Assembly (NCBI GenBank): GCA_048772705.1
Contig: JBLWGC010000201.1
Location: forward strand, 39,025 to 103,024
DNA length: 64,000 bases
Direction of reading: 5' to 3'
Source of the DNA: Leidyana gryllorum EB-2025a
Taxonomy: Eukaryota > Protista > Apicomplexa
In this document: positions 1 to 64,000 of the stretch, one piece after another
Layout of the letters: each line of letters begins with the position of its first letter
Position numbering within the stretch: the stretch's first letter is position 1
Notes under the pieces: model-generated
Told to the model about the DNA's origin: nothing
What the model saw: only the letters and a program-made list of their open reading frames with translations
The model's database searches: none
Translations under genes and position numbers: made by a program

Positions 1-1533
1 AGATCTTTCATCAAGTGGTTCCAAAGGCCTGCCGTGAATCGAGGGTCGCGGTCGCTGATAATTTTGCGCGGTACCCCATGGATCTTGACAATGTTCTCTA
101 GGAACAGTTTCGCGGCTTCTTCCGAGGTGATAGTTTTTTGACAGGGGATCATCCGGATCCGTCTCGTCATTCGGTCTATGACGACCATTAAATAATCCAA
201 TCCTGTATTCCCATCTCTGGGTAGTTCCAAGAAGTCGATTCCTATCGATTCCCATGGGCTCGTTGGGTTGCAAATTGGATGGAGCAAGCCGTACGGTCTA
301 TGGCTTCGCTTTTTTGCCTTCTGGCACGTTGTACATCGGCGGCAGTATTCCGTGACGTCTGCCGTCAGACCTCTCCAGTTGAATATACTGCGGATTCTTG
401 CTGTGGTTCGAGCGGGTCCCAGGTGGCCCGCCAGTTTTGAGTCGTGATTCTCCTTGATAATCTTTTCTATGAGGCATTGTTCCGCCGGAACTTCAATTGA
501 TCCGTCTGGTGTCACTGGTATTCCTTCTTGCCATTCGACTTCTCCACAAGTCCCTGCGTTCTCTTCGTTTCCTCTCCACGCAGTTCTCAACTCCTCTTCA
601 ATTGTGGGTCTGTCAATTTGGTCCTGTTCCAATTCCGTTTGTGTTGTCATAAACACACTTCCTTGCTTCCTCTCCTCGTCTTTTGTTTTCTGTGCCCGTG
701 GCCGACTGAGTAAATCTGCAATGATGTTTTGAGTCCCTTCCAAATACTGTATCTCCAGCTGGAGTTCTCCCAGCGTCTGAAGCCATCGGCTTTGCCTGTC
801 GGATATCTGGGATTGCTTCAATAAGTGGGTCAACGGTTTGTGGTCGGTCCTCACAAGGATCTCCCGACCAATCAGCAAGTGTCGCCACTGTCTGCAAGCA
901 TAAACAATCGCCAGTAGCTCCCGTTCATGGGTTGGATATCTGCTTTCCGCTGGTGTGAGTACGCGAGACATGAATTCGATCGGTTTAATCCCTTCTGCCA
1001 AGGAGTACTCGTCCAATACAGCTCCTATGGCCTCCAAACTGGCGTCGGTGGTCAGCACCAAACTTGTGCAGCCTTTCGATGGATATCCCAGCACTGGGCA
1101 CTTACACAATCCGTCCTTGAGCTCATCCATCGCTTGTTTCACCTCATCCGAGGCGGCTATCTTGTCATTTGGTCTTTTCAGTCCTTTCATTGCATCATAT
1201 AGCGGTTTCGCTTTGCTCGCAAAGTTCTGGATGAATCTCCGATAAAAATTGAACATGCCTAAGACACTTTGCGTCTCCTTCAATGTGGACGGTGTTGCCA
1301 ACTGCTTCAGTGCCATCATTTTCTCTTCTACTGGATGAATCCCATTGCGGTCCAGTCTGTGCCCTAAGTATATCACCTTGTCCTTGAAGAAGTGGGATTT
1401 CCGCCTGTGGATAACGAGTTGATTGTTCATTAGTCGTGTTAGGACTTCCCTCAAATGTCGACGATGCTCTTCCCATGTCCTTGAGTAGATCAGAACATCA
1501 TCTAGGTAGACAAAGACGTACTCGCCTATGATG
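1..1533 (-). pseudogene. pol: Gy-A pol 3' part (RT YLDD, RNase H, integrase core); runs off the window and is interrupted by Gy-B
   Basis: Minus-strand reading gives YVFVYLDD, RYPTHERELLAIV, HLGPART and CTTCQKAK, matching the other pol proteins in the window. Confidence 0.9.
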
Positions 1534-1746
1534 TGTAACCTATCACGCTCACTAGACCCCGTCCGACCATAGTCGGTCCGGAACAAGAACATGTCTGTGT
1601 CTCCCTGGACCGGCCGGACCGGCATAGGAGACACAGACACGACAGATAGATCGACCTGCACGCAGTGTTACTTTTACGTGAACGAACAATGGACTTACGC
1701 AATGGGAAACAGACCTCTGATCCGCAGTCGGGTGATCCCGGCTACA
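1534..1746 (+). repeat. Gy-B 5' LTR
   Basis: TGTAACC...GCTACA, repeated at 6271-6483. Confidence 0.96.
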
Positions 1747-2813
1747 CTGGTAGCAGTGCGTCGTTCGATCAACAACCCAAGTTTCAACCGACTCAGCGAA
1801 CCGAACCGAACACGGAAGCAGAAGCGATGACAACAGCTACGATAGACACGAGCTTGATCGCTCGCATCGTATCAGAAACGATTAAGACCCTACAGGCAAC
1901 GACGGCTTCACACGAAACGATACCGAACGACGCGCACCGCGCGAGAAACGAACACGCAGACCACAAGACGAGCAAGAACTCGATGAACCGGCCCAGCGCT
2001 GAAGCACAACAAGCCATGAAGAAGCAGAGCTTATTCATCGGTGACGGGCACCAAGACGCCCGGGACTGGATTGACAATTGCGAAGGACGATTCATAGCAC
2101 ACGGGGTGTACAACGACGAGGACAGAGCACGCACCGTATGCGCCACCCTATCGGGAAGTGCCACCCGTTGGTTCATCGAGAAGCGGGAGGACTTGCTCAA
2201 CATGCAGTGGGACCAGTTCAAGACGACCTTCCTCACAGAGTTCGGCACGCGGAACAAGACCGAGAACGATCTAATACAATGGATATCACTCCGGAAGAAT
2301 AACAGCATGCGGGAACACGTCACCAAATGCAGAGCATTGAGACGGGGAACGCAAGGCGAAGTATCCGACTTATCGGCATCCAACCTATTCTTCCGCGGAT
2401 TACCACCCAGAGACCGTATAGCGCTGGCAGGAAACGCAGGCATGAGCTTCGAAGCCTTGTCCGAGAGAGCACTCATCTACGCCACCGCAGTAGGCGAATC
2501 CGGGGAGAACAATCCAACAGCGACGGTGATGGCGGGACACGCAGCCCGCACTCAGGGCGAATACAACCGAGGCACGGCGCAACGCGTTGGACCCAACTGC
2601 AGATATACCTACGCACAATGCATGGCGGAAGGCCGATGCCGAGAGTGCGGCGAACGCGAGCACATGAAAGCTGACTGCAACAAAGCCAAAGAGAGGTGGC
2701 AAAGGAACCGGAACGGCCGAACGTTCAACATCGAAAACCAGGATTTTACGACCGACCTGGACGACACGGAGGTCAGCGTCCAGGAGGAGCTACTGGACCC
2801 CACCCACCTCTGA
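1689..2813 (+). CDS. gag: Gy-B Gag (capsid plus CCHC zinc knuckle)
   Basis: ATG at 1689 inside the LTR; L.GSA..W capsid motif; CRECGEREHMKADC. Confidence 0.9.
   Translation: MDLRNGKQTSDPQSGDPGYTGSSASFDQQPKFQPTQRTEPNTEAEAMTTATIDTSLIARIVSETIKTLQATTASHETIPNDAHRARNEHADHKTSKNSMNRPSAEAQQAMKKQSLFIGDGHQDARDWIDNCEGRFIAHGVYNDEDRARTVCATLSGSATRWFIEKREDLLNMQWDQFKTTFLTEFGTRNKTENDLIQWISLRKNNSMREHVTKCRALRRGTQGEVSDLSASNLFFRGLPPRDRIALAGNAGMSFEALSERALIYATAVGESGENNPTATVMAGHAARTQGEYNRGTAQRVGPNCRYTYAQCMAEGRCRECGEREHMKADCNKAKERWQRNRNGRTFNIENQDFTTDLDDTEVSVQEELLDPTHL
1748..1758 (+). promoter_or_regulatory. PBS TGGTAGCAGTG (tRNA-iMet type); the same core occurs at 7964, 17152, 23635(-), 25758(-), 27274 and 37769
   Basis: Lies 1 nt after the LTR end. 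Complementary to a tRNA 3' end ...CUGCUACCA, typical of eukaryotic initiator Met tRNA. Confidence 0.85.
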
Positions 2814-5800
2814 GGGCACAATGGACAGCTCGCAATCCGAACAGGCAAGGAGGCGCCAAAGCAATATGGGTCTTGGTCGATACTGGAAGTGACACTAATT
2901 GTATATCTGAAAGGCTAACCAGTCACCTGAACCTCCAACGATATCCGATCTCAACAGAACTTACAGGAATAGGAGCCGTGAAGACGGTAGCACACGAAGA
3001 GACACAGGTGGAAATCCGAACCCCGGCAGGGCAACAAATTAGCATCAACTGCTTGATCCTAGAGACATTGACATACGACATAATTGTGTCCACATCGACC
3101 ATCATCCAACTTCGACTCACCCTCGGGGACAACGGGTCCGGGAAACTATGCCTGGTGGAGAACTATGTGATACCAGTTATGAACACAACACAGGAGGAGT
3201 GGGTGAAAACGAATTGCGGGGAGTGCCACAATACAGAGGCGATGGTACCCGAACCGATCGTACAAAGAATAGATATGCCACAAACCGAGCAGTGGATAAA
3301 GGAGGACTTCCAGACAGTATTCACGGACACAGGAGCACTACCACCCCGACGCCAACACATCGACCACGACATTATACTGAAACACCCAGACACCACACCC
3401 TTTGCACGATCCGCTTACAAGATCCCGCAGAAACATGTCGCACAAATGAGGGCTCAAATCCTTGAACTGCTGCGATTGAAACGCATTAGGCCCAGCAGTT
3501 CCAGCTGGTCCTCACCATGCCTCTTTGTCCCTAAAAAGGACACGGCCGTTCCCCGACTCGTTTGTGACTTCCGCCGCCTGAACACCGAATCAGTTCGAAT
3601 CGCCTCTCCCTTACCTTCGATCGATGAAGCCATCCAAGCCTTGAACGGAGCAACTTGTTTCTCCACCTTAGACCTGAAGAGCGGCTACTACCAAATCAGG
3701 ATGAAGGAATCAGCAACTCACCTCACTGCCTTTGCCACCCCATGGGGCAAATTCGAGTGGTGCGTGATGCCCAACGGGCTTATGAACGCGCCACCTACCT
3801 TCATGAGCCTTATGCAACGCATATTCCGCGACTTGATAGGAATCTCGGTCTTTGTTTATTTGGATGACGTTCTAGTCTATTCCAAGACCGGGAACAACAT
3901 AAAGCACACTTATACGACGTGCTGACACGGATACGAGAAAATCAGTTGATAGTACATCCTCGCAAATCACATTTTTTTAAGGACGAAGTTACCTTTCTGG
4001 GGCACAGAATCTCTCAGGAAGGCATCACTCCCATGCAGACACGAATGGCCGACTTGGACGCAATCGGCAGTCCGACTACACTCAGAGAGGCACAGAGAGT
4101 GCTCGGAATGTTTAATTATTATAGAAGATTCATCAATAATTTTGCCCACAAAGCGGAACCGATTTACAAAGCAATGAAAGGAATCCAAGGCCCCAACAGC
4201 CCCCTCCCCACGTCAGAAGGGATCACAGGTAGTATCAACGAGCTGAAGAGTATCAACGAGCTGAAGAAGGCACTCAGGGAATCCCCAACTCTACGTTTTC
4301 TGGCGGCTGAGAGTAACAGCCTCCGACTTTCGACGGATGCCAGCCTTACTGCTATAGGAGCAGTGCTTGAAGAAGAAACCCCAGATGGACCCAAACCCAT
4401 TGAGTTCTCATCTAGGACACTGCTTCCGGCAGAAACAAGATATCCAGTACATGAGCGGGAATTGCTCGCGATCGTTCACGCTTGCAAACAGTGGAGACAC
4501 TGGCTCATAGGGCGACGAGTGAAAGTGCTCACGGACCATAAGCCACTCGTCCACCTAATGAAACAGTCCCACCTGTCCGATAGACAGTATAGGTGGCTCA
4601 CAACGTTGAGCGAAATGGATTTGGATATTCAGTACATACCAGGCGCCCGGAACATAGTAGCTGACTTGCTATCCAGACCGATACAGAGGAAGGCGACCAA
4701 CGACCGGGCCTACGGACAAGTACACAACGTGGAACGGGCGGGGACAACACAAGACAATGACAGAGAAAGGGAAGATGCCATAGCTACGGAGCAGGTAGAG
4801 GCAGGGTCCCCACACGGAGACTTGAACAATGAACTGGTGATGAAATGGAAAGAGCATAAAGGTCAAGAGGGCAAGTGTGGGCCAATCGAGTGGATTGAAG
4901 GAGTACCTGTGACTAACGACGGCACCATAGAGGTACCACCAGACACGGATTTGATCGAACGAATAATTCGAGATAACCACCAGTCACTGTGGGCGGGACA
5001 CATGGGACCAGAAAGGACGGCCGGTCGCATCCGAGCAATCTTCAATTGGAGAGGTTTACTCGCAGATGTGTCAACCTATTGTCGGCTATGCCAGACCTGC
5101 CAAATAGCGAAGAAAAGGAATCACCAACCTTACGGCCTCTTACATCCAGTACGAAATCCTGCCATACCATGGGCCGAGGTTGGAGTGGACTTTTTGGAAT
5201 TACCCCGCGATGGGGAAACTGGACTAGACTATCTCATGGTAGTAGTCGATAGACTCACCCGCCGCATAAGACTACTACCATGCTCCAAGACAATTTCATC
5301 CGCAGAAGCGGCTCGATTGTTCATGGATAACATCATCAAGATCCACGGAGTACCACGAAAAGTCATAAGCGACAGAGATGTCCGCTTCGTCAACGGAATG
5401 TGGAATACTATGATGAAGGAACTCGGCTGCAACTTGGCAATGAGCACCAGTCAACACCCTCAAACCAACGGATTGACAGAAAGAGTGAATCGAAGCGTGA
5501 TACAGATACTACGCTGCTCCATCCAAGGACTCAACACAGAATGGTCGAAACACATCACGACCGTCGAAATTGCGTACAACACCTCAATCCAGAGTTCCAC
5601 GAAGGCGACTCCGTTCGAATTAGACACTGGGAGGAGTCAGTTTGCGCCAGACCCCTGGGAACACATCAGAAACGGATCTGTACCCTTCCGCACCTGGCTG
5701 CAGAAGTTGCAAGAAGCACGAGACCGTTTACAAGACGCCTCCGAACAACAGAGAAGACAGGCCGACAAACATAGACGCCACCTCAGACTAGAACAGGGAG

Positions 5801-6309
5801 ACAAAGTACTGCTTCGAACTAAAGGACTGCTGCACGTACCACAACACAAACTATCACAACCGTTCTGCGGCCCATTCACAGTACTTGAAGTCTCAGGAAA
5901 TGACACCTACACCCTCGACTTACCCGCATCGTGGCGAATCCTGGCCAAATTCCATGTCTCTAGATTGGAACCGTTCAGATCTCCACCACCAGTTGAGCCG
6001 ACAGCAGAGACCAGAACCCCCAGGAACCATACAGACTCAGGACAGCCAGACCAGCTTTACATCATGGAAAGAATTGAAGGCGAACGAATGAATAAACGTG
6101 GAGAATTAGAATACCGCGTGAAATGGCTCGGATACACGAACAATCACAACACGTGGGAACCAGCACAGGTGGTCCTTGAAGGCAACGGCCAGGACCTCAT
6201 ACAGGAATTCCGACAACAGTGGAATCTCAGAAACCCCAGAAACCCGTACACCAATTTGGAGATGGAGGAGTGTAACCTATCACGCTCACTAGACCCCGTC
6301 CGACCATAG
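2741..6309 (+). pseudogene. pol: Gy-B Pol (PR-RT-RH-INT-GPY/F-chromodomain), -1 frame, with a 1-bp frameshift near 3890
   Basis: LVDTGSD, YLDD, TDASLTAIGAVL, HHCC, QTNGLTER, PFCGPF, YRVKWLGY..TWEP. The ORF is split into 2696-3925 and 3919-6309. Confidence 0.9.
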
Positions 6310-6483
6310 TCGGTCCGGAACAAGAACATGTCTGTGTCTCCCTGGACCGGCCGGACCGGCATAGGAGACACAGACACGACAGATAGATCGACCTGCACGC
6401 AGTGTTACTTTTACGTGAACGAACAATGGACTTACGCAATGGGAAACAGACCTCTGATCCGCAGTCGGGTGATCCCGGCTACA
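6271..6483 (+). repeat. Gy-B 3' LTR
   Basis: Matches 1534-1746; preceded by PPT GGAGATGGAGGAG. Confidence 0.96.
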
Positions 6484-7585
6484 CGATGTCCCTGAATATG
6501 GTGTACATTAATAACATGAATGTAGATGGGGCATTCATAAGGCCATTCGGCATCACCACCCATTCAAATAGTCCCCACGGGGTCGCGAATGCCGTCAGTG
6601 GGGCTGATTTTGGGTCCATTCGTACCTGATGGTACCCACTTTTGAGGTCCAGAGTCGAGAATATAGTAGCTCCTTCCAGTTGGGAGAGCGCTTCGTCGAT
6701 GGGTGGCATCGGGGACACTATCCGGACCGTTTCTTGATTTAATCGGCGGTAATCGCATACCAATCGAGGAATTTTGGTGTCTTTTTTTGGTACAAATAAG
6801 CAGGGTGATGACCATTGGGATGTGCTGGGTTGTATCTTCCCTTCCTTCAACAAGGTGAGTATTTGTTCCTTCAGCTCTCCGGCATAGTGCTGTGGTATTT
6901 TGTAAGGCTGCCTGGCAAATGGCGTCACGTGTTGTCCTTTGAGTTGTATGCTGTGGTCAATTCCTTTGCGGTACGGTGGTAAGGTTCCCTGGTCTTCGAA
7001 TGCCATGTAGAAACATCGCTCAATCCAGTCTTCCTCGTCCGGTCGGTCCAAAGATGTGGTAATAATGGCATCCTTTTCGCCTCGTATGTTGTACACCGCT
7101 CCGCTAATGTGTGGTCTGAGCCATTCTGTAGGTTTCATGTTGGTATCAATGGGCAGCACTAATTCCTCTAGGACACACCAACGTTGATTCCGGTCGGTCC
7201 CTATCCAAAGCCCCAATCGTTGTATCACCGTTGTGGAGATTATTAAGTCGTAAGGTAAATTGTCCAGTATCACGCACGAGATCTTAAGTTCCTGTCCTTT
7301 GGTGGTTTTGATGACCGCTTGTGTTGTTCCCCGGGTCTTCGTGGGTTCCGCTGATACTCCTCTGATCCGCATTGTGTCCTCTCCCACCGTTCCTCCTATT
7401 CTATTCACCACGTCCCGTGAGATGCAGTTGGTGTCGCTCCCTGTGTCAATTAGAACGCAGCAGGGTAAGATTGTCTCCTTCCCTGGTGCTCGGATCGTCC
7501 ACGTTGTTTGGAGGGGTGGTTCGGGTCCTATAGCTGGGCATCCGGAGTGAGTTCCCCTGACTCTTCCTGCCCAATCTGAAAATCC
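6484..7585 (-). pseudogene. pol: Gy-A pol 5' part (protease, RT N-half)
   Basis: LIDTGSD, SPCLFVPKKD, LDLKSGYHQ, MPNGLMNAP. Confidence 0.92.
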
Positions 7586-7724
7586 GACCCCTCCAAGGCG
7601 TGTACCCTCCCTTCTCTGCGGTCTGTGCGTTTTTGGCATTGAGCCATCAAATGTCCTCGCTCCCCGCATGATCTGCATCTTCCTTCGGCCATACACTGGG
7701 CGTATGTGTACTTGCATTGCGGCC
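7528..7724 (-). pseudogene. gag: Gy-A gag 3' part (zinc knuckle)
   Basis: Minus frame reads QCKYTYAQCMAEGRCRSCGERGHLMAQC...SDFQ...TAG. Confidence 0.88.
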
Positions 7725-7962
7725 TGTAGACAAGGACACTTTTAGTTTAGTTAGTCACTGACCAGCCGCAGCTGGATCAGCATCATTAGAGGGTGTCTCC
7801 GAGGCCGGTAGACCGGGCACACACGGAGACGCGCGATCTACAAACACAGATTAGTCATTTCAAAGCTTACTAACGAACGTACCATGCCATTGGAGCTACG
7901 CAGCAGCCGGCGGCTTAGCCGTCAACCCGACGCCATGGCGACCTGTGGGAACCGGGGTTACA
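7725..7962 (+). repeat. Gy-C 5' LTR
   Basis: TGTAGAC...GTTACA. Confidence 0.96.
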
Positions 7963-9023
7963 CTGGTAGCAGTGCTCAACAACATTCTAGCAACAAGCCA
8001 AGGACCAAAGCTATGACGACCACCAAACGAACCAACGAAAGCGCTTACTCGATCAAAGAAGGACTCGCCACACCACCTACAGAAGCGGAACACCGCCTGG
8101 AACGACGTATTTCAGAGCTTGAGAAGGAACTGAGCAACAGAACACAAGCAAACGGCTACCCGGATTCACAAACCCAGACACACCCAGCCACTCAGATAAG
8201 AAGCGCCGAAATAGCGCTCAAAAAACACGATACATTCAATGGCGAAGGATTACCAAGAGCCCGCGATTGGCTGGACGGATGCAGCGTCCGATTCCTTGCG
8301 CATGGTATAACCGAGGATCGAGCCAAGGTTCAAGCAGCCTGCACACTGCTGTCCGGATCAGCAGCCCGATGGTTGCTAGCCAGACCGCAAATGGTGAACG
8401 AGTCGTGGGAGGGACTCGGCAATCAGATTTTGGCGGAATTTGACACCCTCAACGCCATCCAAGACGACTTGACGCGCCTGACGAAGATCAGCAAGACAGG
8501 ATCGATGAGCCAATACGTAGATCAATTCCGCAGTATCAGCAGGGGACTCACAGACGGAGTGGAGCGCAGAACGCGAGCCAACCTCTTCATGGAAGGCTTA
8601 CCGCCAGCCGATAGACAAGCTTTAGCCCCTTTCATATCGGAGGATATAGACACAATTTGCATTCGCGGACTTCAATACGAAGCTATTGTCAACAGCACAA
8701 AACGCACACGGGAGGAACACTGCTTCACACTCAGGCCGACACAACAGCGCAAAGTAGGACGGCGCTGCCCATACTCACACCAACAGTGCGTCGCCGAGCG
8801 ACGCTGTTTTAATTGCGGCGCAACCGACCACCCAGCATGGAAATGCCCACATCCGAGAGACGACAGACCGAGTGCACAGAAGGAACCGACACGTGGTGAC
8901 AGACCACAAAGCCGCAGAGTCTTCTCACTCACCACGGACCAGGATTTTCACTGTCCCCCCGGACGCACGGTGCACGATCTCGAGGGGGAAGAAGGGGAAG
9001 CAACCAACAGCACCCAACACTGA
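7884..9023 (+). CDS. gag: Gy-C Gag
   Basis: LSGSAARW; CFNCGATDHPAWKC knuckle. Confidence 0.92.
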   Translation: MPLELRSSRRLSRQPDAMATCGNRGYTGSSAQQHSSNKPRTKAMTTTKRTNESAYSIKEGLATPPTEAEHRLERRISELEKELSNRTQANGYPDSQTQTHPATQIRSAEIALKKHDTFNGEGLPRARDWLDGCSVRFLAHGITEDRAKVQAACTLLSGSAARWLLARPQMVNESWEGLGNQILAEFDTLNAIQDDLTRLTKISKTGSMSQYVDQFRSISRGLTDGVERRTRANLFMEGLPPADRQALAPFISEDIDTICIRGLQYEAIVNSTKRTREEHCFTLRPTQQRKVGRRCPYSHQQCVAERRCFNCGATDHPAWKCPHPRDDRPSAQKEPTRGDRPQSRRVFSLTTDQDFHCPPGRTVHDLEGEEGEATNSTQH

Positions 9024-11724
9024 CCACACGGTGGTCAATAGAGAACCTCAACACAGGACACAGTCAAGAAGCCTGTGTGCTGGTAGACACGGGCGCGTCT
9101 ATCACTTGCGTGAACCTTTCGACAAGTCGCAAACTACATCTACCATTCGCGGGATATTACGAAGAAATACGCTCGGCCCATGGCCAAACGACGGCACGCA
9201 TGGTGGCGATGGGATTGAGGACGGCCAAAGGGCAATACCGAAGTATAACAGCAGCGGAACTCCCGGATATACCTTACGATTTAATAATACCAACCAGCCT
9301 CATAGCGAGCCTACGACTATGCATAAAGACAGACGGGACAGAGCGACTATGCATCATTGAGGATACCGTTGTCCCGGTAGCTGAAGCCTTCACGGAATGG
9401 TGGCCAGAACCACACCGAGTATTTAACACGGAAGCCACCCAGATACTAGATAGGAGAGCCTTGAATTGTGAGCTTGACATACCCGATAAATACAAGTACT
9501 TACTGATGGACAAATACCCCGAACTCATAACGGACAGCGCACCAATGCCCCCTAGCAGGCCGCAGATCGACCATGAAATACACCTAATGGACCCGGCGAC
9601 AACACCTTACGTAGGCAGACCATACAAGGTGCCGCAGGTATACATCCCGGAGATGCGGACACAGTTATTAGCATTGGCCAAAGAAGGGAAGATCACGCTA
9701 AGCACATCGAGTTGGGCGTCGCCATGCATGTTCGTACCGAAGAAGGATACGACGACGCCCAGACTCGTATGCGACTACCGTCGCCTTAATATGGCAACCA
9801 TCAAGGCAGCATCCGTGATGCCAACAATCGAAGAAGCCGTGCAAATATTGGCCGGAGCCGAGTGGCTTTCCAGTCTCGACTTACGCTCCGGATATCACCA
9901 AGTACAAGTCCATCCGGCATCACGCCACCTCACAGCTTTCGCGACGCCGTGGGGCCTATACCAGTGGAATGTGATGCCGAATGGATTGACCAACGCACCG
10001 GCGACGTTCATGCAATTGATGAACCTCGTCTTACACGACTTGATCGGGCATTGCGTATTCGTCTACTTAGACGATGTTCTGGTATTCTCCAAAACTGAAC
10101 AACAACACGAACAAGATCTGGATGCGGTTTTCAAGAGACTTCACGAGCACAGCCTGATCATACACCGAAGAAAGTCGCACTTCTTCAAGAAATCGCTAGA
10201 ATACGTGGGACATGTGATCGGCGAAGGGGGTATAAGACCCATCAGGACCAAGATAGAGAGCATAGTCAGCATAGAATACCCCCAGAAACTCAGAGACCTG
10301 CAACGCGTATTAGGAATGTTTAACTACTACCGCAGATACATACCTGATTTTGCCAAAACGGCACGACCACTCTACATGCTCGGAAAAGGCTTGACGAAGC
10401 CTGGCGAACCAGTGGAACACTGTGAGGAGGCGACGGCAGCCCTTCAAAAACTCAAAGACGAATTGCGTCGAGCCCCCATGTTGATGTTCCCCAGACCGGG
10501 AAAAGATCCCTTGACGCTCCACACAGACGCAAGCCTTTATGCGATAGGGGCAGTGCTACAACAAGAAAGCAGCGAAGGATTGGAGCCAATCGATTACCTG
10601 TCACTCACGCTAAGCCCCACTCAAACGAGATATCCCGTTCATGAGAGAGAGCTACTGGCAATAGTGAAAGCCTGTCGCCATTGGCGCCATCTGCTGGTCG
10701 GAAGGACGGTGAAGGTGATGACGGACCATAAGCCGCTTATACACTTACTGAGACAACCCCACCTGTCCGACCGACAGGCGCGATGGATAACGGCACTGGC
10801 AGAACTGGATCTGCAAATAGGATACATTCCGGGCACAAAAAATATTTTGGCAGACCTTTTGAGCCGCCCGCGTACCAACATAGAACCACGGCCCTCAAAC
10901 GAATGCAACAATATAGAACCGGAACGATTGAATGCCAATGACGACGGGCATGAAACGACGAGTCGAGATAACGACGCCAACGAACGCGGGCCGAACGAAA
11001 ACGAAACGACGTGGAACAACAACGAATCGACGACGACAACAAACGCATCGGAAGGAAGGAGCCTAGAAGACGAACTGCGGGCTGCATGGAGAGAGCACAA
11101 GGACAAAGCGGGTAGGTGCGGAACAGTACAGTGGATTCAGGAACTACCGGTCACGGAAGATGGGTGCATTGAGGTACCACCCGTGGAACAACTTATCAAA
11201 CACATTATTAAGGACAACCACGATAGCAGACTAGCCGGCCACTTGGCGGCCGACAAGACAGCCGGACGGATCCGAGCGCTGTTCAACTGGAGAGGATTGA
11301 ACACAGATGTCATAAATTACTGTCGATGCTGCGAGATCTGCCAAAAATCAAAGAAGAGGAGCCATAGACCTTACGGCCTACTTCATCCGCTGGGGAATCC
11401 CACGCTTCCGTGGACAGAAGTCGGCATAGACTTTTTGGAAATGCCGAAAGACGAATCGTCAGGAAAAGACTATGTGATGGTCGTCGTCGACCGACTAACC
11501 AGACGAGTTCGCCTTGTGGCATGCAACAAGACCATTTCAGCGGTTGAGACAGCACACCTCTTCCTAACGAATATTGTGCAGGTACACGGTTTACCAAGCA
11601 AGATTGTCTCGGATAGAGACAGGAGGTTCATGGCAACAGTATGGCAGGAGATGGCCCAATCATTAGGTGTTACACTGGCCCCGTCCACTAGTCGACATCC
11701 AGAAACGAACGGATTAGTGGAAAG
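8942..11724 (+). pseudogene. pol: Gy-C Pol 5' part (PR-RT-RH-INT), interrupted in the integrase
   Basis: Frame open from GGATTTT; LVDTGAS, YLDD; TNGLVE|RANR rejoins at 23877. Confidence 0.92.
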
Positions 11725-11959
11725 TGTAAGTGCATTGGGTCCCCGGAGGAGGTAAGCCGGTTGCCTTCTTGGCTTTCTGGGTAAGTGCCTTGGGAATAAC
11801 CCCAGATCTAGTCGTTCTTCTCGTAGTAACAGTCATGATCTATTTCGGTAAGCGCGCGTGTTTGTCACCCCCGTGTCTCCCCGTGTTTCCGGAGACACCG
11901 GTAGTTGTGCCGGTCTGCATGAACCATAAAAAAGGGTACACGTGTTGTTAAGGTAAGGT

Positions 11960-13755
11960 CTACACTCCTCCCCCTATGCGAAGATCGTCTCCGCGTAATT
12001 CCGCTTCCGTGAAGGGTATCGCGTTTCTCCTGGTGTTCCACTCGGCTCGATAGTGCAGAATGAGATCCAGAGCGTCTGCATTCAGTACCGATTCGACTGG
12101 TTCCCACGTCGCCTGTTCGCGCGGGTACCCCTGCCATTGTATCAGGAAAGACATGCCTCTGTTGTCCACTCTCTGAGCCAAGACCTTCTCCATAATGAAT
12201 AGTTCCGCTTCGCTCTCAGGTGGACGTCCGTGGAAAGGTTTCAATCTGGATATGTGGAATTTCCTCAGGCCTTTCCATTCGTCAGGCATCTGTAATTCGT
12301 AGACATCAGCAGGGAGCGATGCTAGTACTTGCATAGGCCCCAAATACGTCTTGGACAGTTTCCCGCTGGGTGCTCCTTTCAGGCCCTCTGCCTTTAGCAG
12401 GACCCAGTCGCCTCTCTCGTACCTCTGCTCCCTGTGACGTTTGTCGTAGTATTCCTTCTGGCGGTCTTGTGCTGCTTTTATTCTGTCCTGGATCTGAGTT
12501 ATGGTTTCGGTGTGTAGTCCGACGGCGGCTAGGTCGTGATCGAAACCCAAGGTTAGCGGAATTCTTGGGATGTAGCCTCGCTCCGCTTGGAACGGTGAGA
12601 TCTGGGTAGCTGAACATGGCATCGAGTTATAGGCGAACTCTACTGCGGGCAATTTCTCAACCCACTTCGGCGCCACTTGCTCCGCAAGTGTTCGCATGAT
12701 TTGTAGTATTGTTCGATGGGCTCGTTCCAGAAGTCCGTTGGTTTGTGGATGGCCCCTCGTACTCGCCTTCAGCTTAGTTCCGGCTGCTGTCAGCATTTCG
12801 GTCCACAGCTCACTCAGCCATCTAGCATCCCGATCCGACACTATCGCTTGAGGGAATCCGTGGTCACGGACCAGTCTCTTCATAACTATCTTGGCACAGT
12901 CTTTCGCCGAAGCTGTGTGGTGGCACGGTTCTAGCAACACCCTTCTGGTCAGTCTGTCGATGAAAGTCATGATGCAGTCCTCCCCGGTTTCTGGGTCTCT
13001 TGGCATTTTCAGAAGGTCAATTGACACTTCTGCCCAAGGGTGTGTCGGCGGTTTAATCGGATTGAGTAGGCCCGGCGGCCGGGTGGTGCGCGCCTTTGCT
13101 TTCTGACACTCGATGCACTGTTGGCAATAAACGCGGACATCTTCCGTTACGCCTGGCCAATTGAAATTGGCCCTGACCTTGAGCAAGGTCTTCTCGTGGC
13201 TCAGGTGCCCTGCCAACGGTGAGTTATGGTTTTCCTCAATGACGAGCATCCTGAGGTTGTCCCTTCCCGGGACGAATATCCTTCGAAACTGGTCGTACAG
13301 GATTCCCTCCACCAGGCCATACCCTTCCGGAGGCTGTGTGATCTCCGCCGTTGCTCTCTTCAGCCGCGCTGAGAATTCCGTTCCATTAGTCTCTATCATT
13401 GAGATGAAAGCTCGGCAGGTGTCTTGAATTGCTCCCGCTCTACTGAGCAAGTCTGCCAAGTCATTGTCTTTGCCTGCAATGTGGTCGATCCGGGCGGGAA
13501 ATTGAGAAATCTTGACAAGCCACCTCACGACTTTGGGCCGGAGGGCTTCGGCGCCAGCTGTCAAAACCACCAACGGTTTGTGATCTGTGTGAACAAAGAA
13601 TTCTCGGCTCAACAGGTGGTGTTTCCACCGTTTGAGGGCGACCAGAATGGCCCATAGTTCCCTCTCATGTACCGCCCAGTTCCTCTGTGTGGCATTCAGC
13701 TTGGTACTAAAATGCTCCAAAATTTCTCGGCGGTCTTTCGTCCACTGTTCCAGCG
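11960..13755 (-). pseudogene. pol: Gy-D pol 3' fragment (RH end, INT, chromodomain)
   Basis: Near-identical to the C-terminal half of the 19472-22831 Pol. Confidence 0.9.
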
Positions 13756-16700
13756 GCCGTACACTTGCGGAGAATCACAGAAAGCGGAGATGAAACGGCA
13801 GATTGAAGAATTACTTGAACAAGACAAGATAACGCCATCAAAATCGGAATGGGGGGCACCCTGTTTTCTAGTACCAAAGAATATACACCCATTCGAAGCG
13901 ATCATTGGGATACAAGCCATCCGCGACTTGCGCATAGCAATAGGAACCAACAAAGAGGGACAGCTCACCATTCTGGAGCGGGTGTGTTTAGAAGGACTGG
14001 CCCCACCGGAGCAGATGCTCCAGGTATGCACAGCAACGGCCCAAACGATACAAATACCACTGGAAGAAGAGTGGGTGATCAGGAAATACGCATGCCTTTT
14101 CAAGAACAATGACAGACCACCCCCGGACAGAGGTTTCTTCAACTTTGAGATCAAACTCAAGGACCATGCAATACCCCATTTCCAGCGGCCGTACACTTGC
14201 GGAGAATCACAGAAAGCGGAGATGAAACGGCAGATTGAAGAATTACTTGAACAAGACAAGATAACGCCATCAAAATCGGAATGGGGGGCACCCTGTTTTC
14301 TAGTACCAAAGAAAGACACCCCCATTCCGAGATTGGTCATCAATTATAAGGCCCTCAATGACCAAACAGTACCGTATGCATATCCCATTCCCCGAGCTGA
14401 CCTCACACCTCCAGCACTCAGAGGGGCGAAGATCTTCTCCAAACTAGATCTTCAATCGGGCTATCATCAAATACCCATCATAGAGGAATACAGACACCTC
14501 ACAGCGTTCTCATCTTGCATAGGCAAATATGAATGGAAGGTGCTTCCATTCGGACTCCGCAACGCGCCACCCGCCTTTGTGGCGTTCATGGAACACATAC
14601 TGGAGCCACTGATCGGCCGATGTGTCACTGCATATGTCGACGACATCCTTGTTTACAGTCCCACTATAGAACAGCACCGAGAGGACATCAATCAAGTCTT
14701 AGAGATTCTGGCCAACCACCAGTTGTTCATACACCCACGAAAATCTAGCTTTTTCCTCACAGAAGTCGACTTCGTGGGGCAATTCCTAGACCAGAGGGGC
14801 CTACATCCAAACCAAGAGAAACAGAACCAACTCCGCGACTTACCACAACCCAAAACGATGGCTGAACTTAGACGGGTGCTCGGAGCGATGACGTATTACT
14901 CCCGCTATATTCCCAAATTCGCGGAACTAGCGGCTCCTATGCACGCTCTCATCAACCAGTACAGCAAGAAGAATGAACGACTCGAGTGGACCGACATCAC
15001 GAATCAAGGCTGGGCCGACTTAAAGAATGCATTTGGTGCTGACTTGACCCTTGGGGTGATTGACGATAGCTTACCATTTCACGTCACAACGGATGCGAGC
15101 GATATCGCAGTGGGCGGCACGCTGGAACAGTGGACGAAAGACCGCCGAGAAATTTTGGAGCATTTTAGTACCAAGCTGAATGCCACACAGAAGAACTGGG
15201 CGGTACATGAGAGGGAACTATGGGCCATTCTGGTCGCCCTTAAACGGTGGAAACACCACCTGTTGAGCCGAGAATTCTTTGTTCACACAGATCACAAACC
15301 GTTGGTGGTTTTGACAGCTGGCTCCGAAGCCCTCCGGCCCAAAGTCGTGAGGTGGCTTGTCAAGATTTCTCAATTTCCCGCCCGGATCGACCACATTGCA
15401 GGCAAAGACAATGACTTGGCAGACTTGCTCAGTAGAGCGGGAGCAATTCAAGACACCTGCCGAGCTTTCATCTCAATGATAGAGACTAATGGAACGGAAT
15501 TCTCAGCGCGGCTGAAGAGAGCAACGGCGGAGATCACACAGCCTCCGGAAGGGTATGGCCTGGTGGAGGGAATCCTGTACGACCAGTTTCGAAGGATATT
15601 CGTCCCGGGAAGGGACAACCTTAGGATGCTCGTCATTGAGGAAAACCATAACTCACCGTTGGCAGGGCACCTGAGCCACGAGAAGACCTTGCTCAAGGTC
15701 AGGGCCAATTTCAATTGGCCAGGCGTAACGGAAGATGTCCGCGTTTATTGCCAACAGTGCATCGAGTGTCAGAAAGCAAAGGCGCGCACCACCCGGCCGC
15801 CGGGCCTACTCAATCCGATTAAACCGCCGACACACCCTTGGGCAGAAGTGTCAATTGACCTTCTGAAAATGCCAAGAGACCCAGAAACCGGGGAGGACTG
15901 CATCATGACTTTCATCGACAGACTGACCAGAAGGGTGTTGCTAGAACCGTGCCACCACACAGCTTCGGCGAAAGACTGTGCCAAGATAGTTATGAAGAGA
16001 CTGGTCCGTGACCACGGATTCCCTCAAGCGATAGTGTCGGATCGGGATGCTAGATGGCTGAGTGAGCTGTGGACCGAAATGCTGACAGCAGCCGGAACTA
16101 AGCTGAAGGCGAGTACGAGGGGCCATCCACAAACCAACGGACTTCTGGAACGAGCCCATCGAACAATACTACAAATCATGCGAACACTTGCGGAGCAAGT
16201 GGCGCCGAAGTGGGTTGAGAAATTGCCCGCAGTAGAGTTCGCCTATAACTCGATGCCATGTTCAGCTACCCAGATCTCACCGTTCCAAGCGGAGCGAGGC
16301 TACATCCCAAGAATTCCGCTAACCTTGGGTTTCGATCACGACCTAGCCGCCGTCGGACTACACACCGAAACCATAACTCAGATCCAGGACAGAATAAAAG
16401 CAGCACAAGACCGCCAGAAGGAATACTACGACAAACGTCACAGGGAGCAGAGGTACGAGAGAGGCGACTGGGTCCTGCTAAAGGCAGAGGGCCTGAAAGG
16501 AGCACCCAGCGGGAAACTGTCCAAGACGTATTTGGGGCCTATGCAAGTACTAGCATCGCTCCCTGCTGATGTCTACGAATTACAGATGCCTGACGAATGG
16601 AAAGGCCTGAGGAAATTCCACATATCCAGATTGAAACCTTTCCACGGACGTCCACCTGAGAGCGAAGCGGAACTATTCATTATGGAGAAGGTCTTGGCTC

Positions 16701-16915
16701 AGAGAGTGGACAACAGAGGCATGTCTTTCCTGATACAATGGCAGGGGTACCCGCGCGAACAGGCGACGTGGGAACCAGTCGAATCGGTACTGAATGCAGA
16801 CGCTCTGGATCTCATTCTGCACTATCGAGCCGAGTGGAACACCAGGAGAAACGCGATACCCTTCACGGAAGCGGAATTACGCGGAGACGATCTTCGCATA
16901 GGGGGAGGAGTGTAG
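13748..16915 (+). pseudogene. pol: Gy-D pol, 5'-rearranged copy (duplicated RT start, PR end, RT-RH-INT-CHD)
   Basis: 1082-aa ORF with an internal repeat of FQRPYTC...LVPK; YVDD. Confidence 0.88.
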
Positions 16916-17150
16916 ACCTTACCTTAACAACACGTGTACCCTTTTTTATGGTTCATGCAGACCGGCACAACTACCGGTGTCTCCGGAAACACGGGGAGAC
17001 ACGGGGGTGACAAACACGCGCGCTTACCGAAATAGATCATGACTGTTACTACGAGAAGAACGACTAGATCTGGGGTTATTCCCAAGGCACTTACCCAGAA
17101 AGCCAAGAAGGCAACCGGCTTACCTCCTCCGGGGACCCAATGCACTTACA
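16911..17150 (+). repeat. Gy-D internal LTR flanked by both PPT and PBS
   Basis: AGGGGGAGGAG|TGTAG...TTACA|C|TGGTAGCAGTG. Confidence 0.95.
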
Positions 17151-17965
17151 CTGGTAGCAGTGAACCAGATACGATGGACCCAGACAATCACCAGACCAAC
17201 TCAGATACCTACTTTTATGACCTAGCCAGGGACATAAAGTTGGTAACCCAGCTCACCGGCTCCTTCACCGGCAGTCAGAACCCCCGAACGCACTTGGACA
17301 ATCTCACGGCAGCGTTCGACACACTAGAAATCACATCGACCAACCGCACACGAATTGCTTGCGGTACCCTTCGGGACTCGGCAGCCAGATGGCTTAACAC
17401 AGCTAGCGAACAATCGGATGTTAGACAATACCCATGGGCGTTGTTCCAAGAGGTTTTTGTACAGGAATTCGGAACCGCAGTGCGTTCGGATATCGAGGAA
17501 CTAATGGACTTACGAGGATCAGCAGACAACTTGATTGGCTACACCCAACGCTTTCGAGAACTTAGACGGGGCCTCAGCAACTTCGACCAACAACAGCTAC
17601 TCAGGGTCATTCGCAGAGGAGTGCCGGCCGACATTCGGGATATGATCATGTGCCGGAACCCCCAGACGTCGGATGAGGCGCTAGAATTCATAGCAGAAGT
17701 GGGGCGAGAGAGGCGAGCGAGCACAAGCAACGTGACACGAGCCTTACCAGCGAGGACTAGGGGAGTCGGACACAGAAACCCGCACACGAGAGAACACTGT
17801 CAACGGAATGGACTTTGTTACACGTGCGGAGAAGCGGGGCATATCGCACCCAAGTGCCCTCACCGCACCAGACAAGCAACTCCGAAGCCATCACACAGGC
17901 GAGCGTACCCAGCCCAAGCAGAGGATCGGGCGGAAGAATCACCTCGCAGCGAGCAGGATTTTTGA
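17039..17965 (+). CDS. gag: Gy-D Gag (plus-strand copy)
   Basis: Same 308 aa as 22822-23748; CYTCGEAGHIAPKC. Confidence 0.9.
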   Translation: MTVTTRRTTRSGVIPKALTQKAKKATGLPPPGTQCTYTGSSEPDTMDPDNHQTNSDTYFYDLARDIKLVTQLTGSFTGSQNPRTHLDNLTAAFDTLEITSTNRTRIACGTLRDSAARWLNTASEQSDVRQYPWALFQEVFVQEFGTAVRSDIEELMDLRGSADNLIGYTQRFRELRRGLSNFDQQQLLRVIRRGVPADIRDMIMCRNPQTSDEALEFIAEVGRERRASTSNVTRALPARTRGVGHRNPHTREHCQRNGLCYTCGEAGHIAPKCPHRTRQATPKPSHRRAYPAQAEDRAEESPRSEQDF

Positions 17966-19234
17966 TACAAGCCCTGGCAACGGAGCCGGGGCGAGGACAA
18001 GAAACAACAACGGTGTTTAAGGTGGGATCACAAACTCGAGCCGCAGTGAGGTGGACGGTGGTGAGAGAGAACAGAGCCACCCCAGTACTCTGTCTGATCG
18101 ATTCTGGAGCCGACATCAACATCATGGACACCCGAGTATGCGAGAGACTTCACCTGGACTTGGACACGGCGGACAAACCACGAATCGAAGGCATTGGTGA
18201 GCAGCGGGCCAAAGGAAGTTGCTCAGCCACTATCCAGACGCACGGCCAACAAACGCACCATCTCAAATTTCTGGTAGCGGATATACACCCATTCGAAGCG
18301 ATCATTGGGATACAAGCCATCCGCGACTTGCGCATAGCAATAGGAACCAACAAAGAGGGACAGCTCACCATTCTGGAGCGGGTGTGTTTAGAAGGACTGG
18401 CCCCACCGGAGCAGATGCTCCAGGTATGCACAGCAACGGCCAAACGATACAAATACCACTGGAAGAAGAGTGGGTGATCAGGAAATACGCATGCCTTTTC
18501 AAAGAACAATGACAGACCACCCCCGGACAGAGGTTTCTTCAACTTTGAGATCAAACTCAAGGACCATGCAATACCCCATTTCCAGCGGCCGTACACTTGC
18601 GGAGAATCACAGAAAGCGGAGATGAAACGGCAGATTGAAGAATTACTTGAACAAGACAAGATAACGCCATCAAAATCGGAATGGGGGGCACCCTGTTTTC
18701 TAGTACCAAAGAAAGACACCCCCATTCCGAGATTGGTCATCAATTATAAGGCCCTCAATGACCAAACAGTACCGTATGCATATCCCAGTCCCCGAGCTGA
18801 CCTCACAGCTCCAGCACTCAGAGGGGCGAAGATCTTCTCCAAACTAGATCTTCAATCGGGCTATCATCAAATACCCATCATAGAGGAATACAGACACCTC
18901 ACAGCGTTCTCATCTTGCATAGGCAAATATGAATGGAAGGTGCTTCCATTCGGACTCCGCAACGCGCCACCCGCCTTTGTGGCGTTCATGGAACACATAC
19001 TGGAGCCACTGATCGGCCGATGTGTCACTGCATATGTCGACGACATCCTTGTTTACAGTCCCACTATAGAACAGCACCGAGAGGACATCAATCAAGTCTT
19101 AGAGATTCTGGCCAACCACCAGTTGTTCATACACCCACGAAAATCTAGCTTTTTCCTCACAGAAGTCGACTTCGTGGGGCAATTCCTAGACCAGAGGGGC
19201 CTACATCCAAACCAAGAGAAACAGAACCAACTCC
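17956..19234 (+). pseudogene. pol: Gy-D pol 5' fragment (PR, RT) with two 1-bp indels, truncated at the inversion junction
   Basis: LIDSGAD, YVDD; indels near 18440 and 18501 relative to the other copies. Confidence 0.88.
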
Positions 19235-19471
19235 AGTGTAAGTGCATTGGGTCCCCGGAGGAGGTAAGCCGGTTGCCTTCTTGGCTTTCTGGGTAAGTGC
19301 CTTGGGAATAACCCCAGATCTAGTCGTTCTTCTCGTAGTAACAGTCATGATCTATTTCGGTAAGCGCGCGTGTTTGTCACCCCCGTGTCTCCCCGTGTTT
19401 CCGGAGACACCGGTAGTTGTGCCGGTCTGCATGAACCATAAAAAAGGGTACACGTGTTGTTAAGGTAAGGT

Positions 19472-22400
19472 CTACACTCCTCCCCCTATGCGAAGATCGT
19501 CTCCGCGTAATTCCGCTTCCGTGAAGGGTATCGCGTTTCTCCTGGTGTTCCACTCGGCTCGATAGTGCAGAATGAGATCCAGAGCGTCTGCATTCAGTAC
19601 CGATTCGACTGGTTCCCACGTCGCCTGTTCGCGCGGGTACCCCTGCCATTGTATCAGGAAAGACATGCCTCTGTTGTCCACTCTCTGAGCCAAGACCTTC
19701 TCCATAATGAATAGTTCCGCTTCGCTCTCAGGTGGACGTCCGTGGAAAGGTTTCAATCTGGATATGTGGAATTTCCTCAGGCCTTTCCATTCGTCAGGCA
19801 TCTGTAATTCGTAGACATCAGCAGGGAGCGATGCTAGTACTTGCATAGGCCCCAAATACGTCTTGGACAGTTTCCCGCTGGGTGCTCCTTTCAGGCCCTC
19901 TGCCTTTAGCAGGACCCAGTCGCCTCTCTCGTACCTCTGCTCCCTGTGACGTTTGTCGTAGTATTCCTTCTGGCGGTCTTGTGCTGCTTTTATTCTGTCC
20001 TGGATCTGAGTTATGGTTTCGGTGTGTAGTCCGACGGCGGCTAGGTCGTGATCGAAACCCAAGGTTAGCGGAATTCTTGGGATGTAGCCTCGCTCCGCTT
20101 GGAACGGTGAGATCTGGGTAGCTGAACATGGCATCGAGTTATAGGCGAACTCTACTGCGGGCAATTTCTCAACCCACTTCGGCGCCACTTGCTCCGCAAG
20201 TGTTCGCATGATTTGTAGTATTGTTCGATGGGCTCGTTCCAGAAGTCCGTTGGTTTGTGGATGGCCCCTCGTACTCGCCTTCAGCTTAGTTCCGGCTGCT
20301 GTCAGCATTTCGGTCCACAGCTCACTCAGCCATCTAGCATCCCGATCCGACACTATCGCTTGAGGGAATCCGTGGTCACGGACCAGTCTCTTCATAACTA
20401 TCTTGGCACAGTCTTTCGCCGAAGCTGTGTGGTGGCACGGTTCTAGCAACACCCTTCTGGTCAGTCTGTCGATGAAAGTCATGATGCAGTCCTCCCCGGT
20501 TTCTGGGTCTCTTGGCATTTTCAGAAGGTCAATTGACACTTCTGCCCAAGGGTGTGTCGGCGGTTTAATCGGATTGAGTAGGCCCGGCGGCCGGGTGGTG
20601 CGCGCCTTTGCTTTCTGACACTCGATGCACTGTTGGCAATAAACGCGGACATCTTCCGTTACGCCTGGCCAATTGAAATTGGCCCTGACCTTGAGCAAGG
20701 TCTTCTCGTGGCTCAGGTGCCCTGCCAACGGTGAGTTATGGTTTTCCTCAATGACGAGCATCCTGAGGTTGTCCCTTCCCGGGACGAATATCCTTCGAAA
20801 CTGGTCGTACAGGATTCCCTCCACCAGGCCATACCCTTCCGGAGGCTGTGTGATCTCCGCCGTTGCTCTCTTCAGCCGCGCTGGGAATTCCGTTCCATTA
20901 GTCTCTATCATTGAGATGAAAGCTCGGCAGGTGTCTTGAATTGCTCCCGCTCTACTGAGCAAGTCTGCCAAGTCATTGTCTTTGCCTGCAATGTGGTCGA
21001 TCCGGGCGGGAAATTGAGAAATCTTGACAAGCCACCTCACGACTTTGGGCCGGAGGGCTTCGGAGCCAGCTGTCAAAACCACCAACGGTTTGTGATCTGT
21101 GTGAACAAAGAATTCTCGGCTCAACAGGTGGTGTTTCCACCGTTTGAGGGCGACCAGAATGGCCCATAGTTCCCTCTCATGTACCGCCCAGTTCCTCTGT
21201 GTGGCATTCAGCTTGGTACTAAAATGCTCCAAAATTTCTCGGCGGTCTTTCGTCCACTGTTCCAGCGTGCCGCCCACTGCGATATCGCTCGCATCCGTTG
21301 TGACGTGAAATGGTAAGCTATCGTCAATCACCCCAAGGGTCAAGTCAGCACCAAATGCATTCTTTAAGTCGGCCCAGCCTTGATTCGTGATGTCGGTCCA
21401 CTCGAGTCGTTCATTCTTCTTGCTGTACTGGTTGATGAGAGCGTGCATAGGAGCCGCTAGTTCCGCGAATTTGGGAATATAGCGGGAGTAATACGTCATC
21501 GCTCCGAGCACCCGTCTAAGTTCCCCCATCGTTTTGGGTTGTGGTAAGTCGCGGAGTTGGTTCTGTTTCTCTTGGTTTGGATGTAGGCCCCTCTGGTCTA
21601 GGAATTGCCCCACGAAGTCGACTTCTGTGAGGAAAAAGCTAGATTTTCGTGGGTGTATGAACAACTGGTGGTTGGCCAGAATCTCTAAGACTTGATTGAT
21701 GTCCTCTCGGTGCTGTTCTATAGTGGGACTGTAAACAAGGATGTCGTCGACATATGCAGTGACACATCGGCCGATCAGTGGCTCCAGTATGTGTTCCATG
21801 AACGCCACAAAGGCGGGTGGCGCGTTGCGGAGTCCGAATGGAAGCACCTTCCATTCATATTTGCCTATGCAAGATGAGAACGCTGTGAGGTGTCTGTATT
21901 CCTCTATGATGGGTATTTGATGATAGCCCGATTGAAGATCTAGTTTGGAGAAGATCTTCGCCCCTCTGAGTGCTGGAGCTGTGAGGTCAGCTCGGGGAAT
22001 GGGATATGCATACGGTACTGTTTGGTCATTGAGGGCCTTATAATTGATGACCAATCTCGGAATGGGGGTGTCTTTCTTTGGTACTAGAAAACAGGGTGCC
22101 CCCCATTCCGATTTTGATGGCGTTATCTTGTCTTGTTCAAGTAATTCTTCAATCTGCCGTTTCATCTCCGCTTTCTGTGATTCTCCGCAAGTGTACGGCC
22201 GCTGGAAATGGGGTATTGCATGGTCCTTGAGTTTGATCTCAAAGTTGAAGAAACCTCTGTCCGGGGGTGGTCTGTCATTGTTCTTGAAAAGGCATGCGTA
22301 TTTCCTGATCACCCACTCTTCTTCCAGTGGTATTTGTATCGTTTGGGCCGTTGCTGTGCATACCTGGAGCATCTGCTCCGGTGGGGCCAGTCCTTCTAAA

Positions 22401-22831
22401 CACACCCGCTCCAGAATGGTGAGCTGTCCCTCTTTGTTGGTTCCTATTGCTATGCGCAAGTCGCGGATGGCTTGTATCCCAATGATCGCTTCGAATGGGT
22501 GTATATCCGCTACCAGAAATTTGAGATGGTGCGTTTGTTGGCCGTGCGTCTGGATAGTGGCTGAGCAACTTCCTTTGGCCCGCTGCTCACCAATGCCTTC
22601 GATTCGTGGTTTGTCCGCCGTGTCCAAGTCCAGGTGAAGTCTCTCGCATACTCGGGTGTCCATGATGTTGATGTCGGCTCCAGAATCGATCAGACAGAGT
22701 ACTGGGGTGGCTCTGTTCTCTCTCACCACCGTCCACCTCACTGCGGCTCGAGTTTGTGATCCCACCTTAAACACCGTTGTTGTTTCTTGTCCTCGCCCCG
22801 GCTCCGTTGCCAGGGCTTGTATCAAAAATCC
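19472..22831 (-). CDS. pol: Gy-D Pol (PR-RT-RH-INT-chromodomain)
   Basis: LIDSGAD, YVDD, TDASDIAVGG, HHCC, QTNGLLER, YLGPM, FLIQWQGY..TWEP. The start is set at the slip site. Confidence 0.94.
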   Translation of the reverse strand, partial: GFLIQALATEPGRGQETTTVFKVGSQTRAAVRWTVVRENRATPVLCLIDSGADINIMDTRVCERLHLDLDTADKPRIEGIGEQRAKGSCSATIQTHGQQTHHLKFLVADIHPFEAIIGIQAIRDLRIAIGTNKEGQLTILERVCLEGLAPPEQMLQVCTATAQTIQIPLEEEWVIRKYACLFKNNDRPPPDRGFFNFEIKLKDHAIPHFQRPYTCGESQKAEMKRQIEELLEQDKITPSKSEWGAPCFLVPKKDTPIPRLVINYKALNDQTVPYAYPIPRADLTAPALRGAKIFSKLDLQSGYHQIPIIEEYRHLTAFSSCIGKYEWKVLPFGLRNAPPAFVAFMEHILEPLIGRCVTAYVDDILVYSPTIEQHREDINQVLEILANHQLFIHPRKSSFFLTEVDFVGQFLDQRGLHPNQEKQNQLRDLPQPKTMGELRRVLGAMTYYSRYIPKFAELAAPMHALINQYSKKNERLEWTDITNQGWADLKNAFGADLTLGVIDDSLPFHVTTDASDIAVGGTLEQWTKDRREILEHFSTKLNATQRNWAVHERELWAILVALKRWKHHLLSREFFVHTDHKPLVVLTAGSEALRPKVVRWLVKISQFPARIDHIAGKDNDLADLLSRAGAIQDTCRAFISMIETNGTEFPARLKRATAEITQPPEGYGLVEGILYDQFRRIFVPGRDNLRMLVIEENHNSPLAGHLSHEKTLLKVRANFNWPGVTEDVRVYCQQCIECQKAKARTTRPPGLLNPIKPPTHPWAEVSIDLLKMPRDPETGEDCIMTFIDRLTRRVLLEPCHHTASAKDCAKIVMKRLVRDHGFPQAIVSDRDARWLSELWTEMLTAAGTKLKASTRGHPQTNGLLERAHRTILQIMRTLAEQVAPKWVEKLPAVEFAYNSMPCSATQISPFQAERGYIPRIPLTLGFDHDLAAVGLHTETITQIQDRIKAAQDRQKEYYDKRHREQRYERGDWVLLKAEGLKGAPSGKLSKTYLGPMQVLASLPADVYELQMPDEWKGLRKFHISRLKPFHGRPPESEAELFIMEKVLAQRVDNRGMSFLIQWQGYPREQATWEPVESVLNADALDLILHYRAEWNTRRNAIPFTEAELRGDDLRIGGGV

Positions 22832-23748
22832 TGCTCGCTCCGAGGTGATTCTTCCGCCCGATCCTCTGCTTGGGCTGGGTACGCTCGCCTGTGTGATGGC
22901 TTCGGAGTTGCTTGTCTGGTGCGGTGAGGGCACTTGGGTGCGATATGCCCCGCTTCTCCGCACGTGTAACAAAGTCCATTCCGTTGACAGTGTTCTCTCG
23001 TGTGCGGGTTTCTGTGTCCGACTCCCCTAGTCCTCGCTGGTAAGGCTCGTGTCACGTTGCTTGTGCTCGCTCGCCTCTCTCGCCCCACTTCTGCTATGAA
23101 TTCTAGCGCCTCATCCGACGTCTGGGGGTTCCGGCACATGATCATATCCCGAATGTCGGCCGGCACTCCTCTGCGAATGACCCTGAGTAGCTGTTGTTGG
23201 TCGAAGTTGCTGAGGCCCCGTCTAAGTTCTCGAAAGCGTTGGGTGTAGCCAATCAAGTTGTCTGCTGATCCTCGTAAGTCCATTAGTTCCTCGATATCCG
23301 AACGCACTGCGGTTCCGAATTCCTGTACAAAAACCTCTTGGAACAACGCCCATGGGTATTGTCTAACATCCGATTGTTCGCTAGCTGTGTTAAGCCATCT
23401 GGCTGCCGAGTCCCGAAGGGTACCGCAAGCAATTCGTGTGCGGTTGGTCGATGTGATTTCTAGTGTGTCGAACGCTGCCGTGAGATTGTCCAAGTGCGTT
23501 CGGGGGTTCTGACTGCCGGTGAAGGAGCCGGTGAGCTGGGTTACCAACTTTATGTCCCTGGCTAGGTCATAAAAGTAGGTATCTGAGTTGGTCTGGTGAT
23601 TGTCTGGGTCCATCGTATCTGGTTCACTGCTACCAGTGTAAGTGCATTGGGTCCCCGGAGGAGGTAAGCCGGTTGCCTTCTTGGCTTTCTGGGTAAGTGC
23701 CTTGGGAATAACCCCAGATCTAGTCGTTCTTCTCGTAGTAACAGTCAT
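22822..23748 (-). CDS. gag: Gy-D Gag
   Basis: LRDSAARW; CCHC knuckle. Confidence 0.92.
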   Translation of the reverse strand: MTVTTRRTTRSGVIPKALTQKAKKATGLPPPGTQCTYTGSSEPDTMDPDNHQTNSDTYFYDLARDIKLVTQLTGSFTGSQNPRTHLDNLTAAFDTLEITSTNRTRIACGTLRDSAARWLNTASEQSDVRQYPWALFQEVFVQEFGTAVRSDIEELMDLRGSADNLIGYTQRFRELRRGLSNFDQQQLLRVIRRGVPADIRDMIMCRNPQTSDEALEFIAEVGRERRASTSNVTRALPARTRGVGHRNPHTREHCQRNGLCYTCGEAGHIAPKCPHRTRQATPKPSHRRAYPAQAEDRAEESPRSEQDF

Positions 23749-23876
23749 GATCTATTTCGGTAAGCGCGCGTGTTTGTCACCCCCGTGTCTCCCCGTGTTT
23801 CCGGACACACCGGTAGTTGTGCCGGTCTGCATGAACCATAAAAAAGGGTACACGTGTTGTTAAGGTAAGGTCTACA

Positions 23877-24678
23877 GGAAAGAGCTAATCGGTCAATCAT
23901 ACAAATGCTCCGCTGCGCTTTAATGGGCTACGGAGGCACGTGGGTGGGACACTTGATGGCCACGGAAATGGCTTACAACGCAGCCCCACAAGCCTCAACT
24001 AAGTTCTCCCCACTCGAACTCGACACTGGCCGGATCACTTTTCTACCCAACAACCTCTTAGATCTTGCAGCACAGCGCAGTGTGACCGGCAAAGTGTACC
24101 TACAGAAACTGCAGGAAGCAGCAGATAGACTTAGGGAGGCTGCGAACAGGCAGAAGCGCTCCGCGGACAAACACAGGCTGAACAAGGAGTTCACAGTAGG
24201 AGAGCGCGTGCTGCTCTCCACGAATCGACTAGCCCACGTACCAACATCCAAGCTCACGTCTCCTTTCTGTGGCCCCTTCACCATTCTGCAGAGAACCAGC
24301 GACGACACGTACCTCCTCGACATACCCAGCTCCTGGGGGATCTACCCGAAGTTTCACACTAGCAGACTCGAACCGTACCACGAGAATACTGGCGACACTG
24401 AACCAATCACGATAGAAGAGGACGATGAAGGAGAGCAACCGATCGGACAGGTGAAAGAGGACGAGCAGTTATACATAATGCAGGAGATTGTGGGATGGCG
24501 CGAGACCGATAAGGGACTTGAATATAAGGTGAAATGGGTCGGATACCCCGACCAAACATGGGAACCAGCCAACAACGTCAACGAGGCCGATGGACAAGAC
24601 CTCATTGAGAACTTCATGAGAAAGTGGAACAAGCGCTTCCCCAAGAACCCATTCATCTTAGGAGGGGGAGGAGTGTAG
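23877..24678 (+). pseudogene. pol: Gy-C Pol 3' part (INT C-terminus, GPY/F, chromodomain)
   Basis: PFCGPF, YKVKWVGY.DQTWEP, ends GGGGV*. Confidence 0.92.
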
Positions 24679-24911
24679 ACAAGGACACTTTTAGTTTAGT
24701 TAGTCACTGACCAGCCGCAGCTGGATCAGCATCATTAGAGGGTGTCTCCGAGGCCGGTAGACCGGGCACACACGGAGACGCGCGATCTACAAACACAGAT
24801 TAGTCATTTCAAAGCTTACTAACGAACGTACCATGCCATTGGAGCTACGCAGCAGCCGGCGGCTTAGCCGTCAACCCGACGCCATGGCGACCTGTGGGAA
24901 CCGGGGTTACA
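24674..24911 (+). repeat. Gy-C 3' LTR
   Basis: Matches 7725-7962. Confidence 0.96.
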
Positions 24912-25817
24912 CGGCCCCACTGATCCCCGTTGGTACCCTCTGGTTCCTTGCGTCGCCAGTACTCGCCCTTCCGCTCTGCGTAGATCTCTCCTTTCTGTCA
25001 CTGTTGCATAAAGTAGCGCTCGTTCGCATATGTTTTCGAATGTGGTTCCTATGCAGGTGGCTAAAGCCAGCTGGTCTTTCTCCGGCAAGCCCTGGAAAAA
25101 TAGATTGATAGCAGAATTTTCCGACATCATCGGCAGTCCTCGCTTCAACTCCCTGCATTCCAACACGTAAGCTTGCATGTCCTGTCCTTTCCGCAGTTGG
25201 GTCCACTTTATTAGGTCGTCTTCGGCCTTATTCCGAGCCCCGAATTCTCGGAGGAAGCTCTGTCGGAAGTTAGACCATGATCCTTGGACCAGATCATCGG
25301 CCTTTGCCAGATACCACCTCGCTGGCCCCCCGTCCATCCCCGAACATGTGGCTCTGATCATTTCTTCCTCCTCCGTTACCCCAAAGGCTTTGAATCGGGC
25401 TTCACAGCCATCGAGCCAGTCCCTCGCATCCGTGGTCTTGTTGGCTGTGAACAGCGGCTGTCGTTTCAGTGCCTGCTGGGCTGCTTCGGATATGCCTCGG
25501 TGAGTGTTAAACGGTTTCTTTGTTTGTTTCCCTATTTCAGTTGGGCGGTTAGTCCCTGGGTTCTTAGTGATCTGTTCTTCCATAGTTTCCATCCGAAGCG
25601 CTAATCTTTCAATCACTGTCGTAAGTTTCTCCACATCTGTCCTGAGTCGTTCCTCTGTGCTGGTCTGTTCTGTAGCCTCTGTCTGAGGTTCGTTTGTCGC
25701 GTGCATCGTATCCTGTAATTCGCTCATAGGTCCGTCCTCTGGCTGCGCACTGCTACCAGTGTAGTGTTGCTCTAATGGTCTGTCTACGGTTCGTCCTGAT
25801 CTAAGTTCGGTCGGCAT
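24912..25817 (-). pseudogene. gag: Gy-A gag 5' part
   Basis: MPTELRSG...YTGSS...ARDWLDGCEARF, homologous to Gy-B Gag. Confidence 0.9.
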
Positions 25818-25972
25818 GCACAGTTCTGATCACTAAAAGGTAAGCCGGTTCAAAAGGGTAAGTCTATCTGTGTGTGTTCGTGTCTCCGTGCCGGCTGCCG
25901 GCCGGCCCCCCCGGAGACACAGACATGTTGTCCCCAGACTAGCTGCGGCTAGATGGGTACTGAAGCGCTACA
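25760..25972 (-). repeat. Gy-A 5' LTR (213 bp)
   Basis: TGTAG...CTACA followed by the PBS. Helitron-like host sequence resumes at 25973. Confidence 0.88.
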
Positions 25973-26034
25973 TGCTCTGGAACGATATGTACGAGTTCAA
26001 ACGACTTGTAGAGAAGTGTCATTTAAGTACCTAT

Positions 26035-27084
26035 CAAGTAGCAAAGAAGTGTGAAACAAGTGTCAAACAACTCGGAAACCAGTGTCAAACAAGCCTGGAA
26101 CATGTTGCAAACAAGTGTGAAACATGTCGCGAAGCAAGGGTCAAACAAGTTCGCAACAAGTTTTAAACATGTTGCAAACAAGTGGCAAACATGTGTCAAA
26201 GATGTCGCAAACATATCGCAAACGAGTGTGAAACAACTCGCAAACAAGTGTCAAACATGTATCAAACAAGTGTCAAGCATGTGGCAAACATGTGTCAAAC
26301 AAGTGAGAAGCATGTGTGTAACACGTGGCAAACAATTAGCAAACAAGTGTCAAAGATGTCGCAAACAAGTAACTAACAAGTGTGAAACAAGTGGCAAACA
26401 TGTGTCAAAGATGTCGCAAACATATCGCAAACATATCCTAAACGAGTGTCAAACAGGTGTGAAACATGTGGCAACAAACAAGTGGCAAACATGTGTGTCA
26501 CACGTGGCAAAAAAGTAGCAAAACAAGTGTCAAAGATGTCGCAAACAAGTGTCAAACGAGTGTCAAACAAGTGTGAAACATGTGGCAAACATGTAGGAAA
26601 CAAGTGGCAAACGTGTGTGTAACACGTGGCAAACAAGTAGCAAAACAAGTGTCAAAGATGTCGCAAACATGTCGCAAACATGTCGCAAACAAGTGTCAAA
26701 CGAGTGTCAAACAAGTGTGGAACATGTGGCAAAAAAGTGTTAAACATGTGGCGAACAAGTCTCAACGGAGTTTCAAACAAGTGTTAAACATGTGGCAAAG
26801 AACTGGCAAGCAAGTGTAAAGCATGTGTCAAACGAGTGTCAAACAAGTGTGGAACATGTGGCAAAAAAGTGTTAAACATGTGGCGAACAAGTCTCAACGG
26901 AGTTTCAAACAAGTGTTAAACATGTGGCAAAGAACTGGCAAGCAAGTGTAAAGCATGTGGCAAACAAGTTTCAAACGAGTGTCAAACAAGTGTGGAACAT
27001 GTGGGAAAAAAGTGTTAAACATGTGGTGAACAAGTCTCAACGGAGTTTCAAACAAGTGTTAAACATGTGGCAAAGAAGTGGCAA
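26035..27084. repeat. 11-bp satellite (CAAACAAGTGT / CAAACATGTGG variants) of H0, left part
   Basis: Visible 11-bp periodicity with higher-order blocks. Confidence 0.95.
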
Positions 27085-27211
27085 TGTAGTAGTGACAACG
27101 TCTCTGTGTCTCCGGTGCCGGCCGGCCCGGTCACGGAGACACAGAGACACGCAGATAGACACACGTGTGCAGATTGTTTTTTGTTGCTCGACGACTAACG
27201 GGACACTTACG

Positions 27212-28393
27212 ATGGATCTAAGAAACAGAAGCCTAGTGGCACCCTCGGCGCAGCAGAGTAGGCCAGATTACACTGGTAGCAGTGCGTATCAACATCGACC
27301 GGAGGAACTAAATACCCAACAGGAGAGCGAAAGTACGACTAGCGCGGCACAGCAACACCCTACAGCGTTGGAATCGGATTACGCGACGAAAGGACCAAGG
27401 GATCGCGCGGATCAAGGTGGCGGACTACTAGACCAATTGGAAACAGTATCAGAATCGGATTTTATCCGTATTGCGATCAGAATTGCAGCAGAGGCTCTAA
27501 GTGAACAAAGGCGGACCAACGGACCCTCGAAGCAGACGGGCGGAGAAGATGGCATGACCGATGAAACACGGGCGGAGCAGGCACTCAGGAAACACGATCC
27601 CTTCAGTGGCAAGGAGTTTGGCAAAGCCAGCGACTGGCTTGATGGTTGTTCTGCCAGATTCGTGGCGAGCGATATTCAAAAGGATCGAAGCAAGGTTCGA
27701 GCGGCATGCAGACTTTTAACGGGAGCGGCAGCCAGGTGGTTCCTAGCAAGACCCAGTATCTTAGACAGCACGTGGATAGAATTTCGCAACAAAATGATAA
27801 CCGCTTTCGATACCAATGAGTCACTGAACGACGACCTGACCAAACTTACGAAGCTGACGAAGTCAGGGAGTATGGAGACCTACGTGTCCGAATTCCGGAA
27901 TCTCACCAGAGAGATAGAAAGCTCAGTGGGGAAAACGGCTCTCAGCAATCTATTCTTCAGAGGACTGCCAGAAAAGGACCGGGTGGCCCTCATATCCTGT
28001 CTAGGAATGGAGCTGGACAGCATTTATGATCGAGCGCTTCAGTACGCATTACTCACACAGGCTCCAACCACGAGGCCAGAGTACTGCCTGGCAATTTCAC
28101 GACAGCCACCACGCGTGGGAGAAAAGTGTCCCTTCTCGCATGAGATTTGTACAAAGGAGAGGCGATGCTACAATTGTGGAAGTCAAGATCACATGGCATG
28201 GAAATGCCCGCTCAGCCGTAGTGATGGAGTCACGGCCAAAAGGCGAGCTGCACCGGATAGACATCATGCAACGAACCAGAAGGCACGCAGAGTCTTCACT
28301 GTCCAACACCGAGAGGATTTTACGGACTCCCAGGATCACGTGGCGAGTGGAATCCAAGGGGAAGGGAGCCAGGAACAACCGTGCCTACTGTGA
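27212..28393 (+). CDS. gag: Gy-E Gag
   Basis: ATG inside the LTR (MDLRNRS); CYNCGSQDHMAWKC. The extension of the ORF track into the satellite is fortuitous. Confidence 0.9.
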   Translation: MDLRNRSLVAPSAQQSRPDYTGSSAYQHRPEELNTQQESESTTSAAQQHPTALESDYATKGPRDRADQGGGLLDQLETVSESDFIRIAIRIAAEALSEQRRTNGPSKQTGGEDGMTDETRAEQALRKHDPFSGKEFGKASDWLDGCSARFVASDIQKDRSKVRAACRLLTGAAARWFLARPSILDSTWIEFRNKMITAFDTNESLNDDLTKLTKLTKSGSMETYVSEFRNLTREIESSVGKTALSNLFFRGLPEKDRVALISCLGMELDSIYDRALQYALLTQAPTTRPEYCLAISRQPPRVGEKCPFSHEICTKERRCYNCGSQDHMAWKCPLSRSDGVTAKRRAAPDRHHATNQKARRVFTVQHREDFTDSQDHVASGIQGEGSQEQPCLL

Positions 28394-31300
28394 CAACGCG
28401 GTGGGAGATAGCGAACCCAGAGCAAGATGAAACGCGAAGAGATGCCTGCGTATTGATCGATACGGGTGCAGATATGGCGTGCATTCAAGAGGAAATGCTA
28501 CACCAATTACGACTAAAAAGCCTGGAGGAGACTGTGACGTTGAGAGGCGTGGCGGGGGCGAACACTTACCCAACGACCAGAGTGCAAGTCATTACCCCGA
28601 AAGGGAGGTCCATGACCCTCAAAGCCGCGGTGGTGGGGGGCTTACCCTACGAATTGATCCTACCAACACAAGCCATCGAACGACTCCAGCTGTGCATAGC
28701 GGTAGGGGAGAATCAACGTATCTGCATCCTGGAAGGAGTGATGATCCCTCTCAATCTAGCGACAACCACTAATCAGTGGATGAGGAGTGATTTAAGGGAG
28801 GCATACGTAGCAACCAAGGCTTCGTCATTCGAACCCATAAAAGAGCCGATAGACATCCCAGTGCAGCATCTCCACATATTGACGGACAGACCCACGATAT
28901 TCGCAGAAACACCACCCATGCCGCCTATAAGGAAAGGGGTGGACCATCGAATTGAGTTGAAAGACCCAGCGGTCAGACCGTTTGTCCGACAACCGTACCG
29001 GATAGCGCAGCAGTTCATGGGCGAATTGCGACAGCAGATCACAACCCTCACAAAGCTGGGCAAAATAAGGCTAAGCTCATCCAGCTGGGCATCGCCCTGT
29101 CTTTTCGTGCCAAAGAAAGACACGGCGGTACCACGGCTTGTTTGTGACTATCGACGCCTCAACGAAGCATCGAGAAAGGTAGCATCCCCCATACCGTCAT
29201 TGGAAGACGCGTTGCAATGCCTAGCGGGCGCACAATGGTTTTCGACCCTAGATCTCAAGTCCGGATACCATCAGGTACGCATGGACCCCGACTCCGCTCA
29301 CTTGACAGCCTTCGCAACGCCATGGGGATTATACGAGTGGCTAGTGATGCCTAACGGCCTCACGAACGCACCAGCCACATTCATGGTGTTGATGAACGGT
29401 ATATTGGGAGATCTTATTGGACAGTCGGTATTTGTATACCTTGATGATGTACTGGTATACTCGAAGAGTGAAGCGGACCATGCAAGACATCTGACAACGG
29501 TGATAGAGCGATTGCATCAAGAACGATTGGTGATTCACACCCGCAAATCCCACTTCTTCAAACATGAAGTGCAATTCCTGGGTCACATTGTATCCAAGAC
29601 AGGGATTCGACCAATCAAAGAACGAACGGAGGCCCTGCGACAGATTGAATTTCCGAGGACGCTGAAAGAAATGCAGAGCGTCTTGGGGACGTTCAACTAC
29701 TATAGAAGATTCATTAGTCACTTCGCCGCCATAGCAACACCACTTTATGAAGCCACTCACGGCCTGAAAAAACCAGGAGACAAAATCGAGAGGACAGAGG
29801 CAAGGGTAGCAGCACTCGAAGGGCTCAAGACACAACTAATAAACGCCACACAACTCCATTTCCCAACTCCCGAGATAAAGGAATTAGTCATCGACGCAGA
29901 TGCGAGCCTCACAGCGATAGGTGCTGTATTACAAGAGAAGACCTCGGATGGCCTGAAACCGATAGAGTTCCTCTCCAAAACACTCACCTCAACACAGCAG
30001 CGCTATCCTACGCATGAGAGAGAACTCATGGCCATCGTCACGGCATGCCGACATTGGCGATATTTGTTGATCGGCAGGAAGACGCTTATCAGAACGGATC
30101 ACAAACCCTTAACCCACCTCCTTACCCAAAATCACTTGTCAGATAGACAGGTTCGGTGGCTCGCCACGTTAGCCGAACTCAACATCGAAATCCAATACAT
30201 AAAGGGTACTCAGAACGTGATAGCGGATCTCCTGAGTAGACCCCGCAAAAATTCCGAAAAGAAGGACGACACTTTAAGGGAATGCTTTCACGTGGAACAG
30301 CAACAAACCCTGACCGAAATAGCGAGCACGGAAGAGAGCAGCAGTGGGACCTCACTAGAGCACCAGATCAGGGAGGCATGGCGACAAAGACCCGAGGAAG
30401 CAGGCAAATTCGGAGAGGTCCAATGGATACGCGGAGTCCCGGTCACGCCAGAGGGCGTGATTGAGATACCCGCCGACGACCAATTGATCAAGCGGATCAT
30501 ACACGACAGCCACGACAGTGCACTGGCTGGTCATCTGGCGGCCGACAAGACGGTCGGCCGGGTGAGGGCGCTTTTTGCCTGGCGCGGCATGGGTGCCGAC
30601 GTCATCGAGTACTGCAGAACATGCGATGTGTGCCAGCGGGCAAAGAAGAGAAATCACCGACCCTATGGCCTTTTGCACCCAATATCTAACCCCACGCTCC
30701 CGTGGACGGAGGTGGGATTGGATTTCTTGGAACTGCCCCGCGATGCAGAGTCCAATCAAGATTACCTTATGGTGGTAACCGACCGCCTGACAAGACGAAT
30801 ACGACTCATACCATGCTGCAAAACCATCACATCAGAGGGAGCTGCTCAACTATTTCTGGAGAACGTGGCCAGAATACACGGACTACCACGGAAAGTGATT
30901 TCAGATCGGGACACACGGTTCACGGCTAAGTTTTGGCAGGCGTTAATGACTTCAGTGGGGGTGAATCTAGCCATGACAACCTCAAGACATCCACAGAGCA
31001 ATGGACTGACAGAGAGAGCGAATCGGTCCACGATACAGATACTCAGATGCGCACTCGCAGGGCACACGAGCCACTGGGCTCGCCACATAGCCAGCACTGA
31101 GATGGCTTACAACTCAGCAGTGCAGACATCCACAGGTATGACGCCGCTGGAACTGGACACGGGTAGGACAACGTTCATCCCGTCGAATCTACATGACATC
31201 TGTTCTCAACGATCAACGATGGGGAAGTTGTATATGCAGAAACTACAGGAGGCCTATGACCGATTGAAACAGGCGTCCGAACGACAGAAAGGAACGGCAG

Positions 31301-31782
31301 ATCGACGAAGACAAGAACAACAACTGGAAGAGAACCAACTAGTTCTGCTGAAAACGAAGGACCTCACCCACGTACCTAGCAACAAGCTGACACTGCCATT
31401 CTGCGGACCATTCCGCATCCTCAGAAAGACTAGCAACGAGACATACGTACTGGACCTACCGCAGTCCTGGGGACTGTTCCCCAAGTTCCACATCAGCCGA
31501 CTCGAACCATACAACGCACTACCAGAACCCATCACACCAGCCGACCCACTAACGAGTCCACCAGAACAACTCTATATCATGGAGTCGATAGTCGGATGGC
31601 GCCCGACACATGGGGGAATAGAATATCTCGTGAAGTGGGCGGGCTACACGGATAAGACTTGGGAATCAGCGACTACAGTGATGGAAGCAGAAGGCGCGGA
31701 CTTAGTGGAAGAGTTCAGAACCAAGTGGAATCAACAGAACCCCCGCAACCCTTTTCCTCAGGAAGGAGGGGGAGGAGTGTAG
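28315..31782 (+). CDS. pol: Gy-E Pol (PR-RT-RH-INT-chromodomain)
   Basis: LIDTGAD, YLDD, DADASLTAIG, QSNGLTER, PFCGPF, YLVKWAGY. Confidence 0.95.
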   Translation, partial: GFYGLPGSRGEWNPRGREPGTTVPTVTTRWEIANPEQDETRRDACVLIDTGADMACIQEEMLHQLRLKSLEETVTLRGVAGANTYPTTRVQVITPKGRSMTLKAAVVGGLPYELILPTQAIERLQLCIAVGENQRICILEGVMIPLNLATTTNQWMRSDLREAYVATKASSFEPIKEPIDIPVQHLHILTDRPTIFAETPPMPPIRKGVDHRIELKDPAVRPFVRQPYRIAQQFMGELRQQITTLTKLGKIRLSSSSWASPCLFVPKKDTAVPRLVCDYRRLNEASRKVASPIPSLEDALQCLAGAQWFSTLDLKSGYHQVRMDPDSAHLTAFATPWGLYEWLVMPNGLTNAPATFMVLMNGILGDLIGQSVFVYLDDVLVYSKSEADHARHLTTVIERLHQERLVIHTRKSHFFKHEVQFLGHIVSKTGIRPIKERTEALRQIEFPRTLKEMQSVLGTFNYYRRFISHFAAIATPLYEATHGLKKPGDKIERTEARVAALEGLKTQLINATQLHFPTPEIKELVIDADASLTAIGAVLQEKTSDGLKPIEFLSKTLTSTQQRYPTHERELMAIVTACRHWRYLLIGRKTLIRTDHKPLTHLLTQNHLSDRQVRWLATLAELNIEIQYIKGTQNVIADLLSRPRKNSEKKDDTLRECFHVEQQQTLTEIASTEESSSGTSLEHQIREAWRQRPEEAGKFGEVQWIRGVPVTPEGVIEIPADDQLIKRIIHDSHDSALAGHLAADKTVGRVRALFAWRGMGADVIEYCRTCDVCQRAKKRNHRPYGLLHPISNPTLPWTEVGLDFLELPRDAESNQDYLMVVTDRLTRRIRLIPCCKTITSEGAAQLFLENVARIHGLPRKVISDRDTRFTAKFWQALMTSVGVNLAMTTSRHPQSNGLTERANRSTIQILRCALAGHTSHWARHIASTEMAYNSAVQTSTGMTPLELDTGRTTFIPSNLHDICSQRSTMGKLYMQKLQEAYDRLKQASERQKGTADRRRQEQQLEENQLVLLKTKDLTHVPSNKLTLPFCGPFRILRKTSNETYVLDLPQSWGLFPKFHISRLEPYNALPEPITPADPLTSPPEQLYIMESIVGWRPTHGGIEYLVKWAGYTDKTWESATTVMEAEGADLVEEFRTKWNQQNPRNPFPQEGGGGV

Positions 31783-31965
31783 TAGTGACAACGTCTCTGT
31801 GTCTCCGGTGCCGGCCGGCCCGGTCACGGAGACACAGAGACACGCAGATAGACACACGTGTGCAGATTGTTTTTTGTTGCTCGACGACTAACGGGACACT
31901 TACGATGGATCTAAGAAACAGAAGCCTAGTGGCACCCTCGGCGCAGCAGAGTAGGCCAGATTACA

Positions 31966-33262
31966 GGCAAACACGTGTCAAACGAGAGTCAAACAAGTGT
32001 GAAATATGTGGCAGAAAAGTGTTTAACATGTGGCGAACAAGTCTCAACTGAGTGTCAAAGAAGTATGAAAGATGTGGCAAAGAAGTGGCAAGCAAGTGTA
32101 AAGCATGTAGCAAACAAGTGTCAAACGAGTGTCAAACAAGTAGCAAGCAAGTAGCAAACAAGTAGGAAACAGGTAGCAAACAAGTGTCAAACATGTATCA
32201 AACAAGTGTCAAGAATGTGGCAAACACGTGTCAAACAAGTGAGAAGCATGTGTGTAACACGTGGCAAACAATTAGCAAACAAGTGTCAAAGATGTCGCAA
32301 ACAAGTAACTAACAAGTGTGAAACAAGTGGCAAACATGTGTCAAAGATGTCGCAAACATATCGCAAACATATCCTAAACGAGTGTCAAACAGGTGTGAAA
32401 CATGTGGCAACAAACAAGTGGCAAACATGTGTGTCACACGTGGCAAAAAAGTAGCAAAACAAGTGTCAAAGATGTCGCAAACAAGTGTCAAACGAGTGTC
32501 AAACAAGTGTGAAACATGTGGCAAACATGTAGGAAACAAGTGGCAAACGTGTGTGTAACACGTGGCAAACAAGTAGCAAAACAAGTGTCAAAGATGTCGC
32601 AAAGATGTCGCAAACATGTCGCAAACATGTCGCAAACAAGTGTCAAACGAGTGTCAAACAAGTGTGGAACATGTGGCAAAAAAGTGTTAAACATGTGGCG
32701 AACAAGTCTCAACGGAGTTTCAAACAAGTGTTAAACATGTGGCAAAGAACTGACAAGCAAGTGTAAAGCATGTGGCAAACAAGTTTCAAAGAAGTATCAA
32801 ACAAGTTGTGGCAAAAAAGTGTTAAACATGTGGCGAACAAGTCTCAACGGAGTTCCAAACAAGTGTTAAACATGTGGCAAAGAACTGGCAAGCAAGTGTA
32901 AAGCATGCGGCAAACAAGTTTCAAACGAGTGTCAAACAAGTGTGGAACATGTGGGAAAAAAGTGTTAAACATGTGGTGAACAAGTCTCAACGGAGTTTCA
33001 AACAAGTGTTAAACATGTGGCGAAGAAGTGGCAAACACGTGTCAAACGAGTATCAAACAAGTGTGAAATATGTGGCAGAAAAGTGTTTAACATGTGGCGA
33101 ACAAGTCTCAACTGAGTGTCAACGAAGTATGAAAGATGTGGCAAAGAAGTGGCAAGCAAGTGTAAAGCAGGTGGCAAACAAGTTTCAAAGAAGTATCAAA
33201 CAAGTAGGAAGCAAGTAGGAAATAAGTGTGAAACAGGTAGCAAACAAGTGTCAAACATGTCG
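31966..33262. repeat. 11-bp satellite of H0, right part (includes an approximately 1-kb internal duplication of the array)
   Basis: Sequence from about 32180 repeats that from about 26245. Confidence 0.93.
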
Positions 33263-33389
33263 TGATTAGCCCAGGACACGGGTAGTAGTAGTAGGGGAGA
33301 CGGGAGACGCCGTCTCCCGATGTAGGACGGTATTTTTACAGAGCAGAGTACGTACGCGAGAGTGTATAAACGTAACCGCTGAACTAAGA

Positions 33390-33710
33390 ATGGCCCCCAA
33401 GGGTAAAAAGACCCCCGCTCCCAAGAAGTCCCCCGCGCCTGCCGCGCGGCGCCCCAATGCCCCGCGGATGACTTCGAACATCCGGGCCCAGGCTGCGCTT
33501 CTTGGGATCCACGGTTCTACACCGGTGGTTGCTCGGTCGTCGGCTGGAGAAGCCCCTCCAGCCGACAATTCCCCCCAGCCCGACCTTGAGCCAGCAAATC
33601 ACCCCGAATTCCTCGTAAAAAATCGGGACGACCAGCTCCTCCGATACAGCCTCTCCCTCGCGATACCGAGGCACGCGACACTCGCAGAGAGAGCTCACCC
33701 TCTACCATAG
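33390..33710 (+). CDS. Hypothetical 106-aa Lys/Pro-rich protein in the captured segment
   Basis: ATG-initiated ORF MAPKGKKTPAPKK; no recognised domain. Confidence 0.25.
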   Translation: MAPKGKKTPAPKKSPAPAARRPNAPRMTSNIRAQAALLGIHGSTPVVARSSAGEAPPADNSPQPDLEPANHPEFLVKNRDDQLLRYSLSLAIPRHATLAERAHPLP

Positions 33711-34994
33711 AGATATCTGGCACGCCTAACACTGGAAACCGTTTCCACCCGTTAGCCCGCCCTAAGTGGCAAAACCGCACGCGGGAAACCCCAATGATCA
33801 CGGGACCCGCGCCGAAAGCACGACCGAAAACCCGTGTGGTAAACACCCCACCGGGTAGGTTACCCCCGAGAGGACGTTCAGGACGAGAGCCATATAGGGG
33901 ATATAACCCCAGGAGGTCCGGACAGCCGCCGAGGACGTCGGCAAACCCCGACTAGTTTGCCTGTAACCTTTGGTTCGGCGTTTCGGTCGGCTTCGATGGC
34001 TGTTGTGACTGCTGTTTGCTTTTGGATTATGTGGTTTATGTGGTTGTTTATCGCTGCATTGTACTGTGTTTGCGTGTTTGCGACTGTTTAGCTTTCAATT
34101 CTCTACACGTTCCGGTTGCTGTAGCGTGCGCAAGTAAGGTCTGATGTGGTGTGTATTGTGCTAATAAAAGACTGTGACGATATAGCTGTGTTGCTTAGTA
34201 TGTTGACAGGTATCGTGCTTGTTATGTATTGATTGGTGAGACTATATGAGCTGGAGATGCATGATTGTATGAGTGTATGGCGTGTATTTTGGTAACTGTG
34301 CTGTGATGTGTAGTATGCTCAGTTTGCTAAAGTGAATATGGAGCAACTTGGAAGGTTATGTGTGAGTGATATTGGTTTAGATGGTTTGTCTGTTAGGGTG
34401 TGAGCTAGATATAGGGGGATCAATGAGATTCAGTTGAATTGAGAGTGTTGAGAAGAATGTCATGAGTCCAATGCGTATCGTGGATATTATTTATCGGAGT
34501 GAATGGGAATTTGTAAGAATATGGGGATGGAGTCAAGTTATGCATAGGATTTGAGTGTTGATTCGGACGACATGAATTTGGCTAATGATAGGTAGGTTAA
34601 TAGGAGTATATTGACAATTGTGATGTAGTTCAAGGTGTGGTAAGAGGGTGGTGGTCAGTTGTTTGCTATAAAACATTGAGAGAGTGTATATATGCTAAGA
34701 GTTATGAGTATTCGAATTGTTAGTGTACGAGCGGGATGATAAGGCTGATATGTAAGTTGAGTAATAGTGTGCGTGAAGAAGTATTGATGGGGTGTGGGGA
34801 GCGCCCTTGTCGCTTCGCTCGGGCGCTTCCCCGTACCCATTGTTTCTGTGAGATTTATTTATTGATGGAATAGTTAGCAAGCTATCGTGAATGTGATAAG
34901 TAGAACGGACCAATTGCATCAATCTTGCGTGCAATTGGGAACGATATGTACGAGTTCAAACGACTTGTAGAGAAGTGTCATTTAAGTACCTATC

Positions 34995-36295
34995 AAGTAG
35001 CAAATAAGTGTGAAACAAGTGTCAAACAACTCGGAAACCAGTGTCAAGCAAGGCAGGAACATGTTGCAAACAAGTGTCAAACATGTCGCGAAGCAAGGGT
35101 CAAACCAGTTCGCAACAAGTCTCAAACATGTTGGAAACAACTCGCAAACAAGTGTCAAAAGAGTAGCAAACATGTGGCAAACAAGTGTGAAACAACTCGC
35201 AAACAAGTGTCAAGCATGTATCAAACAAGTGTCAAGCATGTGGCAAACACGTGTAAAACAAGTGAGAAGCATGTGTGTAACACGTGGCAAACAATTAGCA
35301 AACAAGTGTCAAAGATGTCGCAAACAAGTAAGTAACAAGTGTGAAACAAGTGGCAAACATGTGTCAAAGATGTCGCAAACATATCGCAAACATATCCTAA
35401 ACGAGTGTCAAACAGGTGTGAAACATGTGGCAACAAACAAGTGGCAAACATGTGTGTCACACGTGGCAAAAAAGTAGCAAAACAAGTGTCAAAGATGTCG
35501 CAAACAAGTGTCAAACGAGTGTCAAACAAGTGTGAAACATGTGGCAAACATGTAGGAAACAAGTGGCAAACGTGTGTGTAACACGTGGCAAACAAGTAGC
35601 AAAACAAGTGTCAAAGATGTCGCAAACATGTCGCAAACATGTCGCAAACAAGTGTCAAACGAGTGTCAAACAAGTGTGGAACATGTGGCAAAAAAGTGTT
35701 AAACATGTGGCGAACAAGTCTCAACGGAGTTTCAAACAAGTGTTAAACATGTGGCAAAGAACTGGCAAGCAAGTGTAAAGCATGTGTCAAACGAGTGTCA
35801 AACAAGTGTGGAACATGTGGCAAAAAAGTGTTAAACATGTGGCGAACAAGTCTCAACGGAGTTTCAAACAAGTGTTAAACATGTGGCAAAGAACTGGCAA
35901 GCAAGTGTAAAGCATGTGGCAAACAAGTTTCAAACGAGTGTCAAACAAGTGTGGAACATGTGGGAAAAAAGTGTTAAACATGTGGTGAACAAGTCTCAAC
36001 GGAGTTTCAAACAAGTGTTAAACATGTGGCAAAGAAGTGGCAAACACGTGTCAAACGAGAGTCAAACAAGTGTGAAATATGTGGCAGAAAAGTGTTTAAC
36101 ATGTGGCGAACAAGTCTCAACTGAGTGTCAAAGAAGTATGAAAGATGTGGCAAAGAAGTGGCAAGCAAGTGTAAAGCATGTAGCAAACAAGTGTCAAACG
36201 AGTGTCAAACAAGTAGCAAGCAAGTAGCAAACAAGTAGGAAACAGGTAGCAAACAAGTGTCAAACATGTCGCAAACAAGTCTCGAACATGTTGCA
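34995..36295. repeat. 11-bp satellite of H1
   Basis: Same array as H0. Confidence 0.95.
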
Positions 36296-36402
36296 AAGGG
36301 GTATTGAAGGTGCTACAAAGAGATGTGTAACACAAGTATCATCTGGTACAAGTTGCACACTGGTGACGAACTCTGCTTTTTTGAAAAATTTGGTAAGGGG
36401 TT

Positions 36403-36610
36403 AAGGATGACGACATGAAAAATTCCGATGAATTAGTAACGGGTTAAGGATGACGACATGAAAAATTCCGATGAATTTGTAACGAGATAAGGATGACGAC
36501 ATGAAAAATTCCGATGAATTTGTAACGAGATAAGGATGACGACATCAAAAAACACCGATAAACTTGTAACGAGATAAGGGTGACGACATCAAAAAATGTG
36601 ATAAATTTCG
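36403..36610. repeat. About 43-bp minisatellite (AAGGATGACGACATGAAAAATTCCGATGAATTTGTAACGAGAT), about 5 units; about 4 units in H3, H4 and H6
   Basis: Direct tandem repeats visible in the sequence. Confidence 0.92.
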
Positions 36611-37727
36611 CTTAGAGACACCCAATAACCTCAGTAGACGAGAAATGCGGTAGGGGAGACTGAGAATGACTCAATGAGATGTTAGCCGGGGCGTCACTGG
36701 ATGCTGGTTGGGGCAGGTAGCGAATGGGGGTCAGTTGGCTGGGATAAAAACTGCACAATGGGGAGGTGAGGCTCTGGTCGCAAAGTGGCGAAGCTCCTTG
36801 GGGGCGTTCTGGGATGTGTGGGGATGAGGTGTGGGAACTTACTTGGTGTGGGAACGTGCCAGACCAGTCTGAGTGGCACGAGGTCACGTCTTGGGAACAT
36901 CTGGGGGGGAAGAAAGCGAGCGCGAGCGAGAAGAGGGCTTTTTGGATCTGAGAACAAAAATAACAGTCCAAGTCCCACGTCTCGCACACCAAATCTTGGG
37001 AAAAGTGGCTCGTTTGGGCTGCTATCTGTTGCTTGCGAGCCGCACGAGGGCTAAATTAAGGAGTCTGACGACCCTTACATCTCGATGGGAGGCTAGTTTG
37101 CTGTAGCGAACGAGCCAATTGAAGTTTGGGAAGTCTCATTTTTGCAAAAATCAGGCCTTCTCGTGTCTCAGAGAGCTCGAGAGAGTCGCCTATCTCCTAT
37201 TCTAGCGGCGAGATTGCGCCTAAAATCTGGCTGCCAACTAATCAGGCCACTACTATTCCTAAGGTAAGCGAGAGAGCTAGTCTAGAGCTCCTAATCAAAT
37301 TCCTATTTCACTAAAAGTCGTTTCTGGTACCCCCTAAGAACCCCCAAAAAACCTACGGTAATGGTCGGGCTCACCCTTGCGGGTTTCGCCGACCTGCACA
37401 ACGACATCAAAAAAATGTAATAAATTTCGCTTAGAGCCACCCAATAACCTCAGTAGACGAGAAAGACGGTAGGGGAGACTGTTAGCACTCCAATTCCCCT
37501 CCTCGACCAACCCCCGCAGCTACCCCCCGGCACCGGCACTCAGCGGGGCGGCCGACTACTGCGTACCAGGTAGGAAACCCTCCCAGAAGTCTGTAACCTG
37601 TTGGCCGGAGCCAATCCGGCAAATTGCGTGTCTCGACCCGGGCCGGCCGGCCGGAGACACGGCAACACACGTGTGTACTTACCTTTTCGTTGCGTGCCGC
37701 GAACCAGAATTACCGTCGAGATCAACC

Positions 37728-38786
37728 ATGCCTCCTAGAAAGAACAGTGAAGCCCGCGGGGCTGAAAATGGTAGCAGTACGTCGTTAGAAACCACCCAAG
37801 CCACCAAACAACCGACGTCCTCTTCCTCCGAATCCTTGGCCACCACTCACCTAGAAAGCTCAACCAACCTAGATCTACTGAATAACGCTATGCTTGAAAT
37901 ACTCACCTTGCTCCGATCGGGCGCAGCGGCGACTTCCCAGCCGACGGTGCACCCCACGAGTCCGCAGCCACCTCCGGCCAGGGATGCCATCTTCATGGAC
38001 GGACAAGATCCGCTGAAGAACATGCCTACCTTCGACGGCCGACGTCGCAAGGAAGCTCAAGAGTGGCTTGACGCCATATCTCTTCGATTCAGGACACGCC
38101 ACACCCCAGACGACCACCGGGCAGCGTGGGCATGCTCTTACCTCCACGGCTCAGCCGCACAGTGGGCCCTGACCTTACCCGACTTACCCGACCAAAGCTG
38201 GGACAACTTCCAGTCCTCCTTCTTGAAGGAATTCGCTCCCCGATCCACAACTGACGACCCCTTCACATGCTTCGTGGACTTACGCAAGACATCGTCCATG
38301 CAAGAATACGTGGACGAAAGCCGCAGGCTGAGACGCGCCATCCCCAAGACAGTTCCGGACGACCTCTTGGTGAAGATGTTCTACCGCGGACTGCCCCCCT
38401 CTGACGACCAATTGGTAGCCGCCAACTTGGGCGTTACCTTTGAAGAGGCGGCGCAGCGAGCCTTGGAATGGGCCGAGAGGATAGGGAACCGCCCCTCAGC
38501 CGAGGTCTTCCAGTACCGCGTCACCCCGAGTGGAGGATCAGTGGGCTCCCGCTGCCCCTTCACTTACCAGCAATGTATAGAAGAACGCAGGTGTTTCAAC
38601 TGCGGAAGTAGCGAACACCGATCCATCGCCTGCCCCCAGCCGAGAGACGACCGCAAACGACCATTCACCGCCCCGCGACCATCCGGTCCCATGAAGACTC
38701 GCCGAGTCCACGTTCTTGAAACCAACGCCTCCGAGGCCACTCCGCCGCGGGATTTTCCCTTGGGCCCGACCAATGTGCCCAAGTAG
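37728..38786 (+). CDS. gag: Gy-F Gag
   Basis: ATG inside the LTR (MPPRKN); LHGSAAQW; CFNCGSSEHRSIAC. Confidence 0.9.
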   Translation: MPPRKNSEARGAENGSSTSLETTQATKQPTSSSSESLATTHLESSTNLDLLNNAMLEILTLLRSGAAATSQPTVHPTSPQPPPARDAIFMDGQDPLKNMPTFDGRRRKEAQEWLDAISLRFRTRHTPDDHRAAWACSYLHGSAAQWALTLPDLPDQSWDNFQSSFLKEFAPRSTTDDPFTCFVDLRKTSSMQEYVDESRRLRRAIPKTVPDDLLVKMFYRGLPPSDDQLVAANLGVTFEEAAQRALEWAERIGNRPSAEVFQYRVTPSGGSVGSRCPFTYQQCIEERRCFNCGSSEHRSIACPQPRDDRKRPFTAPRPSGPMKTRRVHVLETNASEATPPRDFPLGPTNVPK

Positions 38787-41700
38787 GCCGGGCCCTTACC
38801 GCGACTTGGGGCCTGAGCCACCCCTTGGGCAACCACCAACTTACCCGTGCGGTCATCCTGATCGATACAGGTGCAGAGGTCAGCTGCGTGTGTACCCATA
38901 TCGTCGACCAACTCAAGCTCACCGTACAACCCGTCCAGATGCACATCAAGGGGCTTTGGACGGGAGAAACGATCTCTCAACAAGCCACACTCCTCCTCCA
39001 CCTCCCGAACCGCCAGCCACTTCGCCTCACCGCCTTAGTCATTCCCGACGCCACCTACGACCTCATACTCGGTACTCCGGACATCAGCCGCGCCCGCCTC
39101 CAGATCGACACCCATAACGAGAGACTCCGCGTTATCACACACCCCCGCTCGGTCCACGTAGCCACAGTCTCATCCACCGCGACACCAACACGGAAGGACA
39201 TTCACCCCGCCGAAGTTCCCCTGCCGATACAAACCCCAATACCTCCGGAAGCACAATTTCTCGCAGAGACGTACCCTGCCGTCTTTCTTGAACACGCTCC
39301 TACGCCACCGGAACGACCTGGGATAGACCACCACATCACCCTGACCAACGTACACGCTCCCGCCTACGCCCGTCCTCCATACCGCGTGCCGCAAGTTTAT
39401 ATCAAGGAAATGAAGGACCAGTTGCTCACCTTGCTCGAAGAAGGAAAGATAACACATTCCACGTCCACCTGGGCCTCCCCGTGCCTCTTCGTCCCCAAGA
39501 AGGACACCACCACCCCTCGCCTCGTCTGCGACTATAGAGCACTCAACGAACGAACCGTGAAAACCGCGTACCCTATGCCAAACCTCCAGGACGCCCTCAT
39601 GGTCTTGAACGGGGCTCGCATTTTTAGTACCCTCGACCTAAAAAGCGGCTTTCATCAAGTCCAAGTCAGCCCTTCAAGCCGAGCACTCACCGCCTTCACA
39701 ACCCCCTGGGGACTCTTCGAGTGGGTTAGCATGCCTAACGGACTCTGCAACGCCCCCGCCACGTTCATGACCTTGATGAACCTTGTGTTCCGCGACCTGA
39801 TTGGTGAATTCGTCTTCGTTTACCTCGATGACGTACTCGTCTACAGCCCCGACCTGACCTCACACCGTCAACACCTAATGGAAGTCTTCTCCCGATTAAA
39901 CGCCCACCAACTCATCGTGCACCGCCGCAAGTCTCGATTCTTCTTGCGAGAGGTCGATTACGTCGGCCACACCATCTCATCAGAAGGAGTCAAACCACTG
40001 AAGACCAAGTGTGAAACCATCGAGAACTTACCCCTACCCTCCAATCTTCGCGAGATGCAAAGTGGGATAGGGCTCATCAACTACTACCGGCGATTCATTC
40101 CCCACTTCGCTCACCTTGCCACTCCTCTGTACGACGCCATGATCGGCCTGAAAGACCCGAAAGCGCCCATTAAAGCAACCACCGACCTTGCTACCGCCTG
40201 GACCGCCCTCAAAGCCCAATTACTTACAGCCCCGACGTTAGGGTACATACCTATGAAGACCTCACAACTCCACCTCTACACCGACGCTAGCGCCCGCGCC
40301 ATCGGCGCCACTTTGGAATACGACGAAGGGGAAGGGAAAGACAGGAAACCAGCCGATTTCTACTCGCACGCCTTGACGGATGTCGAACAGCGCTACCCGA
40401 CTCACGAAAGAGAATTGCTCGCAGTGGTGTTCGCCACTCGCCACTGGAGACACCTGCTCGTGGGAAGAGAGGTCATCGTCCATACGGACCACCGACCCCT
40501 CATATACTTAATGAAACAACCTCACCTCTCAGACCGGCAGGCTCGCTGGCTCCTCACCCTGGCAGAATATCACATCCAATTCGAATATGTCAAGGGATGC
40601 GAAAACATCATTGCTGACCTACTTAGTCGACCGAGCCCCGCCACTGCCTCCGCCAAACCAACCACGGCCGCAACAATCCTCCTACTGAGCGCAGACGCAA
40701 ATCCATTACGACAAACCGACACCGCTGACTTACCGCCGCCAGACTCCGCCTCCGCATCCGACGAAATACGCAATTCCGCCTCGCCGCTACCGCAAGACGA
40801 CGAAATACGCAACTCCACTCCGCCGATACCGCCAAACACTCTAACGACCGACAATCATCACACGAACCGCCGAAACGAAAATTCGCAACGAAACGAAATT
40901 TTACATCAAACTCAGCCACAGACCCAACTCCCACCGATACACAACCGCCTGCTGAGATCGTGGCGCATCCGAACTCATGAAGCAGGCGCATGCGGGCCTA
41001 TATCATGGATCAACGACTTGCCAATCACGGAGGAGGGCTGTATAGAAGTACCACTGGATCCCAAACTGATCTACGACATCATCGATGAAGCCCATTCCAC
41101 CCTTGCCGCCGGACACTACGGACCCCAGAAGACGGCTAACCGGATACGCGCTACTTTCACCTGGCCTGGACTGACCAACGACGTGGCCCAATTCTGTCGA
41201 CAATGCCAGGTCTGTCAGTTAGGTAAGCAGAGGCGCCACCGCCCCCTCGGCCTCCTAAATCCCCTCAACATACCCTCACAACCATGGGTCGAGGTCCACA
41301 TGGACTTTTTGGAGCTACCACCAGATACGCGGACGGGACACAACTACCTCATGGTCGTAGTTGACCGTCTTTCGCGAAGGGCGCGGCTTATACCGTGCCA
41401 AAAGTCTATCGACGCAGCATCCACAGCCCGACTCTTCCTTGATCACATTGTGAAACTTCATGGGCTCCCCCAACGAATCATCTCTGACCGCGACGTCAGG
41501 TTCATGTCCAACCTCTGGCGTTCCCTCTTCCAAGGCCTGGGAACCACGTTGGCGTTTACCACGGCGTACCATCCCCAGACCAACGGTCTGGCAGAACGCA
41601 CCAACCAGTCTGTCCTCCAACTGCTTAAACTCTCAATGGAAGGACTGAGGGACGAATGGACGCATCTAGTCCCGGCTATTGAAATAGCGTTCAATTCCAG

Positions 41701-42466
41701 CACCAGTAAGTCCTCGAACTTTACACCGTTCGAGATAGACAACGGACGCCCCATGGCCCTTCCCCACTCCCAGTGGGCACTCTCGCTCACCCGATCTAAC
41801 GCGGCCCAAGCCCCCCTCTACCTTGAACGGCTGCAAGAAGCTCGTGACCGCCTCCACCACGCCCGCGACCTCATGAAGACCCAAGGCGACTGCCGCCGCG
41901 TACCCTGCACTTTCAACCTCAACGACCTAGTGCTCCTACGCACTCGAAAACTCTCCCACGTCCCCCAGCACAAGCTAGCCCTCCCCTTCTGTGGACCCTT
42001 TCGAATCCTCCAGCGCTTGCCAGGCGATGTCTACCAGCTTGAGCTCCCGAACGATTGGCGAATATCCCCCCGCTTTCACGTTTCACGATTAGAGCCCTTT
42101 ACGTGTGACATCAACCCGACGCCTCCGAACACGACCAACACCCCCCACTCTCCCGCTGAACCGGAACTATATATCATGGAACAGGTTTTAGGTGAAGAAC
42201 TCACCGACGACGGCCTCAAGTACCTCGTCAAGTGGCGAGGATACGCCAACCCAACCTGGGAGCCCGCCGAACACGTACTGGAAGCAGATGGGCAAGATCT
42301 GATTGCTGCCTTCCACAGAAGCTATTCCACTCGGAACCCCCGCAACCCCTACACTGATCTGGAAGGGAGGGATGTTAGCACTCCAATTCCCCTCCTCGAC
42401 CAACCCCCGCAGCTACCCCCCGGCACCGGCACTCAGCGGGGCGGCCGACTACTGCGTACCAGGTAG
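38750..42466 (+). CDS. pol: Gy-F Pol (PR-RT-RH-INT-chromodomain)
   Basis: LIDTGAE, YLDD, TDASARAIG, QTNGLAER, PFCGPF, YLVKWRGY. Confidence 0.95.
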   Translation, partial: GFSLGPDQCAQVGRALTATWGLSHPLGNHQLTRAVILIDTGAEVSCVCTHIVDQLKLTVQPVQMHIKGLWTGETISQQATLLLHLPNRQPLRLTALVIPDATYDLILGTPDISRARLQIDTHNERLRVITHPRSVHVATVSSTATPTRKDIHPAEVPLPIQTPIPPEAQFLAETYPAVFLEHAPTPPERPGIDHHITLTNVHAPAYARPPYRVPQVYIKEMKDQLLTLLEEGKITHSTSTWASPCLFVPKKDTTTPRLVCDYRALNERTVKTAYPMPNLQDALMVLNGARIFSTLDLKSGFHQVQVSPSSRALTAFTTPWGLFEWVSMPNGLCNAPATFMTLMNLVFRDLIGEFVFVYLDDVLVYSPDLTSHRQHLMEVFSRLNAHQLIVHRRKSRFFLREVDYVGHTISSEGVKPLKTKCETIENLPLPSNLREMQSGIGLINYYRRFIPHFAHLATPLYDAMIGLKDPKAPIKATTDLATAWTALKAQLLTAPTLGYIPMKTSQLHLYTDASARAIGATLEYDEGEGKDRKPADFYSHALTDVEQRYPTHERELLAVVFATRHWRHLLVGREVIVHTDHRPLIYLMKQPHLSDRQARWLLTLAEYHIQFEYVKGCENIIADLLSRPSPATASAKPTTAATILLLSADANPLRQTDTADLPPPDSASASDEIRNSASPLPQDDEIRNSTPPIPPNTLTTDNHHTNRRNENSQRNEILHQTQPQTQLPPIHNRLLRSWRIRTHEAGACGPISWINDLPITEEGCIEVPLDPKLIYDIIDEAHSTLAAGHYGPQKTANRIRATFTWPGLTNDVAQFCRQCQVCQLGKQRRHRPLGLLNPLNIPSQPWVEVHMDFLELPPDTRTGHNYLMVVVDRLSRRARLIPCQKSIDAASTARLFLDHIVKLHGLPQRIISDRDVRFMSNLWRSLFQGLGTTLAFTTAYHPQTNGLAERTNQSVLQLLKLSMEGLRDEWTHLVPAIEIAFNSSTSKSSNFTPFEIDNGRPMALPHSQWALSLTRSNAAQAPLYLERLQEARDRLHHARDLMKTQGDCRRVPCTFNLNDLVLLRTRKLSHVPQHKLALPFCGPFRILQRLPGDVYQLELPNDWRISPRFHVSRLEPFTCDINPTPPNTTNTPHSPAEPELYIMEQVLGEELTDDGLKYLVKWRGYANPTWEPAEHVLEADGQDLIAAFHRSYSTRNPRNPYTDLEGRDVSTPIPLLDQPPQLPPGTGTQRGGRLLRTR

Positions 42467-44475
42467 GAAACCCTCCCAGAAGTCTGTAACCTGTTGGCCG
42501 GAGCCAATCCGGCAAATTGCGTGTCTCGACCCGGGCCGGCCGGCCGGAGACACGGCAACACACGTGTGTACTTACCTTTTCGTTGCGTGCCGCGAACCAG
42601 AATTACCGTCGAGATCAACCATGCCTCCTAGAAAGAACAGTGAAGCCCGCGGGGCTGAAAGAGACTGAGAATGACTCAATGAGATGTTAGCTGGGGCGTC
42701 ACTGGATGCTGGTTGGGGCAGGTAGCGAATGGGGGTCAGTTGGCTGGGATAAAAAGTGCACAACGGGGAGGTGAGGCTCTGGTCGCAAAGTGGCGAAGCT
42801 CCTTGGGGGCTTTCTGGGATGTGTGGGGATGAGTTGCGGGAACTTACTTGGTGTGGGAACGTGCCAGACCAGTCTGAGTGGCACGAGGTCACGTCTTGGG
42901 AACATCTGCGGGGAAGAAAGCGAGCGCGAGCGAGAAGAGGGCTTTTTGGATCTGAGAACAGAAATAACAGTACAAGTCCCACGTCTCGCACACCAAATCT
43001 TGGGAAAAGTGGCTCGTTTGGGCTGCTATCTGTTGCTTGCGAGCCGCACGAGAGCTAAATTAAGGAGTCTGACGACTAGTTTGCCTGTAACCTTTGGTTC
43101 GGCGTTTCGGTCGGCTTCGATGGCTGTTGTGACTGCTGTTTGCTTTTGGATTATGTGGTTTATGTGGTTGTTTATCGCTGCATTGTACTGTGTTTGCGTG
43201 TTTGCGACTGTTTAGCTTTCAATTCTCTACACGTTCCGGTTGCTGTAGCGTGCGCAAGTAAGGTCTGATGTGGTGTGTATTGTGCTAATAAAAGACTGTG
43301 ACGATATAGCTGTGTTGCTTAGTATGTTGACAGGTATCGTGCTTGTTATGTATTGACTAGTTTGCCTGTAACCTTTGGTTCGGCGTTTCGGTCGGCTTCG
43401 ATGGCTGTTGTGACTGCTGTTTGCTTTTGGATTATGTGGTTTATGTGGTTGTTTATCGCTGCATTGTACTGTGTTTGCGTGTTTGCGACTGTTTAGCTTT
43501 CAATTCTCTACACGTTCCGGTTGCTGTAGCGTGCGCAAGTAAGGTCTGATGTGGTGTGTATTGTGCTAATAAAAGACTGTGACGATATAGCTGTGTTGCT
43601 TAGTATGTTGACAGGTATCGTGCTTGTTATGTATTGATTTGTGAGACTATATGAGCTGGAGATGCATGATTGTATGAGTGTATGGCGTGTATTTTGGTAA
43701 CTGTGCTGTGATGTGTAGTATGCTCAGTTTGCTAAAGTGAATATGGAGCAACTTGGAAGGTTATGTGTGAGTGATATTGGTTTAGATGGTTTGTCTGCTA
43801 GGTGTGAAGGGTCTAGAGTGAGCTAGCGATTCGCTCGTTAAGTGAGGGAGTATTTGTAGACGTATAAAAGCTTGTAATGCTAGATATAGGGGAATCAAAT
43901 ACATCGGAGTTGAATTGAGAGTGTTGAGAAGAATGTCATGAGTCCAATGCGTATCGTGGAGGTTATGTATTGGAGTGAATGGGAATTTGTAAGAATATGT
44001 GTATGGGGTCAAGTTATGCATGATATTTGGGTGTTGATTCGGACGACATGAATTTGGCTAATGATAGGTAGGTTAATAGGAGTATATTGACAATTGTGAT
44101 GTAGTTCGAGGTGTGGTAAGAGGGTGGTGGTCAGTTGTTTGCTATAAAACATTGAGAGAGTGTATATATGCTAAGAGTTATGAGTATTCGAATTGTTAGT
44201 GTACGAGCGGGATGTTAAGGCTGATATGTATATTGAGTAATAGTGTGCGTGAGGAAGTATTGATGGGGTGTGGGGAGCGCCCTTGTCGCTTCGCTCGGGC
44301 GCTTCCCCATACCCATCGTTTCTGTGAGATTTATTTATTGATGGAATACTTAGCAACGTATCGTGAATGTGATAAGCAGAACGAACCAATGGCATCAATC
44401 TTGCGTGCAATTGCTCCGGAACGATATGTACGAGTTCAAATGACTTGTAGAGAAGTGCCATTTAAGTACCTATAA

Positions 44476-45515
44476 TAGCAAAGAAGTGTGAAACAAGTGT
44501 CAAACAACTCGGAAACCAGTGTCAAACAAGGCTCGAACATGTTGCAAACAAGTGTCAAACATGTCGCGAAGCAAGGGTCAAACAAGTTCGCAACAAGTCT
44601 CAAACATGTTGCAAACAACTCGCAAACAAGTGTCAAAAGAGTAGCAAACATGTGGCAAACAAGTGTCAAACAACTCGCAAACAAGTGTCAAACATGTATC
44701 AAGCAAGTGTCAAGCATGTGGCAAACATGTGTCAAACAAGTGAGAAGCATGTGTGTAACACGTGGCAAACAAGTAGCAAAACAAGTGCCAAAGATGTCGC
44801 AAACAAGTGTCAAACGAGTGTCAAACGAGTGTCAAACGAGTGTCAAACCAGTGTGGAACATGTGGCAAAAAAGTGTTAAACATGTGGCGAACAAGTCTCA
44901 ACGGAGTTTCAAACAAGTGTAAAGCATGTGGCAAAGAACTGGCAAGCAAGTGTAAAGCATGTGGCAAACAAGTTTCAAAGAAGTATCAAACAAGTAGCAA
45001 ACAAGTGTCAAACGAGTGTCGAACAAGTGTGGAACATGTGGCAAAAAAGTGTTAAACATGTGGCGAACAAGTCTCAACGGAGTTTCAAACAAGTGTTAAA
45101 CATGTGGCAAAGAACTGGCAAGCAAGTGTAAAGCATGTGGCAAACAAGTTTCAAACGAGTGTCAAACAAGTGTGGAACATGTGGGAAAAAAGTGTTAAAC
45201 ATGTGGTGAACAAGTCTCAACGGAGTTTCAAACAAGTGTTAAACATGTGGCAAAGAAGTGGCAAACACGTGTCAAACGAGAGTCAAACAAGTGTGAAATA
45301 TGTGGCAGAAAAGTGTTTAACATGTGGCGAACAAGTCTCAACTGAGTGTCAAAGAAGTATGAAAGATGTGGCAAAGAAGTGGCAAGCAAGTGTAAAGCAT
45401 GTAGCAAACAAGTGTCAAACGAGTGTCAAACAAGTAGCAAGCAAGTAGCAAACAAGTAGGAAACAGGTAGCAAACAAGTGTCAAACATGTCGCAAACAAG
45501 TCTCGAACATGTTGC
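44476..45515. repeat. 11-bp satellite of H3
   Basis: Same array as H0 and H1. Confidence 0.95.
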
Positions 45516-45908
45516 AAAGGGGTATTGAAGGTGCTACAAAGAGATGTGTAACACAAGTATCATCTGGTACAAGTTGCACACTGGTGACGAACTCTGCTTT
45601 TTTGAAAAATTTGGTAAGGGGTTAAGGATGACGACATGAAAAATTCCGATGAATTAGTAACGGGTTAAGGATGACGACATGAAAAATTCCGATGAATTTG
45701 TAACGAGATAAGGATGACGACATCAAAAAACACCGATAAACTTGTAACGAGATAAGGGTGACGACATCAAAAAATGTGATAAATTTCGCTTAGAGACACC
45801 CAATAACCTCAGTAGACGAGAAATGCGGTAGGGGAGACTGAGAATGACTCAATGAGATGTTAGCTGGGGCGTCACTGGATGCTGGTTGGGGCAGGTAGCG
45901 AATGGGGG

Positions 45909-48900
45909 TTGTGCAGGTCGGCGAAACCCGCAAGGGTGAGCCCGACCATTACCGTAGGTTTTTTGGGGGTTCTTAGGGGGTACCAGAAACGACTTTTAGT
46001 GAAATAGGAATTTGATTAGGAGCTCTAGACTAGCTCTCTCGCTTACCTTAGGAATAGTAGTGGCCTGATTAGTTAGCAGCCAGATTTTAGGCGAAATCTC
46101 ACCGCTAGAATAGGAGATAGGCGACTCTCTCGAGCTCTCTGAGACACGAGAAGGCCTGATTTTTGCAAAAATGAGACTTCCCAAACTTCAATTGGCTCGT
46201 TCGCTACAGCAAACTAGCCTCCCATCGAGATGTAAGGGTCGTCAGACTCCTTAATTTAGCTCTCGTGCGGCTCGCAAGCAACAGATAGCAGCCCAAACGA
46301 GCCACTTTTCCCAAGATTTGGTGTGCGAGACGTGGGACTTGGACTGTTATTTTTGTTCTCAGATCCAAAAAGCCCTCTTCTCGCTCGCGCTCGCTTTCTT
46401 CCCCCCCAGATGTTCCCAAGACGTGACCTCGTGCCACTCAGACTGGTCTGGCACGTTCCCACACCAAGTAAGTTCCCACACCTCATCCCCACACATCCCA
46501 GAACGCCCCCAAGGAGCTTCGCCACTTTGCGACCAGAGCCTCACCTCCCCATTGTGCAGTTTTTATCCCAGCCAACTGACCCCCATTCGCTACCTGCCCC
46601 AACCAGCATCCAGTGACGCCCCAGCTAACATCTCATTGAGTCATTCTCAGTCTCCCCTACCGCATTTCTCGTCTACTGAGGTTATTGGGTGTCTCTAAGC
46701 GAAATTTATCACATTTTTTGATGTCGTCACCCTTATCTCGTTACAAGTTTATCGGTGTTTTTTGATGTCGTCATCCTTATCTCGTTACAAATTCATCGGA
46801 ATTTTTCATGTCGTCATCCTTAACCCGTTACTAATTCATCGGAATTTTTCATGTCGTCATCCTTAACCCCTTACCAAATTTTTCAAAAAAGCAGAGTTCG
46901 TCACCAGTGTGCAACTTGTACCAGATGATACTTGTGTTACACATCTCTTTGTAGCACCTTCAATACCCCTTTGCAACATGTTCGAGACTTGTTTGCGACA
47001 TGTTTGACACTTGTTTGCTACCTGTTTCCTACTTGTTTGCTACTTGCTTGCTACTTGTTTGACACTCGTTTGACACTTGTTTGCTACATGCTTTACACTT
47101 GCTTGCCACTTCTTTGCCACATCTTTCATACTTCTTTGACACTCAGTTGAGACTTGTTCGCCACATGTTAAACACTTTTCTGCCACATATTTCACACTTG
47201 TTTGACTCTCGTTTGACACGTGTTTGCCACTTCTTTGCCACATGTTTAACACTTGTTTGAAACTCCGTTGAGACTTGTTCACCACATGTTTAACACTTTT
47301 TTCCCACATGTTCCACACTTGTTTGACACTCGTTTGAAACTTGTTTGCCACATGCTTTACACTTGCTTGCCAGTTCTTTGCCACATGTTTAACACTTGTT
47401 TGAAACTCCGTTGAGACTTGTTCGCCACATGTTTAACACTTTTTTGCCACATGTTCCACACTTGTTCGACACTCGTTTGACACTTGTTTGCTACTTGTTT
47501 GATACTTCTTTGAAACTTGTTTGCCACATGCTTTACACTTGCTTGCCAGTTCTTTGCCACATGCTTTACACTTGTTTGAAACTCCGTTGAGACTTGTTCG
47601 CCACATGTTTAACACTTTTTTGCCACATGTTCCACACTGGTTTGACACTCGTTTGACACTCGTTTGACACTTGTTTGCGACATCTTTGGCACTTGTTTTG
47701 CTACTTGTTTGCCACGTGTTACACACATGCTTCTCACTTGTTTGACACATGTTTGCCACATGCTTGACACTTGCTTGATACATGTTTGACACTTGTTTGC
47801 GAGTTGTTTGACACTTGTTTGCCACATGTTTGCTACTCTTTTGACACTTGTTTGCGAGTTGTTTGCAACATGTTTGAGACTTGTTGCGAACTTGTTTGAC
47901 CCTTGCTTCGCGACATGTTTGACACTTGTTTGCAACATGTTCGAGCCTTGTTTGACACTGGTTTCCGAGTTGTTTGACACTTGTTTCACACTGCTACTTG
48001 ATAGGTACTTAAATGACACTTCTTACAAGTCATTTGAACTCATACATATCGTTCCGGAGCAATTGCACGCAAGATTGATGCCATTGGTTCGTTCTGCTTA
48101 TCACATTCACGATACGTTGCTAACTATTCCATCAATAAATAAATCTCACAGAAACAATGGGTACGGGGAAGCGCCCGAGCGAAGCGACAAGGGCGCTCCC
48201 CACACCCCATCAATACTTCTTCACGCACACTATTACTCAACGTACATATCAGCCTTAACATCCCGCTCGTACACTAACAATTCGAATACTCATAACTCTT
48301 AGCATATATACACTCTCTCAATGTTTTATAGCAAACAACTGACCACCACCCTCTTACCACACCTCGAACTACATCACAATTGTCAATAGATTTCCATTAA
48401 CCTACCTATCATTAGCCAAATTCATGTCGTCCGAATCAACACCCAAATATCATGCATAACTTGACCCCATACACATATTCTTACAGATACCCATTCACTC
48501 CAATACATAACGTCCACGATACGCATTGGACTCACGACATTCTTCTCAACACTCTCAATTCAACTCCGATGTATTTGATTCCCCTATATCTAGCATTACA
48601 AGCTTTCATACCTCTCCAAATACTCCCTCACTTAACGAGCGAATCGCTCACTCACTCTAGACCCTTCACACCTAACAGACAAACCATCTAAACCAATATC
48701 ACTCACACATAACCTTCCAAGTTGCTCCATATTCACTTTAGCAAACTGAGCATACTACACATCACAGCACAGTTACCAAAATACACGCCATACACTCATA
48801 CAATCATGCATCTCCAGCTCATATAGTCTCACCAATCAATACATAACAAGCACGATACCTGTCAACATACTAAGCAACACAGCTATATCGTCACAGTCTT

Positions 48901-49116
48901 TTATTAGCACAATACACACCACATCAGACCTTACTTGCGCACGCTACAGCAACCGGAACGTGTAGAGAATTGAAAGCTAAACAGTCGCAAACACGCAAAC
49001 ACAGTACAATGCAGCGATAAACAACCACATAAACCACATAATCCAAAAGCAAACAGCAGTCACAACAGCCATCGAAGCCGACCGAAACGCCGAACCAAAG
49101 GTTACAGGCAAACTAG
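45909..49116 (+). mobile_element. H4: complete, uninterrupted non-autonomous Helitron-like copy (3208 bp)
   Basis: TTGTGCAGG...GGCAAACTAG; empty site aatggggg|tcagtt matches 36723-36736, no TSD. Confidence 0.9.
46970..47995. repeat. 11-bp satellite of H4 (reverse orientation)
   Basis: ACACTTGTTTG units. Confidence 0.95.
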
Positions 49117-51146
49117 TCAGTTGGCTGGGATAAAAACTGCACAATGGGGAGGTGAGGCTCTGGTCGCAAAGTGGCGAAGCTCCTTGGGGGCGTTCTGGGA
49201 TGTGTGGGGATGAGGTGTGGGAACTTACTTGGTGTGGGAACGTGCCAGACCAGTCTGAGTGGCACGAGGTCACGTCTTGGGAACATCTGGGGGGGAAGAA
49301 AGCGAGCGTGAGCGAGAAGAGGGCTTTTTGGATCTGAGAACAAAAATAACAGTCCAAGTCCCACGTCTCGCACACCAAATCTTGGGAAAAGTGGCTCGTT
49401 TGGGCTGCTATCTGTTGCTTGCGAGCCGCACGAGAGCTAAATTAAGGAGTCTGACGACCCTTACATCTCGATGGGAGGCTAGTTTGCTGTAGCGAACGAG
49501 CCAATTGAAGTTTGGGAAGTCTCATTTTTGCAAAAATCAGGCCTTCTCGTGTCTCAGAGAGCTCGAGAGAGTCGCCTATCTCCTATTCTAGCGGCGAGAT
49601 TGCGCCTAAAATCTGGCTGCCAACTAATCAGGCCACTACTATTCCTAAGGTAAGCGAGAGAGCTAGTCTAGAGCTTCTAATCAAATTCCTATTTCACTAA
49701 AAGTCGTTTCTGGTACCCCCTAAGAACCCCCAAAAAACCTACGGTAATGGTCGGGCACACCCTTGCGGGTTTCGCCGACCTGCACAATTGGTGAGACTAT
49801 ATGAGCTGGAGATGCATGATTGTATGAGTGTATGGCGTGTATTTTGGTAACTGTGCTGTGATGTGTAGTATGCTCAGTTTGCTAAAGTGAATATGGAGCA
49901 ACTTGGAAGGTTATGTGTGAGTGATATTGGTTTAGATGGTTTGTCTGTTAGGTGTGAAGGGTCTAGAGTGAGTCAGCGATTCGCTCGTTAAGTGAGGGAG
50001 TATTTGGAGAGGTATGAAAGCTTGTAATGCTAGATATAGGGGAATCAAATACATCGGAGTTGAATTGAGAGTGTTGAGAAGAATGTCGTGAGTCCAATGC
50101 GTATCGTGGACGTTATGTATTGGAGTGAATGGGTATCTGTAAGAATATGTGTATGGGGTCAAGTTATGCATGATATTTGGGTGTTGATTCGGACGACATG
50201 AATTTGGCTGATGATAGGTAGGTTAATAGGAGTATATTGACTAGTTTGCCTGTAACCTTTGGTTCGGCGTTTCGGTCGGCTTCGATGGCTGTTGTGACTG
50301 CTGTTTGCTTTTGGATTATGTGGTTTATGTGGTTGTTTATCGCTGCATTGTACTGTGTTTGCGTGTTTGCGACTGTTTAGCTTTCAATTCTCTACACGTT
50401 CCGGTTGCTGTAGCGTGCGCAAGTAAGGTCTGATGTGGTGTGTATTGTGCTAATAAAAGACTGTGACGATATAGCTGTGTTGCTTAGTATGTTGACAGGT
50501 ATCGTGCTTGTTATGTATTGATTGGTGAGACTATATGAGCTGGAGATGCATGATTGTATGAGTGTATGGCGTGTATTTTGGTAACTGTGCTGTGATGTGT
50601 AGTATGCTCAGTTTGCTAAAGTGAATATGGAGCAACTTGGAAGGTTATGTGTGAGTGATATTGGTTTAGATGGTTTGTCTGTTAGGTGTGAAGGGTCTAG
50701 AGTGAGTCAGCGATTCGCTCGTTAAGTGAGGGAGTATTTGGAGAGGTATGAAAGCTTGTAATGCTAGATATAGGGGAATCAAATACATCGGAGTTGAATT
50801 GAGAGTGTTGAGAAGAATGTCGTGAGTCCAATGCGTATCGTGGACGTTATGTATTGGAGTGAATGGGAATTTGTAAGAATATGCGGATGGAGTCAAGTTA
50901 TGCATAGGATTTGAGTGTTGATGCGGACGACATGAATTTGGCTAATGATAGGTAGGTTAATAGGAGTATATTGACAATTGTGATGTAGTTCGAGGTGTTG
51001 TAAGAGGGTGGTGGTCAGTTGTTTGCTATAAAACATTGAGAGAGTGTATATATGCTAAGAGTTATGAGTATTCGAATTGTTAGTGTACGAGCGGGATGTT
51101 AAGGCTGATATGTATGTTGAGTAATAGTGTGCGTGAAGAAGTATTG

Positions 51147-51200
51147 ATGGGGTGTGGGGAGCGCCCTTGTCGCTTCGCTCGGGCGCTTCCCCGTACCCAT
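51147..51200 (-). other. GC-rich stem-loop with a GCGAAGC core just downstream of the Rep/Hel stop; retained in the short copies
   Basis: GGGGAAGCGCCC...GGGCGCTCCCC, extended by ATGGG...CCCAT. Confidence 0.7.
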
Positions 51201-51236
51201 CTTTCTGCATTCAATGATTGAGCCACGGTGTAGTTG

Positions 51237-54200
51237 TCAACGCGTAATCATAGAAATGTAAAAGGGAGATGGTGGAATGTGGCTAAGGTGAATGAAGTTG
51301 TGTGATGCAACTATACGGAGTGTATTTGATCTTGGTGTAAGATGAAGGGCAACTTGCTCGATTGAATGGTTGTTTAACATGTTGTAACGACCCGATGCGT
51401 TGCGCTGATCGATGAGAATGAGAGTGGGTAGAGTTTGCGCATCGATGAACACTGTTCTCGTACAACCTCTGCCTTCGACGCGGAGCGAATGGTGGTTTGA
51501 GAGTATTGTGGAGCTGAAACGTTTGGCAGTGATGGAGTAATGATTAGCTGCAATTGAGGTGAGCATGTTGAGATTAGCATGTTGAGGGTGGATTATGGTG
51601 ATTATCGGGCAGGTGTTGAGAAAGAAGGGGGCAAAGGAGTTGTGCTTGATATCGTCGTAGTAGAAGACAACTTGGGGAAGGCGTTGTGGCCAATATGTGA
51701 ATGGCAGACGATCAGGAGTAAGCCAAGATTTAGCGAGGATGGTTTCGTTTGGTAATTTGCCGAAGAACTTGATGTGGTCGAGTTTGGTTGCTCGGCTGGC
51801 AGCGACGTAGAGGAAGCGATAATCTTGCTTGGACAGGTCAATCCCATAAGGATGATCGAATGTACGACCCTGCGCTTTGTGGACAGTTAGGCCCCATGCA
51901 AGATCGATAGGGTAGATTCGCTTATTCTTATGTAGCATCGGAGCAACTCGACATAGTTTGTTGCGATTGAGTTTGATCCACAAGTCGTGTTTGAGGGCTT
52001 TATGTAAATGGCCAATGCTTCCATTGGTGTAGCCTTTCTTGACGCTTATGTTGGTGGTTATCATGGTCTTGGCGTTGCGTTTGAGTATGAGTTGCGTCCA
52101 CTTGTGTATGGTTCGTTTCGAGTTGGTTCTAGTGGATATTGTCTTGATAGTATATGAGGTTGTTACTTGAATGGGTGTGCCAGGCATATGTTGTACTCTC
52201 ATCTTGTTATAGCGTGTCCTTTCTTCATTGTGACGGAATAGAACGAAAGGTAAGGTGTTGAGATCTTTATCAGTGCCTTTGTGAGCATCTACGAACTTGG
52301 TGATGGTGGATTTATCGCCGTGTTGAAGAGCTTCGAGGAAGTTGAGGAGATCTGGATCTCGTCCGTGTCGTACGTTATCGATGAGATCGAACCTTGTAAA
52401 GAGCTTTGTGAAGGATGGATCTTCATCAAGTGGAGTTGCTCTGACAGGTGGGAGCTGATCGAAGTCACCGAAGGCGATAATAGAGATTCCGCCATATGGT
52501 AGGCTCTTGCGAGAATCTGGTTTCGAGTTACCGAGGTTAGTTAACCCTAAGTTTAAGTCGCTTAGAAGCCGTGGCGCCACCATGGATATTTCATCGATAA
52601 GGATCAATTCGACGTGTGACGCGTTGTTATGGAGTGTATTCCACGAGCGTGATTGTGTAGTGAGTACGCTTCCATGGTTCAAGCCAGCAAAATGATGAAT
52701 GGTTTGGCCGTTGATTAAATAGGCAGCCGTTCCTGTTGGTGCGATGACTTGGCACATGGGCTTGTCGAGGGTTGTCTTGCCCTCATTGGTATCAATGACT
52801 TGGCAGATATGTCGTATCTTGTTGATGAGGAACGATTTTCCAGTGCCTCCTTTACCATGAATGAGCCATAACAGCTGTGAAGTCCTGCTTGTGTGGATCC
52901 ACTTGTAGAACTCTATGAGTACTCGAAACTGCGAGGTAGTAACGGTTGAGTTGGGGTCGAAGGAAAGGGTAGATTGAAGCTGATTTGTTGCGTCATGGTC
53001 ATCGTCGTCATCATTGTCAGAGTCGTCCGAAGTTGGAATGTCGAATCCAGGATTGTTGAAATCGTCGTTGACGTGTTCTGGTTGATCATCTTCGTCAGGG
53101 GCGTTATCATCGTCGGTATCGTAGCAAATGGAATTTGGTTGCCATCGTGGTTCGTATGGCCGTGATTGATGAGCACGTTCAAGGATCTCTTGCTGAGTTT
53201 CCGGTGTGTAATCGTTGAAGCACAAGAGTTGATGGACGTCTCTCCAAGGTAAGAAGTAATAGGCGAGTGATTTGTCGTCGTCAGCTGGGGGTAATGTGGG
53301 TGGGTATTGGCCTGCGACAACTACGGGAGCTTGGCGACGTGTGAGATAAAGTTTCTTAGCCGGTGGAACTGTCATGGGTATGGATCCTGGTTGCCTCTTC
53401 GAAACGACATAGTCTCGCGTGAATTCAAATATGGTTAGAGATTCGAGCATGGAAGGACGATTGGCGTAAATCGTTGGGTATGGTGTAGGTAGTCGAATCT
53501 TGGTTGCTTCATCAACAGATTGTGGGCGGTGTATAGCGACCATGAAGTTGAAAGGCTTGAGATATACTGTGTTCCATGTGGTCGTTACTGGAAAGCGGCC
53601 TTGGCAGGTGAGTGTTGCTTCTTGTAGACTCAGGCGACGTGATAGGTTTAGGTCTTGTGTTTTGAATAGCGCTTGAGTCATTGTGCGAGTGTTATCGAAC
53701 GCATCTTCTTTGAGCAATGTGGGTTCGGACTTAGAGACGTACTTGGTGATATATTGGATTGCTTGGGCGATAGTTGTTACCGGAGAGATGTCCATGTTAG
53801 AGTTGGTGTATGGGAAGATGATGGGGTTGAAGTCGTTGATGTTGGCGTCCATAACACGTCTTTCGGCAAGATAGATAGGGGACGGAAGTGATTGTGCTAT
53901 CAGGCGATAGTAGGTTTCATGATTTGATATTCCGATGAGGGCGAGCCATTGATCGAATGTAAGTTGATCGAATTCCATGTGGGTGAACTCCATTGTTTTG
54001 TATTGGAGTCTCTTTTGCCAACTGTATACGATTGCTCTCGCAGCTCTTCTATCTTTGCTTTCCGTATGTGTTGGCAGTAGGAGTTTGCCTATGGGTGTAG
54101 GGAGTCGTGGAAAGCGCCATTTGCATGTATTGAGGGGTTTGAGATTCTTCTGACAACGTTGATAATGTGTATGGGTTTGAACGCGGCGTATCTCTTCGTC

Positions 54201-56132
54201 ATCTGTCGATGCGAATATGATTTTGTTGAGGAACGTTTCCCATTCGAGAATTCTCCCCGCGCGTTCGCCCGGCGTGCACAACTCGAGTGGTTTAGGTGTA
54301 TTTTTACACCATAGAAGGCAATGGGCGTGAGGAGTACCGCGTACTTGATACTCAATCCTCTCGTAGTGATGGTAGAGGGGGTAGCCGAGCGTAGTGAGAT
54401 GACGATTAAACTCTTGGAGGAGTAGTGGGAAGAGCTGGCCAGCAAACTCAGCAGTCAGTCCATAATCCTTGACGGTTCCGAGAGGAAAATCTTGAAGGCT
54501 ATAGTAGTATTGAGTTTCTTGTAGGGTTGGATACTTGAAGAACAAATGGGGATCGGATAGTGAGATGGTAAGGAAGATTGACGGTACCCCAAATTGCGCA
54601 ATCATGTTCTGAAGTTGATATCTGGAATTGACGAAATAAGGTGGAAAGGGCGGGATAGTGGCAAGAACGGTGCGAATCATCCGATGGTGTGATACATTCT
54701 TATTATTGCGAACCATGTCAACGAGTTCTCGTACAATTTCTCGGTCGAGTATCTTGCGAGTGGCTGTTGTGGACTCTAAGTGAGGTTCTGGGTCTTCAGT
54801 GTCAGCTGGTGAAGTGGTTGAGATGTGGCGCTGATGCACTTCTTGATTGATCCAGAATTGCCCTTTCTTGGATACTGTTTCCTTGAGTTTAGCTGCCAAT
54901 AGAGTGAAGACGTATAGGTGGTCGCGAATATATTCTAGACGATAACTAGACAGGCGCTGCTTTATATATGTTGAGAGGTGAAGATTCTTGGGTATGTGGT
55001 GCATCGCGTTATTGGTATTGCGACGCGAAGCGGAAGTTGAGTGCTTGAGCAGTTGTTGATAACTCGTGTTCCCGTTACATGAGTAGAAGAAGTGTGGGAA
55101 GGAGTCGTATTCTATATCGTGAGACGGAGACTTGAAGTAGTATCGTGAAGAAGCGCCAATAGCATGATAGTAGATTTTGTCTTCGAACGGATTGGCCTGA
55201 TAGTTGACTTCCGTAGATCCCATGAGTATAGAGGGAGCTTCAGGCGGGGGTGTAGTCTCGAGTGTGGAGCGTTCGATCTGTCCTGTATGAGGAGACGTTT
55301 CAGTGAGCTCGAGCACTGGGAGGTTGTCGGGAAGATCCTGTTGTATGTGGGAGGTCCCGTAGCGGGAATCTCGGAGCGATAGTAGGTTGAACGCGTGAAT
55401 GATGTTTCTACTGTTGAGTTTTCCATAGAAGTGGGGGTGGAAACTGTGTGTGTTGAAGTAAAACTTCGCTGGTATGACTTGGGAGCGTTCAGCCAGTGGA
55501 ATGAGCTCGGAGAAGGCGTATAGATCAGTATACTTGTGGTATACGGCTATAGTTGAGTGAATCCCTGAGTAATGCTTCAGCCACACGCAAGGTTGTGCAA
55601 GGGCGATCGCTCGTTTCTCAATCATGGATAAATTGAGAAGGAAGAGGTTGGGTAGTGGATTGATTACGTTGCTTGCACACCGGATGATAGGTTGGGTATA
55701 GTCAGAGCACGTGCGACAGATGACGAGGAGCTGGGCAATCAATGGGAGTATTTGGTCGATTGACTCTGGTAGTTGATAGGGGAAATGCGGCCGAAGTCTA
55801 TGTAGTATCATGAACGTGGGTGTGGGATCGAGACGAATTCTGATAGAATCGGGCAGGTTGGTCCATTGAACGGGTGTCAAGTCGTCCATAGAACATCGTG
55901 AACCGCAATAACTACACGCGAACAACTTGAAAGAGCCGAAATGAAGTGGAGAATCGACTGATTCAAGGATGCCAGCAGTGACCCATGATTGAAGTAAGGT
56001 ATTTCTTGCTTGTCGGATTGTGCTCCACGCATGAGCTTGGTCTTGAAGTGTTGGTGGTTGGATGAGCAATGATTGAACTCTCCAAATGCGTTGTAACTCT
56101 TCGAAAGTTTCATCTTGGAGTAGCCGATTCAT
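51237..56132 (-). CDS. Rep/Helicase transposase (HUH-Y2 Rep plus PIF1-like SF1 helicase), Helentron/HLE2-type, 1631 aa
   Basis: PSIFLTIS; IEYQVRGTPHAHCLLW (HUH); QTHTH..RC.K...CKWRFP; YITKYVSKSE; GKGGTGKS; ILIDEISMV; FGDFDQLPPV; LAWGLTVHKAQG; YVAASRA. Confidence 0.95.
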   Translation of the reverse strand: MNRLLQDETFEELQRIWRVQSLLIQPPTLQDQAHAWSTIRQARNTLLQSWVTAGILESVDSPLHFGSFKLFACSYCGSRCSMDDLTPVQWTNLPDSIRIRLDPTPTFMILHRLRPHFPYQLPESIDQILPLIAQLLVICRTCSDYTQPIIRCASNVINPLPNLFLLNLSMIEKRAIALAQPCVWLKHYSGIHSTIAVYHKYTDLYAFSELIPLAERSQVIPAKFYFNTHSFHPHFYGKLNSRNIIHAFNLLSLRDSRYGTSHIQQDLPDNLPVLELTETSPHTGQIERSTLETTPPPEAPSILMGSTEVNYQANPFEDKIYYHAIGASSRYYFKSPSHDIEYDSFPHFFYSCNGNTSYQQLLKHSTSASRRNTNNAMHHIPKNLHLSTYIKQRLSSYRLEYIRDHLYVFTLLAAKLKETVSKKGQFWINQEVHQRHISTTSPADTEDPEPHLESTTATRKILDREIVRELVDMVRNNKNVSHHRMIRTVLATIPPFPPYFVNSRYQLQNMIAQFGVPSIFLTISLSDPHLFFKYPTLQETQYYYSLQDFPLGTVKDYGLTAEFAGQLFPLLLQEFNRHLTTLGYPLYHHYERIEYQVRGTPHAHCLLWCKNTPKPLELCTPGERAGRILEWETFLNKIIFASTDDEEIRRVQTHTHYQRCQKNLKPLNTCKWRFPRLPTPIGKLLLPTHTESKDRRAARAIVYSWQKRLQYKTMEFTHMEFDQLTFDQWLALIGISNHETYYRLIAQSLPSPIYLAERRVMDANINDFNPIIFPYTNSNMDISPVTTIAQAIQYITKYVSKSEPTLLKEDAFDNTRTMTQALFKTQDLNLSRRLSLQEATLTCQGRFPVTTTWNTVYLKPFNFMVAIHRPQSVDEATKIRLPTPYPTIYANRPSMLESLTIFEFTRDYVVSKRQPGSIPMTVPPAKKLYLTRRQAPVVVAGQYPPTLPPADDDKSLAYYFLPWRDVHQLLCFNDYTPETQQEILERAHQSRPYEPRWQPNSICYDTDDDNAPDEDDQPEHVNDDFNNPGFDIPTSDDSDNDDDDDHDATNQLQSTLSFDPNSTVTTSQFRVLIEFYKWIHTSRTSQLLWLIHGKGGTGKSFLINKIRHICQVIDTNEGKTTLDKPMCQVIAPTGTAAYLINGQTIHHFAGLNHGSVLTTQSRSWNTLHNNASHVELILIDEISMVAPRLLSDLNLGLTNLGNSKPDSRKSLPYGGISIIAFGDFDQLPPVRATPLDEDPSFTKLFTRFDLIDNVRHGRDPDLLNFLEALQHGDKSTITKFVDAHKGTDKDLNTLPFVLFRHNEERTRYNKMRVQHMPGTPIQVTTSYTIKTISTRTNSKRTIHKWTQLILKRNAKTMITTNISVKKGYTNGSIGHLHKALKHDLWIKLNRNKLCRVAPMLHKNKRIYPIDLAWGLTVHKAQGRTFDHPYGIDLSKQDYRFLYVAASRATKLDHIKFFGKLPNETILAKSWLTPDRLPFTYWPQRLPQVVFYYDDIKHNSFAPFFLNTCPIITIIHPQHANLNMLTSIAANHYSITAKRFSSTILSNHHSLRVEGRGCTRTVFIDAQTLPTLILIDQRNASGRYNMLNNHSIEQVALHLTPRSNTLRIVASHNFIHLSHIPPSPFYISMITR

Positions 56133-56169
56133 TTGAAGGAACAGTAGTCAAAATTGGGTAAAGAATAGG

Positions 56170-57528
56170 ATGAACACGACATTAGACAGAACACTGTGGA
56201 TTGAAGGACAGCTTTTTTGTCAAATATTGATTGTTGCACTCAAATCATCCACTGTTACACAGAAGCTTGTTGAGATGGAAAAGAACACATCAAGTTCGGA
56301 TATTCCGCTGGGTTACCTTGCGTTGGAACGGCTGATGGAGCAACGTCGTCGTCAAACTGGAAGAGGGAACGCGAGCGACATGTTGATGCAAACAGCCAGT
56401 CGCGAGAGTGGAGTGGAGGAGCGCCGAGAGGATAGCGCAGTGGTGACGAGTGAGAAGAAGCAACACATGCAGGAAATGATTAATAAGGTGTTGCAAGACA
56501 CGATTTACGTTGGTCGCTCACCTGAGTTTGTTGCTCCTGTTGTGATCTCGTGGTTCTCAGACGTGAGGAAGCACTTATTCTTCGATCAGGGAGATGATGT
56601 GAAGTCTAAGTTGCGTGATGGTTGTAGGTATCGTCACTACAACACCTTGGAGCGAGCTCTGGAGGAGGTGGCGGAAGCAGCTGAAGTGTTCGATGGAGTG
56701 AGGGGGCGAGTTAACTTGAGTGCTTGGTACTTAATCTCTTCGTGCCAGTACTTCCAAGGGCCAGTGATAGTTGGCACTCAAATCGATTTCCAAGCACTGT
56801 GCATGAACGTGAATGATGTGTTTAAGCCGCGCACGAGTGTGAGGAAATTCGAGTTGAATGATCTCGCTGGATTGCGCAATCATTGGGTGTTCGTTCACGT
56901 GAGGATCTTGGAGTTCCGGAGAAAGCAGTTAGCCATCAGGATGGGCTTGGATCGACGGCCTGTGCTCGAACCGATGACGGATCGTGACACGGAAGAGCTA
57001 GTTCGGATGGCTGAGGAAGAAGAGAAGAGGGTTGCGAGACGGAGAGCGGAGATGAATGACCGGTTGCGAGAAATCAATATCAGGGAGTCAGAGCTGGGTC
57101 AAGTTGCGAAGCGTGCGAGGACTATAAAGGGGGTGGGGGAAGTTGGTCTTGGACCTTCCGTAGCAAGTAAGCGAGAGGAAGGACCGAGAATCGAGGCGGC
57201 GGATGGGGACTTAAAGGGGGAAATAGAGCAGATGAAGAAAATGATGATGAGTATGGCAAACCGGTTGGAACGAATGGTGATGAAGGAACCTGATGTCGTT
57301 GTTGATCATGAATCATCGATTGAATCAACCCTGATTCAACCGACGTTGCAGCTGGACGATGTTGCGGGGGGGAACGGCGTGTGGCCTCTTGGGGTTCCTG
57401 TGTCAGGTGTGGAAGATCGTCAGATGCCAGAAGGAAAGGTCGGGGCTACTGAGGGAGGTGGAGAGCAGAGTCCAGTAAGGGAGGATGAAGGAGATACAGA
57501 TAGAGAGGGCGGAGAAGGTAGCAGTTAG
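56170..57528 (+). CDS. Hypothetical 452-aa protein (charged/coiled-coil-like, acidic tail), divergent from Rep/Hel
   Basis: Long non-repetitive ORF with no overlapping long antisense ORF; no recognised domain. The start codon is uncertain. Confidence 0.65.
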   Translation: MNTTLDRTLWIEGQLFCQILIVALKSSTVTQKLVEMEKNTSSSDIPLGYLALERLMEQRRRQTGRGNASDMLMQTASRESGVEERREDSAVVTSEKKQHMQEMINKVLQDTIYVGRSPEFVAPVVISWFSDVRKHLFFDQGDDVKSKLRDGCRYRHYNTLERALEEVAEAAEVFDGVRGRVNLSAWYLISSCQYFQGPVIVGTQIDFQALCMNVNDVFKPRTSVRKFELNDLAGLRNHWVFVHVRILEFRRKQLAIRMGLDRRPVLEPMTDRDTEELVRMAEEEEKRVARRRAEMNDRLREINIRESELGQVAKRARTIKGVGEVGLGPSVASKREEGPRIEAADGDLKGEIEQMKKMMMSMANRLERMVMKEPDVVVDHESSIESTLIQPTLQLDDVAGGNGVWPLGVPVSGVEDRQMPEGKVGATEGGGEQSPVREDEGDTDREGGEGSS

Positions 57529-57734
57529 GAGAAGTGTCTTCACGTACCTGATAGGTAGCATGACGGACCGATTGCATCAATATTACGAGTGACTGCTTGT
57601 GAGTAAGATGTAGGACGACAATGGAATGCGTTAATGCGGGGGAGGAGAGAAGAACTGCAAGTAAAGTTGAAAGCTTAGTGGAACAGAATGAAAGTAGTAT
57701 ATGGCTTACGAACTACTCGCAGAGTAGTCGCATA

Positions 57735-58762
57735 CAAGCAGCAAACATCTCGCAAAGAACTGGCAAACCAGTCGCAAACACGTGTCAAGAAAGTCGCAAA
57801 CAAGTGGGAAACATGTGGCAAACAAGTTTGAAACAAAGTGTCAAGTGAGTGGCAAACATGTGGCAAACAAGTAGCAAGTGAGTGGCAAACATGTGTCAAA
57901 CAAGTAGCAAGTGAGTGGCAAAGATGTGGCAAAGAAGTAGCAAACATGTGACAAACAAGTGTCAAGTATGTCGAAAACAAGTGCCAAACATGTTGGAAAC
58001 AAGTGGCAAACAAATGGCAAACAAGTGGTAAACAAGTCGCAAACAAGTGTCAAGTATGTGGGAAACAAGTTTGAAACAAGTAGCAAACATGTTGGAAACA
58101 AGTGGCAAACAAGTGGCAAACAACTCCCAAGTATGTGGCAAACATGTGTGAAAGAAGTATCAAAAATGGCACGAACATGTGTCAAACAAGTAGCAAATAT
58201 GTTGCGAACAAGTGTCAAGTATGTCGGAAACAAGTGACAAACAAGTATCAAACATGTGATAAACAAGTAGCAAACATGTAGCAAACATGTTGGAAACAAG
58301 TGTCAAGTTTGTCGCTCACAAGTGGCAAACATGTGGCAAACAAGTAGCAAATATGTCGCAAACATGTTGCAACAGTGTCGCAACAGTGTCGCAAACATGT
58401 GGTAGACAAGTGTCAAACAAGTACCACACATGTCGCAAACATGTGGTAGACAAGTGTGAAAGAGGTAATAAATATGTGACAAACAAGTGACAAACAAGTA
58501 TCAAACATGTGACAAACAAGTAGCAAACATGTGACAAACAAGTAGCAAACATGTTACAAACAAGTGTCAAGTTTGTCGCTCACAACTGCCAAACATGTTG
58601 CAAACAGGTGGCAAACAAGTAGCAAACATGTGACAAACAAGTGACAAACAAGTAGCAAACATGTGACAAACAAGTATCAAACCAGTGGCAAACAAGTAGC
58701 AAACATGTGACAAACAAGTAGGAGACACGTGACAAACAAGTAGCAAACATGTGCCAAACAAG
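57735..58762. repeat. 11-bp satellite of H5 (diverged variant)
   Basis: CAAACAAGTRG/CAAACATGTGR units with a different higher-order pattern. Confidence 0.93.
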
Positions 58763-58947
58763 TATTATAGATGTGTAAGACATTAATCATGTCGTACACC
58801 GTGTACAAGGGTGCTACAAGTGTGATAGCATTCTACAGAGATGTGCATCGGGTAGGGAAGAGCCACAGCTTACCGTGTGCGCAGTGTGTGAGGTTTGCGA
58901 GGGTTATTGGTGGCATGTTTAGTATGTATTGGGTTGCTAGAAAAACT

Positions 58948-60192
58948 TTATTGATTGTTTGTTGGGTTCGAAAAAACTTGCTGTCTGTCTCCCTGTTCGT
59001 GAGTCGTAACCCTTATTCCAGCGCGGGGTGTTGCCCTTGCTTGCGGTGGTGGATTGCTAACAGCCGCAGTGAGAGTGGGAGAGAGAGAAGGGGGAGCAGT
59101 AGCCAACGTAGGGGGGTAAAAAGGGTTCGGACCTCCGTAATACAGCTGAGGAGGTCCGTAAAAGGGGGTAGGAACTCCTGACGGTAGCACACTGTATGGG
59201 GCGAGCTCGTGGGAGTTGCCGATGCCCATATATGGGTTGTACATGGCTTGTTGATGACGCCATTGGAGGGTTCGCAGTTCCATTTGGAACTGGAGGTGGC
59301 GGTCGATGTTCTGTATGTGGAACATCTCCACCTCCATCGCTTGCTTCAGCTCTTCAATCTTCCTCTTGTGTCGATCCTTGAGCCTCTTAGCCTGCTGAAC
59401 TGCGGGTTCACCCCAAATGGGCACGCCATGTGTGGCAATGGGTGCGTCAAGGGCTTGAGAGCGAGCCCGAGCGGAGCTCCCTTGTAGGGGGATGGGTTCC
59501 ATGTATGCTTGGTGACCCGGTGGGTGGGAGAGAGGTGTTCGAAGAGGAACAGTGTGATTGTGGATGATATCCTCAACCAACCGTTCGTCTTTGAGTAGGG
59601 ATGAGGGGGGAGAAGCTGCCGCAGGGGGAAGAAGGGGGGGGAGTTGGGAGGCGCCGGTGGTAGCCGTCGAGACGGTGGGTGGTGTCTGTCCAAGCCCGAG
59701 CGGCTGGGAGAGCGGAGGGCTTGCTGTCGAGGCGGCTTCGGTGAGGTAGGACCGCGTCGGAGCCCTCACAACCATTGTGGTTGTCGCTTCCACAGGGGCT
59801 TCGGGCTCGGAGGGCTTTGGAGGGGGACTTACCTGTGTCAGAGAAGGGGGTGAACTTTCAGCGGGCTGGGTAGAGGGGGTAGCAGGGCTGTTGGGGCGCG
59901 ACTCGGGAGGCGTGGCCTCGATGGTCTCTTCTTCGAGCTCAGTGTTGCTCGAGGCTTCCATGTTGAGCGTCGTTGGTACGCTGGGAAGGGGCAGAGCCTC
60001 ACCTTGAGCTTCAGTGGGTGCGTCACAAAGGGCTTTCTGTGCCATGGTCAATCTTAAGCGATACAAAAAACTGGTGGCAACTTTGTATTTACAAAAAAAT
60101 TTGTAACGAGATAAGGGTGACGACATTGGTAGAATCGCGAAAATTTGCGCAAAAATTTCGATGAGACTTGAACGGGTTAAGGATGACGACAA
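58948..60192 (-). CDS. Hypothetical Pro/Ser/Thr-rich protein (up to 414 aa; probable start MAQK near 60045)
   Basis: Long ORF with a central coiled-coil-like stretch (RLKDRHKRKIEELKQAME) and a Tyr/Pro tail. Confidence 0.5.
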   Translation of the reverse strand: MSSSLTRSSLIEIFAQIFAILPMSSPLSRYKFFCKYKVATSFLYRLRLTMAQKALCDAPTEAQGEALPLPSVPTTLNMEASSNTELEEETIEATPPESRPNSPATPSTQPAESSPPSLTQVSPPPKPSEPEAPVEATTTMVVRAPTRSYLTEAASTASPPLSQPLGLGQTPPTVSTATTGASQLPPLLPPAAASPPSSLLKDERLVEDIIHNHTVPLRTPLSHPPGHQAYMEPIPLQGSSARARSQALDAPIATHGVPIWGEPAVQQAKRLKDRHKRKIEELKQAMEVEMFHIQNIDRHLQFQMELRTLQWRHQQAMYNPYMGIGNSHELAPYSVLPSGVPTPFYGPPQLYYGGPNPFYPPTLATAPPSLSPTLTAAVSNPPPQARATPRAGIRVTTHEQGDRQQVFSNPTNNQ

Positions 60193-60347
60193 GAAAAAAC
60201 ACGCAAAATATTTGCACTGGCAGCGGCAACTGTATGAGGCATTGAAGGTACATAAGGTAAGAGACTCACCTATTACATGTGTTGTTCTCGTACGTGATCA
60301 CTTCGTGTATCTTATGCTACAACGCTGCCGTCTTACCATCTTTTGTT

Positions 60348-60743
60348 TTAGATGATGTTGCCCATCTCAACTTGGAACCCTTTCCCGCAAATCTGACACT
60401 TCATGTATCCCCGATGTACATGAGGAGGGGTAGGGGGAGCTAGGGGAGGGGTAGGGGCTGCCAGCCTTGGCAATGGCTTCAGGTCCACCGTCGAGGCCAG
60501 TGAGTCTCTGCGAGTGCTCAATAACTCTGTTTGCTCATCTTGAACAACCGTTGAGAGACACCCAATGACCTCAGTAGACGAGACCGAAGCTGAGGGAGAC
60601 TGAGAATCACTCAGTGGCATGCTAACTGGGGGGCCACTGGATGCTGGCTGGGGGAGGGAGCGAATGGGCGAGGGGTTAGCTGGCTGGGGAAAAAACCGAA
60701 CAACCGGGGGTTCAGGCTCCATTGGCTGGAGCTCTACTCGCAA
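60348..60743 (-). CDS. Possible exon/ORF (131 aa, Pro-rich, CxxC)
   Basis: The same frame is conserved in the short copies (LPQPASS...SSTEVIGCL). Confidence 0.3.
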   Translation of the reverse strand: MRVELQPMEPEPPVVRFFPQPANPSPIRSLPQPASSGPPVSMPLSDSQSPSASVSSTEVIGCLSTVVQDEQTELLSTRRDSLASTVDLKPLPRLAAPTPPLAPPTPPHVHRGYMKCQICGKGFQVEMGNII

Positions 60744-60971
60744 TTGGGGTCGCGGGGCATCCCAGTTCCTCGCAAAGTGCCGAAGCTCTTCCTCGGCTAT
60801 GTGAGATGTGTGGGGATGAGGTGTGGGAACTTACTTGGTGTGGGAACGTGCCAGACCAGTCTGAGTGGCACGAGGTCACGTCTTGGGAACATCTGGGGGG
60901 GAAGAAAGCGAGCGCGAGCGAGAAGAGGGCTTTTTGGATCTGAGAACAAAAATAACAGTCCAAGTCCCACG

Positions 60972-63900
60972 TTGTGCAGGTCGGCGAAACCCGCAAGGGT
61001 GAGCCCGACCATTACCGTAGGTTTTTTGGGGGTTCTTAGGGGGTACCAGAAACGACTTTTAGTGAAATAGGAATTTGATTAGGAGCTCTAGACTAGCTCT
61101 CTCGCTTACCTTAGGAATAGTAGTGGCCTGATTAGTTAGCAGCCAGATTTTAGGCGAAATCTCACCGCTAGAATAGGAGATAGGCGACTCTCTCGAGCTC
61201 TCTGAGACACGAGAAGGCCTGATTTTTGCAAAAATGAGACTTCCCAAACTTCAATTGGCTCGTTCGCTACAGCAAACTAGCCTCCCATCGAGATGTAAGG
61301 GTCGTCAGACTCCTTAATTTAGCTCTCGTGCGGCTCGCAAGCAACAGATAGCAGCCCAAACGAGCCACTTTTCCCAAGATTTGGTGTGCGAGACGTGGGA
61401 CTTGGACTGTTATTTTTGTTCTCAGATCCAAAAAGCCCTCTTCTCGCTCGCGCTCGCTTTCTTCCCCCCCAGATGTTCCCAAGACGTGACCTCGTGCCAC
61501 TCAGACTGGTCTGGCACGTTCCCACACCAAGTAAGTTCCCACACCTCATCCCCACACATCCCAGAACGCCCCCAAGGAGCTTCGCCACTTTGCGACCAGA
61601 GCCTCACCTCCCCATTGTGCAGTTTTTATCCCAGCCAACTGACCCCCATTCGCTACCTGCCCCAACCAGCATCCAGTGACGCCCCAGCTAACATCTCATT
61701 GAGTCATTCTCAGTCTCCCCTACCGCATTTCTCGTCTACTGAGGTTATTGGGTGTCTCTAAGCGAAATTTATCACATTTTTTGATGTCGTCACCCTTATC
61801 TCGTTACAAGTTTATCGGTGTTTTTTGATGTCGTCATCCTTATCTCGTTACAAATTCATCGGAATTTTTCATGTCGTCATCCTTAACCCGTTACTAATTC
61901 ATCGGAATTTTTCATGTCGTCATCCTTAACCCCTTACCAAATTTTTCAAAAAAGCAGAGTTCGTCACCAGTGTGCAACTTGTACCAGATGATACTTGTGT
62001 TACACATCTCTTTGTAGCACCTTCAATACCCCTTTGCAACATGTTCGAGACTTGTTTGCGACATGTTTGACACTTGTTTGCTACCTGTTTCCTACTTGTT
62101 TGCTACTTGCTTGCTACTTGTTTGACACTCGTTTGACACTTGTTTGCTACATGCTTTACACTTGCTTGCCACTTCTTTGCCACATCTTTCATACTTCTTT
62201 GACACTCAGTTGAGACTTGTTCGCCAGATGTTAAACACTTTTCTGCCACATATTTCACACTTGTTTGACTCTCGTTTGACACGTGTTTGCCACTTCTTTG
62301 CCACATGTTTAACACTTGTTTGAAACTCCGTTGAGACTTGTTCACCACATGTTTAACACTTTTTTCCCACATGTTCCACACTTGTTTGACACTCGTTTGA
62401 AACTTGTTTGCCACATGCTTTACACTTGCTTGCCAGTTCTTTGCCACATGTTTAACACTTGTTTGAAACTCCGTTGAGACTTGTTCGCCACATGTTTAAC
62501 ACTTTTTTGCCACATGTTCCACACTTGTTCGACACTCGTTTGACACTTGTTTGCTACTTGTTTGATACTTCTTTGAAACTTGTTTGCCACATGCTTTACA
62601 CTTGCTTGCCAGTTCTTTGCCACATGCTTTACACTTGTTTGAAACTCCGTTGAGACTTGTTCGCCACATGTTTAACACTTTTTTGCCACATGTTCCACAC
62701 TGGTTTGACACTCGTTTGACACTCGTTTGACACTTGTTTGCGGCATCTTTGGCACTTGTTTTGCTACTTGTTTGCCACGTGTTACACACATGCTTCTCAC
62801 TTGTTTGACACATGTTTGCCACATGCTTGACACTTGTTTGATACATGTTTGACACTTGTTTGCGAGTTGTTTCACACTTGTTTGCCACATGTTTGCTACT
62901 CTTTTGACACTTGTTTGCGAGTTGTTTCCAACATGTTTGAGACTTGTTGCGAACTGCTTTGACCCTTGCTTCGCGACATGTTTGACACTTGTTTGCAACA
63001 TGTTCCAGCCTTGCTTGACACTGGTTTCCGAGTTGTTTGACACTTGTTTCACACTTATTTGCTACTTGATAGGTACTTAAATGACACTTCTCTACAAGTC
63101 GTTTGAACTCGTACATATCGTTCCAGAGCAATTGCACGCAAGATTGATGCAATTGGTTCGTTCTACTTATCACATTCACGATAGCTTGCTAACTATTCCA
63201 TCAATAAATAAATCTCACAGAAACAATGGGTACGGGGAAGCGCCCGAGCGAAGCGACAAGGGCGCTCCCCACACCCCATCAATACTTCTTCACGCACACT
63301 ATTACTCAACTTACATATCAGCCTTATCATCCCGCTCGTACACTAACAATTCGAATACTCATAACTCTTAGCATATATACACTCTCTCAATGTTTTATAG
63401 CAAACAACTGACCACCACCCTCTTACCACACCTTGAACTACATCACAATTGTCAATATACTCCTATTAACCTACCTATAATTAGCCAAATTCATGTCGTC
63501 CGAATCAACACTCAAATCCTATGCATAACTTGACTCCATCCGCATATTCTTACAAATTCCCATTCACTCCGATAAATAATGTCCACGATACGCATTGGAC
63601 TCATGACATTCTTCTCAACACTCTCAATTCAACTGAATCTCATTGATCCCCCTATATCTAGCATTACAAGCTTTTATACGTCTACAAATACTCCTCAATC
63701 AACGAGCGAATCGCTGACTCACTCTAGACCCCTCACAGCCTAACAGACAAACCATCTAAACCAATATCACTCACACATAACCTTCCAAGTTGCTCCACAT
63801 TCACTTTAGCAAACTGAGCATACTACACATCACAGCACAGTTACCAAAATACACGCCATACACTCATACAATCATGCATCTCCAGCTCATATAGTCTCAC

Positions 63901-64000
63901 AAATCAATACATAACAAGCACGATACCTGTCAACATACTAAGCAACACAACTATATCGTCACAGTCTTTTATTAGCACAATACACACCACATCAGACCTT
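60972..64000 (+). mobile_element. H6: non-autonomous Helitron-like copy, 3' end beyond the window
   Basis: Begins TTGTGCAGG after cccacg (the uninterrupted host reads cccacg|tctcg); collinear with H4. Confidence 0.88.
62032..63065. repeat. 11-bp satellite of H6
   Basis: ACACTTGTTTG units. Confidence 0.95.

Follow-up and report, generated by a model that had tools for sequence, protein, structure and literature searches.

The segment at positions 50241–60971 of the window (the whole 64,000-nt stretch of DNA that was analysed) is very probably one copy, designated H5, of a Helitron-like rolling-circle transposon. The complete element, whose sense strand is the minus strand, is 11.2–11.3 kb long and, from the 3′ end to the 5′ end, consists of a CTAG end, an arm, a GC-rich stem-loop, a gene for a Rep/helicase protein (Rep/Hel), ORF452, an 11-bp array, ORF414 and a 5′ arm. 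An earlier note on this DNA had proposed a multi-gene rolling-circle element of Helitron type, approximately 11 kb long, with its parts in this order; each part was located as described, and the proposal is supported. The family of H5 is the only Helitron-like rolling-circle family of the genome. The parts of H5 are as follows.

50241–51207, minus strand: 3′ arm, 967 bp, non-coding, A/C-rich, terminating in ...GGCAAACTAG at 50241
~51150–51200, minus strand: GC-rich stem-loop with a GCGAAGC loop, 36 nt past the Rep/Hel stop codon
51237–56132, minus strand: Rep/Hel, 1631 aa, a single intact ORF
56133–56169, unstranded: 37-bp spacer between the divergent start codons of Rep/Hel and ORF452
56170–57528, plus strand: ORF452, head-to-head with Rep/Hel and divergently transcribed
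57709–58775, unstranded: internal satellite, 1.07 kb, ~94 units of 11 bp (CAAACAAGTGG on the plus strand)
58948–60192, minus strand: ORF414, Pro/Ser/Thr-rich with a coiled coil; probable ATG start at 60045 or 60126
60085–60202, unstranded: two degenerate copies of a 43-bp unit that is present in 4–5 copies in short elements
60554–60971, minus strand: proximal part of the 5′ arm, the distal part of ~420 bp being absent

Rep/Hel matched the Pfam models Helitron_like_N (PF14214, 38.9 bits with a cut-off of 28.9) and PIF1 (PF05970, 63.1 bits), and a PDB sequence search matched it to PIF1 helicase structures at 2e-16. Residues invariant in the alignment were those of the HUH motif (H602 and H604), Y794 and Y798 of a YxxxY motif, Walker A (1093–1099) and Walker B (D1180 and E1181). 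In this protein an HUH nuclease bearing two tyrosines is joined to a Pif1-like SF1B helicase, the arrangement that defines the superfamily, and the protein is predicted to be catalytically intact; dN/dS between copies was 0.22–0.52.

The nearest outside proteins of Helitron type, which are unclassified, were just 23–27% identical to Rep/Hel, and the Helraiser structure was absent among its PDB sequence matches. Both observations would fit a repeat pile produced by misassembly, or a rolling-circle replicon or virus-like element that had become integrated. Either origin is highly improbable, however, given dozens of copies with identical ends in differing flanks, four of them with matching empty sites, and an H5-type unit of 8–11 kb borne by three contigs; a capsid-like gene was not seen. 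As for a Helitron-like transposon, the gene order of H5 recurs in C43, C25 and C107 and in two decayed C43 copies, and is retained in older decayed copies. The genome contains 42 3′ ends and 63 5′ ends in total, and just 3 Rep domains.

The C43 copy (C43:184576–195885) is complete, aligning with 50239–60972 at 99% and running on through the remaining 5′ arm. The distal 5′ arm of H5 is missing because another copy, H6, inserted at 60972. Since the contig terminates at window position 64000, the 5′ end of H5 is not recoverable by contig extension, and the missing part was supplied by the C43 copy. The two Rep/Hel genes differ at just 9 sites in 4.9 kb, indicating that H5 is a young copy and that the family was, by this measure, recently active.

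ORF452 has an alpha/beta core at aa ~105–260, followed by a coiled coil and an acidic tail. It had no match in Pfam, NCBIfam or PDB, and a model of the core (pLDDT 73.5, built from just three sequences) gave no fold match. Among 1.84 billion cluster representatives, the sole matches to ORF452 were in L025 (E 4e-24) and L026, related elements from two other sequencing samples. In both, the relative lies head-to-head with a Rep/Hel gene whose product is just ~52% identical to that of H5; the gap between the two starts is 37 bp in H5, 38 bp in L026 and 125–150 bp in L025. L025 further resembles H5 in a hairpin after the Rep/Hel stop (z −2.9), an arm of ~1 kb and a CTAG|TC end. Because its relatives occur solely beside related Rep/Hel genes, ORF452 is, on sequence evidence, a conserved partner gene, accompanying Rep/Hel in no fewer than three related elements.

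Both ORF452 and ORF414 far exceed chance length: runs of 449 or 463 stop-free codons did not arise in any of 1000 dinucleotide shuffles. For ORF414, dN/dS between copies was 0.4–1.1, several pairs giving values near 1, and relatives outside this genome were not found; it may therefore be a passenger. ORF414 is lineage-specific and mostly low-complexity, and as a functional gene it is weakly supported. A passenger origin by capture from the host, with no role in transposition, could be extended to ORF452 as well, since neither ORF has a known domain and Helitrons are known for gene capture. We consider host capture of either or both unlikely: every ORF452 match that could be placed in the genome sits inside an element copy, no free-standing host copy was found, and the head-to-head arrangement persists at nearly the same spacing in L026 despite the divergence of Rep/Hel. 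The earlier note had proposed looking for both ORFs beside Rep/Hel in other copies or species, with dN/dS below 1. Within this genome, all coding copies have both ORFs together with Rep/Hel, and ORF452 also adjoins Rep/Hel in the two other samples; ORF414 was confined to this genome.

Besides H5, the window contains short, non-autonomous copies and older fragments, listed here with the linker remnant that H5 has in common with the short copies.

33952–37401, minus strand: H1, a complete short copy with arm, linker, satellite, 43-bp repeats, 120-nt segment and 672-nt 5′ unit
43357–45908, minus strand: 3′ part of H3, a short copy split by H4
45909–49116, plus strand: H4, an inverted short copy nested in H3; empty site in H1 at 36729/36730
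49117–49787, minus strand: 672-nt 5′ unit of H3, with the 5′ end at 49787
49788–50240, minus strand: arm fragment of an older copy, Y, another piece of which lies at 43076–43356
57548–57586, unstranded: linker remnant in H5, 39 columns, equivalent to 34893–34929 in the short copies
60972–64000, plus strand: H6, an inverted short copy inserted in H5, with its 5′ end TTGTGCAGGTCGGCG at 60972 and running off the contig end

H3 and H5 were both inserted within Y. The satellite-bearing short copies, 3.2 kb long, are collinear with the autonomous element of the same locus, as had been claimed, and the alignment extends beyond the arms. Identity between H5 and the short copies stops at 51207, and the final stretch in common before this edge is the stem-loop (−18.6 kcal/mol, z −3.5). 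Identity resumes in the linker remnant (0/300 shuffles scored as high), in a weak post-satellite match of 30 nt (1/300 shuffles equalled the score) and at 60554–60668, which is 82% identical to 36614–36728. The satellite, with a unit identity of ~70%, is placed between the convergent ORF452 and ORF414 in H5, and all but one of its matches genome-wide were on contigs bearing element ends.

The description of the short copies as collinear deletion derivatives with visible edges held for the collinearity and for the edges of homology, which were located, but the copies are not simple two-deletion products of H5. Their arms are 95–99.8% identical to those of H5 (the 3′ arm being common to four further copies at 94–99.8%), whereas identity falls to just 70–88%, with indels, in the inner remnants, which comprise the linker, the 43-bp units and the 120-nt segment; ~55 bp of unrelated sequence parts these remnants from the arm, and the 43-bp unit has been amplified. 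For these reasons the short copies are read as an old, internally deleted lineage with ends kept like those of the master, not as fresh deletions.

The same mosaic of identity (95–99.8% in the arms against 77–88% with indels inside), together with the ~55 bp past the stem-loop that lacks an H5 counterpart and the finding that older autonomous copies match the inner parts no better, would also fit a separate non-autonomous lineage whose ends came from the master through recombination, template switching or conversion, the collinear middle reflecting old ancestry only. We regard this as rather unlikely, since five blocks occur in identical order and orientation in H5 and the short copies, the satellite has an equivalent relative position in both, the autonomous element contains a two-copy seed of the 43-bp unit, and the linker match is significant. 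An old deletion lineage of the H5 family is therefore the preferred reading.

All 5′ ends examined read T|TGTGCAGGTCGG (45 distinct flanks) and not TC. The 5′ flank ended in T in 45/45 distinct cases, and the base preceding this shared T was most often G (32 flanks), less often T (10) or A (3). On the 3′ side, the first base was T in 36/36 distinct flanks, followed by C in 35/36. The target is N-T-C with G favoured before T, so insertion is not of the A|T type; it is of the T|C type if the shared T is counted as host, a register that is not fixable from sequence alone. CTAG was kept in 42/42 matches to the 3′-end pattern, which itself includes CTAG, and also in L025. Four filled/empty site pairs (H4 in H3 versus H1, H3 in Y versus the H5 arm, H6 in H5 versus C43, and Y in X versus H1) showed that insertion is precise and without target duplication.

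The small subterminal hairpin in the 3′ arm has a 4-bp AACC/GGTT stem ending 13 nt before the end (−4.7 kcal/mol, weak z of −0.96); L025 has a 5-bp stem at the matching place (z −2.05). A 5′-terminal hairpin at nt 8–39 folds at −9.9 kcal/mol (z −2.27; 4/200 shuffles fold as well). The 3′ arm also contains a GCCGACC motif complementary to GGTCGGC of the 5′ end, and this 7-nt inverted match is 7 nt away from the 5′ end and ~36 nt away from the 3′ end. The end features are thus mixed: a CTAG 3′ end combined with a 5′ T and hairpin, no target duplication and an N-T-C target.

From these features, Rep/Hel would nick the 5′ end (T/TGTGC...) and the 3′ end (...CTAG), peel the C-rich sense strand and join it at N-T-C sites without target duplication. 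The long non-coding arms would be the bearers of the cis sites. Rep/Hel may also mobilise the ~40–60 short copies, which retain just the arms, stem-loop, satellite and amplified 43-bp units. ORF452 would most likely be a partner of Rep/Hel, such as a putative DNA-binding or assembly factor.

A survey of 64 apicomplexan genomes in which Helitrons were explicitly sought described a phylum without class II transposons (PMC9141347). Provided that the host has been assigned correctly, that picture is altered by the presence, in a gregarine-like genome, of a young Helitron family whose genes are intact and which has ~40–60 dependants. It is possible, though still doubtful, that H5 represents a deep, unsampled Helitron-like lineage of apicomplexan-type parasites and the first class II transposon documented there, with a mixed end grammar and a new-fold ORF452 partner that perhaps works via the 43-bp repeats or the 11-bp array present in every copy. 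As a conserved orphan gene adjoining Rep/Hel, ORF452 is a specific candidate for a new cofactor of Helitrons. The mixed ends matter to Helitron annotation tools that use the TC/CTRR and A|T rule or the T|T rule, and genome remodelling in these parasites could be studied here through the dispersal of satellites, the nesting with LTR elements and the piling up of 5′ ends.

H5 shares with canonical Helitrons (Helitron1/HLE1, e.g. Helraiser) a single Rep/Hel that combines HUH and two tyrosines with a Pif1-like helicase, a 3′ CTAG that fits CTRR, the lack of terminal inverted repeats of any length, precise insertion without target duplication, many non-autonomous copies with the ends alone in common, and insertion of copies into one another. 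Its small, weak hairpin 13–18 nt before the 3′ end may correspond to the canonical one 10–20 nt upstream of that end. H5 departs from a textbook Helitron because the 5′ end is T/TGTGC instead of TC and the target N-T-C instead of A|T; it also differs in its 5′ hairpin, in the strong stem-loop and ~1-kb arm between the Rep/Hel stop and the 3′ end, and in a Rep/Hel whose identity to the other Helitron-type proteins found does not exceed 27%.

Likeness to Helitron2 was judged from end features. In Helitron2, asymmetric terminal inverted repeats of 8–15 nt lie 0–2 nt from the 5′ end and, on the other side, 20–30 nt short of the 3′ end (Bao and Jurka 2013, PMC3627910), and insertion is within T|T or T|C (bioRxiv 10.1101/2025.11.06.686955). 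H5 is similar in its 5′ T, its 5′-terminal hairpin and, with the shared T counted as host, its T|C insertion, and differs in its canonical CTAG 3′ end. Its inverted match between the 5′ end and the region upstream of the 3′ hairpin may correspond to the Helitron2 repeats but is shorter and farther from both ends. A Helentron in the strict sense was rejected because no apurinic/apyrimidinic endonuclease domain was detected in the 1631-aa Rep/Hel with Pfam or NCBIfam.

Non-autonomous Helentrons with an internal tandem array are known as DINE-1/HINE in Drosophila (PMC4067079) and as Cg170 carriers in oyster (PMC7492417). They likewise are rolling-circle elements that scatter short satellite arrays across the genome, whereas here the autonomous master also has the array, between two accessory genes, and the unit is just 11 bp. 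Compared by description only, the Paramecium Helitrons are likewise Helitron-like elements of an alveolate; they were reported as a clade apart from both HLE1 and HLE2, and their insertion into telomeric repeats and capping of germline chromosomes (bioRxiv 10.1101/2025.11.06.686955) are Paramecium features.

The autonomous Helitron-like copy H5 (window positions 50241-60971) was found to belong to a divergent family of Helitron-like elements whose ends combine features of different groups and which carry an internal satellite and, as a partner of the transposase gene, a conserved orphan gene. Its sense strand is the minus strand, and the mapped coordinates confirmed the order of parts proposed in the earlier note, from the 3′ arm to the 5′ arm (arms being the long non-coding end segments of the element).

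Features of H5 and its junction with H6 (window positions)
50241, minus strand: 3′ end of H5, ...GGCAAACTAG
50241-51207, minus strand: 3′ arm, 967 bp, non-coding
36 nt beyond the Rep/Hel stop codon: GC stem-loop, loop sequence GCGAAGC (-18.6 kcal/mol, z -3.5)
51237-56132, minus strand: Rep/Hel, the Rep/helicase transposase
Between 56132 and 56170: 37-bp gap separating Rep/Hel and ORF452
56170-57528, plus strand: accessory ORF452
57709-58775: 11-bp array, approximately 94 units
58948-60192, minus strand: accessory ORF414
60085-60202: two degenerate 43-bp units
60554-60971: initial part of the 5′ arm
From 60972, continuing off the contig end: H6, an inverted short copy with the 5′ end TTGTGCAGGTCGGCG

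The 967-bp arm was repeated, at 94-99.8% identity, at 33952, 43357, 49116 (inverted) and 64000 (inverted). A second copy of the element, 99% identical to 50239-60972, was located on another contig of the same genome (C43:184576-195885); it extends through the remaining approximately 420 bp of the 5′ arm, matching window positions 49367-49787, and the site of the H6 insertion is uninterrupted in it. Based on this alignment and the intact site, the full element is 11.2-11.3 kb long and H5 is complete except for the part beyond H6, in agreement with the proposed multi-gene rolling-circle element of about 11 kb, of which the C43 copy is complete. A third copy, on contig C25, is broken by another nested insertion and by the contig end. 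Base composition was one-sided across 50241-60971, with 11-20% G and 31-36% C on the sense (minus) strand, and remained so over ORF452 although this ORF is coded on the opposite strand. The skew suggests a strand-specific mutation bias, not codon usage.

In Rep/Hel, the Pfam domains Helitron_like_N and PIF1 were both detected above the cut-offs. When the protein was aligned with four others from the databases, the HUH histidines, both tyrosines and Walker A and B proved invariant. The sole close relative in a set of 5.8 billion proteins was P0001 (56% identical; run ERR10900114), the others showing 23-27% identity over the aligned parts; no further relatives were found in JGI metagenome contigs or GTDB genome contigs. 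Within the genome, the Helitron Rep domain occurs in this family only, in three copies. Between H5 and the C43 copy, 9 of 4893 Rep/Hel sites differ, indicating that the family was active very recently. Searches of Pfam and NCBIfam showed no endonuclease domain in Rep/Hel. This is different from Helentrons, and the element is therefore not one of them.

Among the loci fetched, T directly preceded TGTGCAGG in all 45 distinct 5′ flanks, and the base before this T was G in 32, T in 10 and A in 3. T was the first base in 36 of 36 distinct 3′ flanks, followed by C in 35. Comparison of filled and empty sites (n = 4) revealed exact insertion without duplication, with one T of ambiguous ownership. These flanks and site pairs leave two readings of the element: TTGTGC...CTAG, with N|TC as its insertion site, or TGTGC...CTAGT, with T|C. 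Folding gives a hairpin at the 5′ end (-9.9 kcal/mol, z -2.3) and a small one at the 3′ end (z -0.96), the latter being clearer at the equivalent place in a related element on L025, a contig from another sequencing sample (z -2.05). The 7-nt motif GGTCGGC close to the 5′ end has its complement, GCCGACC, upstream of the 3′ hairpin.

These ends are a mixture of two described groups: CTAG-3′ fits the canonical Helitron, and the 5′ T, the 5′ hairpin and the T|C target agree with Helitron2 (PMC3627910; bioRxiv 10.1101/2025.11.06.686955). Paramecium has a Helitron clade apart from both canonical Helitrons (HLE1) and Helitron2 (HLE2) (bioRxiv 10.1101/2025.11.06.686955). When 64 apicomplexan genomes were surveyed, neither class II elements nor Helitron matches were reported (PMC9141347), and Apicomplexa and Alveolata are unmentioned in the text of the HELIANO survey.

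Genome-wide, 42 3′ ends were counted against 63 5′ ends. The element's own 5′ end includes a preferred target (TTGTGCAGG^TC), as noted for C43:195866-204917 and for loci L019, L052, L054 and L063-L070. This is a visible cause of the surplus of 5′ ends and may account for their piles; four different flanks ended in TTGTGCAGGT, and one 3′ flank started with TCGGCGAAACCCGC. No circle-type junction, with a 3′ end directly abutting a 5′ end, was present in the genome-wide lists, the nearest pairs being approximately 60 bp apart.

That ORF452 and ORF414 are chance ORFs of a stop-poor strand was rejected, as 0 of 1000 dinucleotide shuffles matched their length. Both ORFs accompany Rep/Hel in other copies: order and orientation of the three genes are constant in the three young copies and retained in older, stop-ridden copies on C43 (approximately 73.8-83 kb) and on contig C107. 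In a decayed copy at 168.5-171 kb of C43, ORF452 lies head-to-head with Rep/Hel, and no match to ORF414 was found there. The linkage extended to other samples for ORF452 but not for ORF414, relatives of which were not found beyond this genome. On L025, an ORF452 relative (33% identity, E 4e-24) is head-to-head with Rep/Hel; on L026, the relative is P0006 (510 aa; run ERR10900105), with a 38-bp gap to Rep/Hel. The adjoining Rep/Hel genes are approximately 52% identical to that of H5. The element on L025 also has a tRNA-like stretch in its 3′ flank (L025:7600-7674, run ERR10900114).

Only these two ORF452-family proteins emerged when 1.84 billion cluster representatives were searched in full with HMMER, and the family has a common core of approximately 150 residues with invariant motifs. 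Neither ORF452 nor ORF414 had a match in Pfam (E up to 10), NCBIfam or a PDB profile search, or in word-index protein searches. Judged from its neighbors, its conserved core and the lack of a known-family match, ORF452 is a gene conserved alongside this lineage of Rep/Hel. A three-sequence model (pLDDT 73.5) predicted an alpha/beta domain and, after it, a long coiled coil; the single-sequence AlphaFold model was unusable (pLDDT 39). Searches with the three-sequence core model using Foldseek and VIA-align returned coiled-coil matches to the long helix only and none for the alpha/beta core, the helix dominating so that the core was barely probed. ORF414 is rich in Pro, Ser and Thr and has a single coiled-coil stretch. 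Among the Rep/Hel copies in the genome, dN/dS was 0.22-0.52; values for ORF414 were 0.4-1.1, based on few changes. ORF414 is linked to the element; its function is doubtful.

The short non-autonomous copies in the window include H1, H3, H4 and H6, and their make-up is exemplified by H1.

33952-37401: H1, consisting of arm, stem-loop, linker, satellite, 77-bp piece, four to five 43-bp units, 120-nt segment and 672-nt 5′ unit

This order is collinear with H5 less two blocks, 51208 to approximately 57547 and approximately 58800-60553. Identity to H5 was uneven, the inner parts being less alike than the arms: 95-99.8% for the arms and 95% for the 672-nt 5′ unit (across its 203 bp present in H5), but 82% for the 120-nt segment and 85-88% for the 43-bp units. 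The linker is a 39-column remnant for which 0 of 300 shuffles scored equally high, and approximately 55 bp ahead of it have no counterpart. Of the homologies claimed beyond the arms, the 120-nt segment and the linker stood, and the post-satellite match was marginal. The earlier interpretation was right in the main, but its term "deletion derivatives" needs qualifying. Because older copies fit the inner parts no better, descent of the short copies from an autonomous subfamily of greater age was rejected. On sequence comparison, the short copies are read as an old lineage that underwent internal deletion and whose ends have probably remained matched to the master; alternatively, end exchange between separate lineages may have given them their master-like ends.

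The 11-bp array occupies the equivalent position in autonomous copies, whether young or old, and in every short copy, and genome-wide matches to a two-unit probe were, all but one, on contigs bearing element ends. These results indicate that the array is dispersed along with the element and is not an independent satellite. Non-autonomous rolling-circle elements with tandem arrays are known in flies and oysters (PMC4067079, PMC7492417); in contrast, the autonomous master of this family bears the array too. One array (26035-27092 and 31966-33265; region 25979-33949) is split by an LTR retrotransposon; to its left is a linker of just 56 bp, with no arm, and a unique stretch (33266-33949) lies between it and the 3′ end of H1.

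Transposon DNA makes up most of the 64-kb window. The long ORFs upstream of 42.5 kb belong to Ty3/gypsy chromoviruses, and the nest of this single family starts at 33.9 kb and runs to the window end, position 64000, which is also the contig end. In the insertion order deduced, the old copy X was the target of an LTR element, H1 and the older copy Y; H3 was later inserted into Y and H4 then into H3; Y was also the target of H5, and H5 in turn of H6. The LTR element (approximately 37480-42665) lies within the 120-nt segment of X, a short copy, the halves of which (37428-37481 and 42661-42734) overlap by a few bases, matching a target duplication pattern. A 281-bp tandem duplication called by Tandem Repeats Finder at 43074-43637 proved to be the first 283 nt of the arm of Y followed by the start of the inserted H3. 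An arm stretch of approximately 72 bp (50692-50762 versus 34403/34404) is absent from H1 and kept in the arms of H3, H4, H5 and H6.
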